From the IMG/VR virus record IMGVR_UViG_3300045988_123588: 64,000 nucleotides of DNA. The stretch is one strand, 5' to 3'. Shown here in pieces: positions 1 through 64,000 of the stretch. The position numbers were made by a program, and so were the translations under genes. A model generated the notes under the pieces. That model was not told the DNA's origin, did no database searches, and saw only the letters and a list, made by a program, of their open reading frames with translations. Positions within the stretch are counted from its first letter, which is position 1. Each line of letters begins with the position of its first letter. The stretch is from a virus.

Positions 1-2
1 AG

Positions 3-188
3 ATGTTCTTAGAAGCCGAACCTTCAAAATTTGTGGGTAATAAAACCGAGTACTTGGAGGTATTCAAGGAATTAGCCTTGGGTAAGATGCCTTTAATTGT
101 AACGGATTACTCTCAGAAAGCTGGTACAGCTCTGGTAATAACCGATAATCAACCATGTGATGGCAAAACAGAGCAAAGAGAAAAGTAA
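3..188 (+). CDS. 3' end of a tail-module gene entering from upstream of the window (function unknown)
   Basis: ORF open to the window edge, co-directional with and overlapping the next tail gene. Confidence 0.35.
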   Translation: MFLEAEPSKFVGNKTEYLEVFKELALGKMPLIVTDYSQKAGTALVITDNQPCDGKTEQREK

Positions 189-1803
189 GCCTTGCTTACC
201 TTGTTACACAAAAATACAAAACTCTGAGGAGATAGACGATGGGTTAGTAGGAGTAAAGATACTTGAATTGACTCCAGAGAACCTTTCTAAACCTGCTCAG
301 GACTCTGATAGGTATAAGTTACAGATGATACCAGCTACTTTTGCAGAAGGTACTGCAATAGTTGGCTCAGCTACATTCTTAAACAAATACTCTCAGTTAG
401 TTGGTATAGCTAAGGCTATGTCAGGGGGTCCAAACTTTGTAGATACTCGTGATAACAAGATAGAGATACACAATGGAAAGCAGTCCGGTAAAACCGTATT
501 TGCATATACTTATGCTGGTGGAACTGGAGAATTGCTAGAGTTCAGGGTTCAAACTAAATACGTACAAAGTATAGAAGCTGGTAAAGCTTCAAGTATAGAC
601 CCTGATACTAAAACTGTGGAAACAGAGGTAGTTCAATGTATACCTACCAATGATGACCCATGTAAGCCAGATGCCTATGTAAGAAGGAATAAGCCTGAGA
701 TACTTATGGAGCCAAGAGATGTTACTCGAATGGCAAAGTTTGAAAGGGCTATAGTACCAAGTACCTCTACGTGTCGTCAGGTAAATAACCCATCTAAAAA
801 ACCTCCTGTATATAGTTCTATAACGGATGCGAAACAGAAGATAGCTTCAAACCCATCTCTAACTGAAGCTGAAGTTAAAGCTTACAACTCTCAAATAGAG
901 GCCGAGTGGAAAAAGTATCAAGATGGACTTAAGGAGTTTGAAGATGCAATACGTTCGGGTAAAACTGATGTAAGTCTTCCACAACCTCCAGATGAAGTAT
1001 CTAACTTTGTTATTCGGAGAAAAGTACTGGTAAAACTGAATCCCATAGATTATGCCCCTAACAGTAGTACAGCTTATTGGCAAAATAGGTGGAGACAAGG
1101 TTATAATGCTTTGAAAAAGAGAACTGACGTAAGCCTTGTTATTCAGAATCCCTCTCAAGAGAAACCATACGGAGACTATCCATATGACCATCCCGGTTCA
1201 GATCGTTCCAAGGTATTGGCCGAAATGGAAGTAGAGATACAAGTGCCCGGTGTACGAGTAGTAGCTGACCCTTTATTCATGACCATGGGAAGCTTTATGT
1301 CTAATGATATCATCGAATCGGTGAATAGTCAAATAAAGGCAAAAGCTAAGTTTGTAGGTAACCCTAACATGAAGTCTTCTCAAATCATCGAGATAAAGAA
1401 TGTTGGTAAAAAATACTCTGACGAATGGTATGCCAAAGAGGTTGAACATAGCTTTGATACTGGGGGATATTTTACTGAAGTTACTTTCGAGAAGAAGTCA
1501 CGTAATGCTATATTAAACCGTATATCTACTTCGGTAAACACTCAGGAAGTATTCCAAAAGGCTCACGACATAGCCGAGGAATCTTATACAACAGGTGCTT
1601 GGAAAATACCAAGTAAGATTAAGTCTGAGGTAGCTAGATATCGAGCTTCAACTTGGAAAGAGGAAGACAAAGAGAATCCTCAAAGAGCTGGTCGTCAAAT
1701 TGTGGTACGTCAGAATCCAGATAACCCCGCTGATTACAAGGTAGAGGTAGATTCAAGGACTGACTTTCAGGTTGGTAGGAACATAAGTCCAAGAGAACAA
1801 TGA
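157..1803 (+). CDS. baseplate hub / late-control-D (P2 gpD, Mu gp44)-like tail protein
   Basis: 548-aa ORF directly upstream of a spike-W-J-I gene order typical of P2/Mu-type baseplates; assigned by synteny only. Confidence 0.45.
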   Translation: MMAKQSKEKSKPCLPCYTKIQNSEEIDDGLVGVKILELTPENLSKPAQDSDRYKLQMIPATFAEGTAIVGSATFLNKYSQLVGIAKAMSGGPNFVDTRDNKIEIHNGKQSGKTVFAYTYAGGTGELLEFRVQTKYVQSIEAGKASSIDPDTKTVETEVVQCIPTNDDPCKPDAYVRRNKPEILMEPRDVTRMAKFERAIVPSTSTCRQVNNPSKKPPVYSSITDAKQKIASNPSLTEAEVKAYNSQIEAEWKKYQDGLKEFEDAIRSGKTDVSLPQPPDEVSNFVIRRKVLVKLNPIDYAPNSSTAYWQNRWRQGYNALKKRTDVSLVIQNPSQEKPYGDYPYDHPGSDRSKVLAEMEVEIQVPGVRVVADPLFMTMGSFMSNDIIESVNSQIKAKAKFVGNPNMKSSQIIEIKNVGKKYSDEWYAKEVEHSFDTGGYFTEVTFEKKSRNAILNRISTSVNTQEVFQKAHDIAEESYTTGAWKIPSKIKSEVARYRASTWKEEDKENPQRAGRQIVVRQNPDNPADYKVEVDSRTDFQVGRNISPREQ

Positions 1804-2495
1804 CCTTATATGAACTGATTCAACAGAGGGGTATAGAGGCTATTGGAAGGTTTTACTCTACTTACAGAGGTATAGTAATAACCTCAAATGACCCAGACTC
1901 TCAAAACAAGGTATGTGTACACCTTCCAAGTATCTTAAGAGGTGTAGAAGTATGGGCTTACCCAAAACACCAACAGGGAGGCCCAGGTTCTGGATTCAAA
2001 TGGTTGTCTCCCCGTGAGGGTTCTATAGTATACGTAGAATTTGAAAACGGAGACCCAAGACACCCTCTCTGGTCTTATCATGGATGGGCAATCGGAGAAA
2101 TGCCCCCAGAATTGGATAAGCCTAATGTATTGGGATTTATTACTCCTAAGGGTAATAAGATTATACTGGATGAAAGTGAATCGGGAATATTAACTGCAAT
2201 AATCCAACAAGATATAATTGTTAAGTCTCTAGACGGTAATATAAACGTCGATGCGAATAACATTATAATGCAAGGGGGAGAAGTTGGTATTCCTGAATCC
2301 AATTCAGTAGTGGAAAGATTAAACAAAATCGAGCAAGACCTAAATAAAATAAAGCAGACATTCACTAATTGGACACCTAAACCTCAAGACGGGGGTGCTG
2401 CTTTGAAAACTGCTGCTGCATCTTGGGCTGGTTCTAAACTGGAAGAGACTAAGGTGGAGGATATTGAAAGTGAAACAATTAAACAACCTAACTAA
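1800..2495 (+). CDS. baseplate central spike (P2 gpV / gp5 OB-fold-like)
   Basis: 231 aa; GSIVYVEFENGDPRHPLW resembles the gp5/VgrG/gpV OB-fold motif; ATGA start/stop overlap with upstream gene. Confidence 0.6.
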   Translation: MTLYELIQQRGIEAIGRFYSTYRGIVITSNDPDSQNKVCVHLPSILRGVEVWAYPKHQQGGPGSGFKWLSPREGSIVYVEFENGDPRHPLWSYHGWAIGEMPPELDKPNVLGFITPKGNKIILDESESGILTAIIQQDIIVKSLDGNINVDANNIIMQGGEVGIPESNSVVERLNKIEQDLNKIKQTFTNWTPKPQDGGAALKTAAASWAGSKLEETKVEDIESETIKQPN

Positions 2496-2971
2496 TGGCA
2501 AACTATAATCAACTCAACACTATTGGTAGTGGTGCCTATTTCCCTATAAAGCTTGAACAAGCAGTCGGGAGCGATGGGAAACCAGAATCAATACAGCTGC
2601 CAGACGGAAGAGTAGTACCAAAGATAGGATGGTATATACTCCGAGGAGATGTTGCTTTAATAAAGCAGAACCTCACAGCTATCCTAACCTATCAAATAGG
2701 CCAAAGGTTCAGACAAGAGGACTTTGGTTCTCGAACTTGGGAATGTTTGGAAGAACCTAATACAAGTGCTCTCAACCTCATGATTAAAAATTTCGTGAAG
2801 GATGGCATAGCAGCCTGGGAACCAAGGATAACGGCATTAAAGGTATTTGCTCTGAAACCCACTAAGGAATCTATAAGACTCCTGATATATTTCAAGGTGC
2901 AGAACTCTCAGAGGGTAGAAGAGTTAAACTTCCAGTATAACTTAAATAATTCCACAACAAATGTCTACTAG
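2495..2971 (+). CDS. baseplate wedge protein, GPW/gp25-like
   Basis: 158 aa; IGSGAYFPI ... YQIGQRFRQEDFGS pattern of the gp25/W family; position after spike. Confidence 0.7.
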   Translation: MANYNQLNTIGSGAYFPIKLEQAVGSDGKPESIQLPDGRVVPKIGWYILRGDVALIKQNLTAILTYQIGQRFRQEDFGSRTWECLEEPNTSALNLMIKNFVKDGIAAWEPRITALKVFALKPTKESIRLLIYFKVQNSQRVEELNFQYNLNNSTTNVY

Positions 2972-4736
2972 CAACCCATGGCTAACTCCCTTTCAGAGGT
3001 CATACAATGACATAAAAGCCAAACTGATTCAATCTCTGAATGAAAGGGTTCCAGAGATAACGGATATGAGTGAAGGTAATATATTCATACTTACACTCTC
3101 AATCTTTGCAGGTATTGCTGAGGTGATACACTACTACATTGATGGCATGGCAAGAGAAGCTTTCCTTCCAACTTGCAGAAGGTATTCATCATTGTACAAA
3201 CATGCTAAGCTGGTAGATTACCACATAAAATCAGCTATCCCATCTTCAGTAGACTTAACGGTATATATGCAAGACGGGAGTCCTTTCCCGGTAGATATAC
3301 AAGTACCACAGAACACGATATTCAATTCAAAGGATGGTAAGCAGTGGATAACTACTCGCAATGTAACTATCGAAAGAGGTACATATACTTATAAAGTACC
3401 GGTAGCTCAGAAAGAAGCTGTGGAAGAAGTGGAACTGGGTACTTATACATCTCATGACATTATCATAACCTTGGGAGACTTGCCTACGGATAAGAAATAT
3501 GTAGAGGGTTCTATGGTACTCACTGTTGGTGGAGAGGCATGGACTTTGGTAGATACTTTTGCTTATTCAGGTCCAGGTGATAAGGTATACAAGGTGGAAC
3601 TTGATACTACTCTCATTCCGTATCTGGTATTTGGTGATGGTCAGTTCGGTAGGAAACCGACTATAGGTTCACTCATTAAGGGGCAGTATTATCTAACCTA
3701 CGGTGCAAATGGTAATATACCAGCAAACCAGTTTGATAAAGTTCCTGAGGTAATGGCTGATGTAACTTCTGGTCTTACTCTTACCAATACCATAGCTGCT
3801 ACAGGAGGTTCAGACTATGAGGACTTCGATACACTTAAAGAACACATCCCATTGAGTATAAAAACTCTTGGAGTAGCTATCACTAAGGAAGATTATGAAG
3901 CCATAGCTATGTTGATAGACGGGGTAGATAAGGCTTACTGCAATTACATTTGCGGAAAGTATGTAGAAGTATATATCACTCCAGACGGTGGTTCAGAGGC
4001 AAGTACTGAACTTATCAATAATGTAAGGCAAAGGATGGAATCATCCAAGGTATTAACTACTCGAGTAAGTGTATACTCTACACATGCAGCTAAGATTTAT
4101 TTATCAGCTGAAATAACCGGTAGGAAGTCTTTCAAATCTATAGATATAAGCAATCAGGTAAAGAAGGCCTTACTGGATGCTTATAACTATCAGAACTCTG
4201 ATATCAATAAACCGGTAAGACAATCAGATTTGTACGCTCTTATGGATAATCAACCAATGGTTGACTTCCTTACCATAACTGAACTGTACTTACTGCCATA
4301 TCCGATAGCCATAAATATTAACTCTCAGAATACGGAAGAGATAGTATCAGTGCCAGCACTGAATATCACCTATTTCAAGATGATATCCTTTACAACTTCT
4401 ACTCCGGAATCTGACTTCGAGAATTGTTACATACAGACCGTAATAGAAAACGGTAATGCCTTCTATAAGGTGTATGCTAACAAGGACTTATCGGGTAATG
4501 CTCTATACTCTGGTAAGTACGGTAAACCTCTTGAGGTAACTCTGACTAAGTCAAAGTTCAGCCTTACTATTAACTTACCGGTTGAAAACGCAAACTACGA
4601 AAACGGAACTGTATATCAATTAACTACCCAACCCATGGGAAGTAATGGTAGATTGGTAGACCTGATTCCACACAACTACAATATCCCTACTATCAGTTCG
4701 GATAACATAACACTCATAATCAATGAAGTGGTTTAA
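2961..4736 (+). CDS. baseplate J-like protein
   Basis: 591 aa; N-terminal ITDMSEGNIF...AEVIHYYIDGMAREAFLPT resembles the Baseplate_J family; follows the W-like gene. Confidence 0.6.
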   Translation: MSTSNPWLTPFQRSYNDIKAKLIQSLNERVPEITDMSEGNIFILTLSIFAGIAEVIHYYIDGMAREAFLPTCRRYSSLYKHAKLVDYHIKSAIPSSVDLTVYMQDGSPFPVDIQVPQNTIFNSKDGKQWITTRNVTIERGTYTYKVPVAQKEAVEEVELGTYTSHDIIITLGDLPTDKKYVEGSMVLTVGGEAWTLVDTFAYSGPGDKVYKVELDTTLIPYLVFGDGQFGRKPTIGSLIKGQYYLTYGANGNIPANQFDKVPEVMADVTSGLTLTNTIAATGGSDYEDFDTLKEHIPLSIKTLGVAITKEDYEAIAMLIDGVDKAYCNYICGKYVEVYITPDGGSEASTELINNVRQRMESSKVLTTRVSVYSTHAAKIYLSAEITGRKSFKSIDISNQVKKALLDAYNYQNSDINKPVRQSDLYALMDNQPMVDFLTITELYLLPYPIAININSQNTEEIVSVPALNITYFKMISFTTSTPESDFENCYIQTVIENGNAFYKVYANKDLSGNALYSGKYGKPLEVTLTKSKFSLTINLPVENANYENGTVYQLTTQPMGSNGRLVDLIPHNYNIPTISSDNITLIINEVV

Positions 4737-5619
4737 TCCAGCGAAGACATTCTTCAGGGATTACATCTTCAGTAACCTTTTTGACCATTACTACAAAGCC
4801 AATGATACTTATCAAGATTCAGAAGGCAAGGGTATATTCGAAAGGTTCATAGATGTATGTTCTGGCTATTTCGATACTGAGGTAATGCCCGATATAGATA
4901 ACTTCATGGAATGTTTGGATGTGGATAAAGCCAATCCTATATTCCTGAACTATCTATGGGAATACTTTGGGTTCATTCCTTATGCTTATGGCGTATTAAC
5001 TAAGGGAGAGCCCTATACAGAGGAGAATCTAGAGAATTGGATAAAAGAGGACAGGGGTTTTCCCACTGCGGATTACCGGTTAGTTCTAAGATACGCCATA
5101 TCTTTGTACAAGATAAGAGGTACTCGACGGTTTTATGAAATATTGGGCCGTTTTTACGGAGTGACCTTTACACTAACTGAAGTAGATGAAAGTACCAAAG
5201 CTTCGGTAGCTAAAGCTATAGGTGATGGTTCTGTAAACTATGACACTATCTCTCATTTCGATACTCCTTCAGCTACTTATGATACCGAGACAGATTGTTG
5301 GGAATGTGTCCCAATGATTCTTACTATTGGTATACCAAAGGGTCAGTGGGACTTTATGGTAAGGAAAGACCAAGAGATTCAAGAACAATTATTGGAAGAG
5401 TGGAAGTTGATGAATCCCGACGCAACCGAAGAAGAGATAGAGGCTGAAAGGGAATCGATACAATCAGAACATCCCTCTGACTATAGTGATAAAGTAAGGG
5501 AAACTCTGGTAAACATTGTCAATAAGTACCTACCCGTAAATGTAAAATATTTTGAACCAAAAGACAGTTCTGTAGTATTTGAACAAACTACTGCCGTAAT
5601 TTATATTGTATATGCTTAA
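4723..5619 (+). CDS. tail protein, P2 gpI-like
   Basis: 298 aa after the J-like gene; LRYAISLYKIRGTRRFYEILGRFYG resembles the gpI motif. Confidence 0.45.
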   Translation: MKWFNPAKTFFRDYIFSNLFDHYYKANDTYQDSEGKGIFERFIDVCSGYFDTEVMPDIDNFMECLDVDKANPIFLNYLWEYFGFIPYAYGVLTKGEPYTEENLENWIKEDRGFPTADYRLVLRYAISLYKIRGTRRFYEILGRFYGVTFTLTEVDESTKASVAKAIGDGSVNYDTISHFDTPSATYDTETDCWECVPMILTIGIPKGQWDFMVRKDQEIQEQLLEEWKLMNPDATEEEIEAERESIQSEHPSDYSDKVRETLVNIVNKYLPVNVKYFEPKDSSVVFEQTTAVIYIVYA

Positions 5620-6256
5620 CACACCTCTAATAGCTCTACTACTTTCTCTTGCTCAAGAAGACCCCAAACTAGACAATGCCGTTCAATCTTTAACCAAATC
5701 TTCGATTGAATTGGCTGAAGCTGCCTCAAATTATGGGGCACTTAAAGTGATATTCGGTATATTCATGGTATTGGTTCTTGTAATGGTAGTAATGTTTATA
5801 TATACCATCTGGAACTTAAATAAAAAGGTATCGGTAGTCTCTGAATCCTCTCAACAAGTGAAGGAGTTCTTCGATGGGGCCGCTGACTCTACCATTGGGA
5901 TAACTGAAGCTCAGATACTGATACGCAGAGAATTTAATTGCTTAGGACATATCCTTAAATATGCGATACTGCGTATACGATTTGAAAATCATATCGACAA
6001 CAAAGAGTCAGTCGTAAAGAAAGTAGATAGTTTGGTAAATAATGAGTATTCCGAACTATGTGGGATGCTATCAAACTTCACCTGTAATGGTAAATCTCTG
6101 GCAAATATCTTTGAGCCTCAAGATAATGAAGCAATAAAAGATATGGTAATTGAACAGATATATATACCAAAGGACCAATTTACAATTTCTAGTATGGACC
6201 AATCGGTTGGTATGTATCTAAACGGGTTAAAACTAATGTACCTTAAAAAATTATAG
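5606..6256 (+). CDS. membrane protein (one strong TM helix), possible holin or lysis accessory by position
   Basis: 216 aa; hydrophobic stretch VIFGIFMVLVLVMVVMFIYTIW; immediately upstream of the amidase. Confidence 0.45.
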   Translation: MYMLNTPLIALLLSLAQEDPKLDNAVQSLTKSSIELAEAASNYGALKVIFGIFMVLVLVMVVMFIYTIWNLNKKVSVVSESSQQVKEFFDGAADSTIGITEAQILIRREFNCLGHILKYAILRIRFENHIDNKESVVKKVDSLVNNEYSELCGMLSNFTCNGKSLANIFEPQDNEAIKDMVIEQIYIPKDQFTISSMDQSVGMYLNGLKLMYLKKL

Positions 6257-6258
6257 CT

Positions 6259-6885
6259 ATGGCACGAAGATTATTGCCTATCATTGACTTTGCGCACGGG
6301 TCAGATGTAGCGGGGAAACAATCTCCCGACGGTAGACATAAGGAATACCTGTGGAGTAGAAAAGTAGGTAAGATGTTGGCAGAACGTCTTAAACAAGAAG
6401 GATTTGAAGTAGCGTTCACCAATACTAAGGACACCGAAATTGGGCTGTCTAGAAGAAAAGAAATTGCAAATAATTTAGATACTCCCCGAGGGGGTGCAAA
6501 GTTTCTGCTTTCACTCCATAACAATGCTGCAGGTATGGGGAATGAATGGTGCGCTGCAAGGGGTTTTGAAATATATACCACCAAAGGACAAACTCGTTCG
6601 GATTTATTTGCCACGGTAATATTCGAACAATTACAGGAAGACTTTCCTACTACAGACGGTTATAAACATCGTATGGACCCATCAGATGGTGACCCTGATA
6701 AGGAAGCTAACTTCACAGTACTGATGGGCAACAACTACTGGGGAGTACTTCTCGAGTGGTTATTCCAGGATAACCCAGATGATGTGGCTTTACTTGAGGA
6801 TGACTCAGTAAATCACAAACTGGTGGAGTCATTAACCAAGGCTTTAATCTTCATAGATGAAAATCTTGATAAGTTAAAAATCTAA
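6259..6885 (+). CDS. N-acetylmuramoyl-L-alanine amidase (Amidase_3-type endolysin)
   Basis: IIDFAHGSDVAGKQSPDG and LSLHNNAAG match the IDPGHGGxDxG and SIHxNA motifs of Amidase_3. Confidence 0.75.
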   Translation: MARRLLPIIDFAHGSDVAGKQSPDGRHKEYLWSRKVGKMLAERLKQEGFEVAFTNTKDTEIGLSRRKEIANNLDTPRGGAKFLLSLHNNAAGMGNEWCAARGFEIYTTKGQTRSDLFATVIFEQLQEDFPTTDGYKHRMDPSDGDPDKEANFTVLMGNNYWGVLLEWLFQDNPDDVALLEDDSVNHKLVESLTKALIFIDENLDKLKI

Positions 6886-6887
6886 CT

Positions 6888-8717
6888 ATGGCACAGAATA
6901 ATGTAACTGAAGTAGTAAATGGGATAGTACAACCAAGATTCTATCAAGTCTATGGAGACTTAATAGAATCTAAAGAGGTTATGGAACCTCTTGCTATAAT
7001 GGCTGGTACAGGTCCTATTTGCGGCTTCGATTGGGTAGATACTACCCAACAGAACGTAACCATAACCAGTGTATTCAAAAGACCGGGTACATTACCTTCG
7101 GGAATGAGTAATATACTGGGCCGGGCTCGTAGAGTATTCCTTTCTAATAAGGATAATACTGCAGGCCAGGTGTTCAATGCTTACACTACTCCCGACGGAT
7201 TATGTCACATTGCCCCTGACGTACTAACCTTTAATGGAGTACAACCATCTGGAGGGTGGCCAAATCTGAGCAATCCTCAGAAGTTGGTAGCATTTGCTGT
7301 AAAAGCTACCCATACATATCGTCCAGATGGAAGTGAGAATCCTCCAAGTGTAACCAACTTCACCTGTGGTTGGTTAACATTTGACGATATATATGGTATC
7401 GAGGAAATTCTCTCTTGGGGATACGAGAGGATGTTAGAACTCCTGGCTGATTCAGGAATGCCTTTCAACAAGAATGTAGATTCTCTCATAGGAGTATACT
7501 TAGTTGGATGGAGACCCGAATGGAATAGTGACCCAAACAGTCAAAGATATAAGTCTATCATGGCTTCACTGAATTACACTTTGTGTTTGGTACCAACACA
7601 GGGTCAGTTCCCGGTGAAACCGTATGGGCTTAACCCTTTGGATATACTTGACCTCAAGAATAGGGTAAAGGTATTGGAACAGAGTACTATCCCTGTAGAA
7701 GTAGGTGATTTGACCGCTCAGGTATCAAACCTTATGAAATCCCTTGGTCAAGTAGTGGAAGTAGAAGTAACTAAAACTGGGTCCGATGGTGAAGACGATG
7801 TATATACATTTACTAAACTGAATGTTAACGGTTCAAAATTTGTCACGGACTCACCCATAGAAAAGAAACTTCACTGGCAATGGATTGAAGGTGCTGATGC
7901 CGCTGGTATATTTATATCTCCCGATATAGATATATCAAAACCAACTACAGTTCCTTCTAACAAGTGGGAGTTAGGTACAGTATTGTTTGGGATAAATGAG
8001 CAAGGGGCGATGATATATGAAAATATCAGTACTCCTTATCAACATGACGATTGGAAATTTGCTGGGTGTATCATGCTACAATTAAGCCCAAATGAAAACG
8101 ATTCTTCGTGTATCCCGACCGGATTTTATCATCCCACTAATCCCGATGCTGCTATGGGTTGGAGAATGGCTATTGCCATGAAGAGATTGATGGGTAGTAA
8201 GTCTATGTACTATGAGACTGCCGATAGTGGTCTGTTGAATTTCAACCCGAGTTCTGCAACTGACCATTATGCTTATGTAAAAGCTATAATGGGTGTAAAT
8301 ACTTTAACCTTGAGAGTAGTAGTATGCCTCTTGAATCAGGGTACAGCTAACGCATCTTTGAATTACAATTTGGCTATGTTATTCCAAAAAAATTCCAAGA
8401 TGAGTAGAATGATGGGCGAGATACTTAGGTTGAAGAATAATTCCGAGAGTATTACTCGCATATTCATGTCAATGCCAACTACTTTCAAAGCCAAAGATAT
8501 TGAACTAGAGTTGGCTGAGAATATGGATTGTGAGTTCCAAAAGTATTCTGCATATTTATCCATAGCTAACAACACAGCTAATATAGTGGTAAGTCTAAGG
8601 GGTATGACTAAGGCAACCGGAGCTCAAGAATATATCGAATTAGGTCATGAGATAACTATACCTATCCATGACATAACCGAGGATTTATATAATCGGACAT
8701 TATCTGGTGAAATGTAA
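6888..8717 (+). CDS. tail fibre / receptor-binding protein candidate
   Basis: 609-aa ORF, last gene of the baseplate operon, followed by a terminator; no motif recognised. Confidence 0.35.
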   Translation: MAQNNVTEVVNGIVQPRFYQVYGDLIESKEVMEPLAIMAGTGPICGFDWVDTTQQNVTITSVFKRPGTLPSGMSNILGRARRVFLSNKDNTAGQVFNAYTTPDGLCHIAPDVLTFNGVQPSGGWPNLSNPQKLVAFAVKATHTYRPDGSENPPSVTNFTCGWLTFDDIYGIEEILSWGYERMLELLADSGMPFNKNVDSLIGVYLVGWRPEWNSDPNSQRYKSIMASLNYTLCLVPTQGQFPVKPYGLNPLDILDLKNRVKVLEQSTIPVEVGDLTAQVSNLMKSLGQVVEVEVTKTGSDGEDDVYTFTKLNVNGSKFVTDSPIEKKLHWQWIEGADAAGIFISPDIDISKPTTVPSNKWELGTVLFGINEQGAMIYENISTPYQHDDWKFAGCIMLQLSPNENDSSCIPTGFYHPTNPDAAMGWRMAIAMKRLMGSKSMYYETADSGLLNFNPSSATDHYAYVKAIMGVNTLTLRVVVCLLNQGTANASLNYNLAMLFQKNSKMSRMMGEILRLKNNSESITRIFMSMPTTFKAKDIELELAENMDCEFQKYSAYLSIANNTANIVVSLRGMTKATGAQEYIELGHEITIPIHDITEDLYNRTLSGEM

Positions 8718-8744
8718 ACTGAACCATAGTTGAGTTGGTTAAGT

Positions 8745-8788
8745 GGGGCCGGGGTGAGGTTAGCAATAACCTTGCTCTGGCCTTTTTT
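8745..8788 (+). terminator. imperfect GC-rich hairpin plus T6 between convergent genes
   Basis: GGCCGGGGTGAGGTT...AACCTTGCTCTGGCC followed by TTTTTT. Confidence 0.55.
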
Positions 8789-9435
8789 CATTGTTTAAGG
8801 TCTAAGGCAGCTTGTTCTAAAGTTTTCTGTATGGTCTTTCTCATTCTGGAGAACATGTTAACTGCAAACTTATCTCGAGGCAACTCAAAGTAATCTATCA
8901 AGTGAAGGATAGATAACTTACCATGAGAATCTTTGATACGGGACTCAAACCATTTAGGAGGCTCAAGCTGTATCTGCATTACTAAGTATTCATCAGGAGT
9001 GAGATGCTCCTTCATGTACTGATGAAATCTTTGAGATTGTTCCTCTTTAATCCGAGTCTCATCAGAATCATCAAGTAGCTCTTTATTATTGTCAAATAAG
9101 ACTTCAAATGAAGTTAACTCTTGATTGAACTCTGCTTGCTTGGTATAAGCATTCCTCAGTAACTTACTTTTATAAGTTTGCAGGGAAGATAGGAGAGTTG
9201 CTTTTAACCTTTCCTCATCATATTCGTCTTGGTATTTATTAAATACATACAAGAACTTATCCCAGAAGAAGGAGTTAATAATATCTGGCGTGAGATTGAA
9301 TCTTCTAGAATCAACTCCCCTTGTCAGTCTACGGATTAATGGTTTGCAGGTTTTATATAACCTATTAAACAAATCCTCATCATAAGGTTTTAATTCTGTT
9401 AAACGATGTAGTTCACTTCCGTTGTTGCCTTTCAT
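8788..9435 (-). CDS. sigma-70-family (ECF-like) sigma factor candidate
   Basis: Region-2-like DLFNRLYKTCKPLIRRLTR...DIINSFFWDKF and region-4-like C-terminus FSRMRKTIQKTLEQA. Start moved to MKGNNGS because a TATATTTG -7 box lies about 25 nt upstream. Confidence 0.5.
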   Translation of the reverse strand: MKGNNGSELHRLTELKPYDEDLFNRLYKTCKPLIRRLTRGVDSRRFNLTPDIINSFFWDKFLYVFNKYQDEYDEERLKATLLSSLQTYKSKLLRNAYTKQAEFNQELTSFEVLFDNNKELLDDSDETRIKEEQSQRFHQYMKEHLTPDEYLVMQIQLEPPKWFESRIKDSHGKLSILHLIDYFELPRDKFAVNMFSRMRKTIQKTLEQAALDLKQ

Positions 9436-9458
9436 AGTAGTAAAGATTTTTAACAATG

Positions 9459-9466
9459 CAAATATA
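9459..9466 (-). promoter_or_regulatory. -7 box TATATTTG (Bacteroidota type) for the sigma-like gene
   Basis: Minus-strand TATATTTG about 25 nt upstream of the ATG at 9435; no well-spaced -33 TTTG. Confidence 0.4.
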
Positions 9467-9605
9467 AATAATAAAGTAACAACTTGTATGAATTTTATCA
9501 AAATTATTTCACCGTCTGTGTTCAAGTATGTTCAAAGATGAGCTTGGAGAACTATATTATCTAGCAGATACTATTGATTATACACTCATGAATATTATAT
9601 AATAT

Positions 9606-11072
9606 ATGAAACAAAATAGGGTAAAGAAGAGGTTAAACTCCTGTGACAAGTTTACGTTCTCTATTGAGTTTCAATTAGAAGTACTTAGGTTCTTGGTACA
9701 AGGGAAGGAAGCTTTTCTATATGTTCCAAAGATAAAACCTGGGTACTTTACTTTAATTGAACACTCCATAGTAGTAGAGGCCTTGGTAAAATTCGTAAAG
9801 AAATATCAACGAATACCAAGTGAGGTCTTAATGGTTGAGCAGGTTAAAACTTTATTAGAAGGTAAGGATTATGTAGACTTGGTTACTAAGGATGATATCC
9901 CTAATATTCATAGTTTAATATCCGAACTTTATAACAAACCTCTAAAGGATGTGGATATTGTCTTGGAGAACATACATAAGTTTATTGCTTACATTGAATT
10001 GAAAGCTCTGAACGAGGGTATGGACTTCTCTGATTACAATTCCTACGAAACTTATCAAGCTAAACTAACCAAGATTCTACAGAGTTCAAAACCTCAAAAG
10101 AAGGATGAACCTTTACTCATGGTTAGTGGAACTGCAATGCGACAACTTATGAGAAAGGTTGACCCAGATGTAGTTCCTACTCCATTCTGGCAGTTAAATA
10201 GATTGGGTAATGGAGATGGATATCCCAAGAATTCTCTTTTCGTTTTAATTGACCGTCCCAAACGAAGAAAGACTTTTGCACTTATCAATGTTGCTCGGGG
10301 ATATCTTGCTATGAAAAAGAATGTCCTCTACATAGATACTGAAAATGGTAAAAACCAGTTAATGGACCGTATGATTCAGTCCACCCTAAATAAAACTAAG
10401 AGGGAGATGTTAACTGGTGATTATGATAAGATGGAGCAAAGGCACATGCGTAAATATAAACGACTTGGGGTTGAGTTTATTGTGGAGCGTGTACCTGCAA
10501 CCATTGCAGATTGTAACACCATTATGAACTTGGTTAGGAAATTAGAAACCGAGAAAGGTATCAAAGTCCATGTCATAATTATTGACTATGCTGCAAAGTT
10601 GGCTTCTATTGCTCGAGATAGGGATGATGTAGAACGTATCAACAATGTATATATAGATATAGATAATATGGGAGATGAGTTGGGGCTTGATGCTGTATGG
10701 ACTGCCCAGCATGTTACCAGAGAGGGAGCTAAGCATCAAGAAACTCGATATGAGGATAATGATATTGCTTCTGCTATATCTATCATAAGGAATGCAAAAT
10801 GCGTCATGGGATTAAATTCTACTCAAGACGAGGAGGAACATAATATCATGAGAATGGAGGTTGTAGTTCAACGTGATGGAGTTCCAAATGGTCGGGTAAT
10901 GTTTAATATGGACCCCGAAAGACAACGTATGAAAGAGTTCTCAAAAGAAGCCAGAGCTAAGTATGATGAATCAATAGGTAAACAGGTAGATGACTTGCTT
11001 AAGAAAAAGAGGAGAGTAAGTAATCCCAATGCAGACCCCGAAAAGAGGAGTAAGACTTCAGGAGATATATAA
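9606..11072 (+). CDS. DnaB/gp41-like replicative helicase
   Basis: C-terminal RecA-fold pattern LIDRPKRRKTFALINVARGY / NVLYIDTENG / VIIIDYAAKL / WTAQHVTREG parallels DnaB motifs. The Walker A glycine is replaced (RRKT). Confidence 0.7.
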   Translation: MKQNRVKKRLNSCDKFTFSIEFQLEVLRFLVQGKEAFLYVPKIKPGYFTLIEHSIVVEALVKFVKKYQRIPSEVLMVEQVKTLLEGKDYVDLVTKDDIPNIHSLISELYNKPLKDVDIVLENIHKFIAYIELKALNEGMDFSDYNSYETYQAKLTKILQSSKPQKKDEPLLMVSGTAMRQLMRKVDPDVVPTPFWQLNRLGNGDGYPKNSLFVLIDRPKRRKTFALINVARGYLAMKKNVLYIDTENGKNQLMDRMIQSTLNKTKREMLTGDYDKMEQRHMRKYKRLGVEFIVERVPATIADCNTIMNLVRKLETEKGIKVHVIIIDYAAKLASIARDRDDVERINNVYIDIDNMGDELGLDAVWTAQHVTREGAKHQETRYEDNDIASAISIIRNAKCVMGLNSTQDEEEHNIMRMEVVVQRDGVPNGRVMFNMDPERQRMKEFSKEARAKYDESIGKQVDDLLKKKRRVSNPNADPEKRSKTSGDI

Positions 11073-11101
11073 AAAGTTAAACCTTAAATAATTAAAATTG
11101 T

Positions 11102-11314
11102 ATGGCACGAATTATCGATTCTATGGAATTAGCTAAGTTTGGAGAAGGTGTTACATCTTGTAACAAGTGTAAAAAGGTAATAGCCTTCAATAAGAAAGAA
11201 ATATTCTTAGACTTAAGCTATGGTCCAGGACATGATGGGGAAGAAAGCGTTAGATGTCCTAAATGCAATTCAGTATTACATATAGGAGAGTTTCACGCCA
11301 CTGAACACATGTAA
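11102..11314 (+). CDS. zinc-ribbon protein
   Basis: 70 aa with CNKC ... CPKC pairs. Confidence 0.5.
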   Translation: MARIIDSMELAKFGEGVTSCNKCKKVIAFNKKEIFLDLSYGPGHDGEESVRCPKCNSVLHIGEFHATEHM

Positions 11315-11316
11315 TC

Positions 11317-11685
11317 ATGAACATTAGATTGCTAAAAATGTTTCGGAGGAGAGCTTCCAAAGAAATATGTTTAAGAAGACAAGCTGGTAACCGATACGAG
11401 ATAGTATGCCCAATAGATGAAACCCATACTCTCGGGTATTTCACTAGACCTTGGGTACATATAAATGAACCCAGAGCTTCTGTAACTTTTAATATGTGTG
11501 TTCCAAATGGTAGCACACTTGTAAGGAAAGTAGGCTATAATCAAATGTACGATGAATGCTGCATTCCATTCCCCAGTAATCTACTCAAATTAGAGGAAGC
11601 TCAAAAAGAGTTAGTAAAGATTCGGAGGGGTTACATAATGTATCACTTAATACCAGAATTCTGTAAGAAGTTGCCTATTAAGTAA
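11317..11685 (+). CDS. hypothetical protein
   Basis: 122-aa ORF, 2 nt after the previous stop. Confidence 0.5.
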   Translation: MNIRLLKMFRRRASKEICLRRQAGNRYEIVCPIDETHTLGYFTRPWVHINEPRASVTFNMCVPNGSTLVRKVGYNQMYDECCIPFPSNLLKLEEAQKELVKIRRGYIMYHLIPEFCKKLPIK

Positions 11686-11689
11686 TAAC

Positions 11690-11727
11690 TACCCGGCTAT
11701 GTTATTCATGGTCGGGTATTTTCGTTT
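11690..11727 (+). terminator. short hairpin plus T-run
   Basis: TACCCG...CGGGTA followed by TTTTCGTTT. Confidence 0.4.
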
Positions 11728-11732
11728 AAGAT

Positions 11733-12686
11733 ATGAGACTTAACAGCAATATAAAAGGTAAGATGCACCAATATTTTATCAGAAAGATAGGGGCATTTGA
11801 TTACCGTAAGGGGTGGATGAAATCAGACTGTCCATACTGTGGGGGAGAGAAGAAGTTTGGTATCAACCTTTCAAATAATAGGTGCAATTGTTTTAAGTGT
11901 GGTGAGCATCCTTCTCCCCTAAGTCTGATAATGTATCTGGAGAGCACAGATAGTTTTCAGGAGGTATTATCTATACTCGAATCTGATGATTATACTGGAT
12001 ATGTATTCAAAGAGGAGAAGGTTGAGTTAAAAGGTAAGAAGGAGTTCTTCCTTCCCGAGGGATTTAAGAACATATCCATGGGTACTTCTCTGTTGGCAAG
12101 GTCTGCCAGGAATTATCTTAAGAAACGAGGATTTAAGATAGAGGAGTTAGCTCGTAAAGGATGGGGATATTGTAACACAGGTAAGTATCTTGGATATATC
12201 ATTATTCCATTTACAGAGCATGGGCAATTAACTTATTTCAATGCTCGATTATATATGGGCGCTGGTCCCAAATATAACAACCCAGAAGTAGATATAACAG
12301 GTTTGGGAAAGAGTTTTATTATATATAATGCAGATGCTCTAGAAATATATCGAACCGTTTATATTTGTGAGGGTGCAATCAACGCTGAAACCTTGGGAGA
12401 GAATGGGATTGCAACCGGAGGTAAGTCAGTCAGTAGATATCAGGTAAACAAGTTCATCAAAAGTCCAGTAGAGAAGTTCATTATACTGATTGACCCTGAT
12501 GCTAAAGATAAGGCATTAGACCTGGCATTTAAGTTAGTACCTTTCAAAAAGGTAAAGGTAGTATTCTTACCAGATAATGAGGATGTCAATTCATTAGGTA
12601 AGCGAAGGACTTTAGAATATGTACGAAAGACGACATATCAGACTTATCAAGAACTTTTATCTATAAAATCACAATTGAAATTATAA
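11733..12686 (+). CDS. DNA primase (zinc finger plus Toprim)
   Basis: CPYCGGEKKF...CFKCGEH zinc finger; Toprim ICEGAINAETL and ILIDPDAKDKA. Confidence 0.8.
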   Translation: MRLNSNIKGKMHQYFIRKIGAFDYRKGWMKSDCPYCGGEKKFGINLSNNRCNCFKCGEHPSPLSLIMYLESTDSFQEVLSILESDDYTGYVFKEEKVELKGKKEFFLPEGFKNISMGTSLLARSARNYLKKRGFKIEELARKGWGYCNTGKYLGYIIIPFTEHGQLTYFNARLYMGAGPKYNNPEVDITGLGKSFIIYNADALEIYRTVYICEGAINAETLGENGIATGGKSVSRYQVNKFIKSPVEKFIILIDPDAKDKALDLAFKLVPFKKVKVVFLPDNEDVNSLGKRRTLEYVRKTTYQTYQELLSIKSQLKL

Positions 12687-13525
12687 TGGCAAAACGAGAA
12701 CCTTCCATACATATCTCCAAAACCTTATTCTATAAACTCTGGAATGAGATGGGAGGTATGATATCAGAAGAATTTGTTGATAAGTTTTTCACTAAAGCCA
12801 GACAATATTCTTTAGACCACCGTTCAGTGGTTGGAGAAAATAAAAAGGTACAAACTCAGGCTATTCGTAGAGCTTCTGGAAGTATAGGGGATGCAAACTT
12901 ATTAGCAGATATCATCTATTCCACTAGAGTTAAGCTCAAACATATAGGAGTAACCAAAATAAAACAAACTGATTTACAATGGGCTTCAGTAAAAGAATTA
13001 GTACCCGTTGTAAATGAATTTTGTCAAAAGTTTGGGTTCGAACCTCGTCAGGGATATATTGAGTTTGTAACTACAGGTATAAAACTAATGTCTCAGGCAA
13101 AGAGAGTAAACTATAACTTCTGTGCTAATTGGTTACATCAGAGGGTGAATTGGATTATGGATGTATATGAGGCTGAGAAAGAAGTCAAGGAGGATGAATA
13201 TCCCAAGTTCACTCGAGAAGTATATGAACATTATACCAAAGAGATTCTTGATAGAATAGGTATCAATAATACTTATGACAAGAATCCTCAGGAGTATGTA
13301 TGGTTTGTAAGGGCAAGAAAATTAGCCGATGAAATTGGCGTTGATTATGAGACTTTTGTACTTGGTCAGTTTTATGCACTTGAATTTTGTAACGGTATAC
13401 CCAAGATAGAAGACTTATCCAACGATAAAGCTCGCCAAAGAGTTATCAATTACATGGCAAAGTTTAATATAGTGTCCCGACCTAGAACAGAACAGGTGGA
13501 TTGGGACGCCTTCAAAAATCGATAA
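12686..13525 (+). CDS. hypothetical protein (replication module)
   Basis: 279-aa ORF; TAATG start/stop overlap with primase. Confidence 0.55.
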   Translation: MAKREPSIHISKTLFYKLWNEMGGMISEEFVDKFFTKARQYSLDHRSVVGENKKVQTQAIRRASGSIGDANLLADIIYSTRVKLKHIGVTKIKQTDLQWASVKELVPVVNEFCQKFGFEPRQGYIEFVTTGIKLMSQAKRVNYNFCANWLHQRVNWIMDVYEAEKEVKEDEYPKFTREVYEHYTKEILDRIGINNTYDKNPQEYVWFVRARKLADEIGVDYETFVLGQFYALEFCNGIPKIEDLSNDKARQRVINYMAKFNIVSRPRTEQVDWDAFKNR

Positions 13526-13529
13526 TTAT

Positions 13530-13655
13530 ATGAAAAGGGATTGGGAAGACTTTTGGGGCATTGTATTGCAGGTATACTTGGGAATATGTATACTTGGATG
13601 GGTATCGGTAATTATCCTGAACATAATAGAAATGCTTAATAAACAAGGAATATGA
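13530..13655 (+). CDS. possible 41-aa membrane peptide
   Basis: Hand-translated MKRDWEDFWGIVLQVYLGICILGWVSVIILNIIEMLNKQGI; below the ORF-track cutoff. Confidence 0.25.
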   Translation: MKRDWEDFWGIVLQVYLGICILGWVSVIILNIIEMLNKQGI

Positions 13656-13734
13656 GAATAGACTAGGATGATATTATAGCAACTTCTATTCAGATAGTGT
13701 GTATAATAATACTATTCAGGTTTTTCATGTGTGG

Positions 13735-13742
13735 TATTTTTG
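13735..13742 (+). promoter_or_regulatory. -7 box TATTTTTG
   Basis: TAnnTTTG match 26 nt upstream of the ATG at 13768. Confidence 0.35.
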
Positions 13743-13767
13743 GTATAATAGATATGGCAACAAGATT

Positions 13768-15195
13768 ATGATAACTATAACCATAAAGAATTGCAATGTT
13801 TGTGAATTGTCTGGCCCTGCTAAGTTCACAAACAAGTTATATGAAATGTTCCGGATTAAGCATCCGGACGCTTGGCATATAATGATGTATAGTAGGGCAA
13901 AGAACTGGGATGGTTATGTGAAATATATTTCTGATTATGGTCAATTCAAAATAGGCCTTTTGAATAAGGTTTATAATGAATGCCGTAAAATGGGACAGAA
14001 AGTTAAAATTATAGATAATAGACCCTCATTAGGAGTTAAACCAGTAATTCCAACAGTAATGGGGGATAAAGAATTACGGGAAGTACAGAAAGAAGCTCTA
14101 GAAAAGATACTGTATAATAAGGTTGGAGACACTCCTTTCCTTATTTGTGCATCTGATTTGGCAGTTAACTTTGGAAAGACATTGGTGTTCTGTGGATTGC
14201 ATCAAGCATTCAAAAGAAAATTGAAGACTGTCTTGTTGTTGAACAGTGCAGACCTATTCAAGCAGTTCAAGAAAGAGATTCCAGAACTATTACCCGGTGA
14301 GAAAGTTGCATTTATACAAGGAAGTAAATGTAGTGAGTGGGGTAACTTTAATGTGTGTATGGTTCAATCTCTAGCAGGCAACATAAATAAGTATCAGAAG
14401 TTCCTTTCGGAAATAGATATGGTACTTATAGATGAAGCTGATGTGATTGATAATAAGACCTATAAGACGGTAATACAACACCTATATAATTCAAGAGTAC
14501 GAGTAGGATTAAGTGGTACTCTTTACATGAGTGAACTCAAGAAAAAGTTGGTTCACAACATGAATATTATGTCATTTATTGGTGATAGAGTAAACCAGGT
14601 AAAACTGGCCGAGATGATTGATAAGGGGTACTCTACTCCCATTATCTGTAAGTTGGTATATGCTCATTACAAGTATACCAAAGATGAGGATTACCCTACA
14701 GAATATCAAGAAGTAATATCTAACAATGTCAAAGCATGGAGACTCTCTTTGTCTCGAACTAAGTATAACATTCGACGCAAAAGATTGCCGGCACTCATTG
14801 TATGTAAGTTCATAGGACACTGTGAAAACCTTTATCGGTACTACGTTAAACATCTTGGGAATCAATACAACATACAATATGTCCATCACAAGACAAAAGG
14901 GCGAGATGAAATTCTACAAGCTTTCAGAGAGGGGAAAATAGATATACTAATCGCTACCACGATTATTTCTAGAGGTCAAAACTTCCCTGAATTAAAGTAT
15001 CTGCAGAATACTGCATCAATGGATTCTAATGAGAAGTCTTTGCAAATCTTGGGACGTCTTGCAAGAACTCACATGAATAAAAAGAAAGCCTATCTGGACG
15101 ATCTTCAATTCCCGGGTAATTATCTAAAGAGACATGGGAACCATCGTAAGAACTACTACATGAAGGAGAAGTTGAAGGTGATTAAGATAGAATGA
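13768..15195 (+). CDS. SF2 DEAD/DEAH-box helicase, UvsW-like
   Basis: NFGKT (I), LIDEAD (II), SGT (III), TTIISRGQNFPE (VI). Start set to the first ATG (MITITIKN) instead of the upstream GTG. Confidence 0.75.
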   Translation: MITITIKNCNVCELSGPAKFTNKLYEMFRIKHPDAWHIMMYSRAKNWDGYVKYISDYGQFKIGLLNKVYNECRKMGQKVKIIDNRPSLGVKPVIPTVMGDKELREVQKEALEKILYNKVGDTPFLICASDLAVNFGKTLVFCGLHQAFKRKLKTVLLLNSADLFKQFKKEIPELLPGEKVAFIQGSKCSEWGNFNVCMVQSLAGNINKYQKFLSEIDMVLIDEADVIDNKTYKTVIQHLYNSRVRVGLSGTLYMSELKKKLVHNMNIMSFIGDRVNQVKLAEMIDKGYSTPIICKLVYAHYKYTKDEDYPTEYQEVISNNVKAWRLSLSRTKYNIRRKRLPALIVCKFIGHCENLYRYYVKHLGNQYNIQYVHHKTKGRDEILQAFREGKIDILIATTIISRGQNFPELKYLQNTASMDSNEKSLQILGRLARTHMNKKKAYLDDLQFPGNYLKRHGNHRKNYYMKEKLKVIKIE

Positions 15196-15203
15196 ACCTT
15201 AAT

Positions 15204-15270
15204 TACCCGTGTATACATATATACCCGTATACAAGCACATAGGGATAATATCCCCGATACACGGGTATAC
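15204..15270. repeat. cluster of TACCCGTGTATAC-type sites around a GGGATAaTATCCC palindrome
   Basis: TACCCGTGTATAC 15204-15216; ATACCCGTATAC 15221-15232; palindrome 15242-15254; inverted GATACACGGGTATAC 15256-15270, overlapping GTATACGGTATAT. Confidence 0.7.
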
Positions 15271-15282
15271 GGTATATAGTTA

Positions 15283-15344
15283 CCTCTAAAATCGGTAACA
15301 TATATACTTACGGAAATTTTAGAGGAGGTATGAAAATAAAATGA
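15283..15344 (+). promoter_or_regulatory. hairpin sequestering an AGGAGG-ATG mini-ORF (MKIK) upstream of the 15357 gene
   Basis: CCTCTAAAAT 15283-15292 pairs with ATTTTAGAGG 15316-15325; AGGAGG 15323-15328; ATG AAA ATA AAA TGA 15330-15344. Confidence 0.4.
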
Positions 15345-15356
15345 CACTATTTTGAA

Positions 15357-15788
15357 ATGAAAAAGATAAATCACATAAAGGTATTAGATGAGTTATTAAA
15401 CGGATTTGAATTCAAATATGGTAGTAGGGTTCAAAATAAAATGTTTGTGAACCAGTTATTCAGACATCTGGTTAATCAAGGGGTAGATGTTGATAAGTAC
15501 ATAGGGTTTGGTAAAGGTGCAAAAAGAGATTCTCAAAAGATACACTTAGTGTTTGAGTATGAAGGTTTTACTTATGCCGTAGACCTTAGCCGAAAATACC
15601 CAAGAAGGTATTCTTTAGAAAAACTATCAGGAGTTCCAGATTCGTTTGTAAAGGTTCTCTTCATAATCGATGGGGAATACAGATGGAGAGTAAAGTCAGA
15701 AGATAACTCAGTAAATCTTGTATACTCTTCCAAATTAACTAAAGAAAATACCAGCCGTAAGCCAAGTAGAAAGTCTATTAGATACTAA
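15357..15788 (+). CDS. hypothetical protein
   Basis: 143-aa ORF. Confidence 0.55.
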   Translation: MKKINHIKVLDELLNGFEFKYGSRVQNKMFVNQLFRHLVNQGVDVDKYIGFGKGAKRDSQKIHLVFEYEGFTYAVDLSRKYPRRYSLEKLSGVPDSFVKVLFIIDGEYRWRVKSEDNSVNLVYSSKLTKENTSRKPSRKSIRY

Positions 15789-15810
15789 CGATAATCAAAC
15801 TCTCAAATAT

Positions 15811-16212
15811 ATGGCAAAGAAAAAGAAAGACAAGTTAAAAGAAGTAAGGAAGGAGTTAGAGACTGGAGATATTTTTGAGCCCATGGATATCACCAAACTT
15901 GGTTCAGGTAACGACCCTTGTTTCGGTAAGAATTACGACTTATCGACCAAGGAATGTAAGATGTGCGGGGATTCTGAACTCTGTTGCATTAAGTTCACAG
16001 CTCTCATGGGTAAGACTCGTAAAGAGTTAGAAGCAGAAACTAAATTCAAGGATTTGGAACCTTTGGTAGATATAGAGGGTTGTAAAAAGTACTACCGCAA
16101 ACTGGTAAGGGAGAAACTCGGTAAGAAGGAAATACTCGATAAGCTTCAGAGTAAGTTCGAGTTATCAAGAAAGGAAGCAAGAGACATTTATCGTAAATTC
16201 AACAGTAAATAA
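15811..16212 (+). CDS. hypothetical Lys-rich protein with a CxxC-containing Cys cluster
   Basis: 133 aa; CKMCGDSELCC. Confidence 0.5.
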   Translation: MAKKKKDKLKEVRKELETGDIFEPMDITKLGSGNDPCFGKNYDLSTKECKMCGDSELCCIKFTALMGKTRKELEAETKFKDLEPLVDIEGCKKYYRKLVREKLGKKEILDKLQSKFELSRKEARDIYRKFNSK

Positions 16213-16213
16213 C

Positions 16214-16789
16214 ATGGTACAATTAGAGTTCACAAAGATTAGAGATGTTAAATCTCCAAACCGAGCTAATGAGGGAGATGCAGGTTTGGATTTTTACATA
16301 CCTAAATTAACTATTGATGACATCTTAAAGGTAGGTGAGAAACATGAGAAAGATTTCACCGGTATCAATAGAAAGATGTTTGGTTGTGGTAACATAAAAT
16401 TCAAAGGCATAGATACTAATGGGTTATGTATAGCCCTTAATCCAGGAGGACGAATACTTATACCCTCTGGAATAAAGGTTCTTATCAATCCCAGGGAATC
16501 CATGCTCATGGCAGCAAACAAATCGGGAGTTGCTACTAAAGATGGATTAACATTTACAGCCGAGATAGTTGACAGTCCGTACACGGGAGAGATGCACATC
16601 GGGATTCAAAACGCTTCTACTGAACCAGTATATATACCCCTCAGAGAAGATAAGAAGATAATGCAATTCATACATGTTCCTATCATACTCTCAACACCGG
16701 TAGAGATTACCAACGAGGAGTATGAAGAGAAAGCAAAAAACTGGGGAACAAGAGGAGATAAGGGATTTGGTGCACACGATAATAAGTAA
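16214..16789 (+). CDS. dut: trimeric dUTPase
   Basis: GDAGLDFY, GGRILIPSGIKV, SGVATKDGL, IVDSPYTGEMHIGIQN and RGDKGFG correspond to dUTPase motifs 1-5. Confidence 0.85.
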   Translation: MVQLEFTKIRDVKSPNRANEGDAGLDFYIPKLTIDDILKVGEKHEKDFTGINRKMFGCGNIKFKGIDTNGLCIALNPGGRILIPSGIKVLINPRESMLMAANKSGVATKDGLTFTAEIVDSPYTGEMHIGIQNASTEPVYIPLREDKKIMQFIHVPIILSTPVEITNEEYEEKAKNWGTRGDKGFGAHDNK

Positions 16790-16793
16790 GACA

Positions 16794-17699
16794 ATGGATA
16801 GTCGCGATATAAAGGAAGAACCGAAAAATATAGAGGGTAATAGATATCTTGAGGAGATATACTTTATGCAAAAGAACCTCCTATCTGGTTATATCGGTAT
16901 AGAGGGGCTCCCACAGTATCCTATAGATATCAATACAAAAGCTTCTCAAACTTTACTCAAGGACTTCACTGCACGTGTAATAGAGGAGTTATCTGAGGGG
17001 TACGAATCTTTTCAGGCAGTGGATAGTATCATGCAGAACAGTCACTACAAGATTATATCTGGTGATGACCTGATATACATTGAACTACTTAATAACCTTC
17101 AAAATGCCAATGAGGAAAATGCAGATGCAGTACACTTCTTTGTTGAGTTGCTGATATATGCTAACATTCAGCCTGATGATATCATGGCATACATGGAGAA
17201 GTGGGTAAAGGATAACAAATGCGAACAGAGTACAGTAGATTACTTTAACTCTATACGTAATGATATCCTGTATACTGCTCAATCTATGGGAGTGAAGTGG
17301 TTGATGGATGAGAGAGATATAGAAGTAATCTTTGATAGTAACTCAACAAACCTGTTGAAGTGGTACGAAGAGAAAGACTCCGAAACTTTCCCTGAGTACA
17401 ATGAGAAACTGTTGAAAGGCGGTTATAAGTATAATCACGAAAACTATGCTCTTCAATATCCGTATATACTATGGAAGATAACTCACCATTTGAACATAGC
17501 TCGTAATTTCCTGAAGAATAAACCATGGAAGCAATCTCAGGTGATGACTCAGGAGTTAAAGTATCAGGCTGAGTTGGTGAAAGCTTTCATATACTTCTGT
17601 GGTTACCTCGGATGGATAGGTATGGATTCTAAGGAAGTGTTCTATATATACTTCAAAAAGAACCATATCAATATGTTCCGTCAAAAATCTAAGTATTAG
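16794..17699 (+). CDS. all-alpha (dimeric dUTPase/dCTPase, MazG-like) NTP pyrophosphatase
   Basis: ARVIEELSEGYE, EENADAVHFFVELLIY, KNKPWKQ and C-terminal YFKKNHINMFRQKSKY resemble the dUTPase_2 family. Start moved to MDSRD after the dut stop. Confidence 0.55.
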   Translation: MDSRDIKEEPKNIEGNRYLEEIYFMQKNLLSGYIGIEGLPQYPIDINTKASQTLLKDFTARVIEELSEGYESFQAVDSIMQNSHYKIISGDDLIYIELLNNLQNANEENADAVHFFVELLIYANIQPDDIMAYMEKWVKDNKCEQSTVDYFNSIRNDILYTAQSMGVKWLMDERDIEVIFDSNSTNLLKWYEEKDSETFPEYNEKLLKGGYKYNHENYALQYPYILWKITHHLNIARNFLKNKPWKQSQVMTQELKYQAELVKAFIYFCGYLGWIGMDSKEVFYIYFKKNHINMFRQKSKY

Positions 17700-17700
17700 T

Positions 17701-18693
17701 ATGAACATAGTTAGGGCAAAGAATCCTATTAAGGCCTGGGAATATTTAGTAGAGGGATTCCTACTGAAAAAACCCGAATGGTTTGGAGAAGGAGTTGGTT
17801 ACAATATAACCAACTCTCTTTTCACGTACGATATGTGCATAGAGATAGAAGAAGCCAAGTTTAATCCCAAGTTTGACTTTGGTAAGTTGTTCTGTTATAC
17901 CATGACTAAGTGGACTGGTTTAATAACCAACTACTTCGATTTAGATGTGCTTGATGAAGCTAAGATTATGATAAGAAAGTTGGAAGAAAATAAGGTAGTG
18001 AATAGAAACTACCATATAGGCTTTCACTTTGCAGACAATCATAATAGTGGAAAGGGATGTCTGGTGGGTGGAATATTCTCTCGTAAAATAGGTGTAGAAA
18101 AACCAGAGATAACTATCATTCTACGTTCATCAGATGTAGTAACCAGATTGCCTATGGATATGCTGTTATTCTGTAGACTCGGTGAATATGTATACGGACA
18201 TACTGATTTCAAACTGGTACTGATTCTGAAAGCAGCTTTTGCAGATGATACAGCTATACTTATGTACAACAATCATAAGGAAATAAAGAAGGTAATGAAA
18301 GGCTGTGAAGATGTAGAACGTAAGAGAAAGATACGCAAATCATTCAAGAGGTTGATGACCAGTGATGAGAAGGTATATAAGACTTATGGTCACAGTTTCA
18401 GAGCTTTCAAAGCTTTGAGGAAAGATCTCTCTTATAAACGTAAGTCAATGACTGCAGGTGAATTAGAGATTGGTAACTGGGATGGTATTCCTCTTCCATA
18501 TCCATGTTCTTCAATACTCAAACGAAATGAGATAAAGAAGACCTACTTAAAGTTCACTAGTAAGTATGGGCTTAAATTAAAGCTGGAAAGTGAAGGTAAT
18601 GAAGGCAAAAGAAAGAAGCTACTATCATTCGGAGCATCAGAAGGAGAGCCAGAAGAAGTTGGATATCAAATACCAGGACAAGAAGATGAGTAA
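17701..18693 (+). CDS. thymidylate-synthase-fold (ThyA-like) protein, paralogue A
   Basis: SGKGCLVGGIF (compare PCHxxFQF) and ILRSSDVVTRLPMDMLLFCRL (compare [21 protein letters not shown]). Asp at the Asn177-equivalent position. Confidence 0.5.
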   Translation: MNIVRAKNPIKAWEYLVEGFLLKKPEWFGEGVGYNITNSLFTYDMCIEIEEAKFNPKFDFGKLFCYTMTKWTGLITNYFDLDVLDEAKIMIRKLEENKVVNRNYHIGFHFADNHNSGKGCLVGGIFSRKIGVEKPEITIILRSSDVVTRLPMDMLLFCRLGEYVYGHTDFKLVLILKAAFADDTAILMYNNHKEIKKVMKGCEDVERKRKIRKSFKRLMTSDEKVYKTYGHSFRAFKALRKDLSYKRKSMTAGELEIGNWDGIPLPYPCSSILKRNEIKKTYLKFTSKYGLKLKLESEGNEGKRKKLLSFGASEGEPEEVGYQIPGQEDE

Positions 18694-19474
18694 GCTTAAA
18701 ATAAAGGGTAACCTGTTGCAGTTCAAAACCAGCATGAAAGCTTGGGAAGGACTTAACAGGTTATTTCTGTTCAATACCCTTGGTTTGGACATAGAAAGAA
18801 TTGGTAAAGCTCAATATATAAATGATTTAGTCATTAGTATTAATGAGCCTCTAGTAGACCCAGAATTTGATTTTGGTAGGCACTTCAACTACACCATGTC
18901 AAAATGGAAGTCATTAGTAGCTAATTACATTGATGAGAATAGTTTGATTGACTTAAGACAGGAAGTCAACACAGCTATGAACTCAAGGAAGATATTCAAT
19001 ATAGGTTATCAGTTTAATAATAAACATGCTCATGGGAAGAACTGCCTATTATCTATGACAGTGTCTAAAAAGGCTGGTATGGATAAACCCATGATAACCG
19101 TGTTCATGAGGGCATCAGAAGTTACTAAAAGATTAATATGTGATTTACTCCTCATTCAACGTATGGGAGAGTATATATTTTGCAATGGTCAGAAGTTTCA
19201 AGTATCAATACATTTCAGTCAGATATTTAATGATGATACTGTATTACTAATGTACCATGCTCATGAAGATTTACTAAAGCTAAGTGATAAACTTGGTATA
19301 TACGACGGGAATTGGTATGAGCGATTAGAATACCTACTAAAAGTAGACCCTGACAAGATAAAGTATAAGGTACATAAAAGAGCTTTGAAAGTACTAAGGC
19401 CAGAATTATTCAAGTACCCAAAAACTCTGGCAAAAGATTGTACACTTGGTAATGAAGACTGGCTACCATTCTAA
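18686..19474 (+). CDS. thymidylate-synthase-fold (ThyA-like) protein, paralogue B
   Basis: Collinear with paralogue A (KAWEGL, DPEFDFG, TMSKW, HGKNCLL, FMRASEVTKRLICDLLLIQRMGEY). ATGAGTAA overlap with A. Start moved to MSKLKIKG. Confidence 0.5.
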   Translation: MSKLKIKGNLLQFKTSMKAWEGLNRLFLFNTLGLDIERIGKAQYINDLVISINEPLVDPEFDFGRHFNYTMSKWKSLVANYIDENSLIDLRQEVNTAMNSRKIFNIGYQFNNKHAHGKNCLLSMTVSKKAGMDKPMITVFMRASEVTKRLICDLLLIQRMGEYIFCNGQKFQVSIHFSQIFNDDTVLLMYHAHEDLLKLSDKLGIYDGNWYERLEYLLKVDPDKIKYKVHKRALKVLRPELFKYPKTLAKDCTLGNEDWLPF

Positions 19475-19510
19475 GATAGGGAAGTCTATTGAATTGCAAA
19501 TACCAATGCA

Positions 19511-19690
19511 ATGAAAATAGAAGTAAAGAAATCTCCTTATACCAGTAAACTCGGAGGAGATATAGATATAACTTTCTCCACTGATGATGGATGGTTATTT
19601 AATACCGTGGCCAACATAAGTGTAAAAGATTTAAGGCAGCTTAAAAGAAAGGTAAGGAGGTATCTAAGTGAAGTACGAGAGGAAAGGTAA
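19511..19690 (+). CDS. small protein (59 aa), paralogue of the next ORF
   Basis: Hand-translated; ISVKDLRQLKRKVRRYL parallels MNIQDLKELRKSIRKYI in 19668-19868. Confidence 0.35.
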   Translation: MKIEVKKSPYTSKLGGDIDITFSTDDGWLFNTVANISVKDLRQLKRKVRRYLSEVREER

Positions 19691-19868
19691 ACCATATTTT
19701 GGAGTGGAGATATCCAAGGGTAAATATCCCGATAGGAATAGCAGGGATATAGAGTTATCTATATGTATCAATGCTCATCATTGGGTAGGTCTTCCCAATA
19801 TGAATATTCAGGACCTAAAAGAACTACGAAAATCTATAAGAAAATATATTAAAAATAACGAACAATGA
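19668..19868 (+). CDS. small protein (66 aa)
   Basis: ORF with a GTG start overlapping the previous small ORF; ATGA overlap with the next gene. Confidence 0.4.
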   Translation: MKYERKGKPYFGVEISKGKYPDRNSRDIELSICINAHHWVGLPNMNIQDLKELRKSIRKYIKNNEQ

Positions 19869-20635
19869 GAATATATTCGAACCCTTACGAGTTAATGTCA
19901 GAAACTGCTCGTAATCTTTGGGAGATGGGTAATGAGGTAAAACCACGTACCTATCAGAATAAAGTTATCGAAGGCAAAGATGACTTTATTACAAAGGAAC
20001 TTATATGTGAGCAGTACTGTTTAACTCACATGGAAGACCCAGCTGCACTTTTCGTATTTACCAAGTCCAAGGACTGGGCAGATGCAGAACTAGAAGAGAG
20101 AGTAAGCGGTAGAATGGAAAATCCTGGCAAAGCTTGGGAACTTCGTAAGAATATTTGGGAAGAGTTTTTGGTCGATGGATTTTTTGACTATACCTATGCA
20201 GAACGTATGAACGAGACAGTTTCATACAAAGGTAAAGCATTCTCTAAACTCGAGGCAGTGATAGAACTGTTAAAAACAGATAACGATACAAGAAAAGCCA
20301 TATTAAATATATATGGTGAGGACGGTTTCAATGAAGATTGCGACTCAAACTACCTTGGGGGTGAACATAGAATACCATGTTCAATGTACTACGACTTCCT
20401 CATACGGGAAAATGCCCGAGGAGAGAAGCAGTTAAATATTTGTTATCACCAAAGGTCATCAGACTTTGTAACCCACTTCGGGAATGATGTATACCTGGCA
20501 TGGAGACTCATGGAATACGTAGCTAGAGAAGTGGGCATCAAACCTGGTTATCTCTATCATACTATTGATAGTTTGCATAGTTATAAAAAGGACTGGGTAA
20601 AGCTTAAAACTTCTATCCAGACCGAATTAAGGTAA
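19865..20635 (+). CDS. ThyA-family enzyme, dCMP hydroxymethylase/methylase-like
   Basis: LLKTDNDTRKAILNIY, RIPCSMYYDF and ICYHQRSSDFVTHFGNDVYLAWRLMEYVAREVGIKPGYLYHTIDSLHSY are collinear with E. coli ThyA. Asp replaces Asn177. Confidence 0.8.
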   Translation: MRIYSNPYELMSETARNLWEMGNEVKPRTYQNKVIEGKDDFITKELICEQYCLTHMEDPAALFVFTKSKDWADAELEERVSGRMENPGKAWELRKNIWEEFLVDGFFDYTYAERMNETVSYKGKAFSKLEAVIELLKTDNDTRKAILNIYGEDGFNEDCDSNYLGGEHRIPCSMYYDFLIRENARGEKQLNICYHQRSSDFVTHFGNDVYLAWRLMEYVAREVGIKPGYLYHTIDSLHSYKKDWVKLKTSIQTELR

Positions 20636-20713
20636 CAAAAGAGGGTAACGGTGGTTGAACTTAGTTTCTTTTCTGTCAAGCCGAGATTAGTAGTAAAACC
20701 GTTACCTTCTTTC

Positions 20714-20787
<74 letters not shown>

Positions 20788-20864
20788 CTTATGAATCTTT
20801 ACTTTGCGCTGTGGACAACGAGTCCTGATTCATTCCCAGGTACTGGACGGTAGTGATATAGACT

Positions 20865-20874
20865 GGTACCTAAT
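20865..20874 (+). repeat. GGTACCTAAT 10-mer, copy 4 of 4, 2 nt upstream of tRNA-Pro
   Basis: Identical 10-mer at 49911-49920, 50484-50493 and 51467-51476. Confidence 0.8.
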
Positions 20875-20876
20875 TT

Positions 20877-20951
20877 ACGGAAGTAGCACAGTCCGGTCAG
20901 TGTACTTGCTTTGGGAGCAAGGGGTCGCAGGTTCGAATCCTGTCTTCCGTA
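20877..20951 (+). tRNA. tRNA-Pro(TGG): tRNA-Pro (anticodon TGG)
   Basis: 75 nt: acceptor ACGGAAG/CTTCCGT, anticodon stem CTTGC/GCAAG, loop TTTGGGA, T-arm GCAGG-TTCGAAT-CCTGT. Confidence 0.85.
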
Positions 20952-21062
20952 CAAGGGCTATATGCTGGGTCATAACAGGAGATACGACCTCCAGCTAGCA
21001 ATGGGCAATAACCTGGTACGAGATACCAAAACCCATAATTAAAGTCGAAGGCTATAGCTTTA

Positions 21063-21100
21063 GGAGATGAGCGAAGAACAGTACCTCATCTCCCCTTTTG
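21063..21100 (+). terminator. hairpin plus T-run just upstream of tRNA-Leu (terminator or processing structure)
   Basis: GGAGATGAG...CTCATCTCC followed by CCTTTTG. Confidence 0.4.
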
Positions 21101-21105
21101 TAAAG

Positions 21106-21191
21106 GCTCGGATGGTGAAATAGGTAGACACGCCGGACTTAAAATCCTGTGACCAGCAATGGTCGTGCGGGTTCGATTCCCGCTCCGAGTA
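21106..21191 (+). tRNA. tRNA-Leu(TAA): tRNA-Leu (anticodon TAA), class II long variable arm
   Basis: 86 nt: acceptor GCTCGGA/TCCGAGT, loop CTTAAAA, variable arm GACCAGCAATGGTC, T-arm GCGGG-TTCGATT-CCCGC. Confidence 0.8.
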
Positions 21192-21206
21192 CAAAATACC
21201 CTGAAC

Positions 21207-21542
21207 ATGACAATCACATTCAAAGATTATCCTTGCGGTACAATTTCATTAGGTACTTCAGTAACAAGAATACCTAACTCATATCGGATTAAATCTATCC
21301 GAGATATGGAATATATAATCAACCGTTCTAGAGAAGAAGTAAATAAAAGTCCAGCATTCCATACGTTTGCAATAAATAAAAGAACTACAGCTGGTATGAT
21401 TATTGAATGGCGAGCCCATAATATGCTATATGCACTGCATATAAAAAGGAATCGGACTCGAACGGTTGACCTGGATATAAATGAACCATGGTACCGTAAA
21501 GTAGGATATGTAATATTATCAACACTATACTTAAGATGGTAG
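21207..21542 (+). CDS. hypothetical protein
   Basis: 111 aa; start moved to MTITFKD so that it no longer overlaps tRNA-Leu. Confidence 0.5.
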   Translation: MTITFKDYPCGTISLGTSVTRIPNSYRIKSIRDMEYIINRSREEVNKSPAFHTFAINKRTTAGMIIEWRAHNMLYALHIKRNRTRTVDLDINEPWYRKVGYVILSTLYLRW

Positions 21543-22144
21543 AAATCACAAACGTAGACGTTTATGACTTAGAGAAGTCAATTATAGCATGTAGGAATGC
21601 TATGCGTACAGAACCTGTATTTCCAATAGGCGTAGATGCTTGGGGACATCCAATTTACGAACAGAAGGAGTGGGATGATTCTTTCAAGAGGGCAAAATCA
21701 CTTGCCAAATCTCCCTCAAACAGTGGTCACCCTAATTTTCTAACCGGTATAAGGGTATCATTTGATATTCTGTACCCAAACTACTTTTCACCCGAGTTAC
21801 AACGATATCATTGGATAGACATTGTAACCTCATCTTCAAAGATGCACCGACTTGGTGAAATTGTAAAGAAGGAATCTTTTAACAAGTATGTAACTCCAGA
21901 GGTCATAGCTATAGTTCAGGACTTGGCCAATAAGTTCATTGAGGACCCCAGCTATGAGAATCGCATCAAGCTGTTAAGTAACTGCCCTCTCGGAATAGAG
22001 TTATTCATGAGGGTAAGTACAAACTATATGCAACTACGGAATATATACTACCAGAGGAAAGACCATCGCTTGAGAGAGGATTGGGGGTCATTTTGTAAGA
22101 TGATTCAGGAATTACCATTCTTTGATGAATTTATCAATCAGTAG
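21536..22144 (+). CDS. ThyX-fold (flavin-dependent thymidylate synthase-like) protein with a divergent active-site motif
   Basis: SGHPNFLTGIRVSFDILYPNYFSPELQRYHWIDIVTSSSKMH is collinear with the ThyX motif GHxxPxEHxxFTFxI...RHRxxSxxxxSxRY. VSTNYMQLRNIYYQRKDHRLREDW parallels the ThyX C-terminal motif. RHR is replaced by RYH. Confidence 0.55.
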   Translation: MVEITNVDVYDLEKSIIACRNAMRTEPVFPIGVDAWGHPIYEQKEWDDSFKRAKSLAKSPSNSGHPNFLTGIRVSFDILYPNYFSPELQRYHWIDIVTSSSKMHRLGEIVKKESFNKYVTPEVIAIVQDLANKFIEDPSYENRIKLLSNCPLGIELFMRVSTNYMQLRNIYYQRKDHRLREDWGSFCKMIQELPFFDEFINQ

Positions 22145-22146
22145 TT

Positions 22147-22392
22147 ATGGCCGATAGATATGAACATGTAAATCACCCAAAACACTACAATAATTATAGT
22201 GTGGAAGTGATAGATATGATGGAAGCAATTTATGGAACGGAAGCAACAATAACCTTCTGTGAAATGACAGCTTTCAAATATCGCATGAGGGTTGGTACTA
22301 AACCAGATAACTCAATAGAACAGGATTTACAAAAGGAACGTTGGTATCTTAACAAGGCTAAAGAATTAAGGGCTAAAATTAAGGTAGAATAA
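22147..22392 (+). CDS. DUF3310-like small phage protein (HPxHY motif)
   Basis: 81 aa; VNHPKHYN near the N-terminus. Confidence 0.45.
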   Translation: MADRYEHVNHPKHYNNYSVEVIDMMEAIYGTEATITFCEMTAFKYRMRVGTKPDNSIEQDLQKERWYLNKAKELRAKIKVE

Positions 22393-22397
22393 AATGG

Positions 22398-22436
22398 AAG
22401 ACAGTACATTGTGAAAAGTGTACTGTCTTTCTTGTA
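22398..22436 (+). terminator. rho-independent terminator
   Basis: AAGACAGTACA...TGTACTGTCTT followed by TCTTGT. Confidence 0.6.
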
Positions 22437-22521
22437 GAACAAGATGAAGAGATAACTAAGAGATATGGTCTACTAAAGAACTATTGCATACTACAAGTAA
22501 TATAATAAATTCTATTAACAC

Positions 22522-24810
22522 ATGGAGTCAAGATATGCTATAATAAAGAGTTTCTCACAAGTCAAGCGGCTTGTGAAAGCCTGTTTGAAAACAGGTATAG
22601 CTTCCGTCGACTTCGAGACAAACGCAGAGGGTATTTATAATAAAACCTTCAAACCAACCATCTTATCCATAACCTTTCAAGTTGGTTCTGGTGTATCAAT
22701 TCCACTATGTCATCATGAATATAAAAACCCTCGTTGGAAACGTTGGTTAAAGTATTTTGGTAGGAAAGTGGTTGAGAATCCTAATATAACTAAAGTAGGA
22801 TGGAATCTGAAGTTTGACCTTCAGATATTTGAGTTGTTTGGAATATATGTTAGGGGTACAGTTCTAGACGGTATGCTTATGAAGTACCTTCTGAACGAAG
22901 AGAAACCTAATGACTTGAAGTCCATGGTTAGAAGGTATCTACCAGAACATGGGGATTACGAGAAGTCAGATAAATTCGACAAGATACCATGGGATAAGAA
23001 ACCTTTAGAACCATTATGCAAGTATGGTTGTCAGGATACCGATTACACTCTTAGGTTAGCTATGTTCTTTGAAAGCAAGCTGATAGAGGTTGGTATGTAT
23101 CCATTATTCAGGCATTTGATTATGCCTGCTTCACGGGTATTGCAACATGCCGAGAAAACAGGATTATATCTCGATAGGAAGTTCAATCAGGAATTACTTG
23201 AATCTTATAAACCAAAGATTGACCAAGCAACTTCTAATTGCTTGAATCTTCCTCGAGTGAAAAAATTCTCTAGATGGCTTGTCCAAGAAAGAATAAGCAA
23301 ATATCTTGCATCTATTGAAAGTGAACTTGAGGATTTAGATTACAATGATCCGAAGGATGCCCGTAAAATAGCAAGCAGGGAACAAAAAATATCTAACATC
23401 CGAGCAGGTGTATTCACTACTAAAAAGGAATTGGAATTAACCCGAGAAGTAAACTTAGGGAGTCCTATTGACTTACCTTTGTTATTATATTCTAAAAAGG
23501 GATTTAACTTTCCGATAATAAAATACACAAAGGATAAGAAAACAAATCGTGATACTGATAAGCCAAGTACTGATGAGGATACGTTGGTAGAACTTAGGTT
23601 AACGGTTAAAGACCCAGAAAGTCCAAAGGCAATATTCCTGGATAACCTTCTTGAGTTGAGAGGGTTAAAGAAAATGTATACAACATATATAGAGGGGTGG
23701 CATGATAAGGTACAGGATGATGATAGGATTCATGGTCAATTCAAAATCATTGGTACTACATCAGGACGACTGAGTAGTTCTGAACCCAATCTACAGCAGA
23801 TACCAAAGACTTCAGTAGATGCTAATATTAAGAAACAGTTAGTAGCTCCAAAGGGGAAACTATACATGGCACTAGACTACTCTCAGGCAGAGTTAAGAAT
23901 CATGGCACACCTTTCAGGAGATGAGACTTATCTTGAGGCATTTGCCAAGGGTCAGGACCCTCACCTTGCTATTGCAGCAAACAAATATGGGGTATCATAC
24001 GAGGAAGCAAACAAAGCTTATAGCGATGAACAACATCCCGATTATAAGCTTTGGAAAAATCGAAGGAAGCAGGCAAAGCAGATATGTTTCGGTATTATAT
24101 ATGGTATTCAGAAGAAACTGCTTGCAGTTAAACTATCTGACCCAAAAGCTGGTATTATCGTAACTCCAGATGAAGCTCAACAACAGCTGAACGAGTTTTT
24201 CCAAGAGCACCCAAAGATTAAGAAGTTCATGATTAACCAAGAGAAAGTATTGGTAAGACATGGATATATTAAATCTCTGTTTGGTAGGAAAAGAAGATTA
24301 CCTCAAGTATATTCTGATAATGAGCAAGAAGCTGCATACGCAGTACGATTATCAGTTAATATGCCATGTCAATCAGCTGCATCCGATATGACTTTGTTTG
24401 CATCTATACTTAATTACTGGAAGATTAGGCAGGGCATATTACCACCTCTATTGGAAACATGTACTGTACATGATGCTGTTTATTACCTGACAGACCCAGA
24501 ATATATAAACATATTCACAGTGTATAATATATGGGAAACATGCCGTAACCCGAGTACAAAAGAATATTTCAAGTTTGAAATCAATGATGTCGATATGTCT
24601 ATGGACTTTACTATAGGACGTTCGATGGCTGAGGAGTTACCGTATATACCGGGATATGACTATAGAAAAATGCTTCAACCAGATTTCAATGTGGAGAAGT
24701 ATTTGGAAGAACATCGGAAATGGAAAGAGCTATCCATTAAAGAGTTCCCAAAGAAGTTTCCGGAATACTTTAAGAAGGATTACTCATGGCGAAAGGAAAA
24801 GGTGGCATAG
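22522..24810 (+). CDS. family A DNA polymerase with 3'-5' exonuclease domain
   Basis: Exo motifs VDFETN, NLKFDL, YGCQDTD; pol motifs A DYSQAELRIMAHLSGD, B RRKQAKQICFGIIYG, C VHDAVY. Confidence 0.9.
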   Translation: MESRYAIIKSFSQVKRLVKACLKTGIASVDFETNAEGIYNKTFKPTILSITFQVGSGVSIPLCHHEYKNPRWKRWLKYFGRKVVENPNITKVGWNLKFDLQIFELFGIYVRGTVLDGMLMKYLLNEEKPNDLKSMVRRYLPEHGDYEKSDKFDKIPWDKKPLEPLCKYGCQDTDYTLRLAMFFESKLIEVGMYPLFRHLIMPASRVLQHAEKTGLYLDRKFNQELLESYKPKIDQATSNCLNLPRVKKFSRWLVQERISKYLASIESELEDLDYNDPKDARKIASREQKISNIRAGVFTTKKELELTREVNLGSPIDLPLLLYSKKGFNFPIIKYTKDKKTNRDTDKPSTDEDTLVELRLTVKDPESPKAIFLDNLLELRGLKKMYTTYIEGWHDKVQDDDRIHGQFKIIGTTSGRLSSSEPNLQQIPKTSVDANIKKQLVAPKGKLYMALDYSQAELRIMAHLSGDETYLEAFAKGQDPHLAIAANKYGVSYEEANKAYSDEQHPDYKLWKNRRKQAKQICFGIIYGIQKKLLAVKLSDPKAGIIVTPDEAQQQLNEFFQEHPKIKKFMINQEKVLVRHGYIKSLFGRKRRLPQVYSDNEQEAAYAVRLSVNMPCQSAASDMTLFASILNYWKIRQGILPPLLETCTVHDAVYYLTDPEYINIFTVYNIWETCRNPSTKEYFKFEINDVDMSMDFTIGRSMAEELPYIPGYDYRKMLQPDFNVEKYLEEHRKWKELSIKEFPKKFPEYFKKDYSWRKEKVA

Positions 24811-25235
24811 TACGTCTATCCCAGATTAAGAAAAACACACTAAAGATTCTCTTTCAAGGTAAAACTTACGAGATTGATTTAGACCAGGAACTCATGATTG
24901 ATGAGAACCTGGTCAATCAGTCTTTACGTAAAAGTCCATCCAATTACGCTCTATTGGTGATGGTAAGGGATAGGCTTATATACAAAAGGGATAAACTTGA
25001 AAAGGCAAAAGACCAGGCCTATAGTAAGGCATGGCTTTACTACAAAGAATCTGGAAACATCAATAATGATGCTGCAGCACATAAAGCAGAGAATAATCAA
25101 GCTTATCAAGGAGCCTTAAAAAGGTACATGAAGGCTGAATACAATGCAAGTAAATTCATAAGTATATGTAAAGCATACGAATCACGAGAGAATATATTAA
25201 GAACAATATCAGCAAACTTACGTAAACAACAGTAA
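24786..25235 (+). CDS. hypothetical protein, possibly a UvsY-like recombination mediator
   Basis: 149 aa, helical, charged; loose collinearity with T4 UvsY and proximity to the SSB and RecA-like genes only. Confidence 0.3.
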   Translation: MAKGKGGIVRLSQIKKNTLKILFQGKTYEIDLDQELMIDENLVNQSLRKSPSNYALLVMVRDRLIYKRDKLEKAKDQAYSKAWLYYKESGNINNDAAAHKAENNQAYQGALKRYMKAEYNASKFISICKAYESRENILRTISANLRKQQ

Positions 25236-25237
25236 CT

Positions 25238-25612
25238 ATGTCAAAAATTGAATTAGACCTTATTTCGGTCAAAGAAGCAAATGAGTTGAACGATAAACTG
25301 AAAGGTTTAGGAACTCCAACAGGAAGCCGGGTACTTATAGTATCTCCAATAGTAACTGCAGATACAAAAACAAAGGGTGGATTATATATCCCTCAGGAAC
25401 ACGACAAAGATACAGTACCACGCAAAGGAGTGGTCATTCAAGTAGGACCAATAACTGACGAACAGCAGGAAGAATATCCTGGTCTTCAAGTAGGAGCTGT
25501 AGTTACGTATGGTCTGTATGCCGGTAAAGAGCTGGATATTGTAGACCTTCCCAATCAAGTAACTACTATATTATCTCTGAACGAGATACTTTACATTGAA
25601 ACCAATAAATAA
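25238..25612 (+). CDS. GroES/Cpn10-like co-chaperonin
   Basis: SRVLIVSPIVTADTKTKGGLYIP...RKGVVIQVG...LQVGAVVTYGLYAGKE...LNEILYIE is collinear with E. coli GroES. Confidence 0.7.
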   Translation: MSKIELDLISVKEANELNDKLKGLGTPTGSRVLIVSPIVTADTKTKGGLYIPQEHDKDTVPRKGVVIQVGPITDEQQEEYPGLQVGAVVTYGLYAGKELDIVDLPNQVTTILSLNEILYIETNK

Positions 25613-25616
25613 AGCC

Positions 25617-26405
25617 ATGAAAAAGGAAAAAACCGTTAAGAAAAAAGGTAGTGTAATGACTACCCGAGAAAAAATGCTTGCCCGGAAGAAAGACCTGGAA
25701 AAGCGTAGTGGAGGTGGTGGAATAATCTACCCGAAAGAAGGAACTACAAGAGTACGTATCAAATCACGAGGAGCAGACGAAGAACTGGGAATCGAGATTG
25801 TTCAATTCTATCTCGGACCTAAAGAGGGAGGTATTATATCTCCGGCTACTTTCGATGAGCCATGTCCTTTCATGGAGAAGTTTCAGGAGCTTAAGAACTC
25901 CGATGACCCAGATGATAAGGCATTGGCCTCGAAATTGGTGCCCAAGAGAAAGTATCTCGTAGGGGTACTTGGGTACAAAGATACCAAGGGTAAGGAAATT
26001 GACCCTGACAGGGTTGATAAGCCTATGATGGTACCACGCTCGGTATATCAAGATATTATCGACCTTTACCTCGACGAGGAGGATTGGGGTGACATGACTG
26101 ACCCCGTAGATGGATATGATATCAAGATAACCCGCACCGGTACTGGCAAGAATGACACCAGTTATTCAGTATCCCCTTGCCAGAAAACCAAGCTGGACAA
26201 GAAGTATCGGGGAGAGGTGGACTTGGAGAAAGCAATACGAGCAAATATCCTTTCCTACGAGGAGCTCGAGGAGAAGCTGGCATCATTCCTAAATGAGGGA
26301 GATGATGACGATGAAGATGAAAGACCTCGTAAGAAATCTTCTTCCAAAACCAAGCTAGCGGATAAAAAGAAAAAGGGGAAGAAGAAATATAAGGGTGATA
26401 TCTAA
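25617..26405 (+). CDS. gp32-like single-stranded DNA-binding protein
   Basis: Collinear with T4 gp32 (RVRIK, PCPFMEKF, KRKYLVGVLGY, DPVDGYDIKITRTG), with an acidic then basic tail. Start moved to MKKEKTV after the GroES stop. Confidence 0.55.
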   Translation: MKKEKTVKKKGSVMTTREKMLARKKDLEKRSGGGGIIYPKEGTTRVRIKSRGADEELGIEIVQFYLGPKEGGIISPATFDEPCPFMEKFQELKNSDDPDDKALASKLVPKRKYLVGVLGYKDTKGKEIDPDRVDKPMMVPRSVYQDIIDLYLDEEDWGDMTDPVDGYDIKITRTGTGKNDTSYSVSPCQKTKLDKKYRGEVDLEKAIRANILSYEELEEKLASFLNEGDDDDEDERPRKKSSSKTKLADKKKKGKKKYKGDI

Positions 26406-26433
26406 AGATTCTCTGGATATATACCTAAAGCAG

Positions 26434-26465
26434 GAGTGGGGTATATTTAATATCCCACTCTTTTC
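26434..26465 (+). terminator. rho-independent terminator
   Basis: GAGTGGG...CCCACTC followed by TTTTC. Confidence 0.55.
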
Positions 26466-26484
26466 ATATTATAAATAACCAAGT

Positions 26485-27675
26485 ATGGCAAGGAAAACAA
26501 AAGCTGCTAGAAAATCAGGCAGTAAAAAGTTCAAGATACCAACACAAAATGAGATACTCAAGAAATATGGGTCATCTCTCCAGTTAAAGGCCAGTACTAT
26601 AAACCATCATGGTTTGTGGATTCCATCCACATTCTTTGCTCTCAACTATCAGATGGGTGGTGGTGTACCATTTGGTAAGATAATCGAGATAATGGGAGAA
26701 GAATCTTCAGGTAAATCCCTGATAGCTTACAACTTTGCTTATGCTGCACAACAACTCGGAGGTCATGTAATATGGGTGGATGCAGAACAGGCATGGATGA
26801 ACTCATGGGCAGAAGAAAATGGTTTGGACCCTGAACGAGTAACAGTACTAAATGACACCCGAATAGAAACTATATCGGATGCTATTGCTGATTTAGCAAT
26901 ATATTGGAGGTCTAAGTTAACCAACAATGAACCTATCATAGTTGTGATAGATTCAATAGCGGCCTTGGATTCTATTGAAGCCATTGATGCAAAAATGGCT
27001 GATAGCAAAGCCGAAATGGGAAACCGGGCAAAACAAATCTACAAGATGTTCCGAATAAGGAACGAATTGTTCTACCGGCTTGGAGTAACCATGGTATGTA
27101 TCAACCAGTTGCGCAGTAAACTGGGAGCAGGCTTTGGTCAAGATACCAGTACAACTCCGGGTGGGGCAGCACTCAAGTTTTATGCTTCAATACGATTAGC
27201 ATTCTACTCAGGTAAAACTCTTAAGATTAAGTATAAGGGTAAGGAAAGACGAGCAGGTAAATATGTAACTGTTCAGATGAAAAAGAATAAGGTATCTCCT
27301 CCTCGGGAAACCATATCCAAAGCCCCTATATACTTTAATCCAAAGTATCATGAAGTCGGCTTTGACAGATACTTCTGGTTAGAAGAGTCTTTGGAAGATG
27401 CCGGAGTAATAGAAAAGCTCGGTGGTGGAACCTATATGTTCGAAGGAAAGAAACTGTGTAGAGGAGAAGAGGCTTTCCATAGATTAATCGAGGAAGATGG
27501 TGAATTGAGGAAAAAGCTGTTAAAGGCTGCCGGAATAAACACCATAGGAACAACTAAGCGAAAGCTCAAGAAGATTACACGAAACATGTTCCCTGTTGAT
27601 GCAGACTTAGACTATGAATCTCAAATAGAATCTGAAGATGCAGAAGAAGAAGAATATATCCCGGATGAGGGGTAG
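26485..27675 (+). CDS. RecA/UvsX-family recombinase
   Basis: GKIIEIMGEESSGKSLIAYN (Walker A), IVVIDSIAAL (Walker B), acidic C-terminus. Confidence 0.85.
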   Translation: MARKTKAARKSGSKKFKIPTQNEILKKYGSSLQLKASTINHHGLWIPSTFFALNYQMGGGVPFGKIIEIMGEESSGKSLIAYNFAYAAQQLGGHVIWVDAEQAWMNSWAEENGLDPERVTVLNDTRIETISDAIADLAIYWRSKLTNNEPIIVVIDSIAALDSIEAIDAKMADSKAEMGNRAKQIYKMFRIRNELFYRLGVTMVCINQLRSKLGAGFGQDTSTTPGGAALKFYASIRLAFYSGKTLKIKYKGKERRAGKYVTVQMKKNKVSPPRETISKAPIYFNPKYHEVGFDRYFWLEESLEDAGVIEKLGGGTYMFEGKKLCRGEEAFHRLIEEDGELRKKLLKAAGINTIGTTKRKLKKITRNMFPVDADLDYESQIESEDAEEEEYIPDEG

Positions 27676-28585
27676 AAAACCGAGGATGCTTATGGTAGTG
27701 GACGGGAGTAATCTTGCTCACCGTTCATACCATAAGTTTAAGAATCTAAAAGCCAACAACGGAGTTGGTACAGGGTTGGTATATGGATTCTTAAGAATCT
27801 TAGGTTCATACCTAACAAGGTTTAAGCCCAGTCATGTAGTAATTACTTTCGATACTCAACAGAGCAAAGAGTCAAATTTCCGTAATGGTCTACTCGAAGG
27901 TTACAAAGCACATAGGAGTAAGATAAGTATGGATTATGAAGACTTCAATAAACAATTATCATTGTTGAGAAGGATTCTAAGATTACTCGGAGTTCAGATG
28001 ATTATTGATAGGAAGGGCCTGGGATATGAATCTGATGACTACATTGCTTGGTTGGCAATAAACCACCCAGGTAAATCTCTGATAATATCCTCTGATAAAG
28101 ACTTCTGTCAATTGCTTGATAAAAGAGTCAAGATATTCAATCCTAACAAAGATACCATAATCCTAAACCAAACCTGCAAGGATATCATGGGTTACTCTGC
28201 TGAGGAATGCGTTGACTACCTAATACTTAATGGAGATAAGTCAGATGATATCCCAGGTTATTACGGTATGGGAGAAGTGAAGACAAAAGCTTTCTTAAAA
28301 CAGTATGGGAGTATATCAGACTTCATAGATGCAGTCGGAGCAGAGTTCAAGGGTATTGAAAGGGACCAGCTAGAAGAGTTATACAAGAAGAACAAGCCTC
28401 TGATAGACTTGAGAACAGCATTAACTCTGCACCCAATCAAGAAAGTCCCTTGGGTAAAAGGATGTACTAATAATAAAAGGAAGGATAGGTTATTCATGGT
28501 ATTAGACAAGTTTAACCTTAGGTCTTTCAAGATACCCGATTTTTTGGAACCTTTCAAAAAACTACAACATTATGTACAACGGTAG
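27665..28585 (+). CDS. 5'-3' exonuclease / flap endonuclease (RNase H-like)
   Basis: MVVDGSNLAHRSYH, FDTQQS..FRN..YKAHR, ESDDYIA, SSDKDFCQL. The start could also be 27686. Confidence 0.85.
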   Translation: MRGRKPRMLMVVDGSNLAHRSYHKFKNLKANNGVGTGLVYGFLRILGSYLTRFKPSHVVITFDTQQSKESNFRNGLLEGYKAHRSKISMDYEDFNKQLSLLRRILRLLGVQMIIDRKGLGYESDDYIAWLAINHPGKSLIISSDKDFCQLLDKRVKIFNPNKDTIILNQTCKDIMGYSAEECVDYLILNGDKSDDIPGYYGMGEVKTKAFLKQYGSISDFIDAVGAEFKGIERDQLEELYKKNKPLIDLRTALTLHPIKKVPWVKGCTNNKRKDRLFMVLDKFNLRSFKIPDFLEPFKKLQHYVQR

Positions 28586-29234
28586 GAAATACCAAATCAT
28601 GTTCACCGGAGTTTCGGGAGTTGGAAAAACAACTATTGCCAAGGAAGTGGCAGATATGTTAAAGATACCTTTCATATCTGGGTCATATTCTGACTTGGTA
28701 CCTGAAACTAAAAACATGCCACATGCTGATATGATTCAGCAGGATGCCGAAACGGTATTCACACAGGATATGCAGGTACTTAATCTGCGTAACAAAGCTT
28801 TCAGGGGAGAAGATAGCTTTGTAACAGACAGGTCATACTTTGACTCAGCAGCATACTTTATCAATAAGCTATCACATAGGTTAGCTGAATGCGATTTAGA
28901 ACATGCTGTAGACTTATGTCGTATGTTACTTGGTCAACAATGTACTCATTTAATCTTCATACCTTTCTCAGCAAGATTTTTCAATGAGTGGGTAACAGAA
29001 GATAACGGTAAACGAGTACTATCAAAGTACTACCAATTCCAGGTATCACAGGTAATGTACGGACTACTTGACCTGTGGGGTTTCAAACTAGATTCAAATA
29101 TATTCCAGTATGTAAATGGTATTCCCAATACTGGTACATTGGATATCATGGGTTACAAGATTAAAGTCATGATATTGGATGAGATGAACTACGAAAAAAG
29201 GAAAAACCTTATCAACAAATTTCTTCAGTTATGA
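28572..29234 (+). CDS. P-loop nucleotide kinase-like protein (dNMP kinase or DNA-base kinase candidate)
   Basis: IMFTGVSGVGKTTIAKEVA Walker A; TDRSYFDSAAYF resembles the dNK/NadR-type kinase motif. Confidence 0.5.
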   Translation: MYNGRKYQIMFTGVSGVGKTTIAKEVADMLKIPFISGSYSDLVPETKNMPHADMIQQDAETVFTQDMQVLNLRNKAFRGEDSFVTDRSYFDSAAYFINKLSHRLAECDLEHAVDLCRMLLGQQCTHLIFIPFSARFFNEWVTEDNGKRVLSKYYQFQVSQVMYGLLDLWGFKLDSNIFQYVNGIPNTGTLDIMGYKIKVMILDEMNYEKRKNLINKFLQL

Positions 29235-30193
29235 AGGTGATAGGTATAGCATTCTCTGATTTGCACTTAGGAGAGTATTCTAAGTTCAATGAGGATAACA
29301 AGAGGACCCTAAGTATTTTCAGGGTCCTCTCTTTGATTAAAGACTTATGTATTAAGTATAAATGCCCGGCATTCTTTTGCGGGGATTTTATGCACCGTCC
29401 AGAATATATAAGTACTTCACTTGATGAAATTATAATTGAACAGTTCGAAGAGTTAAATAGGTGTAACGAATTTAACATATATGGTATATCCGGAAACCAT
29501 GACCTACAGAAAAGTAACTCTATAACTAATCAATCACCTTCTCATTGGGCAAACTTATGTCGCAGATATTCATTCTTACATAATCTGGATTTCTCTTACC
29601 ATGAGTTTGATAAGTTCAGAGTAGTAGGTATTCCCTACTTAGACCACAACAAAGGGTTGGATGGGCTGATAAAAGCAGAGTTGAAAGAAGCTATGTTAAA
29701 GCCTACAATCCTATTATTACATACTGATTATCCTGGGGCTAAAGATACCGACAATACTGAAGTTGGAACAGTAGAGAATTTGAATGTGAATTTACTATCT
29801 AAATTCAAATTGGTATTGATAGGTCATATACATAAACCTCAAAGACTTGGGAAAAAGATATACATGGTAGGAGCTCCCCTACAACAGAGGAGAACAGACC
29901 GTAATTGTAAACTTGGATATTGGAAGATATATGAGGACTTCTCAATGGAATTCAAGCCATTCAAAGGCTTTCCTAAATTTGTGGATGTATCATCAGAGGA
30001 TGAAATTAGGGATGATGGTAATTATTATACTGTCATTGCTAGCAAGTCTCGGATTGTGGCGGTGGAAGATACCCCGCAAATAACTCGGGAACTTACTAAG
30101 AAAACAATGGTAAGGAGATATATGAGAGCAAAAGGTATAAAAGACCAAAATAAAAAGGCCACATTGTTAAAAGTAATCAAGGAAGCAGAATGA
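29231..30193 (+). CDS. Mre11/SbcD (T4 gp47-like) nuclease
   Basis: Phosphoesterase motifs DLHLG, GDFMHR, GNHD, LLLHTD, GHIH. Confidence 0.85.
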   Translation: MKVIGIAFSDLHLGEYSKFNEDNKRTLSIFRVLSLIKDLCIKYKCPAFFCGDFMHRPEYISTSLDEIIIEQFEELNRCNEFNIYGISGNHDLQKSNSITNQSPSHWANLCRRYSFLHNLDFSYHEFDKFRVVGIPYLDHNKGLDGLIKAELKEAMLKPTILLLHTDYPGAKDTDNTEVGTVENLNVNLLSKFKLVLIGHIHKPQRLGKKIYMVGAPLQQRRTDRNCKLGYWKIYEDFSMEFKPFKGFPKFVDVSSEDEIRDDGNYYTVIASKSRIVAVEDTPQITRELTKKTMVRRYMRAKGIKDQNKKATLLKVIKEAE

Positions 30194-31905
30194 TACAGTT
30201 TGGTAATATTATAATCGAGGGCTTCTGTTCTATATCTCACTTGGAACTAAATCTAAGCTCAAAGGGGATAACTGTAATTAGAGGGGCAACAGGAGAGGGT
30301 AAGACTACAATCTTATCAGCTTTAGTTTGGGGTGCTTATGGTAAGAATCTAAAGGGTAAATCAGATGTAAATACTTGGGAGAAGTATCGACCCAAATCCT
30401 ATCAGGGAACCAAGGTAGAAATATACTTTGGTAAGAATGGTAAAACTCATAAGATAACCCGATGCCTTAAGTATAAAGGTGAAGTGAATGGAGCCAAAGG
30501 TAAAGATAGACTTATATATGAGATAGATGCTGTTGAAGTACAAGAGAAAAGTAAGGGGGAGATACAGGCGCTTATAATCGCTGATTTAGGTATGTCGTAT
30601 AGCCTTTTTATGAATTCAGTACTATTCGGTCAGGGTATGAAAAGACTGATACAAGAATCTTCTTCAGACAAGAAAGAATTGTTTGAGGAAATTTTTGAGT
30701 TGGAATACATATCTAAAGCCAGAGATATTGCTAAGGGTTACTATACTGAAGCTCTGAAAGAGTATCAGAATATCTCTCAAAGATATAGAACCTTAGAGGA
30801 TAAGAAACAGTCAGTTCAAAGGATGGTTGATGACCTAAAGAAACAGGCCAATACCGTGAAAGATGACATATCTTCAAAGGTTAAAGTTCTTGAGAAGAAA
30901 TTATCACTGCTAGCTAAGGCAAAAAAATCAAATGAGCTTAAGGAGACAGTAACTCAGAAAAACCGAATAGAACAAAAGTTATCAGATGCAAAAGATAGTC
31001 AAAGGGATATTATCAATAAGATAAATGATGCCAAGAAGAAAACTAAGGTATCTCTAGAAGAGTTCATTGAAGGAATAATAAAGTTATTGAAGAGGGGTGA
31101 TATTAAGAACTCTTTGAAACGCCTAATAGAAGTAAAGAAAGCCTTCGGAGACATTGAAAGGTTACAGGGTAAATATTCCAAGATATCCGACAGGATATCT
31201 GGTTATCGAGATGAACTGGAAGAACTTAGAGATAAGGAATACGAAGTAAAGAAGATACAAAGAGAGATAGAACAAGTAGAATCAGAAATCAAAAGGTTAT
31301 CTTCAGAAAGGCGGGTAGGAGTGAATAAGGGGTTAATAACCAAATATAAAGCCCAGCTTTCAACCTTAACCAAGAAATTATCAACCATAGGAGAGAAAAT
31401 GGAAAGCCAGAAAGAAAAGGTTGATAATTACAAATGGGTAATGGATGACCCTCTTGGGAATAGAGGTATAAAAGCATTCCTATTCGAGAGCTCCATGGAT
31501 ATTCTGAATGAAACACTTGAATCATACTCTGATGTACTTGGGTTCAATATCTTATTCTATGTAGATATACAAGGAGTAAAGAAGGATTTTAATACCCAGA
31601 TAATTATGGATGGTATAGAAGTATCATATGAGGAGTTATCTGGTGGTCAGAAGCAATTAGTAAACTTAGCTATGGCCTTTGCAATGAATGAAGTGATGAC
31701 CAAAGCTAAGGGATTAAATATAGCTTTCTTGGATGAGGTATTTGAAAACCTTAGTTCAGAATACGTAGAATTAGTTATAGGGTTAATTCGCAAGATATAT
31801 AAGGATAAAACCCTATATCTCATATCCCACCAGGAATCATTGCCAATTCCTAATGCCAGGGTGCTTACTGTGACCAGAGAAAGAGGCCTTTCACAATACC
31901 ACTAA
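30190..31905 (+). CDS. Rad50/SbcC (T4 gp46-like) ATPase
   Basis: Walker A GATGEGKTT, long coiled-coil middle, signature LSGGQKQ, Walker B IAFLDEVF. Confidence 0.85.
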   Translation: MIQFGNIIIEGFCSISHLELNLSSKGITVIRGATGEGKTTILSALVWGAYGKNLKGKSDVNTWEKYRPKSYQGTKVEIYFGKNGKTHKITRCLKYKGEVNGAKGKDRLIYEIDAVEVQEKSKGEIQALIIADLGMSYSLFMNSVLFGQGMKRLIQESSSDKKELFEEIFELEYISKARDIAKGYYTEALKEYQNISQRYRTLEDKKQSVQRMVDDLKKQANTVKDDISSKVKVLEKKLSLLAKAKKSNELKETVTQKNRIEQKLSDAKDSQRDIINKINDAKKKTKVSLEEFIEGIIKLLKRGDIKNSLKRLIEVKKAFGDIERLQGKYSKISDRISGYRDELEELRDKEYEVKKIQREIEQVESEIKRLSSERRVGVNKGLITKYKAQLSTLTKKLSTIGEKMESQKEKVDNYKWVMDDPLGNRGIKAFLFESSMDILNETLESYSDVLGFNILFYVDIQGVKKDFNTQIIMDGIEVSYEELSGGQKQLVNLAMAFAMNEVMTKAKGLNIAFLDEVFENLSSEYVELVIGLIRKIYKDKTLYLISHQESLPIPNARVLTVTRERGLSQYH

Positions 31906-32459
31906 TGACTATTGGTATTAAACACTATCAAAACATGAGAAAGAACAGTCGAAACAAAGGAAGCAGGTTCGAGCGTACTATAGCAAAGGCCTGGGAATCC
32001 TGGACAGGATATAAATTCTCTAGAACTCCAGGTTCAGGAGGATGGGCAAAGGCTAAGGATGCTATGGGAGATTTGGTATGTACTGATGAGAAACACTCAC
32101 GTCGCTTCCCATTCTCAATCGAATGCAAAAACTATCAGGATATTAAGTTCGAACATATACTACTGGGACTTAAGAGCTGTAAAATTATATCTTTTTGGGA
32201 ACAGGCTACAAAGGATGCTAAACGTGCAGGAAAAATACCCATACTTATCATGCGGTATAATTCTATGCCAAAAGGTGAAGCTTTCTTTATTGTGGAAGCT
32301 GGGAAAATAGATTCGTTCCTTATGAACAATTGTTCAGAACTTTCCCGAATGGAGATAAAAACCCCGAAAGTACATTTAGCCGTGTATATGTTCAAAGAAA
32401 TTCAACGATTGGTAACATATTCAGACGTATTCAAATACGCTCGTAAATTGAACAAGTAA
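31905..32459 (+). CDS. PD-(D/E)xK nuclease, Hjc-like Holliday junction resolvase candidate
   Basis: KGSRFERTIAKAW ... GDLVC ... SIECK pattern, as in archaeal Hjc. Confidence 0.5.
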   Translation: MTIGIKHYQNMRKNSRNKGSRFERTIAKAWESWTGYKFSRTPGSGGWAKAKDAMGDLVCTDEKHSRRFPFSIECKNYQDIKFEHILLGLKSCKIISFWEQATKDAKRAGKIPILIMRYNSMPKGEAFFIVEAGKIDSFLMNNCSELSRMEIKTPKVHLAVYMFKEIQRLVTYSDVFKYARKLNK

Positions 32460-32460
32460 T

Positions 32461-33171
32461 ATGAAGACCCCCTATATATACTGTATATTCAGACTTGACA
32501 GGAAATTCTACAAAAGAATCAACTCGGATTTGAAATGTAGGGGGTACAAACATGTGAAGGCCATAGTACCAACTATAAGTGTACTCAAGAAGTCACGAAA
32601 AGGTAATAATGAGTACGAGGATGTACCATTACTGTTCAACTATGGATTCATAAAGATGAAGCCTGAAAAAGCCTTTGACAGATATTACCTAAACAAATTA
32701 AAGAAAGATATCCCAGGTATAATATCATTCATGAAGTCTTTGGATTACAGACCTAAGAGAAAGAGGTTGAGAGTAGATAATGCCGAAGACTTTGATGATT
32801 ATTCGGTAGTAGCCACTATAACTAAGGAAGAGGTAAAGAAATATCGTAGAATGTCTCGAGCAAATAAGATATTCTCGGTAAGTGATATTACCAGAGTTGC
32901 TATTGGAGATTATGTTGTATTAAGGGGATATCCATTCGAGGGGATACCAGCCATTATACTTGAAAGTAATCTTACTACAAAGATGATGCTGGTAAAGCTA
33001 TACCCCGAAATGAACGGTAGTTTAGAGATAGAAGTACCAATGGAGAATGTACTTTACTCAGCCTACCACGAATCGGATGAATATAAAATGTACTCAGCCG
33101 ATTATGAGGTAGATTTATCTCAAATTCCCGATGGTAGTACTGAAGAGATTCTAATGAACAAACAATACTAA
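32461..33171 (+). CDS. NusG/RfaH (UpxY-like) transcription elongation / antitermination factor
   Basis: NGN-like YIYCIFRLDR...VPLLFNYGFIKM and KOW-like IGDYVVLRGYPFEGIPAIILE, collinear with E. coli RfaH. Confidence 0.6.
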   Translation: MKTPYIYCIFRLDRKFYKRINSDLKCRGYKHVKAIVPTISVLKKSRKGNNEYEDVPLLFNYGFIKMKPEKAFDRYYLNKLKKDIPGIISFMKSLDYRPKRKRLRVDNAEDFDDYSVVATITKEEVKKYRRMSRANKIFSVSDITRVAIGDYVVLRGYPFEGIPAIILESNLTTKMMLVKLYPEMNGSLEIEVPMENVLYSAYHESDEYKMYSADYEVDLSQIPDGSTEEILMNKQY

Positions 33172-33172
33172 C

Positions 33173-34102
33173 ATGGAACGACATCAAGAATTGGCTTGGG
33201 ATTGTTTGACCGAGCAAGAGAGGGCCAGCCTTATGTTTATACAAGGCAAGGGTCTATCAACTTGGGAAGCTGGAGAAATTCTCAAGATGTCTCATTACAA
33301 GTACTTAGAATTAAAGGCAAGAGCTGAGAAATTCTTCAAACTATTCTCCGATTACTTTGAATTACATCCTTCACTGGTAAATCCTCAATCTCCCATAGAA
33401 CCTCGATTTAGGGATTACCTATTTGGGGCTATGGTTAAAAGACTGCCCAAAGAGGAAGCTAAAATACATTCAGGAGATTCTTCTTGGTTATTGACTTCTA
33501 TAACTAATCCCCGTATCATAAAGAATATGAAAAGGCTGAAAGAATCAGAGAATAAATGGGACAAAGACCTTTATGCTCTGATTCTTGAGTTTGATAGGTG
33601 GAATAACTATCGAATAATGCCCCGGGTATTGCAAGCTCCAACTGCATATAAGAGGAGGTCTACAAAAAAAGATAAGGTATATCTGTCTTACTTACATCGA
33701 ATACCCGACTTCAAGATAAGGCAGTTAATAACTGAGTATTGGAAAAACGGTCCCTCAAGTAGAAGATACTTTACAGCTATTGTATCAGAAGAACTCTTTC
33801 CTGAAGAAGGTTATGGAGTAATGCCCATTAAGCGAGAGGATGATATAGTTAAGGCAATAACAGATCTAAGAATATACATATTCGAGAGTCAAACCATTGC
33901 AGACACATTTGGATTATTGGCAACCCAATACTTTGAAAAAACCGTGGATAGTAAAGGGGGCTTGAAGTTCTGGAAAGAGTACAGGGAGGTCATACAGAAA
34001 GCTATTAACTACAAATCAATAAATAATATGGATTTTACTTGTGAGACTCTAGATACAGCCTATAAGTTACGCAGAAAAAGAACCTTGAAATCGAACTCTT
34101 AG
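33173..34102 (+). CDS. HTH (sigma region-4/LuxR-like) regulator candidate
   Basis: N-terminal LTEQERASLMFIQGKGLSTWEAGEILKMSHYKYLELKARAEKF. Confidence 0.4.
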   Translation: MERHQELAWDCLTEQERASLMFIQGKGLSTWEAGEILKMSHYKYLELKARAEKFFKLFSDYFELHPSLVNPQSPIEPRFRDYLFGAMVKRLPKEEAKIHSGDSSWLLTSITNPRIIKNMKRLKESENKWDKDLYALILEFDRWNNYRIMPRVLQAPTAYKRRSTKKDKVYLSYLHRIPDFKIRQLITEYWKNGPSSRRYFTAIVSEELFPEEGYGVMPIKREDDIVKAITDLRIYIFESQTIADTFGLLATQYFEKTVDSKGGLKFWKEYREVIQKAINYKSINNMDFTCETLDTAYKLRRKRTLKSNS

Positions 34103-34119
34103 AATTTTTATACAAATAT

Positions 34120-34150
34120 TTTGCAACTTCAAGAAATTTGATTATATTTG
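34120..34150 (+). promoter_or_regulatory. Bacteroidota-type promoter (-33 TTTG, 19 nt, -7 TATATTTG)
   Basis: TTTGCA at 34120, TATATTTG at 34143-34150. The 28 nt 34143-34170 are identical to 41798-41825. Confidence 0.65.
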
Positions 34151-34190
34151 CAATAGGAAATAAGAAATAAAATTTTATACCTATATAAAT

Positions 34191-34757
34191 ATGCGCAAAA
34201 GTAAGAAAAAAGACAAAAGACCGTTAAAGCTTAACAAGGAAAAGCTAAAGGTCATGGGAAGTGGGTTAGAAAATATGACCTACAAGGACATGAAGAGAAG
34301 AGCAGTTTCTCTCGGCATGCCATTCCCCGATGCTTGTTCAGCTGATTACAATGGACTATCATCATGGATTCACCATTCGGATAATAAGCCGGACAATGCT
34401 CTTATCGATGAATATGATAAGTGGATGGACCAGCAATTAGAACTTGCTGGATATCCCAAGGATGACCCAATGAGGAATTATCAACTCAATCTTGGGTTCA
34501 TCGGTGAAGATGCAGTCACTAAGCAGAAAAAGACCAAACGGGTAAAGGGGTTGGAAAAACCCAAAAAGCCGAAGAAAGAGAAGGATGACAATGGTCTTTG
34601 GAAAGGAACTAAGAAATCCTACGTATTCGAATTAACCTATAAAGGGTTGTCAATCGATAGAATCACCCGGAGAGTGCAAAAGAGATTCCCAGACGCCAAG
34701 GAAAAATCCATTCAGCAATGGTATCGGGCAGCACTCCGTAAACAAAAGAAAGAGTAA
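34191..34757 (+). CDS. Lys-rich hypothetical protein
   Basis: 188 aa, basic N- and C-termini. Confidence 0.55.
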   Translation: MRKSKKKDKRPLKLNKEKLKVMGSGLENMTYKDMKRRAVSLGMPFPDACSADYNGLSSWIHHSDNKPDNALIDEYDKWMDQQLELAGYPKDDPMRNYQLNLGFIGEDAVTKQKKTKRVKGLEKPKKPKKEKDDNGLWKGTKKSYVFELTYKGLSIDRITRRVQKRFPDAKEKSIQQWYRAALRKQKKE

Positions 34758-34762
34758 ATACC

Positions 34763-35590
34763 ATGCCACGAGTTTATAGGTTTAAGAATGATGATGACTT
34801 CGAGGAATCCTGTTACAGATTAGGAATACCGTGGGTACCTCCTCAGATTATAAAGTTAAGCCGAAGAAGAAAACAAGAGTGGCAAAGGAAAGTACTCTGT
34901 GGAAAAATCAAGGTTCATAAATATAGGGAAAGGAATAAACGCTTTCTAGATAGATACCGGGAATGCTTAAAAGAAGCTACCAGGATTAACGGAGTAGTAG
35001 ACCCTGATTCTCTACCTCCAGATGTAAGAGCATACTTCTTGGAAAAGAAGAGGAGGAGAGAATACCATAGGAGATTCGGAAAAGTTATCAAAGAAAGGGA
35101 CTTAAAGATCTACCTTCATAAATGGTATCCATGGTCTTATAATTACAAAGGAGAACCAGCAGTAGTATTACAAGGATTCTACTCTTTGAAGGCAGCCAGA
35201 AAAAGGTTTTTAACTTATTATGGCAGGGAGAATCTGAAAGCAGTGCATTGGATAAAAGGGAAAACAGCATTAGAGAAGAAGTTTGTTATAGGTCAATCTC
35301 TACTAATTGCTGGGAGAAGAAAAAAGCCAATATCTAAGATACTGTTAACCGAGGTATACAGGAACTCAAAATCTTCAGCCCAAAGGGAGTTAGGGAAAAG
35401 AATTGCTCGGAAAAAGAGACTCGGCTCTCAACAGAAAGAAAAGTACTTTTTGAACTTGGTAGATAAGTTTAATTATGGAACAAAAGAATATAGAACTGTT
35501 CTCAAGCCTATTCCAGAAAAGCTTATTAAGCTATCGAAGGCTAAAGAGATTGAGTCCAAAAGAAAGAAGGCTCTTTACGAAGAAGAGTGA
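34763..35590 (+). CDS. Arg/Lys-rich hypothetical protein
   Basis: 275 aa, strongly basic. Confidence 0.55.
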   Translation: MPRVYRFKNDDDFEESCYRLGIPWVPPQIIKLSRRRKQEWQRKVLCGKIKVHKYRERNKRFLDRYRECLKEATRINGVVDPDSLPPDVRAYFLEKKRRREYHRRFGKVIKERDLKIYLHKWYPWSYNYKGEPAVVLQGFYSLKAARKRFLTYYGRENLKAVHWIKGKTALEKKFVIGQSLLIAGRRKKPISKILLTEVYRNSKSSAQRELGKRIARKKRLGSQQKEKYFLNLVDKFNYGTKEYRTVLKPIPEKLIKLSKAKEIESKRKKALYEEE

Positions 35591-36017
35591 TTTAACTTGG
35601 GACCAATTGAAAGTGGCATTAGCATATAGGGCTATAACCAAACGTTCTGCTATTAGTTCCATAAGATGGACTAAAAGACATTGGTCAGAATATCAAGAGG
35701 CAGTACTAAGAAGGTTAGGTGGAATGCCTATGGTGAGAAGAAGACTCGAACCGAAGTTTATTCTCAAAGAACTATTAACCCAGGGATTTGTACCAATATC
35801 CCAGTTCAAGATGAAAACTAAAACTGGATGGTATGCCTATATAATAACTAACCAAAAGGTATGCGGAGAACACTATATTTATCCTGAACACTTTGCTCAT
35901 GATTATCGAGCAAATAAAAAAGGTCACCGATATATAAGCGAAGCTTTTTCAGGGATAGGACAAGAAGGATATACGAGAATCTATTATACAGCATATAAAA
36001 ACGGTTATGCAAAATGA
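35475..36017 (+). CDS. hypothetical basic protein, start uncertain
   Basis: ORF overlaps the previous gene by 116 nt in the +1 frame. There is no internal ATG until MPMVRRR. Confidence 0.4.
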   Translation: MEQKNIELFSSLFQKSLLSYRRLKRLSPKERRLFTKKSDLTWDQLKVALAYRAITKRSAISSIRWTKRHWSEYQEAVLRRLGGMPMVRRRLEPKFILKELLTQGFVPISQFKMKTKTGWYAYIITNQKVCGEHYIYPEHFAHDYRANKKGHRYISEAFSGIGQEGYTRIYYTAYKNGYAK

Positions 36018-36274
36018 CAGTAGTAAATAAAAGGGAGCCCGAAAACCCCTGGGACGGAGTAAAACTCATAGTGGGAGTCAAAAGGTATTATACCGAAAAT
36101 GATAATGCGGTGGATGATACCTACACTCAGGAAGGTGAACCTTTTGAAGTAAAAAATCAGAATGAGTTCACTCAGAAAGTAGAAGCTATCAGGGATAAAA
36201 ACGTATTCTTGAAAGCTATGGCAGTCCAAGAAAATAGAGAGATATACACTCAAAAGTTTATCACGAAACTATAA
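36014..36274 (+). CDS. hypothetical protein
   Basis: 86 aa, ATGA overlap. Confidence 0.5.
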   Translation: MTVVNKREPENPWDGVKLIVGVKRYYTENDNAVDDTYTQEGEPFEVKNQNEFTQKVEAIRDKNVFLKAMAVQENREIYTQKFITKL

Positions 36275-36314
36275 TCAATCAAACATTTTTTAAACACCTT
36301 TAATCAATTTAATT

Positions 36315-36824
36315 ATGGCAAAGAAAAAAGCTGCAGCAAAAGAGGTAGAACGCAAGGTTCTCTCTAACGGGGTAATTCTCATCAAATACGATGACGATTC
36401 CTATGCACTCCTGACTCCCATCTCGGCAGAAGACGCCGAAGAAATTTTCGGTGGGGAATCCGAGGATTCGGACGACGAGGACGAAGAAGACGAGGATGAA
36501 GATGAGTCGGATGACGAAGATTCCGATGAAGACGAAGACGAGGAGGATTCTGACGAAGAAGAAGACGAGGACGAGGACGGCGATGAGGATGAAGAGGACG
36601 AAGATGAAGAGGATGACGACGAGGTAACCCCCGAGGACCTGGCCGGCATGGACTTCGAAGCTCTCGAAGACCTCTGCGACGACAAAGAACTCGAAACTGA
36701 CCCCGACGAATTCGACGAGGAAGACGTCGAGAAACTCCGCAAAGCGGTGGCCAAGGAACTGAACATCACCCTGCCCAAGGCAAAGGCCGCTTCCAAGAAG
36801 GACACCAAGAAAAAGAAAAAGTAA
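36315..36824 (+). CDS. poly-acidic protein (about 75-residue D/E tract) with Lys-rich termini
   Basis: 169 aa; ESEDSDDEDEEDEDEDESDDEDSDEDEDEEDSDEEEDEDEDGDEDEEDEDEEDDDE; markedly GC-rich codons. Confidence 0.7.
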   Translation: MAKKKAAAKEVERKVLSNGVILIKYDDDSYALLTPISAEDAEEIFGGESEDSDDEDEEDEDEDESDDEDSDEDEDEEDSDEEEDEDEDGDEDEEDEDEEDDDEVTPEDLAGMDFEALEDLCDDKELETDPDEFDEEDVEKLRKAVAKELNITLPKAKAASKKDTKKKKK

Positions 36825-36853
36825 GGGTCCTTCTGACTATAACCAAATCCAAG

Positions 36854-36920
36854 GGTCCCCCGGGAATCGCTAAATGCTTAAACTCCATAGGCTATGGCCA
36901 AACGTTCGGGGGACCTTTTA
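36854..36920 (+). terminator. compound hairpin plus T-run
   Basis: GGTCCCCCG...CGGGGGACC enclosing CCATAGgCTATGG, followed by TTTTAT. Confidence 0.5.
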
Positions 36921-36947
36921 TAACAAAACCATTTAATCAAATATAAC

Positions 36948-37373
36948 ATGGCAACGAAGAAAAAGGCAGCAGAAGCAAAAGCTGCAAAGAAAGAGGAATC
37001 GAAAAAGGGCGGTAAGAAAGAACTGACCGCTGAAGAGAAGAAGGCTAAGCGAGAAGCGATGAAAGAACGACTCAAGAACCGGGCACCGGGTCAGCGACCG
37101 AACAGCAAACAGTGCGACATCATCGACCTGGGCGGCGGCAACGTTGCAAAGACCTTCGCCATGAACGTCCGGAAGTACGGAGTTCTCATCACCTCGGTCG
37201 TAACCGACAAGGATGGCAAAGTGATTGCCGTCTCGAATGCCACCATTCCGGGGGTATCGGTTAAATCCAAGAAAGAGCACGGCACTCTGGTCCCCAAGGT
37301 ACCCGGCATGGGCAAGAAAGGGAAAGCCGCCGAAGCTGAGGATGACGAGGAGGATGAAGACGATGAGGAATAG
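36948..37373 (+). CDS. Lys-rich protein with an acidic tail
   Basis: 141 aa, MATKKKAAEAKAAKKEESKKGGKK...EDDEEDEDDEE, GC-rich codons. Confidence 0.65.
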   Translation: MATKKKAAEAKAAKKEESKKGGKKELTAEEKKAKREAMKERLKNRAPGQRPNSKQCDIIDLGGGNVAKTFAMNVRKYGVLITSVVTDKDGKVIAVSNATIPGVSVKSKKEHGTLVPKVPGMGKKGKAAEAEDDEEDEDDEE

Positions 37374-37418
37374 GTCCTGAGCACCCAATCCTACGTACAT
37401 CAACACTTGAGTCATACA

Positions 37419-37462
37419 GGGGAGGCCATCCGAAGGTTTAAGGGTGGGCCTCCCCACTTTGT
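37419..37462 (+). terminator. rho-independent terminator
   Basis: GGGGAGGCC...GGCCTCCCC followed by ACTTTGTAT. Confidence 0.6.
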
Positions 37463-37470
37463 ATAGATAT

Positions 37471-37698
37471 ATGCAAGACGACGACAGCATCATATATCTG
37501 GCATTATGCAATCAGCTACAATCATACCAGCTGTTGCTAGAGGAAGAAAAAGATATCTCTGAAGAAAATAGAATGATGACAGAGTATATTATCTCTAGAA
37601 CAGAGGAATTGATTGATAAGTATGCCCAGAAAATAGGAAGTGACACCACTATTCAAAGACCTCAATGGGACAATTTAACACCTCAGTCAAAGGGTTGA
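37471..37698 (+). CDS. hypothetical protein
   Basis: Start moved to MQDDDS, outside the terminator hairpin. Confidence 0.45.
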   Translation: MQDDDSIIYLALCNQLQSYQLLLEEEKDISEENRMMTEYIISRTEELIDKYAQKIGSDTTIQRPQWDNLTPQSKG

Positions 37699-37724
37699 TA
37701 TATCGGATTAAAGAACTAACCAAA

Positions 37725-38045
37725 ATGGTTCAAGATATAGATACAAGGTTATCTATGCCTGGACTGTCTCCTGGTAAAAGGCAAGCTTTAATCAAAGATA
37801 AGACCCTAAAAATAGGTAAGGTAAAATCTCTGGCAAAGCGCATAGAAGATTTAACAAATGGAAACATCTTAACCATAACTTTTGAAAACAAGGGCTCTGG
37901 TGAAAGGTTTAGGATTACATACACCAACATATCTCAGGATGATGCTGTTGCTCATCTTAAGTTGATGGCAAATCTTCAGGGAATGGAAATAATCATCTCA
38001 GAGATAAAGGAAGTACAGACCAAAAACTCCTTAACCAAACTATAA
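37725..38045 (+). CDS. hypothetical protein
   Basis: Start uncertain (37665 or 37725). Confidence 0.45.
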   Translation: MVQDIDTRLSMPGLSPGKRQALIKDKTLKIGKVKSLAKRIEDLTNGNILTITFENKGSGERFRITYTNISQDDAVAHLKLMANLQGMEIIISEIKEVQTKNSLTKL

Positions 38046-38094
38046 ACATGCAAAGGTAATTCAAACTAATTTTCATTTAATCAACTCAACAACA

Positions 38095-38658
38095 ATGGCA
38101 AAAGACATCAGCAAAAAAGACCTGGCTGCAAAGAAAGCCCGCCGGGCTCAGAAGGAAATGCTGGCCTACATGGAAGAGAACGACCTCGACCCCAAGAAAG
38201 ATTGGACAGGCCACAAGAAGCATGGAAAGAAAATCCAGGCCTGGGTAGACATCATCAATCTCGGGAACAAAAAGGCCAGAGCAGCTACGGAAGAGAAGGC
38301 CGTAGAAAAGGCCAAGAAAAACCAGAAGCCCGAAGCCCATCCTAAGAAGGAAAAGGTCACAAGTACACCCAATGCTTATGACTACCCAACAGTGGACGGC
38401 AAGGAGATGACCTCTGACCAGAAGAAAAAGTACCGTCAGAAGATGCGTACTCTTCTGAAGACCATGTCCAAAGAGAAAGCAGAGGCCGAGGGCAAGAAGT
38501 ATGCTGCAGAGTTGGCATCAGGTGCTCCGGCAGCTGCTCCCAAGAAAGAGAAGAAGGCAAAGAAGGAAGAGCCGGCCAAGGAAAAGAAGGCCGAGAAACC
38601 TTCGAAAGAAGGCAAGGACAAGAAGAAGAAAAAGAAGTCTAAGAAAGAGGAGGATTAA
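38095..38658 (+). CDS. Lys-rich low-complexity protein
   Basis: 187 aa, KKEKKAKKEEPAKEKKAEKPSKEGKDKKKKKKSKKEED tail, GC-rich codons. Confidence 0.65.
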   Translation: MAKDISKKDLAAKKARRAQKEMLAYMEENDLDPKKDWTGHKKHGKKIQAWVDIINLGNKKARAATEEKAVEKAKKNQKPEAHPKKEKVTSTPNAYDYPTVDGKEMTSDQKKKYRQKMRTLLKTMSKEKAEAEGKKYAAELASGAPAAAPKKEKKAKKEEPAKEKKAEKPSKEGKDKKKKKKSKKEED

Positions 38659-38688
38659 CCCGATAGGCAATCAGTGAAACTTCTCATG

Positions 38689-38724
38689 CCCCCGAATCTA
38701 TACAAGGTTCGGGGTTCTTTGTTG
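38689..38724 (+). terminator. rho-independent terminator
   Basis: CCCCGAA...TTCGGGG followed by TTCTTTGTT. Confidence 0.6.
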
Positions 38725-38754
38725 AACTAACCTATACAACACCACTGAATTTAA

Positions 38755-38786
38755 TTTGCATATTATTATAATAAGTATTATATTTG
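38755..38786 (+). promoter_or_regulatory. Bacteroidota-type promoter (-33 TTTG, 20 nt, -7 TATATTTG)
   Basis: TTTGCA at 38755, TATATTTG at 38779-38786. Confidence 0.65.
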
Positions 38787-38808
38787 CATAACGAATAATT
38801 ATAGAGGA

Positions 38809-39102
38809 ATGAAAACTTATTTGATAGCTTATTATGATAATTACGATGGAGTATATCAGGGTAGAAGTAGGACTCTGGAGTCATATCTAAAACAGAGTGT
38901 CCAATGGGCCAAATTATTTTCAACCGTTTGGATAGTGAATTCAGACCTGACCAAAGAGAAAATACTTCAGAACATAAATGATGTTTTAGGAGACTCATCT
39001 CCTTACTTCAAGATATTTATTACCGAGATATCCAGTAGTAGTTATACTACAAGCGGATTTTACAATGATATAAATAAATGGTTAGAAATTAATATAAAAT
39101 AA
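38809..39102 (+). CDS. hypothetical protein
   Basis: 97-aa ORF 23 nt after the -7 box. Confidence 0.55.
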   Translation: MKTYLIAYYDNYDGVYQGRSRTLESYLKQSVQWAKLFSTVWIVNSDLTKEKILQNINDVLGDSSPYFKIFITEISSSSYTTSGFYNDINKWLEINIK

Positions 39103-39103
39103 C

Positions 39104-39280
39104 ATGAAACCCTCAAAATTTACTACTGTAAAGGATATGAAGGATTACCTGGACTCATTACCCAAAGAGATGGATGATTATAGGGTCAATATCCATGTAG
39201 ACCATAATACTGCTAAGGAGTATTTTGAAGCGGGGATAGACCAAAACCATCAGATTCTATATATCTATAACGAGAATTAA
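39104..39280 (+). CDS. small hypothetical protein (58 aa)
   Basis: Hand-translated ORF exactly filling the gap between neighbouring genes. Confidence 0.35.
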   Translation: MKPSKFTTVKDMKDYLDSLPKEMDDYRVNIHVDHNTAKEYFEAGIDQNHQILYIYNEN

Positions 39281-39281
39281 A

Positions 39282-39740
39282 ATGAAAATCAACCGAGGCT
39301 GTATTAAACTGAAATTGCAAAGGCATCTATCCGCCCAGGAAATCTGGAATCAGATTATGGATGTGCATATTCAGGCGCTGGAATCCCTTTTAGAGGATAA
39401 GAGCTTAGATAAATGGAAAATTATATTCCCTTGCTATGGAACTTCTCTAGAAGCGGTGGAATCCATGGCAAAAGAATACATAGATGCCTTCAAAAGAGTT
39501 CAGGGTAATACGTTCAACGAAAGATATGAGGATGTTGAAACAATGTTGGTGAAAGGTTTAAACCAAAGATGGTTCAACACTATCATGAGTACACTATATA
39601 TGATGGAAGAGGACTTAATGGAAATGAGTTCTGATTCTGTCTTCACTCTCTGGGATATTTTCTTCACCTGCCAGGCATTGCGTAAAGAAAATAATGTGGT
39701 AGCTATGGGACTTAACACTTTTGAGCTTAAAAGACAGTAA
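39282..39740 (+). CDS. hypothetical protein
   Basis: 152-aa ORF. Confidence 0.55.
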   Translation: MKINRGCIKLKLQRHLSAQEIWNQIMDVHIQALESLLEDKSLDKWKIIFPCYGTSLEAVESMAKEYIDAFKRVQGNTFNERYEDVETMLVKGLNQRWFNTIMSTLYMMEEDLMEMSSDSVFTLWDIFFTCQALRKENNVVAMGLNTFELKRQ

Positions 39741-39742
39741 AG

Positions 39743-39970
39743 ATGAAAGACACAATTAAAATCACGGGTTCATCAAGAATCGAGAAGGTTATTTTTGATG
39801 ATGAGACCAGGGATATCGAGATAACCTTCAAAGGAGAAAAGGTATATCTGTATAATTCGGTATCAGAGTTTGACTTCAGGATGTTCAAAGAAGATATACA
39901 AAACGGGGAATCCGTTGGGAAGTCCTTCGAGAAGAGAATCAGGAATAAGTACTCAGGTAAAAGATTATGA
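39743..39970 (+). CDS. hypothetical protein
   Basis: 75-aa ORF. Confidence 0.5.
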   Translation: MKDTIKITGSSRIEKVIFDDETRDIEITFKGEKVYLYNSVSEFDFRMFKEDIQNGESVGKSFEKRIRNKYSGKRL

Positions 39971-40386
39971 AAAGGTATTACACATCAGACGGAGAACCCG
40001 ATGAGGCTAAAACCCTTTGGGAAGCTGCAAAGAGAGTGATAATAGGAGTATCGGCATTCTGCGTAGTTTGCATGTTGTGGGATGCTAAAACAGTTCCACC
40101 AACACCAGATGCAACTCCTCACTGGAAAAACTGGGATGAATCAAGGCATTTATCCGAGGTGAAAAGCTATGACTACAAAAACGGTATAATTCACTACAGA
40201 GATGAATATACTGGAGATAGGCCCAAGGAGTTAAATCTTCATGGGTCTTCTAGTAGTTACAGTTCGGGAATAACTTTACAAGTATCAGGGGCATCAGTTC
40301 ACTTGGATATGGATGTAGAAGAACTCATGGACCAGTTAACTGAGGATGTAGATTTTTACGAATACTTCGAACGAAACATGGATTGA
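39967..40386 (+). CDS. hypothetical membrane protein
   Basis: 139 aa, one TM (VIIGVSAFCVVCMLW). Confidence 0.5.
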   Translation: MKRYYTSDGEPDEAKTLWEAAKRVIIGVSAFCVVCMLWDAKTVPPTPDATPHWKNWDESRHLSEVKSYDYKNGIIHYRDEYTGDRPKELNLHGSSSSYSSGITLQVSGASVHLDMDVEELMDQLTEDVDFYEYFERNMD

Positions 40387-40387
40387 T

Positions 40388-40708
40388 ATGGCAGGTCTGA
40401 TTAAATTCAAAGTAAACAAGTACGTTCACGGCACCAGGAGTAAGGATGTATTTGAATTCAAACCAAAGGCCCAGATTATATTCGAGGGTAAGAGAATTGG
40501 TCACATCATTGATACAGAGGTATACTTTTACATAAGTGTAAAGGACACTACTCTGAACTACATACCTGAATTGTGGGAAAAATTCTCTACTCATCAGGAA
40601 GCAAAGGAAGCAGTAATAACCCAGGCAGAATATATCTGGAAAACACTAAACATTTATCATCCACTTAAAACATTAGCACCAAACTACGGATTATGGGAAA
40701 AGAAGTAA
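40388..40708 (+). CDS. hypothetical protein
   Basis: 106-aa ORF. Confidence 0.5.
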   Translation: MAGLIKFKVNKYVHGTRSKDVFEFKPKAQIIFEGKRIGHIIDTEVYFYISVKDTTLNYIPELWEKFSTHQEAKEAVITQAEYIWKTLNIYHPLKTLAPNYGLWEKK

Positions 40709-41019
40709 AGAAACCGACAAACAGCTGGGTATGGAAAAAGATATTCGGTATAACTCTATTAGGATGGATGAATATCCTGATATTTCAATGGCTATTCCTC
40801 CGAATATCTTACCATTGGGTATATGTAGACCCTGATAGAGATGAAGATGCTAGAGTAGATACTTTTTGGGATGATGAGAAACAGCAGTTTGTTGCAAAAA
40901 CTTTCTACTACTATGCCTTTATCGGGTGTATTTTACCTCTAACTGGATGGTGGGGAGATTATGTAATGCCTTTCAAATTCAAATATCGTTTAACTAAAGT
41001 AAGGGAGTATTATGAATAA
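40693..41019 (+). CDS. hypothetical membrane protein
   Basis: 108 aa, hydrophobic segments. Confidence 0.5.
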   Translation: MGKEVKKPTNSWVWKKIFGITLLGWMNILIFQWLFLRISYHWVYVDPDRDEDARVDTFWDDEKQQFVAKTFYYYAFIGCILPLTGWWGDYVMPFKFKYRLTKVREYYE

Positions 41020-41290
41020 ACTGTACAAAACCATTTTGAAGATAGTCATCGTATCTTTTATTACACTAGCTATATTCACTATGGGTTTCACATTAGCTGG
41101 TATACATGAAGCAAAAGGAGCAGACGTTAAGACGTTCAAAATTCAGAGACTAAAACCAAATATGTGGTTTGAGGGGACGAATAGTATTGGCGATATAAAA
41201 GGATATGGTTATTATTTAACTAAATCCGATGGTACAGTTGTACTATTGGTAATAAATCCCCAAGGAGGTATAATAGAAATACAATTATGA
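41012..41290 (+). CDS. hypothetical protein with N-terminal TM/signal
   Basis: 92 aa; ILKIVIVSFITLAIFTMGFTLAG. Confidence 0.5.
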   Translation: MNKLYKTILKIVIVSFITLAIFTMGFTLAGIHEAKGADVKTFKIQRLKPNMWFEGTNSIGDIKGYGYYLTKSDGTVVLLVINPQGGIIEIQL

Positions 41291-41469
41291 GTACCGTAGA
41301 ATTTAAGGCTGCATGTGCAGCACATCGTAAGTGTTGTCCTTACAAAGCAACGGGCATGACTAAGTGTGGTGCCAATGAAAACATTACACCTGACGGTAAA
41401 TGCCCTACCAAAGACTGTTATTACATGGCTAAATTCAAGAAGGCTCTCAAAAAATTATCCGATAAATGA
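41287..41469 (+). CDS. Cys-rich small protein
   Basis: 60 aa with 7 Cys. Confidence 0.45.
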   Translation: MSTVEFKAACAAHRKCCPYKATGMTKCGANENITPDGKCPTKDCYYMAKFKKALKKLSDK

Positions 41470-41651
41470 AGCCATCAATCGTAGCTGAAACCTATAATGA
41501 GCTTATGGGACCAGAGTCTCAAGTTAAATCTGTAGAGATTCAGGACGATGGTTTCAGACAAATTGTCTATGTTAACATGTATAGAAAACAGGTCCAATGC
41601 TTAGAACACACTGAAACTACCTATACCGTGAACGAACCCATAAAGAATTAG
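41466..41651 (+). CDS. hypothetical protein
   Basis: 61-aa ORF. Confidence 0.45.
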   Translation: MKPSIVAETYNELMGPESQVKSVEIQDDGFRQIVYVNMYRKQVQCLEHTETTYTVNEPIKN

Positions 41652-41659
41652 TGAAATAA

Positions 41660-41691
41660 TTTGCAGGGGTTGATATTTATATCTATATTTG
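41660..41691 (+). promoter_or_regulatory. Bacteroidota-type promoter with no ORF downstream (orphan)
   Basis: TTTGCA at 41660, 20 nt, TATATTTG at 41684-41691. The next promoter starts about 80 nt later. Confidence 0.55.
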
Positions 41692-41773
41692 CATAAACAA
41701 TAAAAGGGAAAAGCCACAAGAAGTTAACACACAAGAAGCCAAGAACACCACCTCAAAGAAAATGATAAAAATA

Positions 41774-41805
41774 TTTGCATATATAGAAAAGTTCCCCTAT
41801 ATTTG
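41774..41805 (+). promoter_or_regulatory. Bacteroidota-type promoter (-33 TTTG, 20 nt, -7 TATATTTG)
   Basis: TTTGCA at 41774, TATATTTG at 41798-41805. Leader identical to 34143-34170. Confidence 0.65.
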
Positions 41806-41871
41806 CAATAGGAAATAAGAAATAATAAAAACACTTTTTAATTTATTGTAAAACCTTTAACATTGTAAGCC

Positions 41872-42327
41872 ATGAAAAAGAACAAGAAAAATCAGGCTCA
41901 GAAAACTGAAAAGACCAACCTGGTAGAGGGAATCAACAACCTCATCGAAGAGAAGACCCAGAAGGTCGAGAAATCCAAGAAGGCTCTGAAGGCAGAGGTC
42001 AAAAAGGAGGAAACTCCTGAAGCGGCCAAGGAGAAGAAGGTCAAGAAGACCAAGAAGGAGAAACTGGTCGATAAGACCAAGAAAAAAGTCGAAGCCAATC
42101 TCGTAGAAGAGGTGGTAACGAAACGGGAGGTTAAATACATCTACCCCGCCGACTGCGAAGACACCCTTTCCAGGAAAAAGTTCCGGCAGCAGGTCCGAAA
42201 CAAGATTCACCAGCTGGAGCTGGCCATGCTCCGAATCGAGAACCAGGATTCGAAGGAGTTCAAGAAGGCCAAGAAGGAATACCTGGAGTACAAGAACCAA
42301 TTCGTCAAGGAATCCGTTGCAATCTAA
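41872..42327 (+). CDS. Lys-rich protein
   Basis: 151 aa, KEKKVKKTKKEKLVDKTKKK; GC-rich codons. Confidence 0.65.
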   Translation: MKKNKKNQAQKTEKTNLVEGINNLIEEKTQKVEKSKKALKAEVKKEETPEAAKEKKVKKTKKEKLVDKTKKKVEANLVEEVVTKREVKYIYPADCEDTLSRKKFRQQVRNKIHQLELAMLRIENQDSKEFKKAKKEYLEYKNQFVKESVAI

Positions 42328-42406
42328 TCTTTCATAGTAGGAGAGGGGGCACAGGGCTAAGGCTCTGGCCCCTCAGTATAATCACCTTTTAACGATATGA
42401 AAGATT

Positions 42407-42706
42407 ATGATTGTTGGCTTACCAGAGAAAGCAATTCAGAAGGTAGATAAGGAATTGCTAGAATTACACAAAGAAGTCCTTAGGTCATACCTAACACAAC
42501 GGAACCTTAAACATAGGCATCAGAAAAAATTCTTTAAGATATACGACCATTACATTTCGGAGAGGAATATAAGGAGATTCTTCTTCCGTCCTGCTAAGCT
42601 ATTCGTATATGCTTTAGTGACTGACCGATTGGATGACATCGAAGACTATGTACCATTAAAAGATAAGCACCATGTTTCCCGAAAGAGTAAAAAGCGTAAC
42701 GCTTGA
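42407..42706 (+). CDS. hypothetical basic protein
   Basis: 99-aa ORF. Confidence 0.5.
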   Translation: MIVGLPEKAIQKVDKELLELHKEVLRSYLTQRNLKHRHQKKFFKIYDHYISERNIRRFFFRPAKLFVYALVTDRLDDIEDYVPLKDKHHVSRKSKKRNA

Positions 42707-43070
42707 TAAATCCAAAATCACCTACTACCTTCAAACTCAAGGGGGATACCCTATAAATCCCGAATTATATCAGGTAGAGGATTTGGCATTCGATTGCGGA
42801 ATAAGGTCAAATCAATATATCCCTGACTATGCCATTAAGGGGTACTTTAAGGTGGATGAGAATATGTTACATCCAGTATTTATCGAGAATATTGATGGGC
42901 CTCATTTATTATATATTTCGGGTATACCAAGAAATATTTCGGTACAAGAAAAGAATAGGTTCAGGTTTCCTGACCCGGTCTGGTTATCATATTGGGAAGA
43001 TAAGTATATAGGCTACCTTTTTCAAGTGGTAACTAGAGAATCAGCATTAAATCACTTAATAAATCAATAA
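42672..43070 (+). CDS. hypothetical protein
   Basis: 132-aa ORF. Confidence 0.5.
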   Translation: MFPERVKSVTLDKSKITYYLQTQGGYPINPELYQVEDLAFDCGIRSNQYIPDYAIKGYFKVDENMLHPVFIENIDGPHLLYISGIPRNISVQEKNRFRFPDPVWLSYWEDKYIGYLFQVVTRESALNHLINQ

Positions 43071-43090
43071 CTTATAAACAACAAGACACT

Positions 43091-43600
43091 ATGAAAACTG
43101 CAGAGTATGTAAAACAGTTTAAGTTGGACACCCCGAATTACAACTTTAACCGGGAGAAATTCATGGAGGCCTTCGGCCAAGAATTTAAGGACCGAATTGA
43201 GGCAATGATGACAGCCTGCAAAAAGATGCAGGTGCAGTTTACCTATGAAAAATTCCTTCATGCCATCAAGGAACAGCAGGACAAGTTTTGGCAAATTTCC
43301 AAGAAAAAACTTGGAGAGCCATTATCCGATGGCTTATTCTCAGCTTTCTTTGCCCTGCATGTAATACCTCTCCGGGCAAATCTCTTTCCCAACGTCCATG
43401 CGGAAATAGAAGAAAGACGTCAAAAGGCCATTGAAAGAGAGGCCAAGTTTAGGGCCGAAGAAGAGGAACGGCAAAGAGAAGCCAAAGAGAAAGCGGAGAA
43501 AATGAAACCTTTATTAGATGCCGTAATTGCCTATGGAGCTGCCCAAAATTTGGCAAAGCAGGGCAAGGTAAAGGCTACTAAAACCAAGGGGAAACGGTAA
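43091..43600 (+). CDS. hypothetical charged protein
   Basis: 169 aa, E/K/R-rich C-terminal half, GC-richer codons. Confidence 0.6.
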   Translation: MKTAEYVKQFKLDTPNYNFNREKFMEAFGQEFKDRIEAMMTACKKMQVQFTYEKFLHAIKEQQDKFWQISKKKLGEPLSDGLFSAFFALHVIPLRANLFPNVHAEIEERRQKAIEREAKFRAEEEERQREAKEKAEKMKPLLDAVIAYGAAQNLAKQGKVKATKTKGKR

Positions 43601-43638
43601 ATCCTAATAATACAAGACTCTAAAGTTACTAAGATTTT

Positions 43639-43899
43639 ATGAGGTCATTTTTAACCTTGGCTGTTATGATAACGGATAATATCCTGACATCATATAAGAC
43701 AGCCGGAGAGGAAGGAGTAAGTTTGAGCTACGAGTATAAATTAAACTCGGTTGATATAGAGGTAGTTTACCCAAAGCACGTAGACCAGCTATGTTCAGGG
43801 CTTTTAGCACTGAGTAACCAGCTAAAGTTCGAAAATCAGATATCTGATTTTAATCTATCCATAAGCTCATCTAAATTGAAGGTAAGCCTATTCAGGTGA
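43639..43899 (+). CDS. hypothetical protein
   Basis: 86-aa ORF. Confidence 0.45.
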   Translation: MRSFLTLAVMITDNILTSYKTAGEEGVSLSYEYKLNSVDIEVVYPKHVDQLCSGLLALSNQLKFENQISDFNLSISSSKLKVSLFR

Positions 43900-43930
43900 T
43901 CCAGCAACCTGACTATCAAAGAGTTAATTC

Positions 43931-43965
43931 AAAAAGGCCCTTGCCACAACAGGGCCTTTTTATAT
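43931..43965 (+). terminator. rho-independent terminator
   Basis: AAAAAGGCCCT...AGGGCCTTTTT. Confidence 0.7.
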
Positions 43966-44007
43966 ATTTTTATTGGGATTAACTATTAGATACCAAAATC
44001 AAACATC

Positions 44008-44856
44008 ATGAAAGAACAAAAGATAGTTCCACGATTCCCAAGGGGGTTAGGTATAACCCAATTAGCCTTACAAGCTAATGCTGGAGATGATGAAGCTCTT
44101 AAGAATCTGACCAAGTTTATTGTTCACACTTGGATAGTAAACAATGGGAAATTATGGTCAAGGGTTTATTCCGTAAATGAGCTAGCAGACTTCCTGAAAT
44201 GTGAGCCAGCAATTATTCAGATGCAGATGAAACAAACGTTTCTAGACAACGGCCTATTTGACCGTAACAAGATGGATGAAATTGCTGATTCTCTTATGGG
44301 GGCTTGCATAGGCTGGGCACTTGAAGACCGTATGGAAATAAGTCAACAGCTACAAATACTCAGGGATTCTCAGGGGGGAAGGTATGCTCCTTTCATAACC
44401 TCTGAAGTCAATAAAGCCATTGGATTAAAACAACAGTCTACAACATCTCTTCAGAGTTTGGTACGTGCAGTATCTGGTGGCGGTACAGTAAATATCTTTA
44501 ACCAACAGAACAATCAATTCAACAATGCAGGTGAGTCTGAACCAGTGATGACACGGGATATAGCCATGGCTATGATTCAAAAAGAGATTGCTGACAAGGG
44601 TGGTGTAAAAGAGATAGAATATGTAGAAAACCAGTATGACTTCAAAGAATTACCCATCGTAGTTGCAACAAAACAAGAAGGCAATAGAGGGGAAAAAGAA
44701 GGTTTAACCCTCAAGAAGGCCGAATTGGATAGCGTAACAGGAGACTACCATGGTGCCTTAAAAGCTTTTGAAGAAGACCATCACCAAATCAGACGAGAAA
44801 TCGAAGAGGGGATAGACTACGAAGAGGTAGACCCAGAACTCGAAGATAACTTTTGA
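44008..44856 (+). CDS. hypothetical protein
   Basis: 282-aa ORF, acidic C-terminus. Confidence 0.55.
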   Translation: MKEQKIVPRFPRGLGITQLALQANAGDDEALKNLTKFIVHTWIVNNGKLWSRVYSVNELADFLKCEPAIIQMQMKQTFLDNGLFDRNKMDEIADSLMGACIGWALEDRMEISQQLQILRDSQGGRYAPFITSEVNKAIGLKQQSTTSLQSLVRAVSGGGTVNIFNQQNNQFNNAGESEPVMTRDIAMAMIQKEIADKGGVKEIEYVENQYDFKELPIVVATKQEGNRGEKEGLTLKKAELDSVTGDYHGALKAFEEDHHQIRREIEEGIDYEEVDPELEDNF

Positions 44857-44862
44857 TTTTTA

Positions 44863-44894
44863 TTTGCAAAATTAAATTTAATTTCTTATATTTG
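44863..44894 (+). promoter_or_regulatory. Bacteroidota-type promoter (-33 TTTG, 20 nt, -7 TATATTTG)
   Basis: TTTGCA at 44863, TATATTTG at 44887-44894. Confidence 0.65.
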
Positions 44895-44916
44895 TATAAA
44901 GATAAAAATAAAGGTT

Positions 44917-45153
44917 ATGGACTTAATAATTAAAACCGAAACCCAGACTATAGCCATAGTTATTAAGGATAATCTGAGAGGATTTAGACTTAATCAAGCT
45001 GGTATAGTATTTCACTTATCTGATGAAGACCTTCAGAATATATCAGAAGTGTTAGAAATACACAAACAAGAAGTAGAGTTCTTGATATCTTTGAGAGAAA
45101 GACATCTGACAATACTTCACAGACCAGGACAGGAAATCCAATTCAATCTATAA
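44917..45153 (+). CDS. hypothetical protein
   Basis: 78-aa ORF. Confidence 0.5.
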   Translation: MDLIIKTETQTIAIVIKDNLRGFRLNQAGIVFHLSDEDLQNISEVLEIHKQEVEFLISLRERHLTILHRPGQEIQFNL

Positions 45154-45167
45154 CACAAATACCTACT

Positions 45168-45680
45168 ATGAAAGAAGTTTTAACTGCAACTAAAGTGGTA
45201 ACCAGAATCAATCAGCTTATCAATGAAGGTAAGAAGATTAAAGTATTCGGATTACCTTATCCCCCTTATAAGGAAGATATTGTTTTCACGGATGAAAAAG
45301 TAAATCGTCAGGGCTGGTTATGTACTAACAGTAAAGTAACTCTATCGGCACAAGCCTGTGCAACTAAGGTAAAGATACATACCATCACTGGTTGGTGCAA
45401 TCTATTCCAGTACGTAGAGAATGGTAAATATGTAGATACCATATCTGAAGATGGACAGTATATCGGTATGCAAGCTATGGATGATATCTGTCCCGGAATG
45501 CTACTGGGGGTAGCCCATGACGATACTCATACAAATCTCGGCATGATTCTCAATGTAGAGGATGACGAGACAAATAATGTGAGGGCTATAACTATAGCCG
45601 GGCCAGACTTTATGGAGAAGACTCATTATCTTCCCATGAACGAAGCTACTAATTACTTCGTATTCGACAAAATCATGTAA
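45168..45680 (+). CDS. hypothetical protein
   Basis: 170-aa ORF. Confidence 0.55.
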   Translation: MKEVLTATKVVTRINQLINEGKKIKVFGLPYPPYKEDIVFTDEKVNRQGWLCTNSKVTLSAQACATKVKIHTITGWCNLFQYVENGKYVDTISEDGQYIGMQAMDDICPGMLLGVAHDDTHTNLGMILNVEDDETNNVRAITIAGPDFMEKTHYLPMNEATNYFVFDKIM

Positions 45681-45697
45681 CGTTAACCTTTATAACT

Positions 45698-46048
45698 ATG
45701 CACATTAATCAGAAAATAGACCTTTTAATAAGGGCAAGCAGACTTTACTGCCACGGTATGTACCAAAAGTACGACCCTAAGTATCACCCAGCTATCAAAG
45801 GTGTAGTACTCAACTTTACTAATAAGTTGTTCGGTACAAAACCCGTAGAGAACAAAGTAAAGATAGATATCCGAAGCCTCTTCGAGGATGAAATCGAAAA
45901 TAGACCGGGGTGGAAAGTATATTCTGGTATACGTATCTACATAGAGTTTCCTGATAATTCGGCCCTGGAATACGAGCTGTTCAAACATCCACTTATACCC
46001 GAAGGAGATATCTGCTACAAACCTGTACCTATACCAGCTAAGGCCTAA
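45698..46048 (+). CDS. hypothetical protein
   Basis: 116-aa ORF. Confidence 0.5.
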   Translation: MHINQKIDLLIRASRLYCHGMYQKYDPKYHPAIKGVVLNFTNKLFGTKPVENKVKIDIRSLFEDEIENRPGWKVYSGIRIYIEFPDNSALEYELFKHPLIPEGDICYKPVPIPAKA

Positions 46049-46064
46049 TAAATAAAGGACCATT

Positions 46065-46092
46065 AAGACCTCTTTTCTAGAGGTCTTTTCTG
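46065..46092 (+). terminator. rho-independent terminator
   Basis: AAGACCTCT...AGAGGTCTT followed by TTCTGTG. Confidence 0.65.
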
Positions 46093-46170
46093 TGTTACTA
46101 AACTAACTTTGCCTTTATAGGAATTAAAATCTCTAGAATCTCTGCTTACTCCCCGATGCCGAGAAGTTTT

Positions 46171-46202
46171 ATTTGCATATTAAAAATATTATTCTTATAT
46201 TT
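46171..46202 (+). promoter_or_regulatory. Bacteroidota-type promoter (-33 TTTG, 20 nt, -7 TATATTTG)
   Basis: TTTGCA at 46171, TATATTTG at 46195-46202. Confidence 0.65.
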
Positions 46203-46228
46203 GTATAAAGAAATAAAATTAATGCAAT

Positions 46229-46567
46229 ATGAAAAACCAGGATTATAGAAAATTAGGAGAAGAGGCCATAAACGGGAAGTTTGCTGAATTGGAAAACAAC
46301 CTGTGGGAAGAAGGATGGGCAGATAATCCCATGTCATATAGGCCGTTAGAACATGAGATTTACATAGAGATTATGTTAAGAGCCATGGGAACAATATCCA
46401 TTATGTATAAAGATTACGATGACTTCTGGGCAAAGAATCCAACTGAAGAAGAAGCTTATAAGGTAGCACAGCCTATATTTAATAAATGGGCTAACCAACT
46501 TTATCCCGAAGTAAAATTGATAAACGGTCTTAATCAAGAACTAAACTATGGAAAAGAAGCTAATTAA
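46229..46567 (+). CDS. hypothetical protein
   Basis: 112-aa ORF. Confidence 0.5.
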   Translation: MKNQDYRKLGEEAINGKFAELENNLWEEGWADNPMSYRPLEHEIYIEIMLRAMGTISIMYKDYDDFWAKNPTEEEAYKVAQPIFNKWANQLYPEVKLINGLNQELNYGKEAN

Positions 46568-46751
46568 GGACCTGAAAAGGGGGGAGTACTTTATCCTTAA
46601 TCCAGTAGAAGAACCTCAGGAATACCAGGTATGGGTCAGAGGAGAATACATACCTCAAGCCAAAGCTTACAGTACTCATAAATGGTCTGATACCAATCAT
46701 GAAGTACTAAGAAAAGGTAATAAGGAAGTCTACATAGGTTTCACCTTTTAA
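46548..46751 (+). CDS. hypothetical protein
   Basis: 67-aa ORF. Confidence 0.45.
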   Translation: MEKKLIKDLKRGEYFILNPVEEPQEYQVWVRGEYIPQAKAYSTHKWSDTNHEVLRKGNKEVYIGFTF

Positions 46752-46763
46752 CACTTATAGATT

Positions 46764-46994
46764 ATGGCACAGAAAAGATACAAATTACTCATTTGGTTCT
46801 ACCTGAAGAATCATACTTATCATAAGACCATACATGCAGCTCATGATATGGAGGTAGAACTTACCAGAAAGGTAGAAGTAGCCAAATGGGTAGATGAAAA
46901 TGATGAGAGTATTGCTAAAGCATATCTCATCGACCGAGTAAAAGATACCCGAGAAACAGTAATTAAAAGAACCATAGAAATGACCATATACTAA
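46764..46994 (+). CDS. hypothetical protein
   Basis: 76-aa ORF. Confidence 0.45.
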   Translation: MAQKRYKLLIWFYLKNHTYHKTIHAAHDMEVELTRKVEVAKWVDENDESIAKAYLIDRVKDTRETVIKRTIEMTIY

Positions 46995-47006
46995 AAACTA
47001 AGAATT

Positions 47007-47231
47007 ATGACTTACACTGTAGAAGATTTGATTGGAGCATTGGAAGAAATGGACCCTCAGGCACCAGTAATGGTAGCAGTTCAGCCAACTTGGCCATTTG
47101 AACATACCATTACCGGAATAGTAAGTGACTGCAATGGGATTGTATACCTTGCATCCCAACAGCGTGGATATTTACCCCAAGATGCCAAAGATGCTTTTGA
47201 GAATGCCGGTATATCATTCTCAGACCGATGA
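47007..47231 (+). CDS. hypothetical protein
   Basis: 74-aa ORF. Confidence 0.45.
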   Translation: MTYTVEDLIGALEEMDPQAPVMVAVQPTWPFEHTITGIVSDCNGIVYLASQQRGYLPQDAKDAFENAGISFSDR

Positions 47232-47237
47232 TTTTAA

Positions 47238-47269
47238 TTTGCAAATATGGATTTAATATATTATATTTG
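47238..47269 (+). promoter_or_regulatory. Bacteroidota-type promoter (-33 TTTG, 20 nt, -7 TATATTTG)
   Basis: TTTGCA at 47238, TATATTTG at 47262-47269. Confidence 0.65.
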
Positions 47270-47296
47270 CAATAAGAAAAGATAAAACCTATAATT

Positions 47297-47665
47297 ATGG
47301 AAGATTATAAAAAGGTTATGCTCTCAGGTCTCAAGGAATCATTTAACTTGGGAAAGATTTATGAAGAGGAAGTAGATTGCATCAAGGAAGCAATCGAAGA
47401 CACATATGCTGAAATGATAGAAGAATTAGATTCCAGACTGGGATTGGAACTCTACGATTATAAAGTAGAGATTAAATATGACCAGGACCGGATTCCTCAG
47501 TCATATAAGCATACTCTTCTGGTCAAGTTCAATGAGTCAGAAGGAGCAATCAAAATGAATTTCCGAGGAGTATTAACACAACTGAAGGAAATTCTCTCTA
47601 CCGGAGATGATGAAGTACTGGTAGGGAGCTGCAATCTGGGTTTGGTAATAACCATTAAAGCATGA
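47297..47665 (+). CDS. hypothetical protein
   Basis: 122-aa ORF. Confidence 0.5.
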   Translation: MEDYKKVMLSGLKESFNLGKIYEEEVDCIKEAIEDTYAEMIEELDSRLGLELYDYKVEIKYDQDRIPQSYKHTLLVKFNESEGAIKMNFRGVLTQLKEILSTGDDEVLVGSCNLGLVITIKA

Positions 47666-47850
47666 GTTCAATCAACAAAATATGTAGAGAATACAACTGG
47701 GTATGTAAGCATATCAAAGGGCCTCTCTACAGGATAAAGATGCAGGAGTTATACATTGAAGTCAACAAAGCAATGAAGGACCCAAATTTAACTCCTGAAC
47801 AGAGATTAAAATTAATCGGTATTAGAGATACCTTAAAATTAAAGCTATGA
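47662..47850 (+). CDS. hypothetical protein
   Basis: 62-aa ORF, ATGA overlap. Confidence 0.45.
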   Translation: MSSINKICREYNWVCKHIKGPLYRIKMQELYIEVNKAMKDPNLTPEQRLKLIGIRDTLKLKL

Positions 47851-48098
47851 AGATGTTTGAATTAATTCCGTACATACTGGAGTTAGACCCAGAAGCGGAA
47901 GTAATGTTAATAGAAGACTTAGAACCCGGTAGTAATGGATTACCCAAGATGTCTAAGGTACTCCCAACCATGATGGTAAATATCAATACTGGGGAGAAGG
48001 TACTCACTCTCATTAGAGAGAATCACATGAAGGAGTTTGAGTTAAAAGCTAAACTCATGTCAGCTCACAATATTCAACTAAAAGATAAAATCTCATGA
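47847..48098 (+). CDS. hypothetical protein
   Basis: 83-aa ORF, ATGA overlap. Confidence 0.45.
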   Translation: MKMFELIPYILELDPEAEVMLIEDLEPGSNGLPKMSKVLPTMMVNINTGEKVLTLIRENHMKEFELKAKLMSAHNIQLKDKIS

Positions 48099-48382
48099 AA
48101 AACCAAGAAGAAAGTGCTCTGACAAAATTCATACTGGTAGTTATTGCCATTACACTGATTATAGTCATGGTAGCAGTGATCAAAGATAAAAATCAGGTAA
48201 AGGAGCCACCTGCTAAACCCTGGATAAATCCCGATGGAAGCTTACCTTATGAAACAGTTAAGGCTTTAGCTCCAGACTATATCGACAGTCTCAAAAGGGC
48301 TGGAGAGATTGAAAGGTGGTTAAAAGAGCACCCTCAACAAAATCTCAACATTCGCATCACTATCGAAGATGAACACTGGTAA
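48095..48382 (+). CDS. hypothetical membrane protein
   Basis: 95 aa, TM FILVVIAITLIIVMVAVI. Confidence 0.5.
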   Translation: MKNQEESALTKFILVVIAITLIIVMVAVIKDKNQVKEPPAKPWINPDGSLPYETVKALAPDYIDSLKRAGEIERWLKEHPQQNLNIRITIEDEHW

Positions 48383-48398
48383 AGGCCTTCAATATTTA

Positions 48399-48430
48399 TT
48401 TGCATAATTGCAAAATTTTTGCTATATTTG
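48399..48430 (+). promoter_or_regulatory. Bacteroidota-type promoter (-33 TTTG, 20 nt, -7 TATATTTG)
   Basis: TTTGCA at 48399, TATATTTG at 48423-48430. Confidence 0.65.
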
Positions 48431-48472
48431 TATAAAGAAATAAGATAATAAACCAATAAATAAATTAAGGCC

Positions 48473-48826
48473 ATGAAAAAACAACCAGACATCTACTTAT
48501 ACCTCCTTAAGAAAGTTCACGGGTGGTGCAAAAGACAAGGCATGACAGATCCGGAGATGTATTTCCATTGCACATTCCGAGATTTCCTCCGGAGATATAA
48601 TATGCTCCTCACTAAGATTGAAACCAGAAACAATCAAACCGGAGGTTATCATACCTTTACCTTCACACCAGCTCCTGGATGTAAAATATTCGGAGGTACA
48701 AACGAGGATTTGGAATCATTATTCAGCTTCTATACTCCTCTTCTGGATTATTTCCAATACGAGGATATAACAGTAATCCGCAATCACGGAGGTATCATCT
48801 CTATCCGCTGCTACTTCCCTATCTAG
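48473..48826 (+). CDS. hypothetical protein
   Basis: 117-aa ORF. Confidence 0.5.
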   Translation: MKKQPDIYLYLLKKVHGWCKRQGMTDPEMYFHCTFRDFLRRYNMLLTKIETRNNQTGGYHTFTFTPAPGCKIFGGTNEDLESLFSFYTPLLDYFQYEDITVIRNHGGIISIRCYFPI

Positions 48827-48846
48827 TAACTCAAAGATAACTGGAT

Positions 48847-48948
48847 ATGAAAACACTTAGGTTATTATTGCAAGCATTACTGGAATGGGTCATCCTGGTA
48901 GCTGTAATACTGATAGTCTCTTGGGTAATCATCCAAATAAAATATTAA
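48847..48948 (+). CDS. possible 33-aa membrane peptide
   Basis: Hand-translated MKTLRLLLQALLEWVILVAVILIVSWVIIQIKY. Confidence 0.25.
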   Translation: MKTLRLLLQALLEWVILVAVILIVSWVIIQIKY

Positions 48949-48950
48949 TC

Positions 48951-49262
48951 ATGGAAAATCAGGACTCTAAAATAACTGATACACTGCCTTTCAAAAAAGA
49001 GGAGTATGTCAAGGATGTAGAGGAATACATGAAATCTCCCACAGAAGACTTATTCTACAAATTGCGTAAATATCGCAAACAATGTATAGAATATCTCAAG
49101 AAACATCCGGATGATTTTGACATGCAGGTAAACCTGATAGACTTAAACTACTTGGGCATATCCAAAAGCAAACCGCCAGTCCAAAAAGTCCAAGAGACAA
49201 AACCTCAAAACATGCAAGATGTCATAGAGGACTACTGGGCAGAGGACGATTATTACTTATAA
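48951..49262 (+). CDS. hypothetical protein
   Basis: Start moved to MENQDSK. Confidence 0.45.
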   Translation: MENQDSKITDTLPFKKEEYVKDVEEYMKSPTEDLFYKLRKYRKQCIEYLKKHPDDFDMQVNLIDLNYLGISKSKPPVQKVQETKPQNMQDVIEDYWAEDDYYL

Positions 49263-49274
49263 TTCACCCATGCT

Positions 49275-49496
49275 ATGAAATGCACTGAATCCAGAGAGTT
49301 AAGAGATCTTTCAATGAATCAACTCAATGCTAAGTTATCTGAACTCTACAAGGAACTACCATCAGGAAAATGGGTATTCCAAAGAAAATACAGACAACAT
49401 ATCCTCAATCTCATCAACCAAATAAAACACGAACAAACCCTAAGAAGAAAAGGATTAAGGACACAAGGAGTATGGATAGAAATACCAAAACAATAA
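49275..49496 (+). CDS. hypothetical protein
   Basis: 73-aa ORF. Confidence 0.45.
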   Translation: MKCTESRELRDLSMNQLNAKLSELYKELPSGKWVFQRKYRQHILNLINQIKHEQTLRRKGLRTQGVWIEIPKQ

Positions 49497-49500
49497 AGCC

Positions 49501-49713
49501 ATGAAAGACATTTTAGTATCTTACACTCGGGAAGAGAAAGATGAAGCCACAGGAAACTACATCACAGTAAATCACAAAGGATATATTCAACACTGGGACT
49601 GTAGCCCAACCTACACAATGGCCATCATCCTCAATACAGAAGGAAAGTTCCACTTAGTCCACGTAGATAAAATCTGGGTAGAAAAAGAAGACATGCTCCA
49701 AAACAAAGAATAA
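49501..49713 (+). CDS. hypothetical protein
   Basis: 70-aa ORF. Confidence 0.45.
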   Translation: MKDILVSYTREEKDEATGNYITVNHKGYIQHWDCSPTYTMAIILNTEGKFHLVHVDKIWVEKEDMLQNKE

Positions 49714-49715
49714 CC

Positions 49716-49877
49716 ATGAATCAGGAAGACATCAAAGCCTTAACACCAATAGAAAAGGTACAAACCTTAATAGCCTTAATAGATACTCCGATAGGCAGGA
49801 GAAAATATCCCAAGGACCTAATACTCTTGGCTCAATCCTTAAAGGAAGACTTCCCCTACAACCCCGCCCAAACATGA
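49716..49877 (+). CDS. possible small protein (53 aa)
   Basis: Hand-translated MNQEDIKALTPIEKVQTLIALIDTPIGRRKYPKDLILLAQSLKEDFPYNPAQT, starting 2 nt after the previous stop. Confidence 0.3.
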   Translation: MNQEDIKALTPIEKVQTLIALIDTPIGRRKYPKDLILLAQSLKEDFPYNPAQT

Positions 49878-49910
49878 AAAACAAACCGAATAAATACTCT
49901 AGGAGAATAA

Positions 49911-49920
49911 GGTACCTAAT
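49911..49920 (+). repeat. GGTACCTAAT 10-mer (also at 50484-50493, 51467-51476, 20865-20874)
   Basis: Four identical copies read directly. Seven GGTACC sites lie within 49.9-51.5 kb. Confidence 0.85.
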
Positions 49921-49994
49921 CAAAATCTGTATCAACATATACAGGTTCAACCCCAAACAAGGATAAATCCAAATATCCATATACACAATCCTTA

Positions 49995-50006
49995 ATATAT
50001 AATATA
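49995..50006 (+). repeat. ATATATAATATA 12-mer (also at 50353-50364, 50702-50713)
   Basis: Three identical AT-only 12-mers in the low-coding region. Confidence 0.8.
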
Positions 50007-50056
50007 CATACCTATATATCATTCATTAAGGGAATATATAATCATCAATCATATAT

Positions 50057-50113
50057 GGCTTTTAGGATTGGCTTTTATCTTAGAGGCCTTTTATTTATGT
50101 GTTAGGTTAGGGC
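50057..50113 (+). repeat. degenerate 40-55 bp unit GCTTTTAG..AGGCCTTTTAT(A/T)T..TTA(A)GG, copy 1 (copies 2 and 3 at 51205-51245 and 51251-51301)
   Basis: ggcttttaggattggcttttatcttagaggccttttatttatgtgttaggttaggg compared with cgcttttagtggcttggcttataggccttttatattatatgataaggtacc and cgcttttaggggcctttttatattggtatatggttaaggccc. Confidence 0.6.
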
Positions 50114-50696
50114 AAAAGTTAACAGGCAGTCGATGATAAGGTTCAGATATCCAAAGAATCGAAGGGCCATAAAATCGGGGTGAGGAAAAATTTTGGTTAA
50201 GGCAAGGATAGGGGCCAACTGTGTACCTTATGAGCTCTGGAGCTATCTATGTTACTATACGTATTAGCTAAGTCGACTTAGGGCCCTAAGACCAGGGGGA
50301 AGGCCCTAAAAGGCACCTTAAAGGTACCCAAACCCCTACCTTAATCAAGTCTATATATAATATATTAAGTATATCAGGATTGAGGTTAAGGTCCCTAGCT
50401 AAGGCCTTTTCGATAAAGAGACATTAGGCCCTCTGACTCTTGATATCTACAGCTTGACTCTCTATTCAGATTGGTACACTGATGGTACCTAATGAAGGCC
50501 TTAACCCTAAGCCTTAAAGAATACAGTCTATATATATATGCGAGTCTTTTAAGTGATTTTGGAACAGGTGTCTAAAATCGATATGCCAGGAATAGAGTAT
50601 TGGAGATTTGATTTCTCAAGTTAAGGCTTAGTTAAGGCACATTTAGGGTACCTTTTAAGACCATAAACTACCATAAAGGTAGGCCTTAAAGAATTA

Positions 50697-50728
50697 TTTG
50701 CATATATAATATATTATGATTATATTTG
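50697..50728 (+). promoter_or_regulatory. Bacteroidota-type promoter (-33 TTTG, 20 nt, -7 TATATTTG)
   Basis: TTTGCA at 50697, TATATTTG at 50721-50728. Confidence 0.65.
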
Positions 50729-50770
50729 TATAACGAAAAAGAAATAATAAACCCTAATACTAATAAGGCC

Positions 50771-50932
50771 ATGAAAAGAATCAGAAAGGTAATCCTAATA
50801 TCCCTACTCTTAATAATGGGATTCACTATTGGAGCTTTGGTCACAATATATACTCAAGAGGTATATAACCATCCTAATGTAAAAGAAGCCTTTGAGGTCA
50901 AGGCCTTTGGTCAATACTTTATATACGAATAA
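50771..50932 (+). CDS. small membrane protein (53 aa)
   Basis: Start moved to MKRIRKVILISLLLIMGFTIGALVTIY (ATG after TAAGGCC). Confidence 0.45.
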   Translation: MKRIRKVILISLLLIMGFTIGALVTIYTQEVYNHPNVKEAFEVKAFGQYFIYE

Positions 50933-50951
50933 CTATTAAAATCCTAAAGCC

Positions 50952-51176
50952 ATGCTTAATTCTAAAGACTTTACCACTGCCCTGGAAATTATCTCCAAAC
51001 ATCATTCAACCGAATTGGCAATCAATACTCCTAACAATAACTTTGTAGGGTATATGGGCCAGACTGAATTCAGGTTGCATATTAAGAAATGCGTGCCCTC
51101 TGTAATCAATAAACTGATTCAGGCAGGGTATACCCTTAATATGGGACCTGAAGGTTTGGAGGTTGATAAGATTTAA
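50952..51176 (+). CDS. hypothetical protein
   Basis: 74-aa ORF. Confidence 0.45.
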   Translation: MLNSKDFTTALEIISKHHSTELAINTPNNNFVGYMGQTEFRLHIKKCVPSVINKLIQAGYTLNMGPEGLEVDKI

Positions 51177-51755
51177 CCTTCATTTGCTTTCAAGGTTGGG
51201 CCTCGCTTTTAGGGGCCTTTTTATATTGGTATATGGTTAAGGCCCTATATCGCTTTTAGTGGCTTGGCTTATAGGCCTTTTATATTATATGATAAGGTAC
51301 CTTTATGGTACCTACCCAAGGCCTATTCTTTTATTATATTATATGGGAATGAATGCAATATAGGTATATCATAATGCAAGCAGGGGCATATCATAGAAAC
51401 TTAAGACTTACGGAATATAAGTTTACTTGTTTATAAAACTAAGAACTTCTAGATTATGAAAGGCAAGGTACCTAATCCATAAGCCAACCCTGGGAACTTC
51501 AGGCTGAAAAGAAAGGCAGTGTATGGTAGGAGCTAAGGCCATAATTCATTTCGGACATATAAGACCTAACCCAGGAGCTAAGACCAATTTAAGAACCGAA
51601 CATTAAGACCTTCTATTAGAACCTTCTTTCTGGTGCCCTGATGGTGCCAAGAAGGCCAAGAAAGCAATTCCCATGCCAAGAATGTCCCGGAATAGCTCCC
51701 AGAAAGTTTTATGAAAATAAATGCTCCCGAGGCCACCAATTATAAATATTTGTTG

Positions 51756-51763
51756 TATATTTG
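51756..51763 (+). promoter_or_regulatory. -7 box TATATTTG without a well-spaced -33
   Basis: TATATTTG 52 nt upstream of the ATG at 51816. Confidence 0.4.
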
Positions 51764-51815
51764 TAATACAGAAAAGAACTAATAAAAGTTAAACCAATTA
51801 AAAATTTTTACTATT

Positions 51816-52157
51816 ATGAAAGCAAATGAAATTTTAGCAATCGGCAACGAAATTTTTTCAACCAACGAAAGAAAGAGCATCTACAAAAAAGAAATTTTTG
51901 CGGAGTGCAAAACCGACAAAGAAAAGAAAAATTTGCGTATGAAATTACGCAAAAAGCTGGACAACTTTATTGCCGAAAGCATTGCATCGGCAAAGCAACC
52001 TGCCAAGTTGGCTGAACTCCGCAAGGCATGGCAAACCTATGCCACTCAGGTATATATTAACTCTACTGCTATAGTGGATGCCAATGCCAACACGGAAAAA
52101 CGGAAATCCATCACCGACTTCCTTGCACTTATGCAACCGGCAAAGGGGGGTAAATAA
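51816..52157 (+). CDS. Lys-rich helical protein
   Basis: 113 aa, GC-richer codons, KEKKNLRMKLRKKL motif shared with other Lys-rich genes. Confidence 0.6.
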   Translation: MKANEILAIGNEIFSTNERKSIYKKEIFAECKTDKEKKNLRMKLRKKLDNFIAESIASAKQPAKLAELRKAWQTYATQVYINSTAIVDANANTEKRKSITDFLALMQPAKGGK

Positions 52158-52180
52158 AACCCCCACCGGGGTGATACCAA

Positions 52181-52212
52181 AGGGGACAAACCAAAATTTG
52201 TCCCCTATTTTT
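52181..52212 (+). terminator. strong rho-independent terminator
   Basis: GGGGACAAA...TTTGTCCCC followed by TATTTTT. Confidence 0.75.
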
Positions 52213-52233
52213 AATAAAATTTATTTTTGCGAT

Positions 52234-52256
52234 AGGGACACCGTGGTCCCTTTTTA
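52234..52256 (+). terminator. second tandem terminator
   Basis: AGGGAC...GTCCCT followed by TTTT. Confidence 0.5.
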
Positions 52257-52406
52257 CTGCAAGGACTTTTTGGGCTCCTCGCATTAAGCTCCTCCTGAAA
52301 GGTACATGCCACATGGGTACATAACCCCATCCCCCTCTCCATACACAAAATGAAGAACCCATCTAAAGGCTCTTCATAAAATTTTTCCAGGATATTTTTA
52401 GGGCTC

Positions 52407-52808
52407 CTATTGTAAGGCCTCTGCCTTAACCCTATATATCCCTATCAGTTTATCAAATGCTTTAATCCTTGATTCTATATCAAGCCTATCCCACCAATAT
52501 ATTTCCCGAATAGAAAGGTTATCATTAAGACCTTTATAGGCTTCAGTATTCTTGTCACCACCCAGGAAATCAAAGTTAAACTCAGGTATCAGGATAGTCA
52601 ACCAATCTGGACTATACATTACCTCTCCCTCATAGGTACATAAATCATGGCCCATCTCTCTCAGTATGAGGACTAAGTTATCCATCAGATCCCTATGTCT
52701 ATATACAGCTTTCTTAAAGGCATTGCACATACCTTTACCATATTTCCAACATTCCTTGGCATACTTTATCCAAGCCAAGATAACCTTATCCTTATCTACT
52801 TGTTCCAT
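52407..52808 (-). CDS. hypothetical protein
   Basis: 133-aa ORF, last gene of the minus-strand block. Confidence 0.5.
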   Translation of the reverse strand: MEQVDKDKVILAWIKYAKECWKYGKGMCNAFKKAVYRHRDLMDNLVLILREMGHDLCTYEGEVMYSPDWLTILIPEFNFDFLGGDKNTEAYKGLNDNLSIREIYWWDRLDIESRIKAFDKLIGIYRVKAEALQ

Positions 52809-52811
52809 AGG

Positions 52812-53000
52812 TTATAATAAAATGAGGATTGTAAGAAAGCAAACCAGAATGCAAAATATTCCAAATATAAATAACTCACCTAATATTTGAAGATATTTTC
52901 TAGAAGTATTGCCTAAGATTGAAAGGATAAGCCCTATTATTCCTATTAAGAAAGTAATTCCTATGGTTATCCAAAGGCATATAAATAAATTATGAATCAT
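52812..53000 (-). CDS. small membrane protein
   Basis: 62 aa, two hydrophobic helices. Confidence 0.45.
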   Translation of the reverse strand: MIHNLFICLWITIGITFLIGIIGLILSILGNTSRKYLQILGELFIFGIFCILVCFLTILILL

Positions 53001-53050
53001 AAGCTTTAGTTTTAAGGATATAGACTTGGGATAATCGTTTCGGTATCAAG

Positions 53051-53091
53051 CTATACACACAATAAGAGGGACCCAATCAAAGAGTCCCTCT
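53051..53091 (-). terminator. terminator of cassette P1
   Basis: Minus strand: AGAGGGAC...GTCCCTCT followed by TATTGTGTGT. Confidence 0.55.
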
Positions 53092-53099
53092 ACTAAATA

Positions 53100-53507
53100 C
53101 TAAATATCTGCCAGGTTGATAACAGGATTCATACTCATACTCAGGTTAACGGTATCAACCTGCTGAGCATAGTCATCTGTGGGCATAAATATACCACTTC
53201 TTTTAACGTATATATTCACTATTCTTAAGTCGAAGTTAATGTCAAAAGATGGGAACCCAATTATATGCACTCCCTCTGGGAAAGTCGGACTTTGGGAAGC
53301 CGTTAAATCCATGACCAGTTTAATACCATCTATTCTACCTTCTATTAAGTCAGTGATTATCTGTTTGAGTACACTGACTTCGGTAACAAATCCAATGTAG
53401 GCCCAGTTTGGGTTAGTAGACTTGTTGTTTTCAAGTTTGATTTCTGCGAATTTCATATCATCTTCGATTATAGGTACATTACCTTGGTGAAATAAAAATA
53501 AACTCAT
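53100..53507 (-). CDS. FH(S/Q)xNVP-family protein P1
   Basis: Start moved to MSLFLFHQGNVPIIEDDMKFAEIKL to match its paralogues. Confidence 0.6.
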   Translation of the reverse strand: MSLFLFHQGNVPIIEDDMKFAEIKLENNKSTNPNWAYIGFVTEVSVLKQIITDLIEGRIDGIKLVMDLTASQSPTFPEGVHIIGFPSFDINFDLRIVNIYVKRSGIFMPTDDYAQQVDTVNLSMSMNPVINLADI

Positions 53508-53523
53508 ATCGTATGGTTTATGG

Positions 53524-53556
53524 ATTAAAAGTATATCACTATGATATACTTTTAAT
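53524..53556. promoter_or_regulatory. perfect palindrome upstream of P1
   Basis: ATTAAAAGTATATCA-cta-TGATATACTTTTAAT, 16 nt from the start codon. Confidence 0.75.
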
Positions 53557-53562
53557 GACGTA

Positions 53563-53610
53563 ATGTACACACAACAAAGCCCAGTAGAAACCTATAAACT
53601 ACTGGGCTTT
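53563..53610 (-). terminator. terminator of cassette P2
   Basis: Minus strand: AAAGCCCAGTAG...CTACTGGGCTTT followed by GTTGTGTGT. Confidence 0.65.
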
Positions 53611-53614
53611 ATTT

Positions 53615-54034
53615 TTAATCTATATTCCAATAAAAACCGTCCACTGGTGAACATGTAACTATTTCTCGGTTACCAGGTAAACTGTCAATAGTTATCTGTT
53701 GTATGATTTGGTCTCCGTTTTTACTCAGTACAGCAAACATAACCATTCCAAGTACCACCCTATTAGAATCTCTAAGGTTAATATAAATCGGTGGGTATAT
53801 GTACCCATACTTGTCCATCTCTCCGCTATTTTGAAGGGCTTTGTTATCGAATATCACTCTTACAGCATCTACCTTACCGTCGATGATATCCTGGGTTAAT
53901 TGTTGGGTCTCTTCTTCCGTGGATTGGAATTCGAACCCATTCCAATCTGTACTGGCTATTTTCAAATCTCTGACTACCATATCTTCATTTAGTGTGAAAG
54001 GCACATTGCCTGAATGAAACATTAACAAACTCAT
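53615..54034 (-). CDS. FH(S/Q)xNVP-family protein P2
   Basis: MSLLMFHSGNVPFTLNEDM... Confidence 0.6.
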   Translation of the reverse strand: MSLLMFHSGNVPFTLNEDMVVRDLKIASTDWNGFEFQSTEEETQQLTQDIIDGKVDAVRVIFDNKALQNSGEMDKYGYIYPPIYINLRDSNRVVLGMVMFAVLSKNGDQIIQQITIDSLPGNREIVTCSPVDGFYWNID

Positions 54035-54053
54035 AAGTTGTAAGGTTTATTGG

Positions 54054-54082
54054 TAAGAGTATATCTCTAAGATATACTCTTA
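54054..54082. promoter_or_regulatory. perfect palindrome upstream of P2
   Basis: TAAGAGTATATCT-cta-AGATATACTCTTA, 19 nt from the start codon. Confidence 0.75.
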
Positions 54083-54091
54083 GGTGACCTA

Positions 54092-54129
54092 CTCACACAA
54101 AAATACCCAACTAAATTAGCTGGGTATTT
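54092..54129 (-). terminator. terminator of cassette P3
   Basis: Minus strand: AAATACCCA...TGGGTATTT followed by TTGTGTGAG. Confidence 0.6.
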
Positions 54130-54140
54130 GAGTTGTATAG

Positions 54141-54581
54141 TTATTCTACCGTTTCCATGGTAATGGTTCCTGTAGAGGAAATAGTGATACATTGTATTGA
54201 CCTGTATGAACCATCTCCTTGACCTTTTACAGGTAATTGCCACGAAGTTGTACTTCTTAATACCGGTATACACGGTAAGTAGATATTTATACTACCAGGT
54301 ACTTGATAGTTACTGATATTCATAACAATACCTATGGTATCTACTTCATACAATTTACTACCATTACTAGTTGACCGTCCCCTTATGATAGGGATCACTG
54401 GCTCAGCATCATTAGCTGAAGCAGTCCTTACCAAAAGGTCGAAAGCTTGTTTACCAGTCATACCCAGTACAGAGTTAAATACTGGATACTCTCCCTGTTC
54501 CATGGGCAGGTCCACTAAAAAAATTATCGGCTTCATATTTTCCAAGATTTGTAATACATTCTGTGAGTGAAATCCTAACAT
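54141..54581 (-). CDS. FH(S/Q)xNVP-family protein P3
   Basis: MLGFHSQNVLQILENMK... Confidence 0.6.
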   Translation of the reverse strand: MLGFHSQNVLQILENMKPIIFLVDLPMEQGEYPVFNSVLGMTGKQAFDLLVRTASANDAEPVIPIIRGRSTSNGSKLYEVDTIGIVMNISNYQVPGSINIYLPCIPVLRSTTSWQLPVKGQGDGSYRSIQCITISSTGTITMETVE

Positions 54582-54613
54582 AGTTTTTGGTGTTAAGGTC
54601 CTTATATACGCAT

Positions 54614-54641
54614 AAAAGTATTTCTTCTAAGAAATACTTTT
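54614..54641. promoter_or_regulatory. perfect palindrome in the divergent P3/P4 intergenic region
   Basis: AAAAGTATTTCTT-ct-AAGAAATACTTTT; 32 nt from the P3 start and 25 nt from the P4 start. Confidence 0.75.
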
Positions 54642-54666
54642 ACCATTAAACACATACAATACAGCT

Positions 54667-55071
54667 ATGTTAGGATTCCATTCTCAAAATGTACCAATCA
54701 CAATAATAGAAGATGATATGAAGTTTGCAAAGTTACCATTACCAACTAATGACATTGGGAGTTGGAGAAAAGATGCTCTTTCTACTGCTCAGCTAATAAG
54801 CATCTACACTCAGGCTAAAAATGAACAGATAGATGGAGTCATGATAGTGGATAGTATTGACTATGGCGGTCAATATGAACAAAGAGCCATATCCACTGGA
54901 TTAAGGGTCAACCCTAACGAAGTACGATTTGACTTCAACTATGGTCATACCACAGAAGATGGTCAAGCTATCGGCAGAGGTTTTGTCAACGACGACCAAA
55001 CCACAGCTATATACAGAGTTATAATTACAAGTGCTGGAGTACTAACCTATAGTTACACTTCGTTGGAATAA
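54667..55071 (+). CDS. FH(S/Q)xNVP-family protein P4 (inverted orientation)
   Basis: MLGFHSQNVPITIIEDDMKFAKLPL... Confidence 0.6.
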   Translation: MLGFHSQNVPITIIEDDMKFAKLPLPTNDIGSWRKDALSTAQLISIYTQAKNEQIDGVMIVDSIDYGGQYEQRAISTGLRVNPNEVRFDFNYGHTTEDGQAIGRGFVNDDQTTAIYRVIITSAGVLTYSYTSLE

Positions 55072-55084
55072 AAAAAAACGCTAA

Positions 55085-55115
55085 ATAGGAGGTCAGTAAA
55101 TATCTGACCTCCTAT
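55085..55115. terminator. bidirectional terminator between convergent genes
   Basis: ATAGGAGGTCAG-taaatat-CTGACCTCCTAT followed by TATGTGTG. Confidence 0.7.
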
Positions 55116-55133
55116 TATGTGTGATTATATTTA

Positions 55134-55448
55134 CTACTTTTGGTCTGGTTCTTTGACCTTAGCCTTTTGTTTGAAGTAGAACTTGGTTTCTACGAAAAGA
55201 TAGGGGTATTCCTTATTTTCGGGGTCATACACCAAAGTATAATCTACCCCTCTAACGTTGGCTTTCATGTAATGAAACTTTCTCCAGGCTTTATCATTGA
55301 GATTTTTGATGACTTGTTCAAAAGAACGTACAAAACCAACTCTCTTCCTTAGGTACTTCTTTGTTCTACCAACTTCTTGGTAAAACATTTCTTCTATTAC
55401 TCCACCAGCAGCATAAAACTGACCCGGAGTATAAACTTTTACTGCCAT
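55134..55448 (-). CDS. hypothetical protein
   Basis: 104-aa ORF. Confidence 0.5.
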   Translation of the reverse strand: MAVKVYTPGQFYAAGGVIEEMFYQEVGRTKKYLRKRVGFVRSFEQVIKNLNDKAWRKFHYMKANVRGVDYTLVYDPENKEYPYLFVETKFYFKQKAKVKEPDQK

Positions 55449-55461
55449 ATAGATATTTTGA

Positions 55462-55812
55462 TTAAGGTTCCCAAATGTCGAATGTTTGACCTTGAGCTGT
55501 AGTTATTCTTAATGAATAATGTTCTCTTACTACCCTTAGCTTAGTAAAGGTTAGGTCATGTTTACGGTATACATACTCCTCTAAGGATGATATCTCATTT
55601 TCAATATTGCCCTTTAATTGACCACTGAACTTTTGGGTGAACCCTTGAGTAAGATTATTTATCTTTCCAGTGAGTTTATCCCGTAAAAGGGAAGGAATAT
55701 TCCCGTCTATGATTACTTTCTCTATATAAGCATCCCAAACAGGAATAGATTGCTTCTCTTCATCACTGGCTTTCCTCAAGATTATTTCAATGTCGTTTAA
55801 TTCTATTATCAT
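55462..55812 (-). CDS. hypothetical protein
   Basis: 116-aa ORF. Confidence 0.5.
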   Translation of the reverse strand: MIIELNDIEIILRKASDEEKQSIPVWDAYIEKVIIDGNIPSLLRDKLTGKINNLTQGFTQKFSGQLKGNIENEISSLEEYVYRKHDLTFTKLRVVREHYSLRITTAQGQTFDIWEP

Positions 55813-56047
55813 TCTTGAAAAGAATTTTGAATGTTAGTATTAACAATCCGGTTATTACTGCAGGACTAACTGCCCATATTAGAAATAAAACTCCATACCT
55901 TACCTTATTAGAGGCTTTCTTAAGAGGAGTTTCTTCTACTACACTGTAGATAAACAAGCAGAAAATAAATCCGAGAGTGTAGAATACTAAAAGGGTATAA
56001 CCCAACCAAGCCGGAGTGGGATTAGCAGTCATCAGGATATCAGACAT
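55787..56047 (-). CDS. small membrane protein
   Basis: 86 aa, 2-3 TM helices. Confidence 0.5.
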   Translation of the reverse strand: MSDILMTANPTPAWLGYTLLVFYTLGFIFCLFIYSVVEETPLKKASNKVRYGVLFLIWAVSPAVITGLLILTFKILFKNDNRIKRH

Positions 56048-56235
56048 GAGATGATTATTATGATGGTAATACAGATTATGAATGTTTGAATAGTTTCTTT
56101 CTTACCTTTGGACCAAGATTCGTTACCATCATACTCTTTATCAGCTTCTTTAATAGCTTTCCAAGTCATACCTCCACAATATGCAGAGTAACTAATAACG
56201 TTGACTGTAATCCAATGTAGTAAGAAACGTATCAT
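56032..56235 (-). CDS. small membrane protein
   Basis: 67 aa, TM helices at both ends. Confidence 0.45.
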   Translation of the reverse strand: MIRFLLHWITVNVISYSAYCGGMTWKAIKEADKEYDGNESWSKGKKETIQTFIICITIIIIISCLIS

Positions 56236-56546
56236 TTTCCTTCTATTTTTTCTATAATACGACTGATTTTGGCAGCGGCATACCTGATTATATCAGGATT
56301 TTCAATCCCTTTCTTGTTGATGGCAGCCAATTTCTCCAAATCACGGTTTAAAGTTCTCTGTGCTACCAGAGTTTTATACTTTTCTTCGTTAAAAACCTCA
56401 ATTTGATATTTAGAATTGATAGGACGAAGAGTCCGGTCAGTCTTAATACCATTGTCGAGGGTGTAGATTCCCTTTTTCCTCTCTTTAATAGCCGTCTTTT
56501 CAAAGAAGGCAGGGCCTGTTACCAGTAGTAAATCACCAACTTTCAT
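56232..56546 (-). CDS. hypothetical protein
   Basis: 104-aa ORF. Confidence 0.5.
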   Translation of the reverse strand: MKVGDLLLVTGPAFFEKTAIKERKKGIYTLDNGIKTDRTLRPINSKYQIEVFNEEKYKTLVAQRTLNRDLEKLAAINKKGIENPDIIRYAAAKISRIIEKIEGK

Positions 56547-56628
56547 GAGTTTTGTTATTATTTTAATGCAATATTATATAGTTTTCGCAAGACCTTCCGG
56601 TATATATTATATAAATCTATTTTCTCGG

Positions 56629-57156
56629 TTAGTTAGATAGCCTTTTTATGATTCTACGTATACATTCATTACCAACTTTGAACTTTTTAGATATGTAACC
56701 AGTAGTTTTACCCTGATTATGTAGATTAAATACCTCTATTTCTTGTTCTTTGGTTAGTTTTGACCAGGGGTTTAGATATCCAAATTTGCCCTTACCAGGA
56801 TTATTCTCATGAGTAAACAGAGTAGTCAATCTATTTTCACGTAAAGCCTGTTGGATGTTCATTTTCTGAGTTCCCCAATATAAATTCTCTACATGATTGT
56901 TCAATGGGTTATTATCCCTATGACACACACATGGATATTTATTAGGGTTTGGTATATAAATCATGGCTACCAATCGAGAAACGGAGAAATGACGGTCTAT
57001 CTTATTAGTAACGTACAACCTAACTCGATAAGATTTTCTATTACCTCGAGTTACAATCTTAAATTTTCTTAATTTCCAACCCTTAGTTTTGGTAAATCTA
57101 TATACTTTACCATCTTTAGTTACATGGTATGGTAAGTCAAACACATTAGCTTTCAT
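56629..57156 (-). CDS. HNH homing endonuclease (free-standing)
   Basis: VCHRDNNPLNNHVENLYWGT HNH core plus a C-terminal helix-turn-helix-like tail (GYISKKFKVGNECIRRI). Confidence 0.75.
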   Translation of the reverse strand: MKANVFDLPYHVTKDGKVYRFTKTKGWKLRKFKIVTRGNRKSYRVRLYVTNKIDRHFSVSRLVAMIYIPNPNKYPCVCHRDNNPLNNHVENLYWGTQKMNIQQALRENRLTTLFTHENNPGKGKFGYLNPWSKLTKEQEIEVFNLHNQGKTTGYISKKFKVGNECIRRIIKRLSN

Positions 57157-57169
57157 AAACTTAATTAAA

Positions 57170-58189
57170 ATGCAAAAGCCAATAGTAATTTTAGGAGTCG
57201 ATGCAGCACAAGGTGCACTACTTTTCCCCTTTCAAAATGATTCTCGGTTCAGAATAGTAGCAAATATAGAACCCCGCTCAGTTTTTCATAGTAAAGGGGA
57301 ATTACAATGGAAGCTCAATTTTGGAAATATACCGTTTGTAAGAAGCCTTGAAGAGGTCAAAAACACCCAAATTGACCTGATATTAGGTTCTCCTTCATGT
57401 GGTCATAGTTCTGTATTCTCTTATTCCAGGAAAAAATCCTTGGGCAAACCCCGGGAAGATGCCACCCTTAATTTATATCTTTCCAGTATAAAGAAGTTCA
57501 AGCCAGCAATATTTATGCTGGAGAACCTCCCAAAGCTTCTAGATTTTATACCTATCGGGGAATGGGAGCATAATTTACCCGATTATCAACTTATAGTTCA
57601 CTGTCACTCCGTTTCGGTATTCGGTAATTCTCAACAAAGTAGGAAACGTCTGGTATTGATAGGAGTACGTAAAGATTATAAAGTTAACCCAGACCTCTTC
57701 ACCCATACTTTCAAAGTAAGTAAGTTGAAAAACCTATGTGAACTGAAGAAAGAAGTACGCAGGGATATAAATTATCGAGAAGCAGATGATAAAAAGTTGG
57801 CAATGTATCATTATGCAGATAAGTCGAAAACTACTTTAACCGTGGCCCAAGTGAGGAAATTATGGAGAACCGAGTTTAAGAATGACTACAAATGGCCAAT
57901 GAGAACTCAAAAGATGAAGACTCTTCCAGGAGTATATAGGAATAGGAAAAGAAGTTACCCATTGACCGTGAGACCCTCATCAAGACAATTCAACCCCCAT
58001 GGAAGGATAATTGGCCTTGAAGAGTATAGGGTTATAATGGGCTTTCCTAAAAATTTTAAGGTATATTTTGATAAGGCTAATCCCACCTATTGGTTAAATA
58101 AGGGAAGGAATACCTTAACCAAAGGTTCGGTATATGAGGTTGGGATATGGTTAAAAAGGTGCCTAATTAAGGCCTCAATTTTAAGATAA
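57170..58189 (+). CDS. DNA (cytosine-5) methyltransferase-like protein with an atypical motif I
   Basis: Motif IV GSPSCGHSS, VI FMLENLPKL, VIII QQSRKRLVLIG and IX/X IGLEEYRVIMGFPKNFKV are collinear with M.HhaI. Motif I reads LGVDAAQGA instead of FxGxGG. Start moved to MQKPIVIL. Confidence 0.65.
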   Translation: MQKPIVILGVDAAQGALLFPFQNDSRFRIVANIEPRSVFHSKGELQWKLNFGNIPFVRSLEEVKNTQIDLILGSPSCGHSSVFSYSRKKSLGKPREDATLNLYLSSIKKFKPAIFMLENLPKLLDFIPIGEWEHNLPDYQLIVHCHSVSVFGNSQQSRKRLVLIGVRKDYKVNPDLFTHTFKVSKLKNLCELKKEVRRDINYREADDKKLAMYHYADKSKTTLTVAQVRKLWRTEFKNDYKWPMRTQKMKTLPGVYRNRKRSYPLTVRPSSRQFNPHGRIIGLEEYRVIMGFPKNFKVYFDKANPTYWLNKGRNTLTKGSVYEVGIWLKRCLIKASILR

Positions 58190-58192
58190 CTC

Positions 58193-58265
58193 CCCCTCGT
58201 ATATGCGCGTGATAATAATATACCTTAAACAGTATATTATTATCTATATACGCGTTTAAGAGGGG
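58193..58265. repeat. large imperfect palindrome upstream of the packaging module
   Basis: 13-bp perfect inverted repeat GATAATAATATAC (58211-58223) / GTATATTATTATC (58232-58244), outer CCCCTC/GAGGGG, internal TATATGCGCG/TATATACGCG. Confidence 0.7.
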
Positions 58266-58297
58266 TATATGAAAGAACAAAATAACAAATACAGAAA

Positions 58298-58957
58298 ATG
58301 AAAAATGTAATCCTAACCTTAGCCTTTATATTTATGGCCTTAACCATATTCTGGCTATGGAACCGAAATTCAGAATTAAAGGAAGGTATTAAAAATTCTA
58401 CTGAGCAACCTGATACAGTTTGGGTTAATAAACCATTTACTGCAAAGGTTGAATTTCCAAATTTTAAGTTACCAAGGATAGTATTCCTCTATCAGATAGA
58501 TTCAGTACCTATTGAACGTATCGAATATGTTGATAGAGTAGTTACCATCATTCAGAAAGATTCAACCAAGATTGAATACAATGAATTATTCTTGACTAAC
58601 TATCCAAAGGCTCCAAAATTATTACAAATACTTTCAAATCGAGATAAGCTATCCATCACTACATTCAATACAGACTGTAGATTAGCTACAGAAGAATATA
58701 CAGTCAATTATTCTCGATATCAGTATAATTACCTGGATGGGAAATTAACTTATAAGAAAACATCCTTTCTAAAAAGATTTAATCCAGTAGTTCAATATAC
58801 CATACGACCAGTACATAACTTCCATGATTTGGATTTAGGCTTGAAATACAATACCAGTAAATTTAATTATGAAGCCGGGTTGAATATCAACTATTATCCT
58901 AAACTTCGGGATAATTTAGGTCTTGACCCGTACCTAAGAATTTCATACAATTTCTGA
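58298..58957 (+). CDS. membrane-anchored beta-rich protein (outer-membrane-protein-like C-terminus)
   Basis: N-terminal TM VILTLAFIFMALTIFWLW; alternating-pattern C-terminus LDLGLKYNTSKFNYEAGLNINYY...YLRISYNF ending in Phe. Confidence 0.4.
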   Translation: MKNVILTLAFIFMALTIFWLWNRNSELKEGIKNSTEQPDTVWVNKPFTAKVEFPNFKLPRIVFLYQIDSVPIERIEYVDRVVTIIQKDSTKIEYNELFLTNYPKAPKLLQILSNRDKLSITTFNTDCRLATEEYTVNYSRYQYNYLDGKLTYKKTSFLKRFNPVVQYTIRPVHNFHDLDLGLKYNTSKFNYEAGLNINYYPKLRDNLGLDPYLRISYNF

Positions 58958-58958
58958 C

Positions 58959-60467
58959 ATGGCAAGAAAGAAGACATTAGTTGAAGATGCAAGTCTTACA
59001 CCTGAACAACTTAAGACATTGGTTCGGGTGATGAAAGACCCTTTCTTCTTTTCTACTTTCTGCTACGTGATAAACCCAGTGTTGGGTATGGTAAAGTTCT
59101 TGCTCTACCCTTTTCAAAAGGCAGTGCTATACCAATTCATGCTCAACAGGTTCAATATCATCCTAAAGTTTCGTCAGGCTGGTATTACTGAGCTAATCTC
59201 CCTCTACTGTCTTTGGTTAGCAATGTATCATCCTAACAAGAAGATAAACATTATCTCAATCAAGGACACCGTAGCAAAGAAAGTACTGAAGAAGATTAAG
59301 TTCATGTACAAGAATCTACCCTCATATTTGCAAGAGCCTATCATAAATGGTCGTGCAGGGGAGTTTGGTTCTGTATCAACTATAGAGTTTGCAAATGGTT
59401 CTGTAATAGAATCTATTCCAACCTCTGACCAAGCTGGTCGTTCTGAATCTTTGTCGTTGTTAGTGATTGATGAAGCAGCAATCGTAAGATGGGCTTCAAC
59501 TATCTGGGCATCAGCCTTCCCTACTCTGTCCACTGGTGGTGCTGCTATAGTAAACTCAACCCCGTATGGAGTAGGTAACTTCTTTCACGGTACTTGGGTA
59601 GATGCTATATCTGGGGGTAACCCATTCAATCCCATTAGATTGTATTGGCAGATGCACCCCGACAGAGATGAGAAATGGTATGAAGAGATGTCTGCTGCTT
59701 TGGGACCCAAGAGAACTGCTCAGGAGATAGATGGTGACTTCTTATCATCTGGTAATACAGTATTCGACTTAGCTGATATAAAGGCTATAGAAGAATGTTT
59801 ATTCGACTATCCCGTTATCAATACTCGTCTCAAAGGTCAGTATAAAGAGTTCAATGAACCAGACCCGAACAAAGAATACTTTATCGGTGGTGACTGTGCT
59901 ACTGGTAGAGGTACAGACTACTCGGCTTTCACCTGTATGGATAAAGAGGGAGAAGAGGCTGCAGTATACAAGGGTAGGATACCTTTGAATAAGTATGCCC
60001 GTTTACTTGGCGATATTGGAGAGAAGTATAACTTTGCTAAGTTAGCTCCTGAGACCAATGACGTTGGTATGACAGTGACTACCATACTTCAGGATGAGGG
60101 TTATCCAAATCTTTACTTCTATACTAAGCTCTTACGTAAGAAGAGGAAGAACAGACCTGAGGAAGATAAGTTCCCGGGATGGTTAACTACAACCAAGAAC
60201 CGTTCTGTAATCATCGAGAACTTAGAGAAGGATATTAGGGAAGAGAACGTAATTGTAAAAGACCCATTCTTCGTACAAGAAGCATACACCTTTATATACG
60301 ACGGTGCCGGAAGACCCATTGCTCGTGGTAAGCATAGAATGAATAATTCATCAATGGACCTGGATTTGGAAGGTGAAACCTATTCGGATGATGCGATATT
60401 CGGTAAAGCTATCACCAATCATATCAGGTCTCATAGTCCATCTGGTACTGTAGTAATTCCTCAGTAA
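58959..60467 (+). CDS. terL: terminase large subunit
   Basis: 502 aa; FRQAGITELIS, Walker-B-like LLVIDEAA, nuclease-domain IGGDCATGRGTDYSAF; followed by a portal-size ORF. Confidence 0.85.
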   Translation: MARKKTLVEDASLTPEQLKTLVRVMKDPFFFSTFCYVINPVLGMVKFLLYPFQKAVLYQFMLNRFNIILKFRQAGITELISLYCLWLAMYHPNKKINIISIKDTVAKKVLKKIKFMYKNLPSYLQEPIINGRAGEFGSVSTIEFANGSVIESIPTSDQAGRSESLSLLVIDEAAIVRWASTIWASAFPTLSTGGAAIVNSTPYGVGNFFHGTWVDAISGGNPFNPIRLYWQMHPDRDEKWYEEMSAALGPKRTAQEIDGDFLSSGNTVFDLADIKAIEECLFDYPVINTRLKGQYKEFNEPDPNKEYFIGGDCATGRGTDYSAFTCMDKEGEEAAVYKGRIPLNKYARLLGDIGEKYNFAKLAPETNDVGMTVTTILQDEGYPNLYFYTKLLRKKRKNRPEEDKFPGWLTTTKNRSVIIENLEKDIREENVIVKDPFFVQEAYTFIYDGAGRPIARGKHRMNNSSMDLDLEGETYSDDAIFGKAITNHIRSHSPSGTVVIPQ

Positions 60468-60488
60468 GCATAAACCATTCAATATAAC

Positions 60489-61973
60489 ATGAAACTTAAT
60501 CCTATCAGTTGGTTCACCAGGTCTAAGCCTGTGGAATCTCAGAACAAAGATGAGGGAAAGGGTTCAATAAGTCCGGGCAGAGTTTCTCAACCAGATGATG
60601 GTGTGGGGAACTCTGAACTCATTACCACTCTCAATGGTATGACGAACTTAGTTACCCCAACGTTCAGAACAGAACTAATACCTATCATTCGGGACCTGTA
60701 CAAGATAAACCCGGATGTCAGCATTGCATTGCAGGACATGTTCAAGCTGTCTAATACAGGTCATACCATTGACTTCCCAAACAATACTCCAGAAGAGTCT
60801 ACCAAGATGAGGGAGCATCTGAGGGATGTATCAAGAAAGTGGTCTAAATATACTGCTGGTATTGATGGGTTAGTAAACAAATTCATAGTTCAGCTTCTCG
60901 TTGGTGGTGCTATATCAGTAGAAGGAGTACCAAACAAGAAGTTAACAGGACTGGAAACCATACTCTTCATAAAACCAGAAACTATAAGGTTTAAGAGAGA
61001 GAACAATGGAGTATATCACCCATATCAAAGAAACCCACGTTTGGTAGATGGTCTCAAAGATTCATTCATACGATTGAATACAGAGACCTACTGTTATGTA
61101 GGTATGTATAATGATACCGATGAACCGTACGGAGTACCTCCATTCATGTCGGCTTTGGATTCTATCGCTGGTCAGCATACTATGCGAAAGAATTTCAAAC
61201 ATATTATGGAAGTAATGGGTATGGTTGGTTTCCTTGAAGCTAAGATGGCTAAACCTCCTCGTACTGCTGGAGAAAGTGAGAAAGCTTATGCTGAACGTTT
61301 GAACAGTACTCTCCGGAAGATGAAGACCAACATTGTTGGAGGTATGTCTGATGGAGTAGTGGTTGGTTACATTGATGACCACGAATTCGAATTAAGGTCT
61401 ACTTCAGCTTCTATGCAGAATATAAACCTTCCGTGGAATATGAATCAACAATCTGTGGCAAATGGCTTGGGAGTAAATGGTTCTATCATCGGAGTATCTG
61501 CATCACAGAGTGGTACTGAGGGAGGAGCTGGCATACAGCTGTCTAAAATGATATCCCAGTTAAAGAATATTCAAACATTGGTAATCTTTGTACTGGAGTT
61601 CTTTTATTCTCTAGAACTGCGCCTGGCTGGGTTTAACAACAAAGGAATCACTATCAAGTTTGGAACTTCAACTGTTTCAGACGATATTAAGTTACAACAG
61701 GCTCGTGAATACCGTGCTCGGGTAAATGTAACCCTGTACAATCAGGGTATAATAAGTCAGGACCAGTTTGCACGAGATATGGGTTATGAAGCTCCAGACC
61801 AACCCGAACCAAGAACTCCCGTGGATTCTGATGATTCAGATGGTACTGGTGATTCAGACACTGGTCAGAAGAAAAAGAAACGGGAAGATGACAAAGATAA
61901 GTCAGACCGTAGAACCCGTGATAAAGCAAATCCTAACCCCAAAAGGAAAGACCAAGACAGTAAACCAAGATAA
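60489..61973 (+). CDS. portal protein
   Basis: 494-aa ORF between terL and the protease; charged low-complexity C-terminus; assigned by synteny. Confidence 0.6.
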   Translation: MKLNPISWFTRSKPVESQNKDEGKGSISPGRVSQPDDGVGNSELITTLNGMTNLVTPTFRTELIPIIRDLYKINPDVSIALQDMFKLSNTGHTIDFPNNTPEESTKMREHLRDVSRKWSKYTAGIDGLVNKFIVQLLVGGAISVEGVPNKKLTGLETILFIKPETIRFKRENNGVYHPYQRNPRLVDGLKDSFIRLNTETYCYVGMYNDTDEPYGVPPFMSALDSIAGQHTMRKNFKHIMEVMGMVGFLEAKMAKPPRTAGESEKAYAERLNSTLRKMKTNIVGGMSDGVVVGYIDDHEFELRSTSASMQNINLPWNMNQQSVANGLGVNGSIIGVSASQSGTEGGAGIQLSKMISQLKNIQTLVIFVLEFFYSLELRLAGFNNKGITIKFGTSTVSDDIKLQQAREYRARVNVTLYNQGIISQDQFARDMGYEAPDQPEPRTPVDSDDSDGTGDSDTGQKKKKREDDKDKSDRRTRDKANPNPKRKDQDSKPR

Positions 61974-61976
61974 ATT

Positions 61977-63503
61977 ATGTCAATGACTCAGCAGAACACC
62001 GATGTAATGGTGTTAAGTGCAGCTCATAGCTTGATGGTATCAGATGTGCCAGAAATAGTTATAGATGCTCACTCTCTTTCTGAAAACTTCTATAAGGGCA
62101 CTGGCAACTTCAGTGAAGACCCTAAGAAGTCACTGGAAAGGTTTGGTATGTGGGGAGGCACTTTGAATGTCAACCAGTTCATGCCAGAAGTAACTCCAGA
62201 AATGTTAAAACCCAAGGACAGTGACTTTATAGAGCCAATGTTCAGAATGCTTTCTGCCGCAATAGTGGCAAGGAAGTATAATCCCACTGAGTTTCCAGAA
62301 GCAGTACTGAAGGAATCTATGCCCTTATTGGTAGGTCAATCAGTTAATCTTGACCATGAGACTGATGTGGCTAATGCCATTGGAGCAGTTAAGTCTGTAG
62401 AGTGGCAAGAAGCTTATAAGGATGAAAAGACTGGGATAATTATCCCTGCTGGTATCAATGGTATCCTGAAGATAGACGGTCTTTCAAATCCTCGTATAGC
62501 TCGTGGTATTCAAATGGACCCTCCGTCCATACACTCTAACTCTGTAACTGTAGAGTTTGCATGGGAACCATCTCATGTCTTTGAAGATATATGGGAGTTC
62601 TATTCTAAACTTGGTACCTATACCGAGAATGGAGAGTTAATTCGTAGGGTTGTTACCAAGATTATATCTTATAAAGAGACATCTCTGGTATGGCATGGGG
62701 CAGACCCGTTTGCCCAGCTTATCAAAAGCGGTAAATTAAACAGCCCTGCTTATGCAGGAAGTCAGTACTATTCTTTCTCTGAAGAAAAAGCTGCCGAAGC
62801 AAATGACCCAGCAAAGAGGGTATCTATGTTCGACTTCAAGGTTCTTTCTGAAAAAGATATAAAGTACAATACCACCCAATCTAATAATGAAAAGGGTGCC
62901 GGAAAGGGTAACCACAATAACCAAACAAATAAAACAAACATGGACAAAGAATTGCAGCAAGTGCTAGCGAGCCTCTTTGGTGAAAATCTTTTGACCCTTT
63001 CTGAAGGTCAGGAAGTTTCGACAGAGCTGGCTCTCACCCAGATTAAAAACCTGGTACAGCAGAATCAGAGCCTCACAAATGACGTGGCTACCAAAGACAC
63101 TGAGATTCAGACTCTCAAGGAAGAGAAAGCAAATCTCGAGAAAGACGTAGAGTCTTACAAGGAAGCAAAGAAAAACTGGGACGGTCATATCAAATCCTTC
63201 CGTGAGGAAACGGTGGCTGCCTACAAGAAAGTTTCCGGCGAGGAGAATGTAGACCAGAATATCCTGGCACTACTGGAGAACGAAGGAACTACCATGGAAA
63301 CTCTCAGTGCTCTGCGTAAAACTTATGACGCACAGCTGGAAGACAAATTCCCGATGCACTGCAACCATTGCGGTTCTCAGGACGTGGGCCGGGCATCTTC
63401 TATAAATCCCGAGGGAGAAGATGAGACGAAGAACGGAGATAAGTCCACTAAGGCAGTTGCCCAAGCTCTGGCTGACCGGAAACTCCGAGGAGAAAAGAAA
63501 TAA
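61977..63503 (+). CDS. prohead protease - scaffold fusion
   Basis: N-terminal LVGQSVNLDHETDVANAIG resembles the HK97-type protease motif; C-terminal coiled-coil (LTNDVATKDTEIQTLKEEKANLEKDVESYKEAKK). Confidence 0.5.
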   Translation: MSMTQQNTDVMVLSAAHSLMVSDVPEIVIDAHSLSENFYKGTGNFSEDPKKSLERFGMWGGTLNVNQFMPEVTPEMLKPKDSDFIEPMFRMLSAAIVARKYNPTEFPEAVLKESMPLLVGQSVNLDHETDVANAIGAVKSVEWQEAYKDEKTGIIIPAGINGILKIDGLSNPRIARGIQMDPPSIHSNSVTVEFAWEPSHVFEDIWEFYSKLGTYTENGELIRRVVTKIISYKETSLVWHGADPFAQLIKSGKLNSPAYAGSQYYSFSEEKAAEANDPAKRVSMFDFKVLSEKDIKYNTTQSNNEKGAGKGNHNNQTNKTNMDKELQQVLASLFGENLLTLSEGQEVSTELALTQIKNLVQQNQSLTNDVATKDTEIQTLKEEKANLEKDVESYKEAKKNWDGHIKSFREETVAAYKKVSGEENVDQNILALLENEGTTMETLSALRKTYDAQLEDKFPMHCNHCGSQDVGRASSINPEGEDETKNGDKSTKAVAQALADRKLRGEKK

Positions 63504-63535
63504 CAGAGAAAGTAACTTAAATTTCAAATTAAACT

Positions 63536-63988
63536 ATGGCAGACTTACACAAAGTGGGTTCCCGAACCCCGCAGGCTGTGATTTACAAGAGTGAATCGCA
63601 CAAGCTTCATCAGGCATTCCCGGTAAAGAAAGGTGATATCATCGTTCAGGGCCAGCCTGTAAAACTGAACAACGACGGTACAATTTCTCCGTATACCGGG
63701 GCAGAGGGCGAAATGTATATCGGTATCGCCATCGGTTATAGTCAGCACCCAGCATATCCTCCTACGGCAGCCGGCGTAGAGGTAACGGTAATGGTACAGG
63801 GCTACACCGTTATCCACGGCATTGCGAAACAGGAAGTAGCAACCACTGGTTATGTACAGACCGACGGTACACTGGATGACAGTGGCATATATCCCAACTA
63901 TAGCCCGTCGGCATCAAATGCCGAGACTCCTTTCCTGGCCATCAATACGGCAGAGGTTGGTGAACTGGTACGAATCCTCGTAAAATAA
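63536..63988 (+). CDS. head decoration / DUF2190-like small capsid protein
   Basis: 150 aa, Gly/Val/Ala-rich, located between the scaffold gene and the expected major capsid gene; GC-rich codons. Confidence 0.45.
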   Translation: MADLHKVGSRTPQAVIYKSESHKLHQAFPVKKGDIIVQGQPVKLNNDGTISPYTGAEGEMYIGIAIGYSQHPAYPPTAAGVEVTVMVQGYTVIHGIAKQEVATTGYVQTDGTLDDSGIYPNYSPSASNAETPFLAINTAEVGELVRILVK

Positions 63989-64000
63989 CAAAAAAAAAAC

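What the first reader, a model, noticed from the sequence alone, without database searches (positions are those of the whole stretch)
16214..22392. Candidate deoxycytidine (hyper)modification pathway: three ThyA-fold and one ThyX-fold enzyme plus two dUTPase-type NTPases within 6 kb
Back to back, the phage encodes:
- a classic trimeric dUTPase;
- an all-alpha dUTPase/dCTPase-family NTP pyrophosphatase;
- two tandem ThyA-fold paralogues;
- a third, clearly ThyA/dCMP-hydroxymethylase-like protein;
- a tRNA trio;
- a ThyX-fold protein;
- a DUF3310-like protein.

Hand alignment to E. coli ThyA ([18 protein letters not shown]) puts Asp, not Asn, at the Asn177-equivalent position in all three ThyA-fold proteins: RSSDVVTRLPMD, RASEVTKRLICD and RSSDFVTHFGND. 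In T4 gp42 dCMP hydroxymethylase the equivalent Asp is the residue that switches specificity from uracil to cytosine.

A P-loop kinase (28572-29234) and a C5-MTase-like gene (57170-58189) lie elsewhere in the window. Together these resemble a T4-style route, dCTP -> dCMP -> 5-X-dCMP -> dNTP, but with three or four C5-pyrimidine enzymes instead of one. I do not know of a described pathway with this arrangement.
Basis: partly seen in the sequence, partly recalled or inferred. Interest (0 to 1): 0.85.

Follow-up and report, generated by a model that had tools for sequence, protein, structure and literature searches.

The report
Gut-phage cytosine-modification module, new ThyA-fold family
A common human-gut phage carries a conserved five-gene block that most likely swaps the C in its DNA for a C5-modified form, as phage T4 does, and it includes two copies of an undescribed enzyme family related to thymidylate synthase whose product is unknown.

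Summary

- **ThyA fold of the tandem pair:** Pfam sees nothing, but an AlphaFold model (pLDDT 86) matches only the ThyA superfamily in Foldseek, and hhalign gives 87% probability.
- **ThyX fold of the 202-aa protein:** confirmed (pLDDT 93, TM about 0.65).
- **Asp at the Asn177 position:** in all three ThyA-fold proteins.

The interpretation needs three corrections.

1. The conserved unit is five genes: trimeric dUTPase, a T4 gp56-like all-alpha NTPase, tandem A, tandem B and an Asp177 ThyA homologue. All five occur in 78 of 80 related gut-phage loci, next to PolA. The ThyX-like gene is accessory (11 of 75 loci); DUF3310 and orf112 are about as rare.
2. A and B belong to a distinct, unannotated ThyA-fold family with near-invariant Tyr, Cys, Arg, Glu and Asp. 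It sits beside an Asp177 ThyA gene in distant phages too, including cultured Clostridium perfringens phages (CPD4 gp74) and probably mycobacteriophage Muddy (gp47).
3. I found no glycosyltransferase, dioxygenase or similar enzyme, so hypermodification is unsupported.

Best reading: a T4/Xp12-style pre-replicative route from dCTP through dCMP to 5-methyl- or 5-hydroxymethyl-dCMP. A second cytosine-directed enzyme of unknown chemistry accompanies it.

The parts
16214..16789 (+). Trimeric dUTPase (191 aa)
   Evidence: PF00692 E 1.5e-8; phrog_135; NCBIfam dut 4e-15 against dCTP deaminase 0.004. Present in 79 of 80 related loci.
16794..17699 (+). All-alpha NTP pyrophosphatase, T4 gp56 (dCTPase/dUTPase)-like (301 aa; the ORF opens at 16722)
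   Evidence: PF08761 30.6 bits against a 22.9 cutoff; phrog_12184 and phrog_173. The C-terminal motif EVFYIYFKKNHINMFRQKSKY matches T4 gp56 EIFKLYYLKNKHNFERQDNGY, BLASTP E 3e-5. Present in 80 of 80 loci.
17701..18693 (+). Tandem A: diverged member of the new ThyA-fold family, with a C-terminal extension (330 aa)
   Evidence: AF2 pLDDT 85.9. Foldseek PDB top 50 are all ThyA superfamily, best hit 9iqu (AfhB dCMP hydroxylase) at E 6e-6. hhalign probability 87%. Y66, C120, R142, D145 and D153 are conserved.
18686..19474 (+). Tandem B: typical member of the new ThyA-fold family (262 aa); its start overlaps the stop of A by 8 nt
   Evidence: 33% identical to A, E 7e-43; phrog_34294, function unknown. 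It carries the family motif C...RASEVTKRLxxD. Present in 80 of 80 loci.
19511..19868 (+). Two small paralogous ORFs (59 and 66 aa) of unknown function, variably present
   Evidence: Paralogous at E 8e-8. Found in 43 and 40 of 80 loci. No family hits.
19865..20635 (+). ThyA-3: ThyA/dCMP-hydroxymethylase-family enzyme with Asp at the Asn177 position (256 aa)
   Evidence: PF00303 E 4e-17. Y94, R126, C146, R166, S167, D169, H207 and Y209 are kept; position 177 is D, 143 is R and 147 is S, each in 25 of 25 clade members. Present in 79 of 80 loci.
20714..21192 (+). tRNA-Met(CAT), tRNA-Pro(TGG), tRNA-Leu(TAA)
   Evidence: ARAGORN.
21204..21542 (+). orf112, first gene of the accessory cassette, function unknown
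   Evidence: No family hit. Present in only 12 of 80 loci, alongside the ThyX-like gene.
21536..22144 (+). ThyX-fold protein (202 aa), accessory; canonical ThyX motif only partly kept
   Evidence: No Pfam hit; phrog_6721, function unknown. AF2 pLDDT 92.6; Foldseek top hits are all ThyX, TM 0.56-0.66. No sequence-level match to TM0449. RHR...S.R reads RYH...S.K in the best ungapped register. Present in 11 of 75 loci.
22147..22392 (+). DUF3310 protein (81 aa), accessory
   Evidence: PF11753 E 2.5e-13; PHROGs label it 'nucleotide kinase'. Present in 14 of 80 loci.
22522..24810 (+). Family A DNA polymerase, immediately downstream of the module
   Evidence: A 762-aa ORF homologous to genes called PF00476/PF01612 in related loci. 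Adjacent to the module in 75 of 80 loci.
28572..29234 (+). P-loop NMP-kinase-like protein (220 aa), candidate kinase for the modified dNMP
   Evidence: Weak hits to AAA_28, AAA_18 and Cytidylate_kin2; phrog_2107 'thymidylate kinase' 2.8e-8. A homologue lies just after PolA in L092. Substrate not established.
57170..58189 (+). C5-cytosine DNA methyltransferase-like protein (not part of the conserved module)
   Evidence: PF00145 E 4e-16 covering profile positions 42-300. Motif IV reads SPSCG and motif VI reads ENL.

Best explanation
The region is a conserved early-gene nucleotide module that most likely replaces dC with a C5-modified dC before replication. It has one component of unknown chemistry.

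**Inferred steps**
1. The gp56-like all-alpha NTPase hydrolyses dCTP (and dCDP) to dCMP. This keeps plain dC out of phage DNA and feeds the next enzyme.
2. ThyA-3 attacks C6 of dCMP with its conserved Cys and transfers the one-carbon unit of methylene-tetrahydrofolate to C5. Asp at the Asn177 position selects cytosine. The product is 5-methyl-dCMP or 5-hydroxymethyl-dCMP; the sequence does not say which.
3. The P-loop kinase and host NDP kinase raise the product to the triphosphate, and the adjacent family A polymerase incorporates it.
4. The trimeric dUTPase keeps uracil out and yields dUMP.

**The new family**
Tandem A and B belong to a separate ThyA-fold family. It keeps a Cys nucleophile, the Tyr general base, the Arg166 equivalent, a Glu/Asp at the folate-contacting Asp169 position and an invariant Asp at the Asn177 position. 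It nearly always lies next to an Asp177 ThyA gene. I read it as a second cytosine-directed C5 enzyme, here possibly an A/B heterodimer. It would make a different C5 product or act on a different phosphorylation state.

**The accessory block**
The orf112, ThyX-like and DUF3310 genes are not part of the conserved route.

**Shown:** folds, residues, gene order, conservation. **Inferred:** substrates, products, any complex, and that virion DNA is modified.
For: - **Gene identities:**
- **ThyA-3 residues:** full ThyA catalytic set with D177 in 25 of 25 clade members. Asn177-to-Asp confers dCMP preference and marks modified contigs (PMC13326640; PMC8670742).
- **NTPase:** shares the gp56 dCTPase C-terminal motif.
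- **Conservation:** all five genes in 78 of 80 related loci, in the same order in 77, next to PolA.
- **Same module in distant phages:**
  - L089: NTPase, family member, ThyA, PolA.
  - L092: NTPase, family member, ThyA, dCMP deaminase, PolA, kinase.
  - CPD4: kinase, NTPase, gp74, gp75 ThyA.
  - Muddy: gp49 to gp44.

- **Published signature:** Asp177 ThyA, deaminase, MazG-type NTPase and PolA co-localise in cytosine-modified contigs.
- **Fold and active site of the new family:**; residue conservation across 112 members.
- **Both A and B keep the catalytic residues,** and their ORFs overlap by 8 nt.
Against: - No chemical data exist for this phage or any relative I could find.
- Methyl versus hydroxymethyl cannot be called. 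Position 143 is Arg, which is neither the hydrophobic residue of ThyA nor the Asp/Glu of hydroxymethylases, and Xp12's dCMP methylase has Asn there.
- A C5 DNA methyltransferase-like gene elsewhere in the window would be redundant if every C were already modified at C5.
- The new family lacks clear equivalents of three of the four phosphate-binding arginines of ThyA; the R126/R127-equivalent position (R102 in tandem A) varies. Its substrate may therefore not be a dNMP.
- The family's link to ThyA is at fold and profile level only: no Pfam hit and Foldseek TM 0.37-0.53.
- The kinase assignment is weak.
Confidence: 0.55

Rival explanations
1. The module is a thymidylate-supply bypass, not a DNA modification. 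dCTP goes to dCMP, then to 5-methyl-dCMP (or its triphosphate), which is deaminated to a thymidine nucleotide. This draws dT from the dC pool, and virion DNA stays canonical or nearly so.
For: - Related modules in L092 and Muddy carry a zinc dCMP-deaminase gene directly after the Asp177 ThyA gene.
- A 5mC-selective deaminase route to dTTP is documented for Xp12-type phages.
- Most loci lack any recognisable dUMP-type thymidylate synthase.
Against: - No deaminase was found among the scanned ORFs of at least 120 aa in this window, nor in the L089 or CPD4 modules.
- In the documented cases the deaminase works alongside full 5mC replacement, not instead of it.
- It leaves the second ThyA-fold family unexplained.
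Confidence: 0.15
2. The new family (A, B) is not a free-nucleotide C5-transferase. Either it is a regulatory or scaffolding partner of ThyA-3, or it acts on another substrate such as CMP, a di- or triphosphate, or cytosine in RNA or DNA.
For: - Only one of the four ThyA phosphate-binding arginines is clearly kept.
- The second-best structural neighbour is MilA, a CMP hydroxymethylase.
- It is strictly adjacent to a bona fide ThyA homologue, as a partner subunit would be.
- A has a conserved C-terminal extension of about 130 residues with no known counterpart.
Against: - Cys, Tyr, Arg, Glu and Asp at catalytic-equivalent positions are near-invariant across 112 members at roughly 30% identity. 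That argues for catalysis, not scaffolding.
- No ThyA-fold enzyme is known to act on polymers (my own knowledge).
Confidence: 0.2
3. These are ordinary, redundant thymidylate synthases and dUTPases for dTTP supply, and the Asp assignments are alignment artefacts.
For: - Many phages carry ThyA, ThyX and dUTPase for nucleotide supply.
- Database annotations of the relatives say 'thymidylate synthase'.
Against: - The ThyA-3 core aligns unambiguously with five reference enzymes, and Asp177 is invariant, whereas the dUMP enzymes SPO1 gp29 and E. coli ThyA have Asn in the same column.
- The family motif L-x-F-D lines up with ThyA L-P-F-N in two independent hhalign runs.
- The only candidate dUMP enzyme, the ThyX-like protein, is accessory and has lost much of the ThyX motif.
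Confidence: 0.07

Closest known systems
T4 dCTPase (gp56), dCMP hydroxymethylase (gp42) and dNMP kinase (gp1): pre-replicative 5-hydroxymethyl-dC pathway
   Same: - A gp56-type all-alpha NTPase sharing the C-terminal motif.
- A ThyA-family enzyme with Asp at the Asn177/Asp179 position and the catalytic Cys.
- A P-loop kinase and the phage's own polymerase nearby.
   Different: - ThyA-3 has Arg, not Asp, at the position (E. coli 143) linked to hydroxymethyl products.
- No glucosyltransferase was found.
- The polymerase is family A, not B.
- An extra ThyA-fold family is present that T4 lacks.
Xanthomonas phage Xp12-type dCMP methylase with a 5mC-selective deaminase (10.1101/2024.12.05.627091)
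   Same: - An Asp177 ThyA homologue with Asp169 kept.
- Relatives of this module (L092, Muddy) have the deaminase directly after the ThyA gene and next to PolA. That matches the reported co-localisation of thymidylate synthase, deaminase, NTPase and PolA.
   Different: - No deaminase or DHFR was found in this window.
- Xp12 has no member of the new family in the region read.
- Position 143 is Asn in Xp12 and Arg here.
RB69 gp48 / HY126 AfhB flavin-dependent 5-hydroxy-dCMP synthases (PMC13326640; PDB 9iqu, 9iqc)
   Same: - ThyA fold, catalytic Cys, Asp at position 177.
- 9iqu is the best PDB match, by sequence for ThyA-3 (E 2.4e-5) and by structure for tandem A (E 6e-6).
   Different: The diagnostic Asp169-to-Asn change is absent. 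ThyA-3 has Asp, tandem A has Asp, and 105 of 112 family members have Glu.
Flavin-dependent thymidylate synthase ThyX (Pfam Thy1; T. maritima TM0449, H. pylori 3ah5)
   Same: The 202-aa protein has the ThyX fold at TM 0.56-0.66. In the best ungapped register it keeps equivalents of H53, R78, S88, N163 and R174.
   Different: - No Pfam or PDB sequence match, even with a profile.
- RHR reads RYH, R90 is Lys, and R165 and R147 are lost.
- It is accessory here and occurs in unrelated phage contexts.
MilA CMP 5-hydroxymethylase (mildiomycin pathway; PDB 5jnh, 5b6d)
   Same: A ThyA-fold, cytosine-specific C5 enzyme. It is the second-best structural neighbour of tandem A (E 2e-5).
   Different: About 8% identity and rmsd above 16 A over the aligned columns. 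MilA matches PF00303-type sequences, whereas the new family does not.

Membership tests
Thymidylate synthase / dCMP hydroxymethylase family (PF00303): ThyA-3, 19865-20635 | Profile match above the curated cutoff | tested here: met
   62.7 bits against a 24.3 cutoff, E 4e-17.
Thymidylate synthase / dCMP hydroxymethylase family (PF00303): ThyA-3, 19865-20635 | Catalytic Cys146, Tyr94, Arg166-Ser167, Asp169, His207/Tyr209 (E. coli numbering) | tested here: met
   All are present and invariant in 25 of 25 clade members. R127 is Lys and R21 is not conserved.
dCMP-specific subgroup (T4 gp42, Xp12, RB69 gp48) | Asp instead of Asn at position 177 | tested here: met
   Asp in ThyA-3 and 25 of 25 relatives. 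Asn in E. coli ThyA and in SPO1 dUMP hydroxymethylase, same column.
T4-type dCMP hydroxymethylase | Asp/Glu at position 143 (admits water, giving a hydroxymethyl product) | tested here: not met
   Arg in 25 of 25. T4 has Asp, RB69 Glu, SPO1 Asp and Xp12 Asn. The rule is itself imperfect.
5-hydroxy-dCMP synthase (RB69 gp48 / AfhB) | Asp169-to-Asn signature (PMC13326640) | tested here: not met
   Asp in ThyA-3 and tandem A, Glu in tandem B and 105 of 112 family members.
Any dCMP C5-modifying enzyme | Conversion of dCMP to a C5-substituted product | not testable with these tools
   Needs an enzyme assay or LC-MS of DNA.
ThyA superfamily: tandem A and B and their family | Sequence-profile match to PF00303 | tested here: not met
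   No Pfam hit for A, B or 20 other members. One weak NCBIfam hit to archaeal ThyA, E 0.003.
ThyA superfamily: tandem A and B and their family | ThyA fold | tested here: met
   AF2 pLDDT 85.9. All top-50 PDB hits are ThyA, dCMP hydroxylase or MilA, E 6e-6 to 5e-4, probability 1.00, though TM is only 0.37-0.53. BFVD gives annotated thymidylate synthases after the family's own members.
ThyA superfamily: tandem A and B and their family | Catalytic Cys, and the Arg166 / Asp169 / residue-177 triad in register | tested here: met
   hhalign probability 87%, E 4e-6. It pairs C120 with C146, R142 with R166, D145 with D169, D153 with N177 and Y189 with Y209. Conservation: 111, 111, 108 and 110 of 112 for the first four.
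ThyA superfamily: tandem A and B and their family | Four-arginine phosphate site (R21, R126', R127', R166) | tested here: inconclusive
   Only the R166 equivalent is invariant. The R126/127-equivalent position varies (K, S, T, N, R). The N-terminal alignment is unreliable.
ThyX (Pfam Thy1): 202-aa protein | Profile match and the RHRxxSxxxxSxR ThyX motif | tested here: not met
   No Pfam or NCBIfam hit. A profile search of PDB sequences finds nothing. hhalign against TM0449 fails. The motif reads RYHWIDIVTSSSK.
ThyX (Pfam Thy1): 202-aa protein | ThyX fold | tested here: met
   pLDDT 92.6. Top 50 PDB hits are all ThyX, TM 0.54-0.66.
Trimeric dUTPase (PF00692) | Profile match above cutoff | tested here: met
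   35 bits against a 22 cutoff. The dut model scores far better than the dCTP deaminase model.
Dimeric all-alpha dUTPase/dCTPase (PF08761; T4 gp56) | Profile match above cutoff and similarity to gp56 | tested here: met
   30.6 bits against a 22.9 cutoff, C-terminal part only. BLASTP to T4 gp56 E 3e-5, with a shared terminal motif. Substrate preference not testable here.
Post-replicative pyrimidine hypermodification systems (5-HMUDK/aGPT-Pplase, glycosyltransferases, TET/JBP, carbamoyltransferase) | Presence of at least one such transferase or dioxygenase | tested here: not met
   No such Pfam or PHROG family among the ORFs of at least 120 aa scanned; the structural-gene ORFs beyond 58.2 kb were not scanned. 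About 20 kb of ORFs have no hits at all, so absence is not proven.

The most novel reading that the evidence does not exclude
The Tyr/Cys/Arg/Glu/Asp ThyA-fold family (tandem A and B here; CPD4 gp74; probably Muddy gp47) catalyses a cytosine C5 reaction different from methylation, hydroxymethylation and hydroxylation, or works on a substrate no ThyA-fold enzyme is known to use. If so, these abundant Bacteroides-type gut phages, C. perfringens phages and a therapeutic mycobacteriophage would carry an undescribed DNA base.
Probability: 0.2. Interest if true: 0.85.

Novelty: new variant of a known kind. Interest (0 to 1): 0.62.

Why it matters
- **How common it is.** Phage DNA base modifications defeat restriction and CRISPR, and they have supplied reagents for epigenetic sequencing. 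This module sits in a phage group that is very common in human gut metagenomes. Its architecture fits the 'Flandersviridae' described in PMC8008677, where these genes were not discussed.
- **An untested enzyme family.** The module contains a whole family of ThyA-fold proteins with an intact-looking active site. No database names it and nobody appears to have assayed it.
- **It can be tested now.** The same family is present in cultured C. perfringens phages and probably in phage Muddy, which is used therapeutically. That removes the need to isolate a gut phage.
- **Practical consequences if DNA is modified.** It would affect how well these phages are sequenced and quantified in viromes. It would also affect how they interact with host defence systems.

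Tried and rejected
- **Sequence-profile search of the tandem family against PDB sequences:** no ThyA hit, only noise. The relationship shows only by fold and by profile-profile comparison.
- **Profile of the ThyX-like family against PDB sequences, and hhalign against T. maritima ThyX:** nothing. Residue mapping therefore rests on the best ungapped registers and is tentative.
- **Looking for informative domain fusions in longer family members (365-483 aa):** none.
- **Scanning IMG/VR with a diverse family alignment, and with P0241:** the first failed for lack of a conserved stretch and the second found no relatives.
- **Literature on the GenBank relatives (MT121964 and others), on Muddy and on the C. 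perfringens and Serratia phages:** no data on DNA modification. A search on Flandersviridae and DNA modification was also unproductive.
- **Kinase and NTPase against PDB sequences:** uninformative.
- **Promoter and terminator scan of 15-23 kb:** no more sites than in shuffled sequence.
- **5-hydroxy-dCMP synthase assignment, suggested by the top PDB hits:** rejected, because the Asp169-to-Asn signature is absent.
- **ThyX-like and DUF3310 as integral pathway members:** rejected on distribution.

Full report
**Observation check**

The stretch 16214-22392 is a run of + strand genes with almost no intergenic space.

- Pfam confirms a trimeric dUTPase (PF00692), an all-alpha dUTPase_2-type NTPase (PF08761), a thymidylate-synthase-family protein at 19865-20635 (PF00303, E 4e-17) and a DUF3310 protein.
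- ARAGORN finds tRNA-Met, tRNA-Pro and tRNA-Leu at 20714-21192.
- The two tandem genes (17701-18693, 'A'; 18686-19474, 'B') and the 202-aa gene (21536-22144) have no Pfam match. PHROGs files B and the 202-aa protein under unknown-function families.
- A and B are clear paralogues: 33% identity, E 7e-43.

**Folds of the unannotated proteins**

I built an alignment of 41 homologues of A and predicted its structure, which gave pLDDT 85.9. Foldseek against the PDB returned only ThyA-superfamily enzymes in the top 50. The best was 9iqu, the phage HY126 dCMP hydroxylase AfhB (E 6e-6), followed by the CMP hydroxymethylase MilA and then classical thymidylate synthases. TM scores were modest, at 0.37-0.53. 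Against predicted viral structures the order was: the family's own uncharacterised members first, then annotated thymidylate synthases and gp42.

The 202-aa protein modelled at pLDDT 92.6 and matched only ThyX structures, with TM up to 0.66.

**Active-site residues of ThyA-3**

I fetched reference enzymes from annotated phage genomes:

- T4 gp42
- RB69 gp48
- SPO1 gp29
- Xp12 thymidylate synthase homologue
- CPD4 gp75
- Muddy gp46

In the MAFFT alignment ThyA-3 keeps W80, Y94, R126, C146, Q165, R166, S167, D169, H207 and Y209. It has Asp at 177, Ser at 147 and Arg at 143, each invariant in 25 of 25 members of its clade. In the same column the dUMP enzymes E. coli ThyA and SPO1 gp29 have Asn177.

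The literature says the following:

- Asp at 177 selects dCMP.
- Position 143 correlates with methyl versus other products.
- Asp169-to-Asn marks the flavin-dependent 5-hydroxy-dCMP synthases (PMC13326640).
- Positions 177 and 147 are the two most modification-associated positions in metavirome thymidylate synthases (PMC8670742).

ThyA-3 is therefore a predicted folate-type dCMP C5-transferase. It is not a 5-hydroxy-dCMP synthase. Arg143 fits neither rule, and Xp12's methylase has Asn there, so methyl versus hydroxymethyl stays open.

**The tandem pair is a separate family**

A profile search of 1.84 billion cluster representatives found 174 relatives at E up to 1e-3, of which 99 at E up to 1e-10. 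Most are 250-300 aa, and none of the 20 tested has a Pfam domain.

Counts across 112 members of at least 200 aa:

| Residue (tandem A numbering) | Members that keep it (of 112) |
|---|---|
| Tyr66 | 107 |
| Lys70 | 109 |
| Trp71 | 107 |
| Cys120 | 111 |
| Arg142 | 111 |
| Glu/Asp145 | 108 (Glu in 105) |
| Asp153 | 110 |

hhalign of the family against the ThyA alignment gives probability 87% and E 4e-6. It pairs C120 with C146, R142 with R166, D145 with D169, D153 with N177 and Y189 with Y209 (an earlier run is).

The phosphate-binding Arg126/127 equivalents are not conserved. B has the typical family motif, RASEVTKRL..D. A is a diverged copy with a conserved C-terminal extension of about 130 residues. 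Orthologues of both copies keep all the catalytic-equivalent residues. The A stop and the B start overlap by 8 nt.

**What is conserved and what is accessory**

I fetched 80 IMG/VR loci that encode relatives of A. In them:

- All five of dUTPase, all-alpha NTPase, A, B and ThyA-3 are present in 78, and in the same order in 77. Identity falls to about 45%. The block is flanked by an SF2 helicase and PolA.
- The ThyX-like gene is present in only 11 of the 75 loci that span ThyA-3 to PolA. orf112 is in 12 and DUF3310 in 14 of the 80.
- The ThyX-like family is large, with 2401 homologues. It occurs in unrelated phage contexts without any ThyA cluster.

The ThyX-like protein has no detectable sequence similarity to T. 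maritima ThyX. The best ungapped registers suggest that H53, R78, S88, N163 and R174 equivalents are kept. The RHR motif reads RYH, and R90, R147 and R165 are lost (reference sequence verified). I treat it as a widespread accessory ThyX-fold protein of uncertain activity.

**The same module in distant and cultured phages**

Contigs that carry distant family members show the same neighbourhood:

| Source | Gene order |
|---|---|
| L089 | NTPase, family member, ThyA-3-like (52%), PolA |
| L091 | family member, ThyA-3-like |
| L092 (84.6 kb) | DnaB, primase, SF2 helicase, orf133-like, NTPase, family member, Asp177 ThyA, dCMP deaminase, PolA, P-loop kinase |
| L102 | NTPase, family member, UDG-PolA fusion, with a ThyA gene 4 kb upstream |
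| Clostridium phage CPD4 | gp72 P-loop kinase, gp73 gp56-like NTPase, gp74 family member, gp75 Asp177 ThyA; PolA at gp79 |
| Mycobacterium phage Muddy | gp49 thymidylate kinase, gp48 all-alpha NTPase, gp47, gp46 Asp177 ThyA, gp45 deaminase-like, gp44 PolA |

A family HMM hits the 'hypothetical' gp74 of Clostridium phage CPD4 at E 1.7e-31 (98.9 bits). It lies directly upstream of the Asp177 ThyA gp75. Ten cultured C. perfringens phages carry this gene. Muddy gp47 matches the family HMM only weakly (E 5e-6, N-terminal part) but has Cys, Arg and Asp in matching places on inspection.

So the duplication into A and B is specific to the window's clade. The single-copy state next to an Asp177 ThyA gene is the general rule.

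**Other components**

- The window NTPase shares the terminal motif of the T4 gp56 dCTPase/dUTPase (BLASTP E 3e-5).
- The P-loop protein at 28572-29234 resembles NMP kinases only weakly.
- The C5-MTase-like gene has PF00145 at E 4e-16. Its motif IV is atypical (SPSCG), and there is no match to the motif I part of the profile.
- Pfam and PHROG scans of the ORFs of at least 120 aa up to 58.2 kb found baseplate, lysis and replication genes, plus about 20 kb of ORFs with no hits. They found no glycosyltransferase, dioxygenase, carbamoyltransferase, deaminase or DHFR.
- The genome layout fits the candidate family 'Flandersviridae' of Bacteroides/Parabacteroides phages: contractile-tail genes; DnaB, primase and PolA; then about 20 kb of unknown ORFs; related contigs of 75-85 kb (PMC8008677). 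The nearest GenBank records are unannotated human-faecal phages.

**Mechanism**

The best-supported reading is a T4/Xp12-type pre-replicative route:

1. The gp56-like NTPase makes dCMP.
2. ThyA-3 converts it to 5-methyl- or 5-hydroxymethyl-dCMP.
3. Kinases raise it to the triphosphate.
4. PolA incorporates it.

The trimeric dUTPase excludes uracil. The published co-localisation of Asp177 thymidylate synthase, MazG-type NTPase, deaminase and PolA in cytosine-modified contigs matches this module. The new family is most simply a second cytosine-directed C5 enzyme, here perhaps an A/B heterodimer. Its product, cofactor and substrate phosphorylation state are unknown. Every step beyond gene identity, fold, residues and synteny is inference.

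**Rivals**

- A dC-to-dT bypass without DNA modification.
- A non-catalytic role or a different substrate for the new family.
- Ordinary redundant thymidylate synthesis.

Their evidence is set out in the Rival explanations section.

**Novelty**

The route is of a known kind. What is new is the uncharacterised ThyA-fold family that accompanies Asp177 ThyA genes in very common gut phages and in cultured phages. That makes the question directly testable. I found no paper that describes it.

Noticed in passing
window 15357-15788: A 143-aa ORF between the SF2 helicase and orf133 is absent from all 80 related loci. Its only hit is a weak one to an unknown-function PHROG. It looks like a strain-specific insertion.
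   Followed up: partly
window 19511-19868: Two small overlapping ORFs (59 and 66 aa) between tandem B and ThyA-3 are paralogues (E 8e-8). They are present in only about half of related loci. Function unknown.
   Followed up: partly
L004 3539-5762 (Clostridium phage CPD4 gp72-gp75); L006 2045-5256 (Mycobacterium phage Muddy gp49-gp45): Cultured phages carry the same module of kinase, gp56-like NTPase, new-family protein and Asp177 ThyA. Muddy also has a deaminase-like gp45. Database annotations call the family member 'hypothetical', and in phage CPAS-15 'colanic acid biosynthesis glycosyltransferase', which looks like a misannotation.
   Followed up: partly
L102 5384-9163: In a distant relative the new-family gene sits between a dUTPase_2-type NTPase and a PolA fused to a uracil-DNA glycosylase domain.
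   Followed up: no
window 57170-58189: The C5-methyltransferase-like protein has SPSCG in place of the usual PCQ catalytic motif. Its Pfam match starts at profile position 42, so the SAM-binding motif I is not recognised. It may be divergent or have a different activity.
   Followed up: no
window 35475-57156: About 20 kb of ORFs, part of them on the minus strand, give no Pfam hit at all. This matches the 'approximately 20 kb of ORFs without detectable similarity' described for Flandersviridae.
   Followed up: partly
window 25238-25612: The phage encodes a Cpn10/GroES-like co-chaperonin (PF00166, E 9e-13), between PolA and a gp32-like ssDNA-binding protein.
   Followed up: no
BFVD entry A0A2I6PI74 (Pseudomonas phage PMBT14): An uncharacterised 262-aa protein of a cultured Pseudomonas phage is the third-best structural neighbour of tandem A (E 8e-9, TM 0.54/0.66, 11% identity). 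It ranks ahead of annotated thymidylate synthases and may be a further divergent branch of the fold.
   Followed up: no
L092 11905-12333: A dCMP-deaminase gene (PF00383/MafB19) lies between the Asp177 ThyA gene and PolA in a related 84.6-kb contig, but not in the window's clade. Thymidylate supply may therefore differ between clades.
   Followed up: partly

Follow-up and report, generated by a model that had tools for sequence, protein, structure and literature searches.

Flavin-dependent hydroxylation in the ThyA superfamily was recognized only in 2025–2026. ThyA homologues produce modified pyrimidine mononucleotides for phage DNA (PMC13326640). T4 gp42, a dCMP hydroxymethylase, takes part in the pre-replicative replacement of cytosine together with a dCTPase and a dNMP kinase, and AfhB, also phage-encoded, acts on dCMP for DNA modification (PMC13326640). 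A few positions, given in E. coli ThyA numbering, serve as signatures: Asp in place of Asn177 (N177D) marks dCMP use, hydroxymethylating ThyA homologues are as a rule acidic at the Leu143 position, and D169N marks 5-hydroxy-dCMP synthases (PMC13326640). Here we compare with these enzymes two adjacent genes, A and B, in a window of 64,000 nucleotides, the whole stretch of DNA analyzed, from virus record IMGVR_UViG_3300045988_123588.

Two Overlapping Paralogues

The two genes and their junction lie as follows.

17701..18693, + strand: paralogue A (330 aa)
18686..19474, + strand: paralogue B (262 aa; start codon ATG at 18686)
18686..18693, + strand: overlap of the A stop and the B start, ATGAGTAA (8 nt)

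A preliminary description of this DNA had reported two overlapping ORFs of 330 and 262 aa, collinear with one another, and we find the same positions, lengths and overlap. BLASTP aligns A and B collinearly over 266 columns at 33% identity (E = 7e-43), and all of the shared blocks listed earlier are present (KAWEYL/KAWEGL, NPKFDFG/DPEFDFG, TMTKW/TMSKW, SGKGCL/HGKNCL, RSSDVVTRL.../RASEVTKRL... and FADDTAILMY/FNDDTVLLMY). B is read in the +1 frame relative to A. A longest-ORF call carries B back to a GTG at 18590, but its homologues begin MSKLK, and this favors a start at the ATG at 18686. A comprises a ThyA-fold core (residues 1–250), a conserved C-terminal extension (~250–290, with a helix at 272–289) and a disordered tail that is Lys-rich and then acidic, while B is a ThyA-fold core without the extension.

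Of ~150 locus entries examined, in redundant sets, 113 share the identical 8-nt overlap (an ATGAnTAA-type junction), distant relatives with 43–56% identity among them. The tight coupling proposed earlier from the overlap holds, and many relatives retain it; in some lineages a ThyX gene sits between A and B, and there the coupling is broken.

Predicted Fold and Sequence Links to the ThyA Superfamily

Confident AlphaFold2 models of B (pLDDT 91.4, pTM 0.90) and A (pLDDT 84.7, pTM 0.82) both point to the ThyA superfamily. In Foldseek searches of the PDB the B model matches AfhB best (9iqu; E = 3e-6, TM 0.59), followed by MilA, T4 dCMP hydroxymethylase and ThyA, and the top 50 matches of the A model are all ThyA-superfamily enzymes, again led by AfhB 9iqu (E = 2.8e-5). 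For both models the top matches belong without exception to the superfamily, with probability 1.00. Structure matches in BFVD agree with this picture. The ThyA fold first suggested from sequence is thus recovered by fold prediction for both proteins.

Sequence searches give a fainter signal. A profile of the broad family (alignment A4) run against the whole PDB with HMMER matches AfhB alone (E = 1e-4), through two weak collinear stretches; hhalign against ThyA gives a probability of only ~10–12%, and A has a weak match to TIGR03283. Neither A nor B matches PF00303, nor do any of the family members searched against Pfam (0/58 at E ≤ 1). Searches of Pfam, NCBIfam and PHROGs with A and B returned no informative family, the B match phrog_34294 carrying no functional annotation, and PDB searches with single sequences or narrow profiles returned nothing relevant. 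Scanning long family members for fused Pfam domains revealed only low-complexity basic tails.

Conserved Residues and a Putative Active Site

Across 58 diverse members, with identity falling to ~18%, only Tyr81, Cys120, Arg142 and Asp153 are invariant (alignment A4). The corresponding candidate catalytic residues, placed by alignment, are encoded as follows.

A, + strand: Cys120 (18058-18060), Arg142 (18124-18126), Asp145, Asp153 (18157-18159)
B, + strand: Tyr81, Cys120 (19043-19045), Arg142 (19109-19111), Glu145, Asp153 (19142-19144), Tyr190

With hhalign, C120/R142/E145/D153/Y190 fall onto ThyA C146/R166/D169/N177/Y209, and the family profile aligns R142, E145 and D153 with the AfhB Arg, Asn (D169N position) and Asp (N177D position); these equivalences derive from alignments and secondary-structure order rather than from superposed coordinates. 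Cys120 opens strand 121–128 and precedes Arg142 by 22 residues, compared with 20 in E. coli ThyA, and Arg142 is followed by Ser at +1 or +2 and by Glu or Asp at +3. The nucleophile context and R-S-x-D/E core noted earlier in both proteins align with ThyA Cys146 and Arg166...Asp169. Asp153 lies 11 residues past Arg142, the same spacing as from R166 to N177 in ThyA, and aligns with the Asn177 position of AfhB and of a neighboring ThyA homologue, protein C (below). An invariant Asp at this position is a cytosine-type signature.

Other diagnostic residues are missing from the family. In place of an acidic residue at the Leu143 position there is a nearly invariant glycine, Gly117, three residues before Cys120. 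D169N is also absent: B and most of the family have Glu, and A orthologues have Asp or Glu. B does carry Glu145 where A carries Asp145, as the preliminary description pointed out, but the difference is not diagnostic, since Glu is the family norm and A orthologues vary between the two; we set it aside as ordinary family variation. By inspection, the broad alignment contains no conserved DxRR-type Arg/Lys pair (R126'/R127') before the corresponding strand, at odds with the proposal that the active sites borrow Arg residues across a dimer, and no identifiable folate-binding residues. Both proteins have extra C-terminal helices that bear conserved Tyr227 and Arg232.

Protein C and the Neighboring Genes

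The surrounding genes are listed below. Among them, protein C, the two nucleotide pyrophosphatases encoded upstream of A and the kinase went unmentioned in the preliminary description.

16214..16789, + strand: trimeric dUTPase-like protein (191 aa; PF00692, E = 1.5e-8; phrog_135)
16722..17699, + strand: all-alpha NTP pyrophosphatase, dimeric-dUTPase/MazG-like (PF08761 dUTPase_2, E = 5e-7)
19511..19868, + strand: two small overlapping ORFs between B and C (59 and 66 aa)
19865..20635, + strand: protein C, ThyA/dCMP-hydroxymethylase homologue (256 aa; PF00303, E = 4e-17)
28572..29234, + strand: P-loop kinase (220 aa; phrog_2107 thymidylate kinase, E = 2.8e-8)

The gene for protein C begins 390 bp downstream of B, and its best PDB sequence match is AfhB (E = 2.4e-5). 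Aligned with E. coli ThyA and T4 gp42, protein C shows Cys146, Arg166-Ser167-x-Asp169, N177D, L143R and G173H, with His207 and Tyr209 kept; it also has the DxRR motif, as does AfhB. Among 80 B-seeded loci, 79 have a C-type gene downstream of B and the remaining one stops at a contig edge; the partner of B-like genes always has N177D/L143R/G173H. A gp42-like role in this phage is more plausibly filled by protein C than by A or B.

The dUTPase-like gene, which opens the nucleotide-metabolism block, also matches the NCBIfam dUTP diphosphatase model (E = 4e-15), under the curated cut-off. The pyrophosphatase (phrog_12184 nucleotide pyrophosphohydrolase, E = 4e-19) is, from its family matches, a candidate dCTPase/dUTPase that could supply dCMP; its start codon is uncertain, and a single base separates its stop from the start codon of A. 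The 59- and 66-aa ORFs are weak paralogues of each other (BLASTP E = 1.6e-6), the second overlapping the start of C by 4 nt, and it is uncertain that they are part of the system. The kinase, which has sub-threshold Pfam matches to Cytidylate_kin2 and SKI, is a candidate dNMP kinase for a modified nucleotide, a tie to the module that we infer. We scanned ORFs in part of the window for glycosyltransferases and other genes of downstream modification and detected none; many ORFs of the window have no annotation. Farther along, a 202-aa protein (21536..22144) contains an RYH...SSS motif that recalls a degenerate ThyX, with no Pfam or PDB sequence support.

Relatives and the Origin of A

A core module of NTP pyrophosphatase, B-like protein, C-type ThyA and PolA recurs in distant phages and is carried by cultured Clostridium perfringens phages as well. 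Two of the latter, CPAS-15 and CPD4, have the kinase, the pyrophosphatase, the B-like gene (CPAS15_0021) and the ThyA homologue (CPAS15_0020). Wherever distant phages were examined, genes for PolA and for a PF00303 ThyA homologue lie near the B-like gene, and in nearly all of these phages a dUTPase_2-type pyrophosphatase gene comes directly ahead of it. A homologue of the pyrophosphatase gene found here precedes the B-like gene in most loci examined, namely CPAS-15, L162, L166 and L167 and, as judged by N-terminal sequence, L068/L071/L074/L078; the ORFs upstream in L164 have no Pfam match and are MazG-like by eye only. CPAS-15 has a gene annotated as shikimate kinase (177 aa) directly upstream of the pyrophosphatase, and the module of some phages includes a dCMP deaminase gene. 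Where the B-like gene is single-copy, the small ORFs ahead of it are unrelated to one another, and we found no conserved partner among them. Genome collections yielded no matches other than contigs of phage size that had been placed in MAGs from disparate taxa, and our searches for literature on the family, related GenBank phage records and modified DNA in C. perfringens phages yielded nothing specific.

A arose as a lineage-specific copy of B within a single group of ~75–85 kb gut phages. Its orthologue family numbers 137 proteins, and in the tree the A clade is monophyletic, has a long stem and is sister to that of B. A is hardly ever seen on its own: B accompanies it in 79 of 80 A-seeded loci. 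Over most of the wider family just one B-like copy is present, so B can do without A, and in some relatives an apparent canonical ThyA replaces A. After the duplication the ancestral C-terminal extension was kept by A and lost by B, and A acquired changes beside the active site (N112D, T147V/K148T). These features suggest divided or altered specificity in A rather than a dead subunit.

Proposed Function

On balance, we favor the reading that A and B are paralogues whose clade, small, strongly diverged and so far undescribed, belongs to the thymidylate synthase/dCMP hydroxymethylase superfamily, and that both are active pre-replicative modifiers of cytosine deoxynucleotides at C5. Cys120 would add to C6 of a cytosine deoxynucleotide at the mononucleotide level, with Arg142 gripping the 5'-phosphate and Asp153 reading the N3/N4 face of cytosine, and a group would then be installed or exchanged at C5. 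The upstream NTP pyrophosphatases would convert dCTP to dCMP; the dCMP-type ThyA homologue C, the phage kinase and the phage PolA would be the other partners in the pathway, and the end result would be phage DNA containing a non-canonical cytosine.

Because genes of the B-like branch always have a dCMP-type homologue and a nucleotide pyrophosphatase as neighbors, an undescribed modified base is probably made by this phage. More tentatively, the family and its N177D/L143R/G173H partner might together produce a not-yet-described C5-modified cytosine nucleotide, possibly by carrying the partner's product through a second Cys-dependent step or by using a non-folate cofactor.

Alternative Explanations

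Both paralogues are under equally strong purifying selection (dN/dS = 0.048 for A and for B), and both subfamilies retain the identical full conserved core, including Cys120, Arg142 and Asp153. The combination argues against the split into a catalytic and a regulatory subunit that had been put forward for this pair. We consider it rather unlikely that A and B are an obligate A:B heterodimer of this kind, in which one chain is catalytic, the other is regulatory or alters specificity, and residues are shared at the interface as in ThyA. Such a heterodimer would suit the tandem genes with an 8-nt start/stop overlap kept in many relatives, the near-constant presence of B in A-seeded loci, the complementary fate of the extension and the subfamily-specific changes close to the active site. 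However, with dN/dS of ~0.05 neither protein resembles a pseudoenzyme, most of the family consists of single-copy B-like proteins, some lineages have a ThyX gene separating the two, and no Arg-Arg equivalent of ThyA R126'/R127' is conserved by inspection.

Co-occurrence with protein C could also mean that A and B are non-catalytic nucleotide binders, serving as scaffolds or allosteric partners of C or of a replisome-attached dNTP-synthesizing complex. B-like and C-type genes occur together in every complete locus examined, the acidic tail of A and the basic tails elsewhere could mediate protein or DNA contacts, and there is no recognizable cofactor-binding motif. Yet the only family-wide invariants are a nucleophile-type Cys, a phosphate-type Arg, a base-reading Asp and a Tyr, a set that one would expect in an active site and not in a scaffold, and we regard this explanation as improbable.

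The tails also bear on the possibility that A and B act on DNA after replication, with the Cys adding to a pyrimidine of the polymer; the ThyA fold would then serve in a new way. Some members have Lys-rich tails or tails with GRP (AT-hook-like) that could indicate nucleic-acid binding, and a conserved basic helix in the extension is common to A and the long single-copy forms. The short forms (B and the CPAS-15 protein), however, have no tail, and the module contains enzymes that typically serve pre-replicative pathways (NTP pyrophosphatases and a kinase, joined in some phages by dCMP deaminase). To our knowledge, all characterized ThyA-superfamily members act on mononucleotides, which also stands against this possibility, and we give it little credence.

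Finally, that A or B or both are highly diverged thymidylate synthases making dTMP is hardly credible: the ThyA fold with its Cys and Arg is kept, but the invariant Asp at the Asn177 position is of the cytosine type (PMC13326640) and relatives add a genuine ThyX or an apparent canonical ThyA beside B and C, and on these two grounds we rejected this candidate function.

Significance

The A/B family is a further branch of the superfamily that is invisible to standard annotation: it has no Pfam model, its PHROG has no assigned function and one cultured-phage copy is mislabeled as a glycosyltransferase. If A and B are active C5 modifiers, as we favor, the family predicts an unrecognized modified base in abundant gut phages, with effects on restriction and CRISPR evasion and on how well these phages sequence. 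On the more tentative reading above, a widespread group of human-gut phages and cultured C. perfringens phages would carry an undescribed DNA base. The presence of the module in cultured C. perfringens phages makes the prediction directly testable.

Comparison with Characterized Systems

ThyA itself (PF00303) shares its overall fold with the A and B models, strands and helices following one another in the same sequence near the Cys, the beta hairpin, the Arg and helix J, and its Cys146, Arg166 and possibly Tyr94 and Tyr209 have equivalents in both proteins. Asn177 is replaced by Asp, the DxRR motif has no conserved counterpart and the segment with Trp80/Trp83 is much shorter in A and B; genuine ThyA or ThyX co-occurs with the family in relatives. 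T4 gp42 has the fold and the Asp at the Asn177 position in common with A and B, but there is no detectable sequence similarity, its acidic residue at the Leu143 position corresponds to Gly117, and its folate-binding residues are not identifiable in A and B. The CMP 5-hydroxymethylase MilA, a cytosine-nucleotide-specific ThyA homologue, is the second-best structural match, although it is specific for ribonucleotides, belongs to antibiotic biosynthesis and is larger, and its superpositions with A and B have a high rmsd (14–17 Å).

AfhB (phage HY126, PDB 9iqu/9iqc; RB69 gp48; DLP3 gp80) differs from A and B in several respects: identity is just ~12–16%, it has D169N where the family has Glu or Asp, it keeps SRR before the strand (ThyA R126/R127) where the family has no conserved counterpart, and it lacks the extra C-terminal helices with Tyr227 and Arg232. 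It is nonetheless the best structural match of both proteins (TM ~0.6 on the target). AfhB is a flavin-dependent dCMP 5-hydroxylase, a short ThyA-fold enzyme whose fold A and B are predicted to share; its Arg and its Asp at the Asn177 position line up with R142 and D153, and its nucleophile Cys is visible when its sequence is aligned to protein C. AfhB is the closest characterized relative of A and B.

Tandem Paralogs with a Predicted Thymidylate Synthase Fold

Two adjacent genes, A and B, encode collinear paralogs.

17701..18693, + strand: gene A, 330 aa
18686..19474, + strand: gene B, 262 aa, starting with the ATG at 18686

BLASTP aligns the two products collinearly at 33% identity over 266 columns (E 7e-43), and every shared block quoted in the preliminary description is found, so that its account of paralogous, collinear ORFs stands. 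The octamer ATGAGTAA at 18686–18693 contains both the B start and the A stop, with B in frame +1 relative to A; since homologs start with MSKLK, we take the ATG at 18686 as the true B start. Coupled expression through this overlap, as first proposed, receives mixed support: the 8-nt overlap is kept in most relatives, but ThyX interrupts it in others.

Neither protein matches any Pfam family, and the sole PHROG match of B is phrog_34294, of unknown function. We modeled A and B each from an alignment of its own homologs, and all structural statements are based on these predicted models (B: pLDDT 91.4, pTM 0.90; A: pLDDT 84.7, pTM 0.82, with an additional helix at 272–289 and a disordered tail). 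The prediction could have contradicted the ThyA fold originally assigned to the pair; instead, all top Foldseek matches in the PDB are thymidylate synthase superfamily enzymes, which argues for that fold. The best is AfhB, the flavin-dependent dCMP 5-hydroxylase of phage HY126 (PDB 9iqu; E 3e-6 for B and 2.8e-5 for A; TM ~0.6 on the target), followed by MilA, T4 dCMP hydroxymethylase, and ThyA. Among BFVD matches, uncharacterized family members rank top and phage ThyA and gp42 proteins next.

Family Profile and Candidate Active-Site Residues

We searched 1.84 billion cluster representatives exhaustively with an HMM and recovered a small family (259 clusters at E ≤ 1e-3, 79 at ≤ 1e-30). Across a broad alignment of 58 members, reaching down to ~18% identity, only Tyr81, Cys120, Arg142, and Asp153 are invariant, and Tyr69, Lys73, Trp74, Leu77, and Phe110 are near-invariant. 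Searched against the whole PDB, the 58-member profile matches AfhB alone (E 1e-4, two collinear stretches), placing Arg142/Glu145/Asp153 opposite Arg/Asn/Asp of AfhB. The hhalign comparison with an alignment of protein C (a ThyA homolog encoded downstream of B), E. coli ThyA, and T4 gp42 scores weakly, at a probability of 10–12%, yet puts key residues in register.

Residues paired by the weak hhalign alignment (A/B family, E. coli ThyA)
Cys120, Cys146
Arg142, Arg166
Glu145, Asp169
Asp153, Asn177
Tyr190, Tyr209

ThyA and A/B also have the same order of elements (the Cys, then a strand, a hairpin, the Arg-bearing strand, and a long helix containing the Asp), and the equivalences are based on weak profile alignments together with this matching topology. 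PF00303 matches 0/58 members at E ≤ 1. Predicted fold and catalytic core place the family inside the ThyA superfamily, and it stands outside all described sequence families. Some family members (P0367, P0393, P0407, and P0413) carry long C-terminal tails, Lys-rich or with GRP/RGRPRK (AT-hook-like), in which no Pfam domain was found.

Divergence of A and B

Both subfamilies keep a core of W20, FDFG, Y69, K73, W74, N80, Y81, F110, H114, G117, K118, C120, R142, S144, R149, D153, R159, Y190, Y227, and R232. With this shared core and equal dN/dS against a close relative (0.048 for A, 0.048 for B), nothing supports the earlier suggestion of one catalytic and one regulatory subunit.

Consistent subfamily differences
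Position 112: Asn in B, Asp in A
Positions 147–148: Thr-Lys in B, Val-Thr in A
Position 68/65: Asn in B, Gly in A

The A subfamily also retains an extension at the C terminus, conserved as AKDCxIGNWDGIPLPxxCPSIxxRNxIKKxYLKF and similar, by eye, to that of long single-copy members; B ends where this extension would begin. On a rough neighbor-joining tree without support values, A is monophyletic with a long stem and sister to the B clade, and both are nested inside the single-copy family. Compared with one relative (L002), A and B are 97–98% identical (dS 0.19–0.30) and C only 87% (dS ~1.0); other relatives show 95% identity in C and 73% in A. These mosaic identities suggest recombination between the A, B, and C genes within the module.

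Gene Neighborhood and Protein C

Nucleotide-metabolism genes surround the pair; helicase, primase, SSB, and UvsX-like recombinase genes are also nearby.

Features flanking A and B
16214..16789: trimeric dUTPase-like
16722..17699: all-alpha NTP pyrophosphatase, dimeric-dUTPase/MazG-like, ending one base ahead of the A start codon
19511..19690 and 19668..19868: two small overlapping ORFs (59 and 66 aa) between B and C
19865..20635: C, recognizable ThyA homolog (PF00303, E 4e-17)
20714..21192: three tRNA genes (Met-CAT, Pro-TGG, Leu-TAA), directly after C
21536..22144: conserved 202-aa protein between tRNA cluster and PolA (phrog_6721, E 1.9e-36, unknown function)
22522..24810: PolA
28572..29234: P-loop kinase

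The 59- and 66-aa ORFs, for which no family match was found, are weak mutual paralogs (E 1.6e-6) with a common C-terminal DLxxLxxxxRxY motif, and the second overlaps the C start by 4 nt. Because the Leu tRNA extends over the start of the ORF listed at 21159..21542, that start is doubtful. A faintly ThyX-like RYH...SSS segment suggested ThyX for 21536..22144, which Pfam and PDB sequence searches did not support.

Published signatures of ThyA homologs link Asp at the Asn177 position to use of dCMP, an acidic residue at Leu143 to hydroxymethylation, and Asn at Asp169 to 5-hydroxy-dCMP synthases (PMC13326640). C retains Cys146, Arg166-Ser167-x-Asp169, His207, and Tyr209 and carries N177D, L143R, and G173H (E. 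coli ThyA numbering); judged by these residues, it belongs to the cytosine type and its signature is unusual. Its combination of N177D, L143R, and G173H with Asp169 kept fits no published methyl, hydroxymethyl, or hydroxy product signature, and the C-type partner may itself have an uncharacterized activity.

Distribution of the Module

Among 80 B-seeded viral loci, C follows B in all except one, which stops at a contig edge; most have A ahead of B, and seven have B and C without A. A-seeded loci contain B in 79/80 and C in 79/80. By these counts, A is found only with B, and B only with C. The slot between pyrophosphatase and B is variable, holding A, A plus ThyX, a 321-aa ThyA-like protein, or nothing. 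The ThyX between A and B, seen in one lineage, is genuine (L056:5125-5766; PF02511, E 2.8e-48); the N terminus of the 321-aa protein replacing A (L068:5014-5979) resembles canonical ThyA by eye only.

Distant B-like members (~20–37% identity), including one in the cultured C. perfringens phage CPAS-15, occur in the same module type (pyrophosphatase, B-like gene, PF00303 ThyA, PolA), sometimes with added dCMP deaminase or a UDG-PolA fusion. Upstream of one B-like gene (L164), ORFs without Pfam match are MazG-like by eye only. The partner ThyA has N177D, L143R, and G173H in every case examined (window 19865..20635; relatives L081:7626-8387, L162:9180-9965, L164:7392-8204, L166:8914-9657, and L167:8054-8731).

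The CPAS-15 gene (CPAS15_0021, L081:6833-7582) is labeled "colanic acid biosynthesis glycosyltransferase WcaC" in GenBank, which appears to be a misannotation; it is flanked by a gene annotated dUTPase and a thymidylate synthase homolog. One distant B-like phage (L167) encodes a second PF00303 homolog (L167:5454-6098) with Asn at 177 and Asp at 143, a dUMP-hydroxymethylase-like signature, and in both this phage and the L166 phage PolA carries a fused uracil-DNA glycosylase domain (L167:9543-11387; L166:9880-12618). Genome-collection matches are solely MAG-binned phage contigs (L169–L174); these module-bearing contigs of 61–83 kb resemble whole phage genomes. Their MAG labels (Dysosmobacter, Clostridium, Romboutsia, Mycoplasma, Spirochaetaceae, and an archaeon) are probably binning artifacts.

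Possible Function and Comparison with Known Enzymes

The invariant residues, purifying selection, and constant neighbors (pyrophosphatase, dCMP-type ThyA homolog, kinase, and polymerase) fit best with A and B being active enzymes whose substrate would be a cytosine deoxynucleotide, modified ahead of replication. The proteins may form heteromers (A:B or B:C). The basic or GRP-containing tails of some members would also allow action on DNA, or tethering to it. We reject A and B as thymidylate synthases, since their Asn177 position holds Asp and relatives have real ThyX or ThyA genes alongside.

Our literature search found no description of the A/B family, which thus appears to be a previously undescribed branch; its closest characterized enzyme was published only in 2025–2026. 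The DxRR motif through which ThyA gives Arg126′/Arg127′ across the dimer has, by inspection, no conserved equivalent in the A/B alignment. Neither the acidic Leu143-position residue of hydroxymethylating homologs nor the Asn at Asp169 of 5-hydroxy-dCMP synthases occurs in the family, but it shares with dCMP-using homologs their Asp at the Asn177 position.

Follow-up and report, generated by a model that had tools for sequence, protein, structure and literature searches.

Three neighbouring genes for highly charged proteins, joined by a fourth further downstream, form a conserved set in the phage DNA analysed here (64,000 nucleotides of IMG/VR record IMGVR_UViG_3300045988_123588; below, the window), and we tentatively propose, at somewhat less than an even chance, that this set is an early module of abundant proteins that bind or mimic nucleic acid in host takeover and genome organisation. 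The three open reading frames (ORFs) picked out by a sequence-only reading of this DNA, encoding an acidic protein of 169 amino acids (aa) and Lys-rich proteins of 141 and 187 aa, are present exactly as it gave them (Table 1), and strong purifying selection acts on them (dN/dS 0.02–0.22). The further Lys-rich genes that it had listed at 34191, 41872, 43091 and 51816 are also real (15–25% Lys); that at 41872, encoding 151 aa, is the fourth member of the set, and that at 34191, encoding 188 aa, has homologues at the same position in all relatives examined. Gene order is kept in every relative examined (28–41% GC), also in distant contigs, and the acidic gene lies directly upstream of the 141-aa gene in every one, distant ones included; the grouping of acidic and basic genes as a set is thus borne out by synteny.

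The window is a myovirus-like phage of ~37% GC, and its layout matches that of the "Flandersviridae", an uncultured group of gut phages that infect Bacteroidota. The published genome of that group is colinear over ~85 kb, with a structural block that includes sheath and baseplate, then DnaB/DnaG/PolA, a roughly 20 kb locus of uncharacterised genes and a Bacteroidota host. Compared with this description, the window agrees in gene content, gene order and Bacteroidetes promoter motifs: baseplate genes are followed by DnaB, primase, PolA, SSB (a gp32-like protein encoded at 25617–26405), UvsX, SbcCD, an uncharacterised region and then TerL, portal and protease. Relatives reside on contigs of 75–88 kb and distant ones on contigs of 60–69 kb, and MT121964 was the sole GenBank phage record matched. 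A host search of GTDB genomes recovered the gene only in MAG bins of mutually inconsistent taxa, and a literature search for a cultured relative or an expression study of this phage group found neither. Phages of the Flandersviridae/Gubaphage type have been described as some of the most widespread and diverse viruses in the human gut.

The GC-richness attributed to these genes by the sequence-only reading is evident, as islands of 50–56% GC coincide with the three ORFs and with 41872–42327 in a genome of 35–40% GC. The GC3 values of the four set genes (Table 1) compare with a median of ~0.36 for the other ORFs of the window and reflect a bias to C-ending codons, with NNC/(NNC+NNT) at 0.73 versus 0.41; within four-fold families C3 was 0.44 in set genes versus 0.16, and G3 was unchanged. 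Raised GC3 is lineage-specific and missing in the most AT-rich relatives. Recent horizontal acquisition of the islands was rejected, since C3 and not G3 is raised and the genes date far back within the family. In MT121964, GC3 of the 141-aa and 151-aa genes exceeds that of the major capsid and tail-tube genes. From a codon bias at least equal to that of capsid and tail-tube genes in this relative we infer very high expression, and, with codon bias as a proxy, it points to protein amounts of the set at the level of the capsid; a bias of that level would be just as expected of structural proteins. A preference for C-ending codons may likewise help to pick out abundant proteins in other uncultured phages of Bacteroidota.

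The unit to which the clustered genes belong opens at a host-type Bacteroidetes promoter, and the same promoter precedes the homologous first gene in relatives. Nine promoters of the form TTTGCA-N18/19-TATATTTG occur from 34120 to 50697, a region of ~17 kb, and a looser version of the pattern gave 13 matches compared to 2.4 expected. The set sits inside this region of host-type promoters, and promoter type, taken alone, suggests that it would be expressed early. Common to the three clustered genes is an AT-rich start context, TTTAATCAA...ATGGCAA: of the five places where TTTAATCAA stands unaltered in the window, three are 5–14 nt upstream of the three ATGGCAA starts, and relatives carry related CC(A/T)TTAA elements. 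A phage-specific promoter, an RNA-processing site and a translation context are all candidate identities for this element.

Each of the three genes had been credited with its own GC-rich terminator; a GC-rich hairpin with a U-rich tail does follow each of them, but only the third, ahead of the next host-type promoter (starting at 38755), passes a strict terminator scan. At the position of the hairpin behind the acidic gene, most, not all, diverged relatives carry a hairpin of different sequence, and in relatives the hairpins behind the 141-aa gene are followed by runs of T5–T7; across diverged relatives, hairpin positions are conserved, their sequences differ and clear T-runs come after most. 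The 75-aa and 126-aa genes, of ordinary codon usage, are placed between high-bias genes and need read-through, as their first ATG is only 14 nt past the hairpin that follows the 141-aa gene. A separate host-type promoter (41774) and hairpin (42343–42374) belong to the 151-aa gene. In MT121964 the punctuation "hairpin - TTTAAT - ATGGCAAA" also stands ahead of a gene adjoining the capsid gene. Logan assemblies were checked for transcript-like short contigs and held only ordinary fragments.

Table 1. Features of the gene set and its surroundings (window coordinates).
Feature	Position	Strand	Basis or property
Host-type Bacteroidetes promoter, TTTGCA-N19-TATATTTG; opens three-gene unit	34120..34150	+	Motif scan
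Gene for 188-aa Lys-rich protein, first of unit	34191..34757	+	19% Lys, GC3 0.47
TTTAATCAA motif before acidic gene, 7 nt ahead of ATG	36299..36307	+	
Acidic gene, 169 aa	36315..36824	+	ORF, GC3 0.60, dN/dS 0.03–0.22
Hypervariable poly-D/E tract, GAN repeats	36456..36623	+	Degenerate tandem repeats, period 6–33
Long GC-rich hairpin then TTTTAT, after acidic gene	36851..36918	+	-33 kcal/mol, fold of 36825–36925
TTTAATCAA motif before 141-aa gene	36932..36940	+	
"MATKK" gene, 141 aa	36948..37373	+	ORF, GC3 0.63, dN/dS 0.02–0.07
GC-rich hairpin then CTTTGTAT, after 141-aa gene	37418..37457	+	Fold
Two small genes, 75 aa and 126 aa	37471..38045	+	GC3 0.39 and 0.36; syntenic in relatives
TTTAATCAA motif before 187-aa gene	38076..38084	+	
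187-aa Lys-rich gene	38095..38658	+	ORF, GC3 0.63, dN/dS 0.02–0.05
Canonical intrinsic terminator closing unit, after 187-aa gene	38690..38714	+	
151-aa Lys-rich gene, fourth set member	41872..42327	+	GC3 0.72, highest in window

Location and codon usage bear on the possibility, which we regard as unlikely, that the proteins are instead packaged as internal or core components of the virion, the basic ones neutralising and accompanying the DNA and the acidic one acting as scaffold, core or ejected anti-restriction protein. The genes belong to a host-promoter unit, with terminase, portal and protease ~20 kb further downstream, although start context and hairpin punctuation are common to head-module genes of MT121964 and to 63536 in the window, and although a codon bias at least matching that of capsid and tail-tube genes is what stoichiometric proteins would need. 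The replication and recombination genes (gp32-like SSB, UvsX, SbcCD) are T4-like, a point in favour of packaged proteins; yet no PHROG "internal head protein", scaffold, head or packaging family was matched, no N-terminal targeting or cleavage signal is common to the proteins beyond MAKKK/MATKK, and the acidic tail of the 141-aa protein is typical of intracellular DNA-binding proteins. That the unit starts at a host-type promoter and a long way from the head genes speaks for early proteins that act inside the cell more than for purely packaged ones.

The sequence-only reading could name no family for these proteins, and sensitive profile searches agree with it: for the set, Pfam, PHROG, NCBIfam, PDB sequences and Foldseek gave no match. 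When the three proteins and those encoded around them were scanned against Pfam, PHROGs and NCBIfam, only low-complexity matches came back. Membership in an ordinary ribosomal or HU family, named by that reading as an outcome that would count against it, was searched by profile and not found; Pfam and NCBIfam profiles of HU/IHF and other nucleoid proteins matched neither the set proteins nor 49 family members, and the one ribosomal-protein profile matched was Ribosomal_60s, by the low-complexity D/E tail of two of 25 members. A search of PDB sequences with profiles of all five alignments reached a best E of 0.06, and the AlphaFold models, of moderate quality (pLDDT 65 and 72), had an uncharacterised homologue as their sole significant match in PDB and BFVD. 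No homology or fold similarity ties the set to any characterised DNA binder or DNA mimic. The arms and tails of the basic proteins are of a kind typical of non-specific nucleic-acid binders.

In the 187-aa protein, a helical hairpin (7–75) with an LDPxKDW..HGKK loop is followed by a YDYP...KKKYRxKMR motif, helices 107–142 and a disordered Lys tail (...KKKKKKSKKEED) ending in KKEED. A related motif, YxYP...KKFRQQVR, is found in the 151-aa protein. A helix-like motif had been proposed for peptides of five Lys-rich proteins; it holds for these two, whereas the remaining three are K/R/E helices of a generic kind. The common motif, Y-x-Y/F-P...KK-x-[FYWH]-R-x3-R, falls on residues invariant in both families; the window, translated in six frames, contains it exactly twice, and shuffles do not contain it. 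As profile-profile comparison aligned only the 29 columns of the motif (E 0.019, probability 2.4%), we describe the likeness as a shared motif rather than homology.

It is also rather improbable that the genes are neighbours with unrelated jobs and common strong expression signals, for example an Ocr-like acidic decoy next to Lys-rich proteins that act on RNA or ribosomes. Each high-bias gene has its own hairpin, the third being split off by low-bias genes, the 151-aa member lies 3 kb away with its own promoter, and family sizes differ widely (2567, 332 and 165 clusters), as one would expect of independent functions, but the genes stand in strictly the same order throughout the phage family. 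The 187-aa model found long basic ribosomal proteins of eukaryotes by Foldseek only at E above 1, weak fold matches that are not significant, and no ribosomal-protein, Ocr or ArdA profile was matched.

The 141-aa protein begins with MATKKK and consists of an Ala/Lys N-arm, a helix (28–43), a six-strand beta core (54–116), a Lys/Gly linker and a D/E tail, AEDDEEDEDDEE; even the remote homologues P0275 and P0281 retain the arm, the core and the acidic tail. An exhaustive profile search of 1.84 billion representatives retrieved 46 clusters, nearly all from this phage group. One of the matches, P0260, in which a MarR-type HTH is fused to the beta core, is a probable assembly chimera (1.7 kb contig, 1.0x coverage, adjoining an ABC transporter), and a WRKY-like beta-sheet resemblance of the model was set aside (E 0.12). 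A role as SSB was dropped, since the phage already has a gp32-like SSB; profile and OB-fold searches for membership (T4 gp32, T7 gp2.5, bacterial SSB) were negative.

The acidic protein is built of a MAKKK N-terminus, a small N-domain (1–47), the acidic tract, a conserved acidic-helical C-domain (104–169) and a Lys tail. The tract, which had been put at about 75 residues, is shorter: uninterrupted, it measures 56 (48–103, nt 36456–36623) and contains only D, E, S and G, and the entire protein has 79 D/E. Its length ranges from 16 to 70 residues across 47 loci, and it differs even between L002 (46 residues) and the window (56), loci that are 98.6% identical in DNA. Clustered at 90% identity, the family accounts for 2567 clusters of the protein collection.

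This variability weighs on a third alternative, in which acidic and basic proteins form a matched pair, the polyanion chaperoning the Lys-rich proteins (cf. nucleoplasmin, prothymosin-alpha) or forming charge-driven condensates with them that organise a replication compartment. Opposite large charges (-31 to -71 versus +21 to +35), predicted long disordered segments, predicted production of all members in large amounts and the invariable adjacency of acidic and 141-aa genes would all suit such a pair, and acidic regions of histone chaperones act as DNA mimics that shield histones, according to PMC10987829. However, tract length varies freely between near-identical genomes, and the functional pairing advanced by the sequence-only reading finds no reflection in net charge: over 44 loci that of the acidic protein does not co-vary with that of the 187-aa protein (rho 0.03), nor clearly with that of the 141-aa protein (rho 0.25, p 0.11); we hold a matched pair to be quite unlikely. 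Even less probable in our estimate is a full polyanion/polycation system in which the poly-D/E protein would be a histone-chaperone-like partner or condensate counter-ion for H1-like and p6-like proteins, either building in Bacteroides a compartment for genome or replication that has no membrane, or loading onto phage DNA a protein coat that hides it from restriction and CRISPR. If true, it would be a bacterial-virus analogue of a chaperone/linker-histone pair.

The reading we prefer, an early module that binds or mimics nucleic acid, would assign the three genes and that at 41872 to a conserved non-structural module supplying bulk polyelectrolyte proteins at very high levels. The 141-aa protein may form a non-specific DNA coat, with its D/E tail shielding basic surfaces as in phi29 p6 or HMGB1, and the 187-aa and 151-aa proteins may be H1-like binders that act via Lys-rich disordered arms, their small YxYP...KKxRxxxR module possibly docking on a common partner. 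The acidic protein would present a flexible polyanion between two small conserved domains with basic ends and, like SPO1 Gp44, might be a nucleic-acid mimic titrating host DNA- or RNA-binding proteins; RNA polymerase, nucleoid proteins and restriction systems are putative targets, and basic proteins of the phage itself might be bound as well.

The roughly 20 kb locus of the Flandersviridae had no earlier interpretation, and its four orphan genes described here are probably expressed more strongly than any other gene of the phage. Our hypotheses for them, of a protein that coats the genome, a flexible mimic of nucleic acid and a docking motif common to two members, would, if true, show how such phages take over Bacteroides.

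Among known systems, T4 IPI–IPIII and adenovirus protein VII are likewise small, basic and abundant and travel with the genome of a large dsDNA virus; in contrast to them, the set lies outside the head module and is without PHROG or Pfam match. Bacteria possess H1-like Lys/Ala-rich nucleoid proteins, such as chlamydial Hc1/Hc2 and the Lys-rich tails of actinobacterial HU. Akin to these, the set has low-complexity K/A/E/P tails such as KKEKKAKKEEPAKEKKAEKPSKEGKDKKKKKK and N-arms such as KKAAEAKAAKKEESKK, but it has no HU/IHF domain, and its conserved helical domains and YxYP...KKxRxxxR are specific to the phage group. The acidic protein recalls nucleoplasmin, Nap1 and prothymosin-alpha in its long disordered poly-D/E region and in the position of its gene next to genes for very basic proteins; it differs from histone chaperones in lacking homology and charge co-variation. 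As opposed to the folded DNA mimics Ocr and ArdA, for which no Pfam or PHROG match was found except low-complexity phrog_34306, its acidic part is a length-variable, low-complexity tract.

Closer parallels exist for the 141-aa and acidic proteins. Phi29 p6, for which crystal structures are solved, is a small, abundant early alpha+beta, mainly beta protein (about 700,000 copies per cell). The surfaces by which it binds DNA are basic, and its C-terminal tail, which is acidic, disordered and variable in length, lowers DNA affinity. A profile search of PDB sequences with the 141-aa family gave nothing below E 0.7, and p6 was not among the matches listed by Foldseek against PDB (best E 0.12; model pLDDT only 65). 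Akin to p6, the 141-aa protein combines a basic arm, a beta core and a D/E tail of 12–20 residues; host phylum and phage type differ, and the Ala/Lys-rich N-arm of the 141-aa protein is missing from p6. SPO1 Gp44, an early host-takeover protein, has a small folded DNA-binding N-domain, a disordered middle region (57% D/E, no basic residues) that binds RNA polymerase beta and beta', and a C-terminal domain. Profiles of the acidic protein's N- and C-domains found no PDB relative, the Gp44 N-domain structure 6L6V included; it has the same three-part plan, with an N-domain of 47 residues, a tract of 56 and a conserved C-domain of 66, although compared to Gp44 its tract is purer and hypervariable in length, and Lys runs stand at both ends. 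If our interpretation is true, these would be new families in addition to the few viral histone-like proteins and disordered DNA mimics on record.

The charged-gene cluster is real and not an artefact. Its three open reading frames lie exactly where the sequence-only reading had placed them, GC-rich islands (50–56%) coincide with all three and with a fourth gene encoding a 151-aa protein, and dN/dS against three relatives was 0.02–0.22 for all four. Gene order was identical in all relatives examined, including distant 60–69 kb contigs at 30–32% GC: a 188-aa Lys-rich protein is followed by at least three small genes, the acidic protein, the 141-aa protein, at least two small genes, a Lys-rich protein ending in EED, EDD or DED and, further on, the 151-aa protein. 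A 135-aa poly-Ser ORF was rejected as a gene, being the antisense mirror image of the GAN repeats of the D/E tract.

The window has 35–45% GC, with nearly every gene on the + strand. Only two GenBank phage records truly match it, MT121964 (Phage DP SC_6_H4_2017, from human faeces and essentially unannotated; 78.6% identity, 67% of query) and the unannotated faecal fragment MT836405; contigs carrying relatives of the proteins measure 75–88 kb. The layout is that of the uncultured 'Flandersviridae' of Bacteroides and Parabacteroides (Benler et al.), in which a structural block that includes sheath and baseplate is followed by DnaB/DnaG/PolA and then by ~20 kb of genes without detectable similarity, and the gene set sits within this last locus. 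The families are uncharacterised and restricted to a single, very common group of gut phages. Four GTDB MAG contigs from these phages (L088–L091), binned as Dysosmobacter, Clostridium, Collinsella and Mycoplasma, were discarded as host evidence, since labels so mutually inconsistent reflect binning contamination. The N-terminus (LTEQERASLMFIQGKGLSTWEAGEILKMSHYKYLELKARAEKF) of a conserved 309-aa protein just upstream of the first unit resembles, by eye, a sigma region-4 or LuxR-type helix-turn-helix; profile and PDB searches gave no match backing this resemblance.

Coordinates of the features discussed (window positions unless a relative is named)
Feature	Position	Remark
Tail and baseplate proteins	157-8717	PHROG profiles
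DnaB helicase, primase, second helicase, family-A DNA polymerase	in window	PHROG profiles
gp32-like SSB, UvsX-like recombinase, SbcCD, RusA-like resolvase, GroES-like protein	in window	PHROG profiles
Large terminase, portal, head protease	from 58959 onward	PHROG profiles
dUTPase-like, MazG-like pyrophosphohydrolase, thymidylate-synthase-like and dNMP-kinase-like genes	16214-20635, 28572-29234	replication module; may point to a modified-nucleotide pathway
Three tRNA genes	20714-21192	Met (CAT), Pro (TGG), Leu (TAA)
309-aa protein	33173-34102	
First unit	34120 to terminator 38690-38714	contains the three genes
188-aa Lys-rich protein	34191-34757, +	first gene of unit
Acidic protein	36315-36824, +	169 aa
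D/E tract	36456-36623	
Poly-Ser ORF	36401-36808, -	rejected
Arg/Lys-rich +1-frame ORFs	36451-36627, 38501-38677	D/E tract; 187-aa gene tail
141-aa protein	36948-37373, +	
187-aa Lys-rich protein	38095-38658, +	
151-aa protein	41872-42327, +	own Bacteroidetes-type promoter, 41774
TTTGCA-N18/19-TATATTTG	34120-50697, +	nine intergenic sites
Further copy	near 9466, -	
TTTAATCAA before the three genes	36299-36307, 36932-36940, 38076-38084	
Further TTTAATCAA/AACC(A/T)TTAA elements	2474, 11080, 41852, 51793; related contig L082 12725, 15313	
Motif Y-x-Y/F-P-x(3-12)-[KR][KR]-x-[FYWH]-R-x(2,3)-R	38377-38448, 42136-42198; related locus L086 3263	
Minus-strand gene block	52400-57160	breaks the otherwise + strand genome, between promoter-rich region and terminase gene

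Sequences of the form TTTG-N17-21-TAnnTTTG, corresponding to the Bacteroidetes -33/-7 promoter, occurred 13 times against 2.4 expected. The TTTGCA-N18/19-TATATTTG sites are near-identical, often followed by yAtAA, and spread over ~17 kb of unknown genes. With nine such host-type promoters the locus looks host-polymerase, early-type; to judge from its promoters, this multi-promoter region is probably early. A hairpin, GC-rich and with a U-rich tail, lies 3' of each high-bias gene; diverged relatives carry hairpins of unrelated sequence at the same positions, mostly followed by T5–T7 runs. Two low-bias genes preceding the 187-aa gene begin 14 nt past the second hairpin, so that at least some read-through must occur. 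Each of the three genes carries TTTAATCAA 5–14 nt upstream of an ATGGCAA start (three of the five exact copies in the window), and relatives have related AACC(A/T)TTAA elements. In either form this AT-rich element stands 5–25 nt before ATGGCA starts, often immediately 3' of a hairpin, and in MT121964 a 'hairpin - TTTAAT - ATGGCAAA' arrangement also lies upstream of the gene that follows the capsid gene. Three roles are conceivable for the TTTAATCAA element: minimal phage-specific promoter, RNA-processing site or translation context.

GC3 was 0.60, 0.63, 0.63 and 0.72 in the acidic, 141-aa, 187-aa and 151-aa genes, compared to ~0.36 in other ORFs. The excess is confined to C-ending codons: NNC/(NNC+NNT) was 0.73 in high-bias genes vs 0.41, and C at the third position of four-fold families 0.44 vs 0.16, while G was unchanged (0.11 vs 0.09). 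This specificity points to selection on codon choice; a GC-rich origin of the genes would not give a C-only excess. In MT121964 (35% GC, median GC3 0.30) the 141-aa (0.54) and 151-aa (0.47) genes rank highest, followed by the major capsid (0.45) and tail-tube (0.44) genes, with the tail sheath gene (0.34) slightly over the median. From this ranking we infer that the small charged proteins would be made in quantities comparable with those of the chief virion proteins. The bias depends on lineage, being strong in the window and the related locus L050, mild in the L064–L079 group and absent in a 28% GC relative (L061). Bias at capsid level, and a start context shared with head-module genes, would also suit proteins packaged inside the virion; the location in the genome and the type of promoter speak against this explanation, which we consider unlikely.

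Seventy-nine of the 169 residues of the acidic protein are D/E. The D/E tract separates a conserved N-domain from a well conserved C-domain (MDFEELEDVCDDKDLETDPDDYDE..EKLRKAIAKELGIxLP, then a Lys tail); in our protein it is a D/E/S/G-only stretch of 56 residues (48–103) and not the about 75 previously estimated. It ranges from 16 to 70 residues across 47 loci and differs (46 vs 56) even between loci with 98.6% identical DNA; because of this hypervariability the family splits into 2567 clusters at 90% identity. Some relatives have at least 50 consecutive Glu in the tract. The Arg/Lys-rich +1-frame ORFs are probably meaningless by-products of purine repeats.

The 141-aa family comprises 332 clusters in a collection of 5.8 billion proteins, and only 46 among 1.84 billion representatives. 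All members start with MATKK/MAKKK and share an Ala/Lys/Pro-rich arm and the invariant segment NRPxGQRxNSKQ; the beta core comes next, then a linker (KSKKGHG...GMGKKGK) and a D/E tail. Remote homologues retain this arm-core-acidic-tail plan. The model (pLDDT 65) predicts a single helix plus an antiparallel meander of six strands, the ends being disordered, and matched nothing in PDB and BFVD save an uncharacterised homologue. One 1.7 kb contig (L083, ENA ERZ504687; coverage 1.0), in which the core is fused to a MarR-type HTH and adjoins an ABC-transporter gene, probably reflects chimeric assembly; a genuine fusion would tie the core domain to DNA-binding regulators.

In the 187-aa family (165 clusters) the helical hairpin, whose loop is LDPxKDW..HGKK, is confidently predicted; it is accompanied by a YDYP..DG.EMT...KKKYRxKMR segment, two further helices and a disordered Lys tail ending in KKEED, and a fold search gave no match. 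Three of the five peptides proposed as one shared motif were not borne out; apart from these and the length of the D/E tract, the earlier description is accurate. The 151-aa and 187-aa families do have Y-x-Y-P...KK-x-R-x3-R in common, on residues invariant in both, and hhalign aligned this segment alone (E 0.019, probability 2.4%). Six-frame translation of the window contains only two occurrences; L086 has the motif also in a third, unrelated 115-aa protein. Its recurrence in otherwise unrelated Lys-rich proteins of the phage group suggests a common docking partner.

The earlier proposal of a nucleic-acid condensation or chaperone set, or of packaged proteins, is plausible but only in part supported. 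Our preferred reading, held tentatively, is an abundant, early-type module of polyelectrolytes that would bind DNA or RNA, or mimic it, and would serve host takeover and genome organisation. Unrelated functions that merely have strong expression signals in common are improbable to much the same degree as packaging. Least probable is that the acidic and basic proteins form a true chaperone or condensate pair: adjacency is conserved, but the charges do not co-vary (rho 0.03).

No named family fits the proteins in membership tests; two functional analogues match their architecture. The abundant early alpha+beta protein p6 of phi29 coats the viral genome, and its disordered, length-variable acidic tail reduces DNA affinity; the 141-aa protein, although without sequence or fold similarity to p6, has the same plan. 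SPO1 Gp44, an early host-takeover protein, joins a small DNA-binding N-domain to a required C-terminal domain through a disordered middle region (57% D/E), whose behaviour resembles that of single-stranded DNA and which binds RNA polymerase; the acidic protein, although without detectable homology to Gp44, shares this three-part plan. Judged by architecture, the families look like variations on types of viral protein already known rather than a new kind of system.
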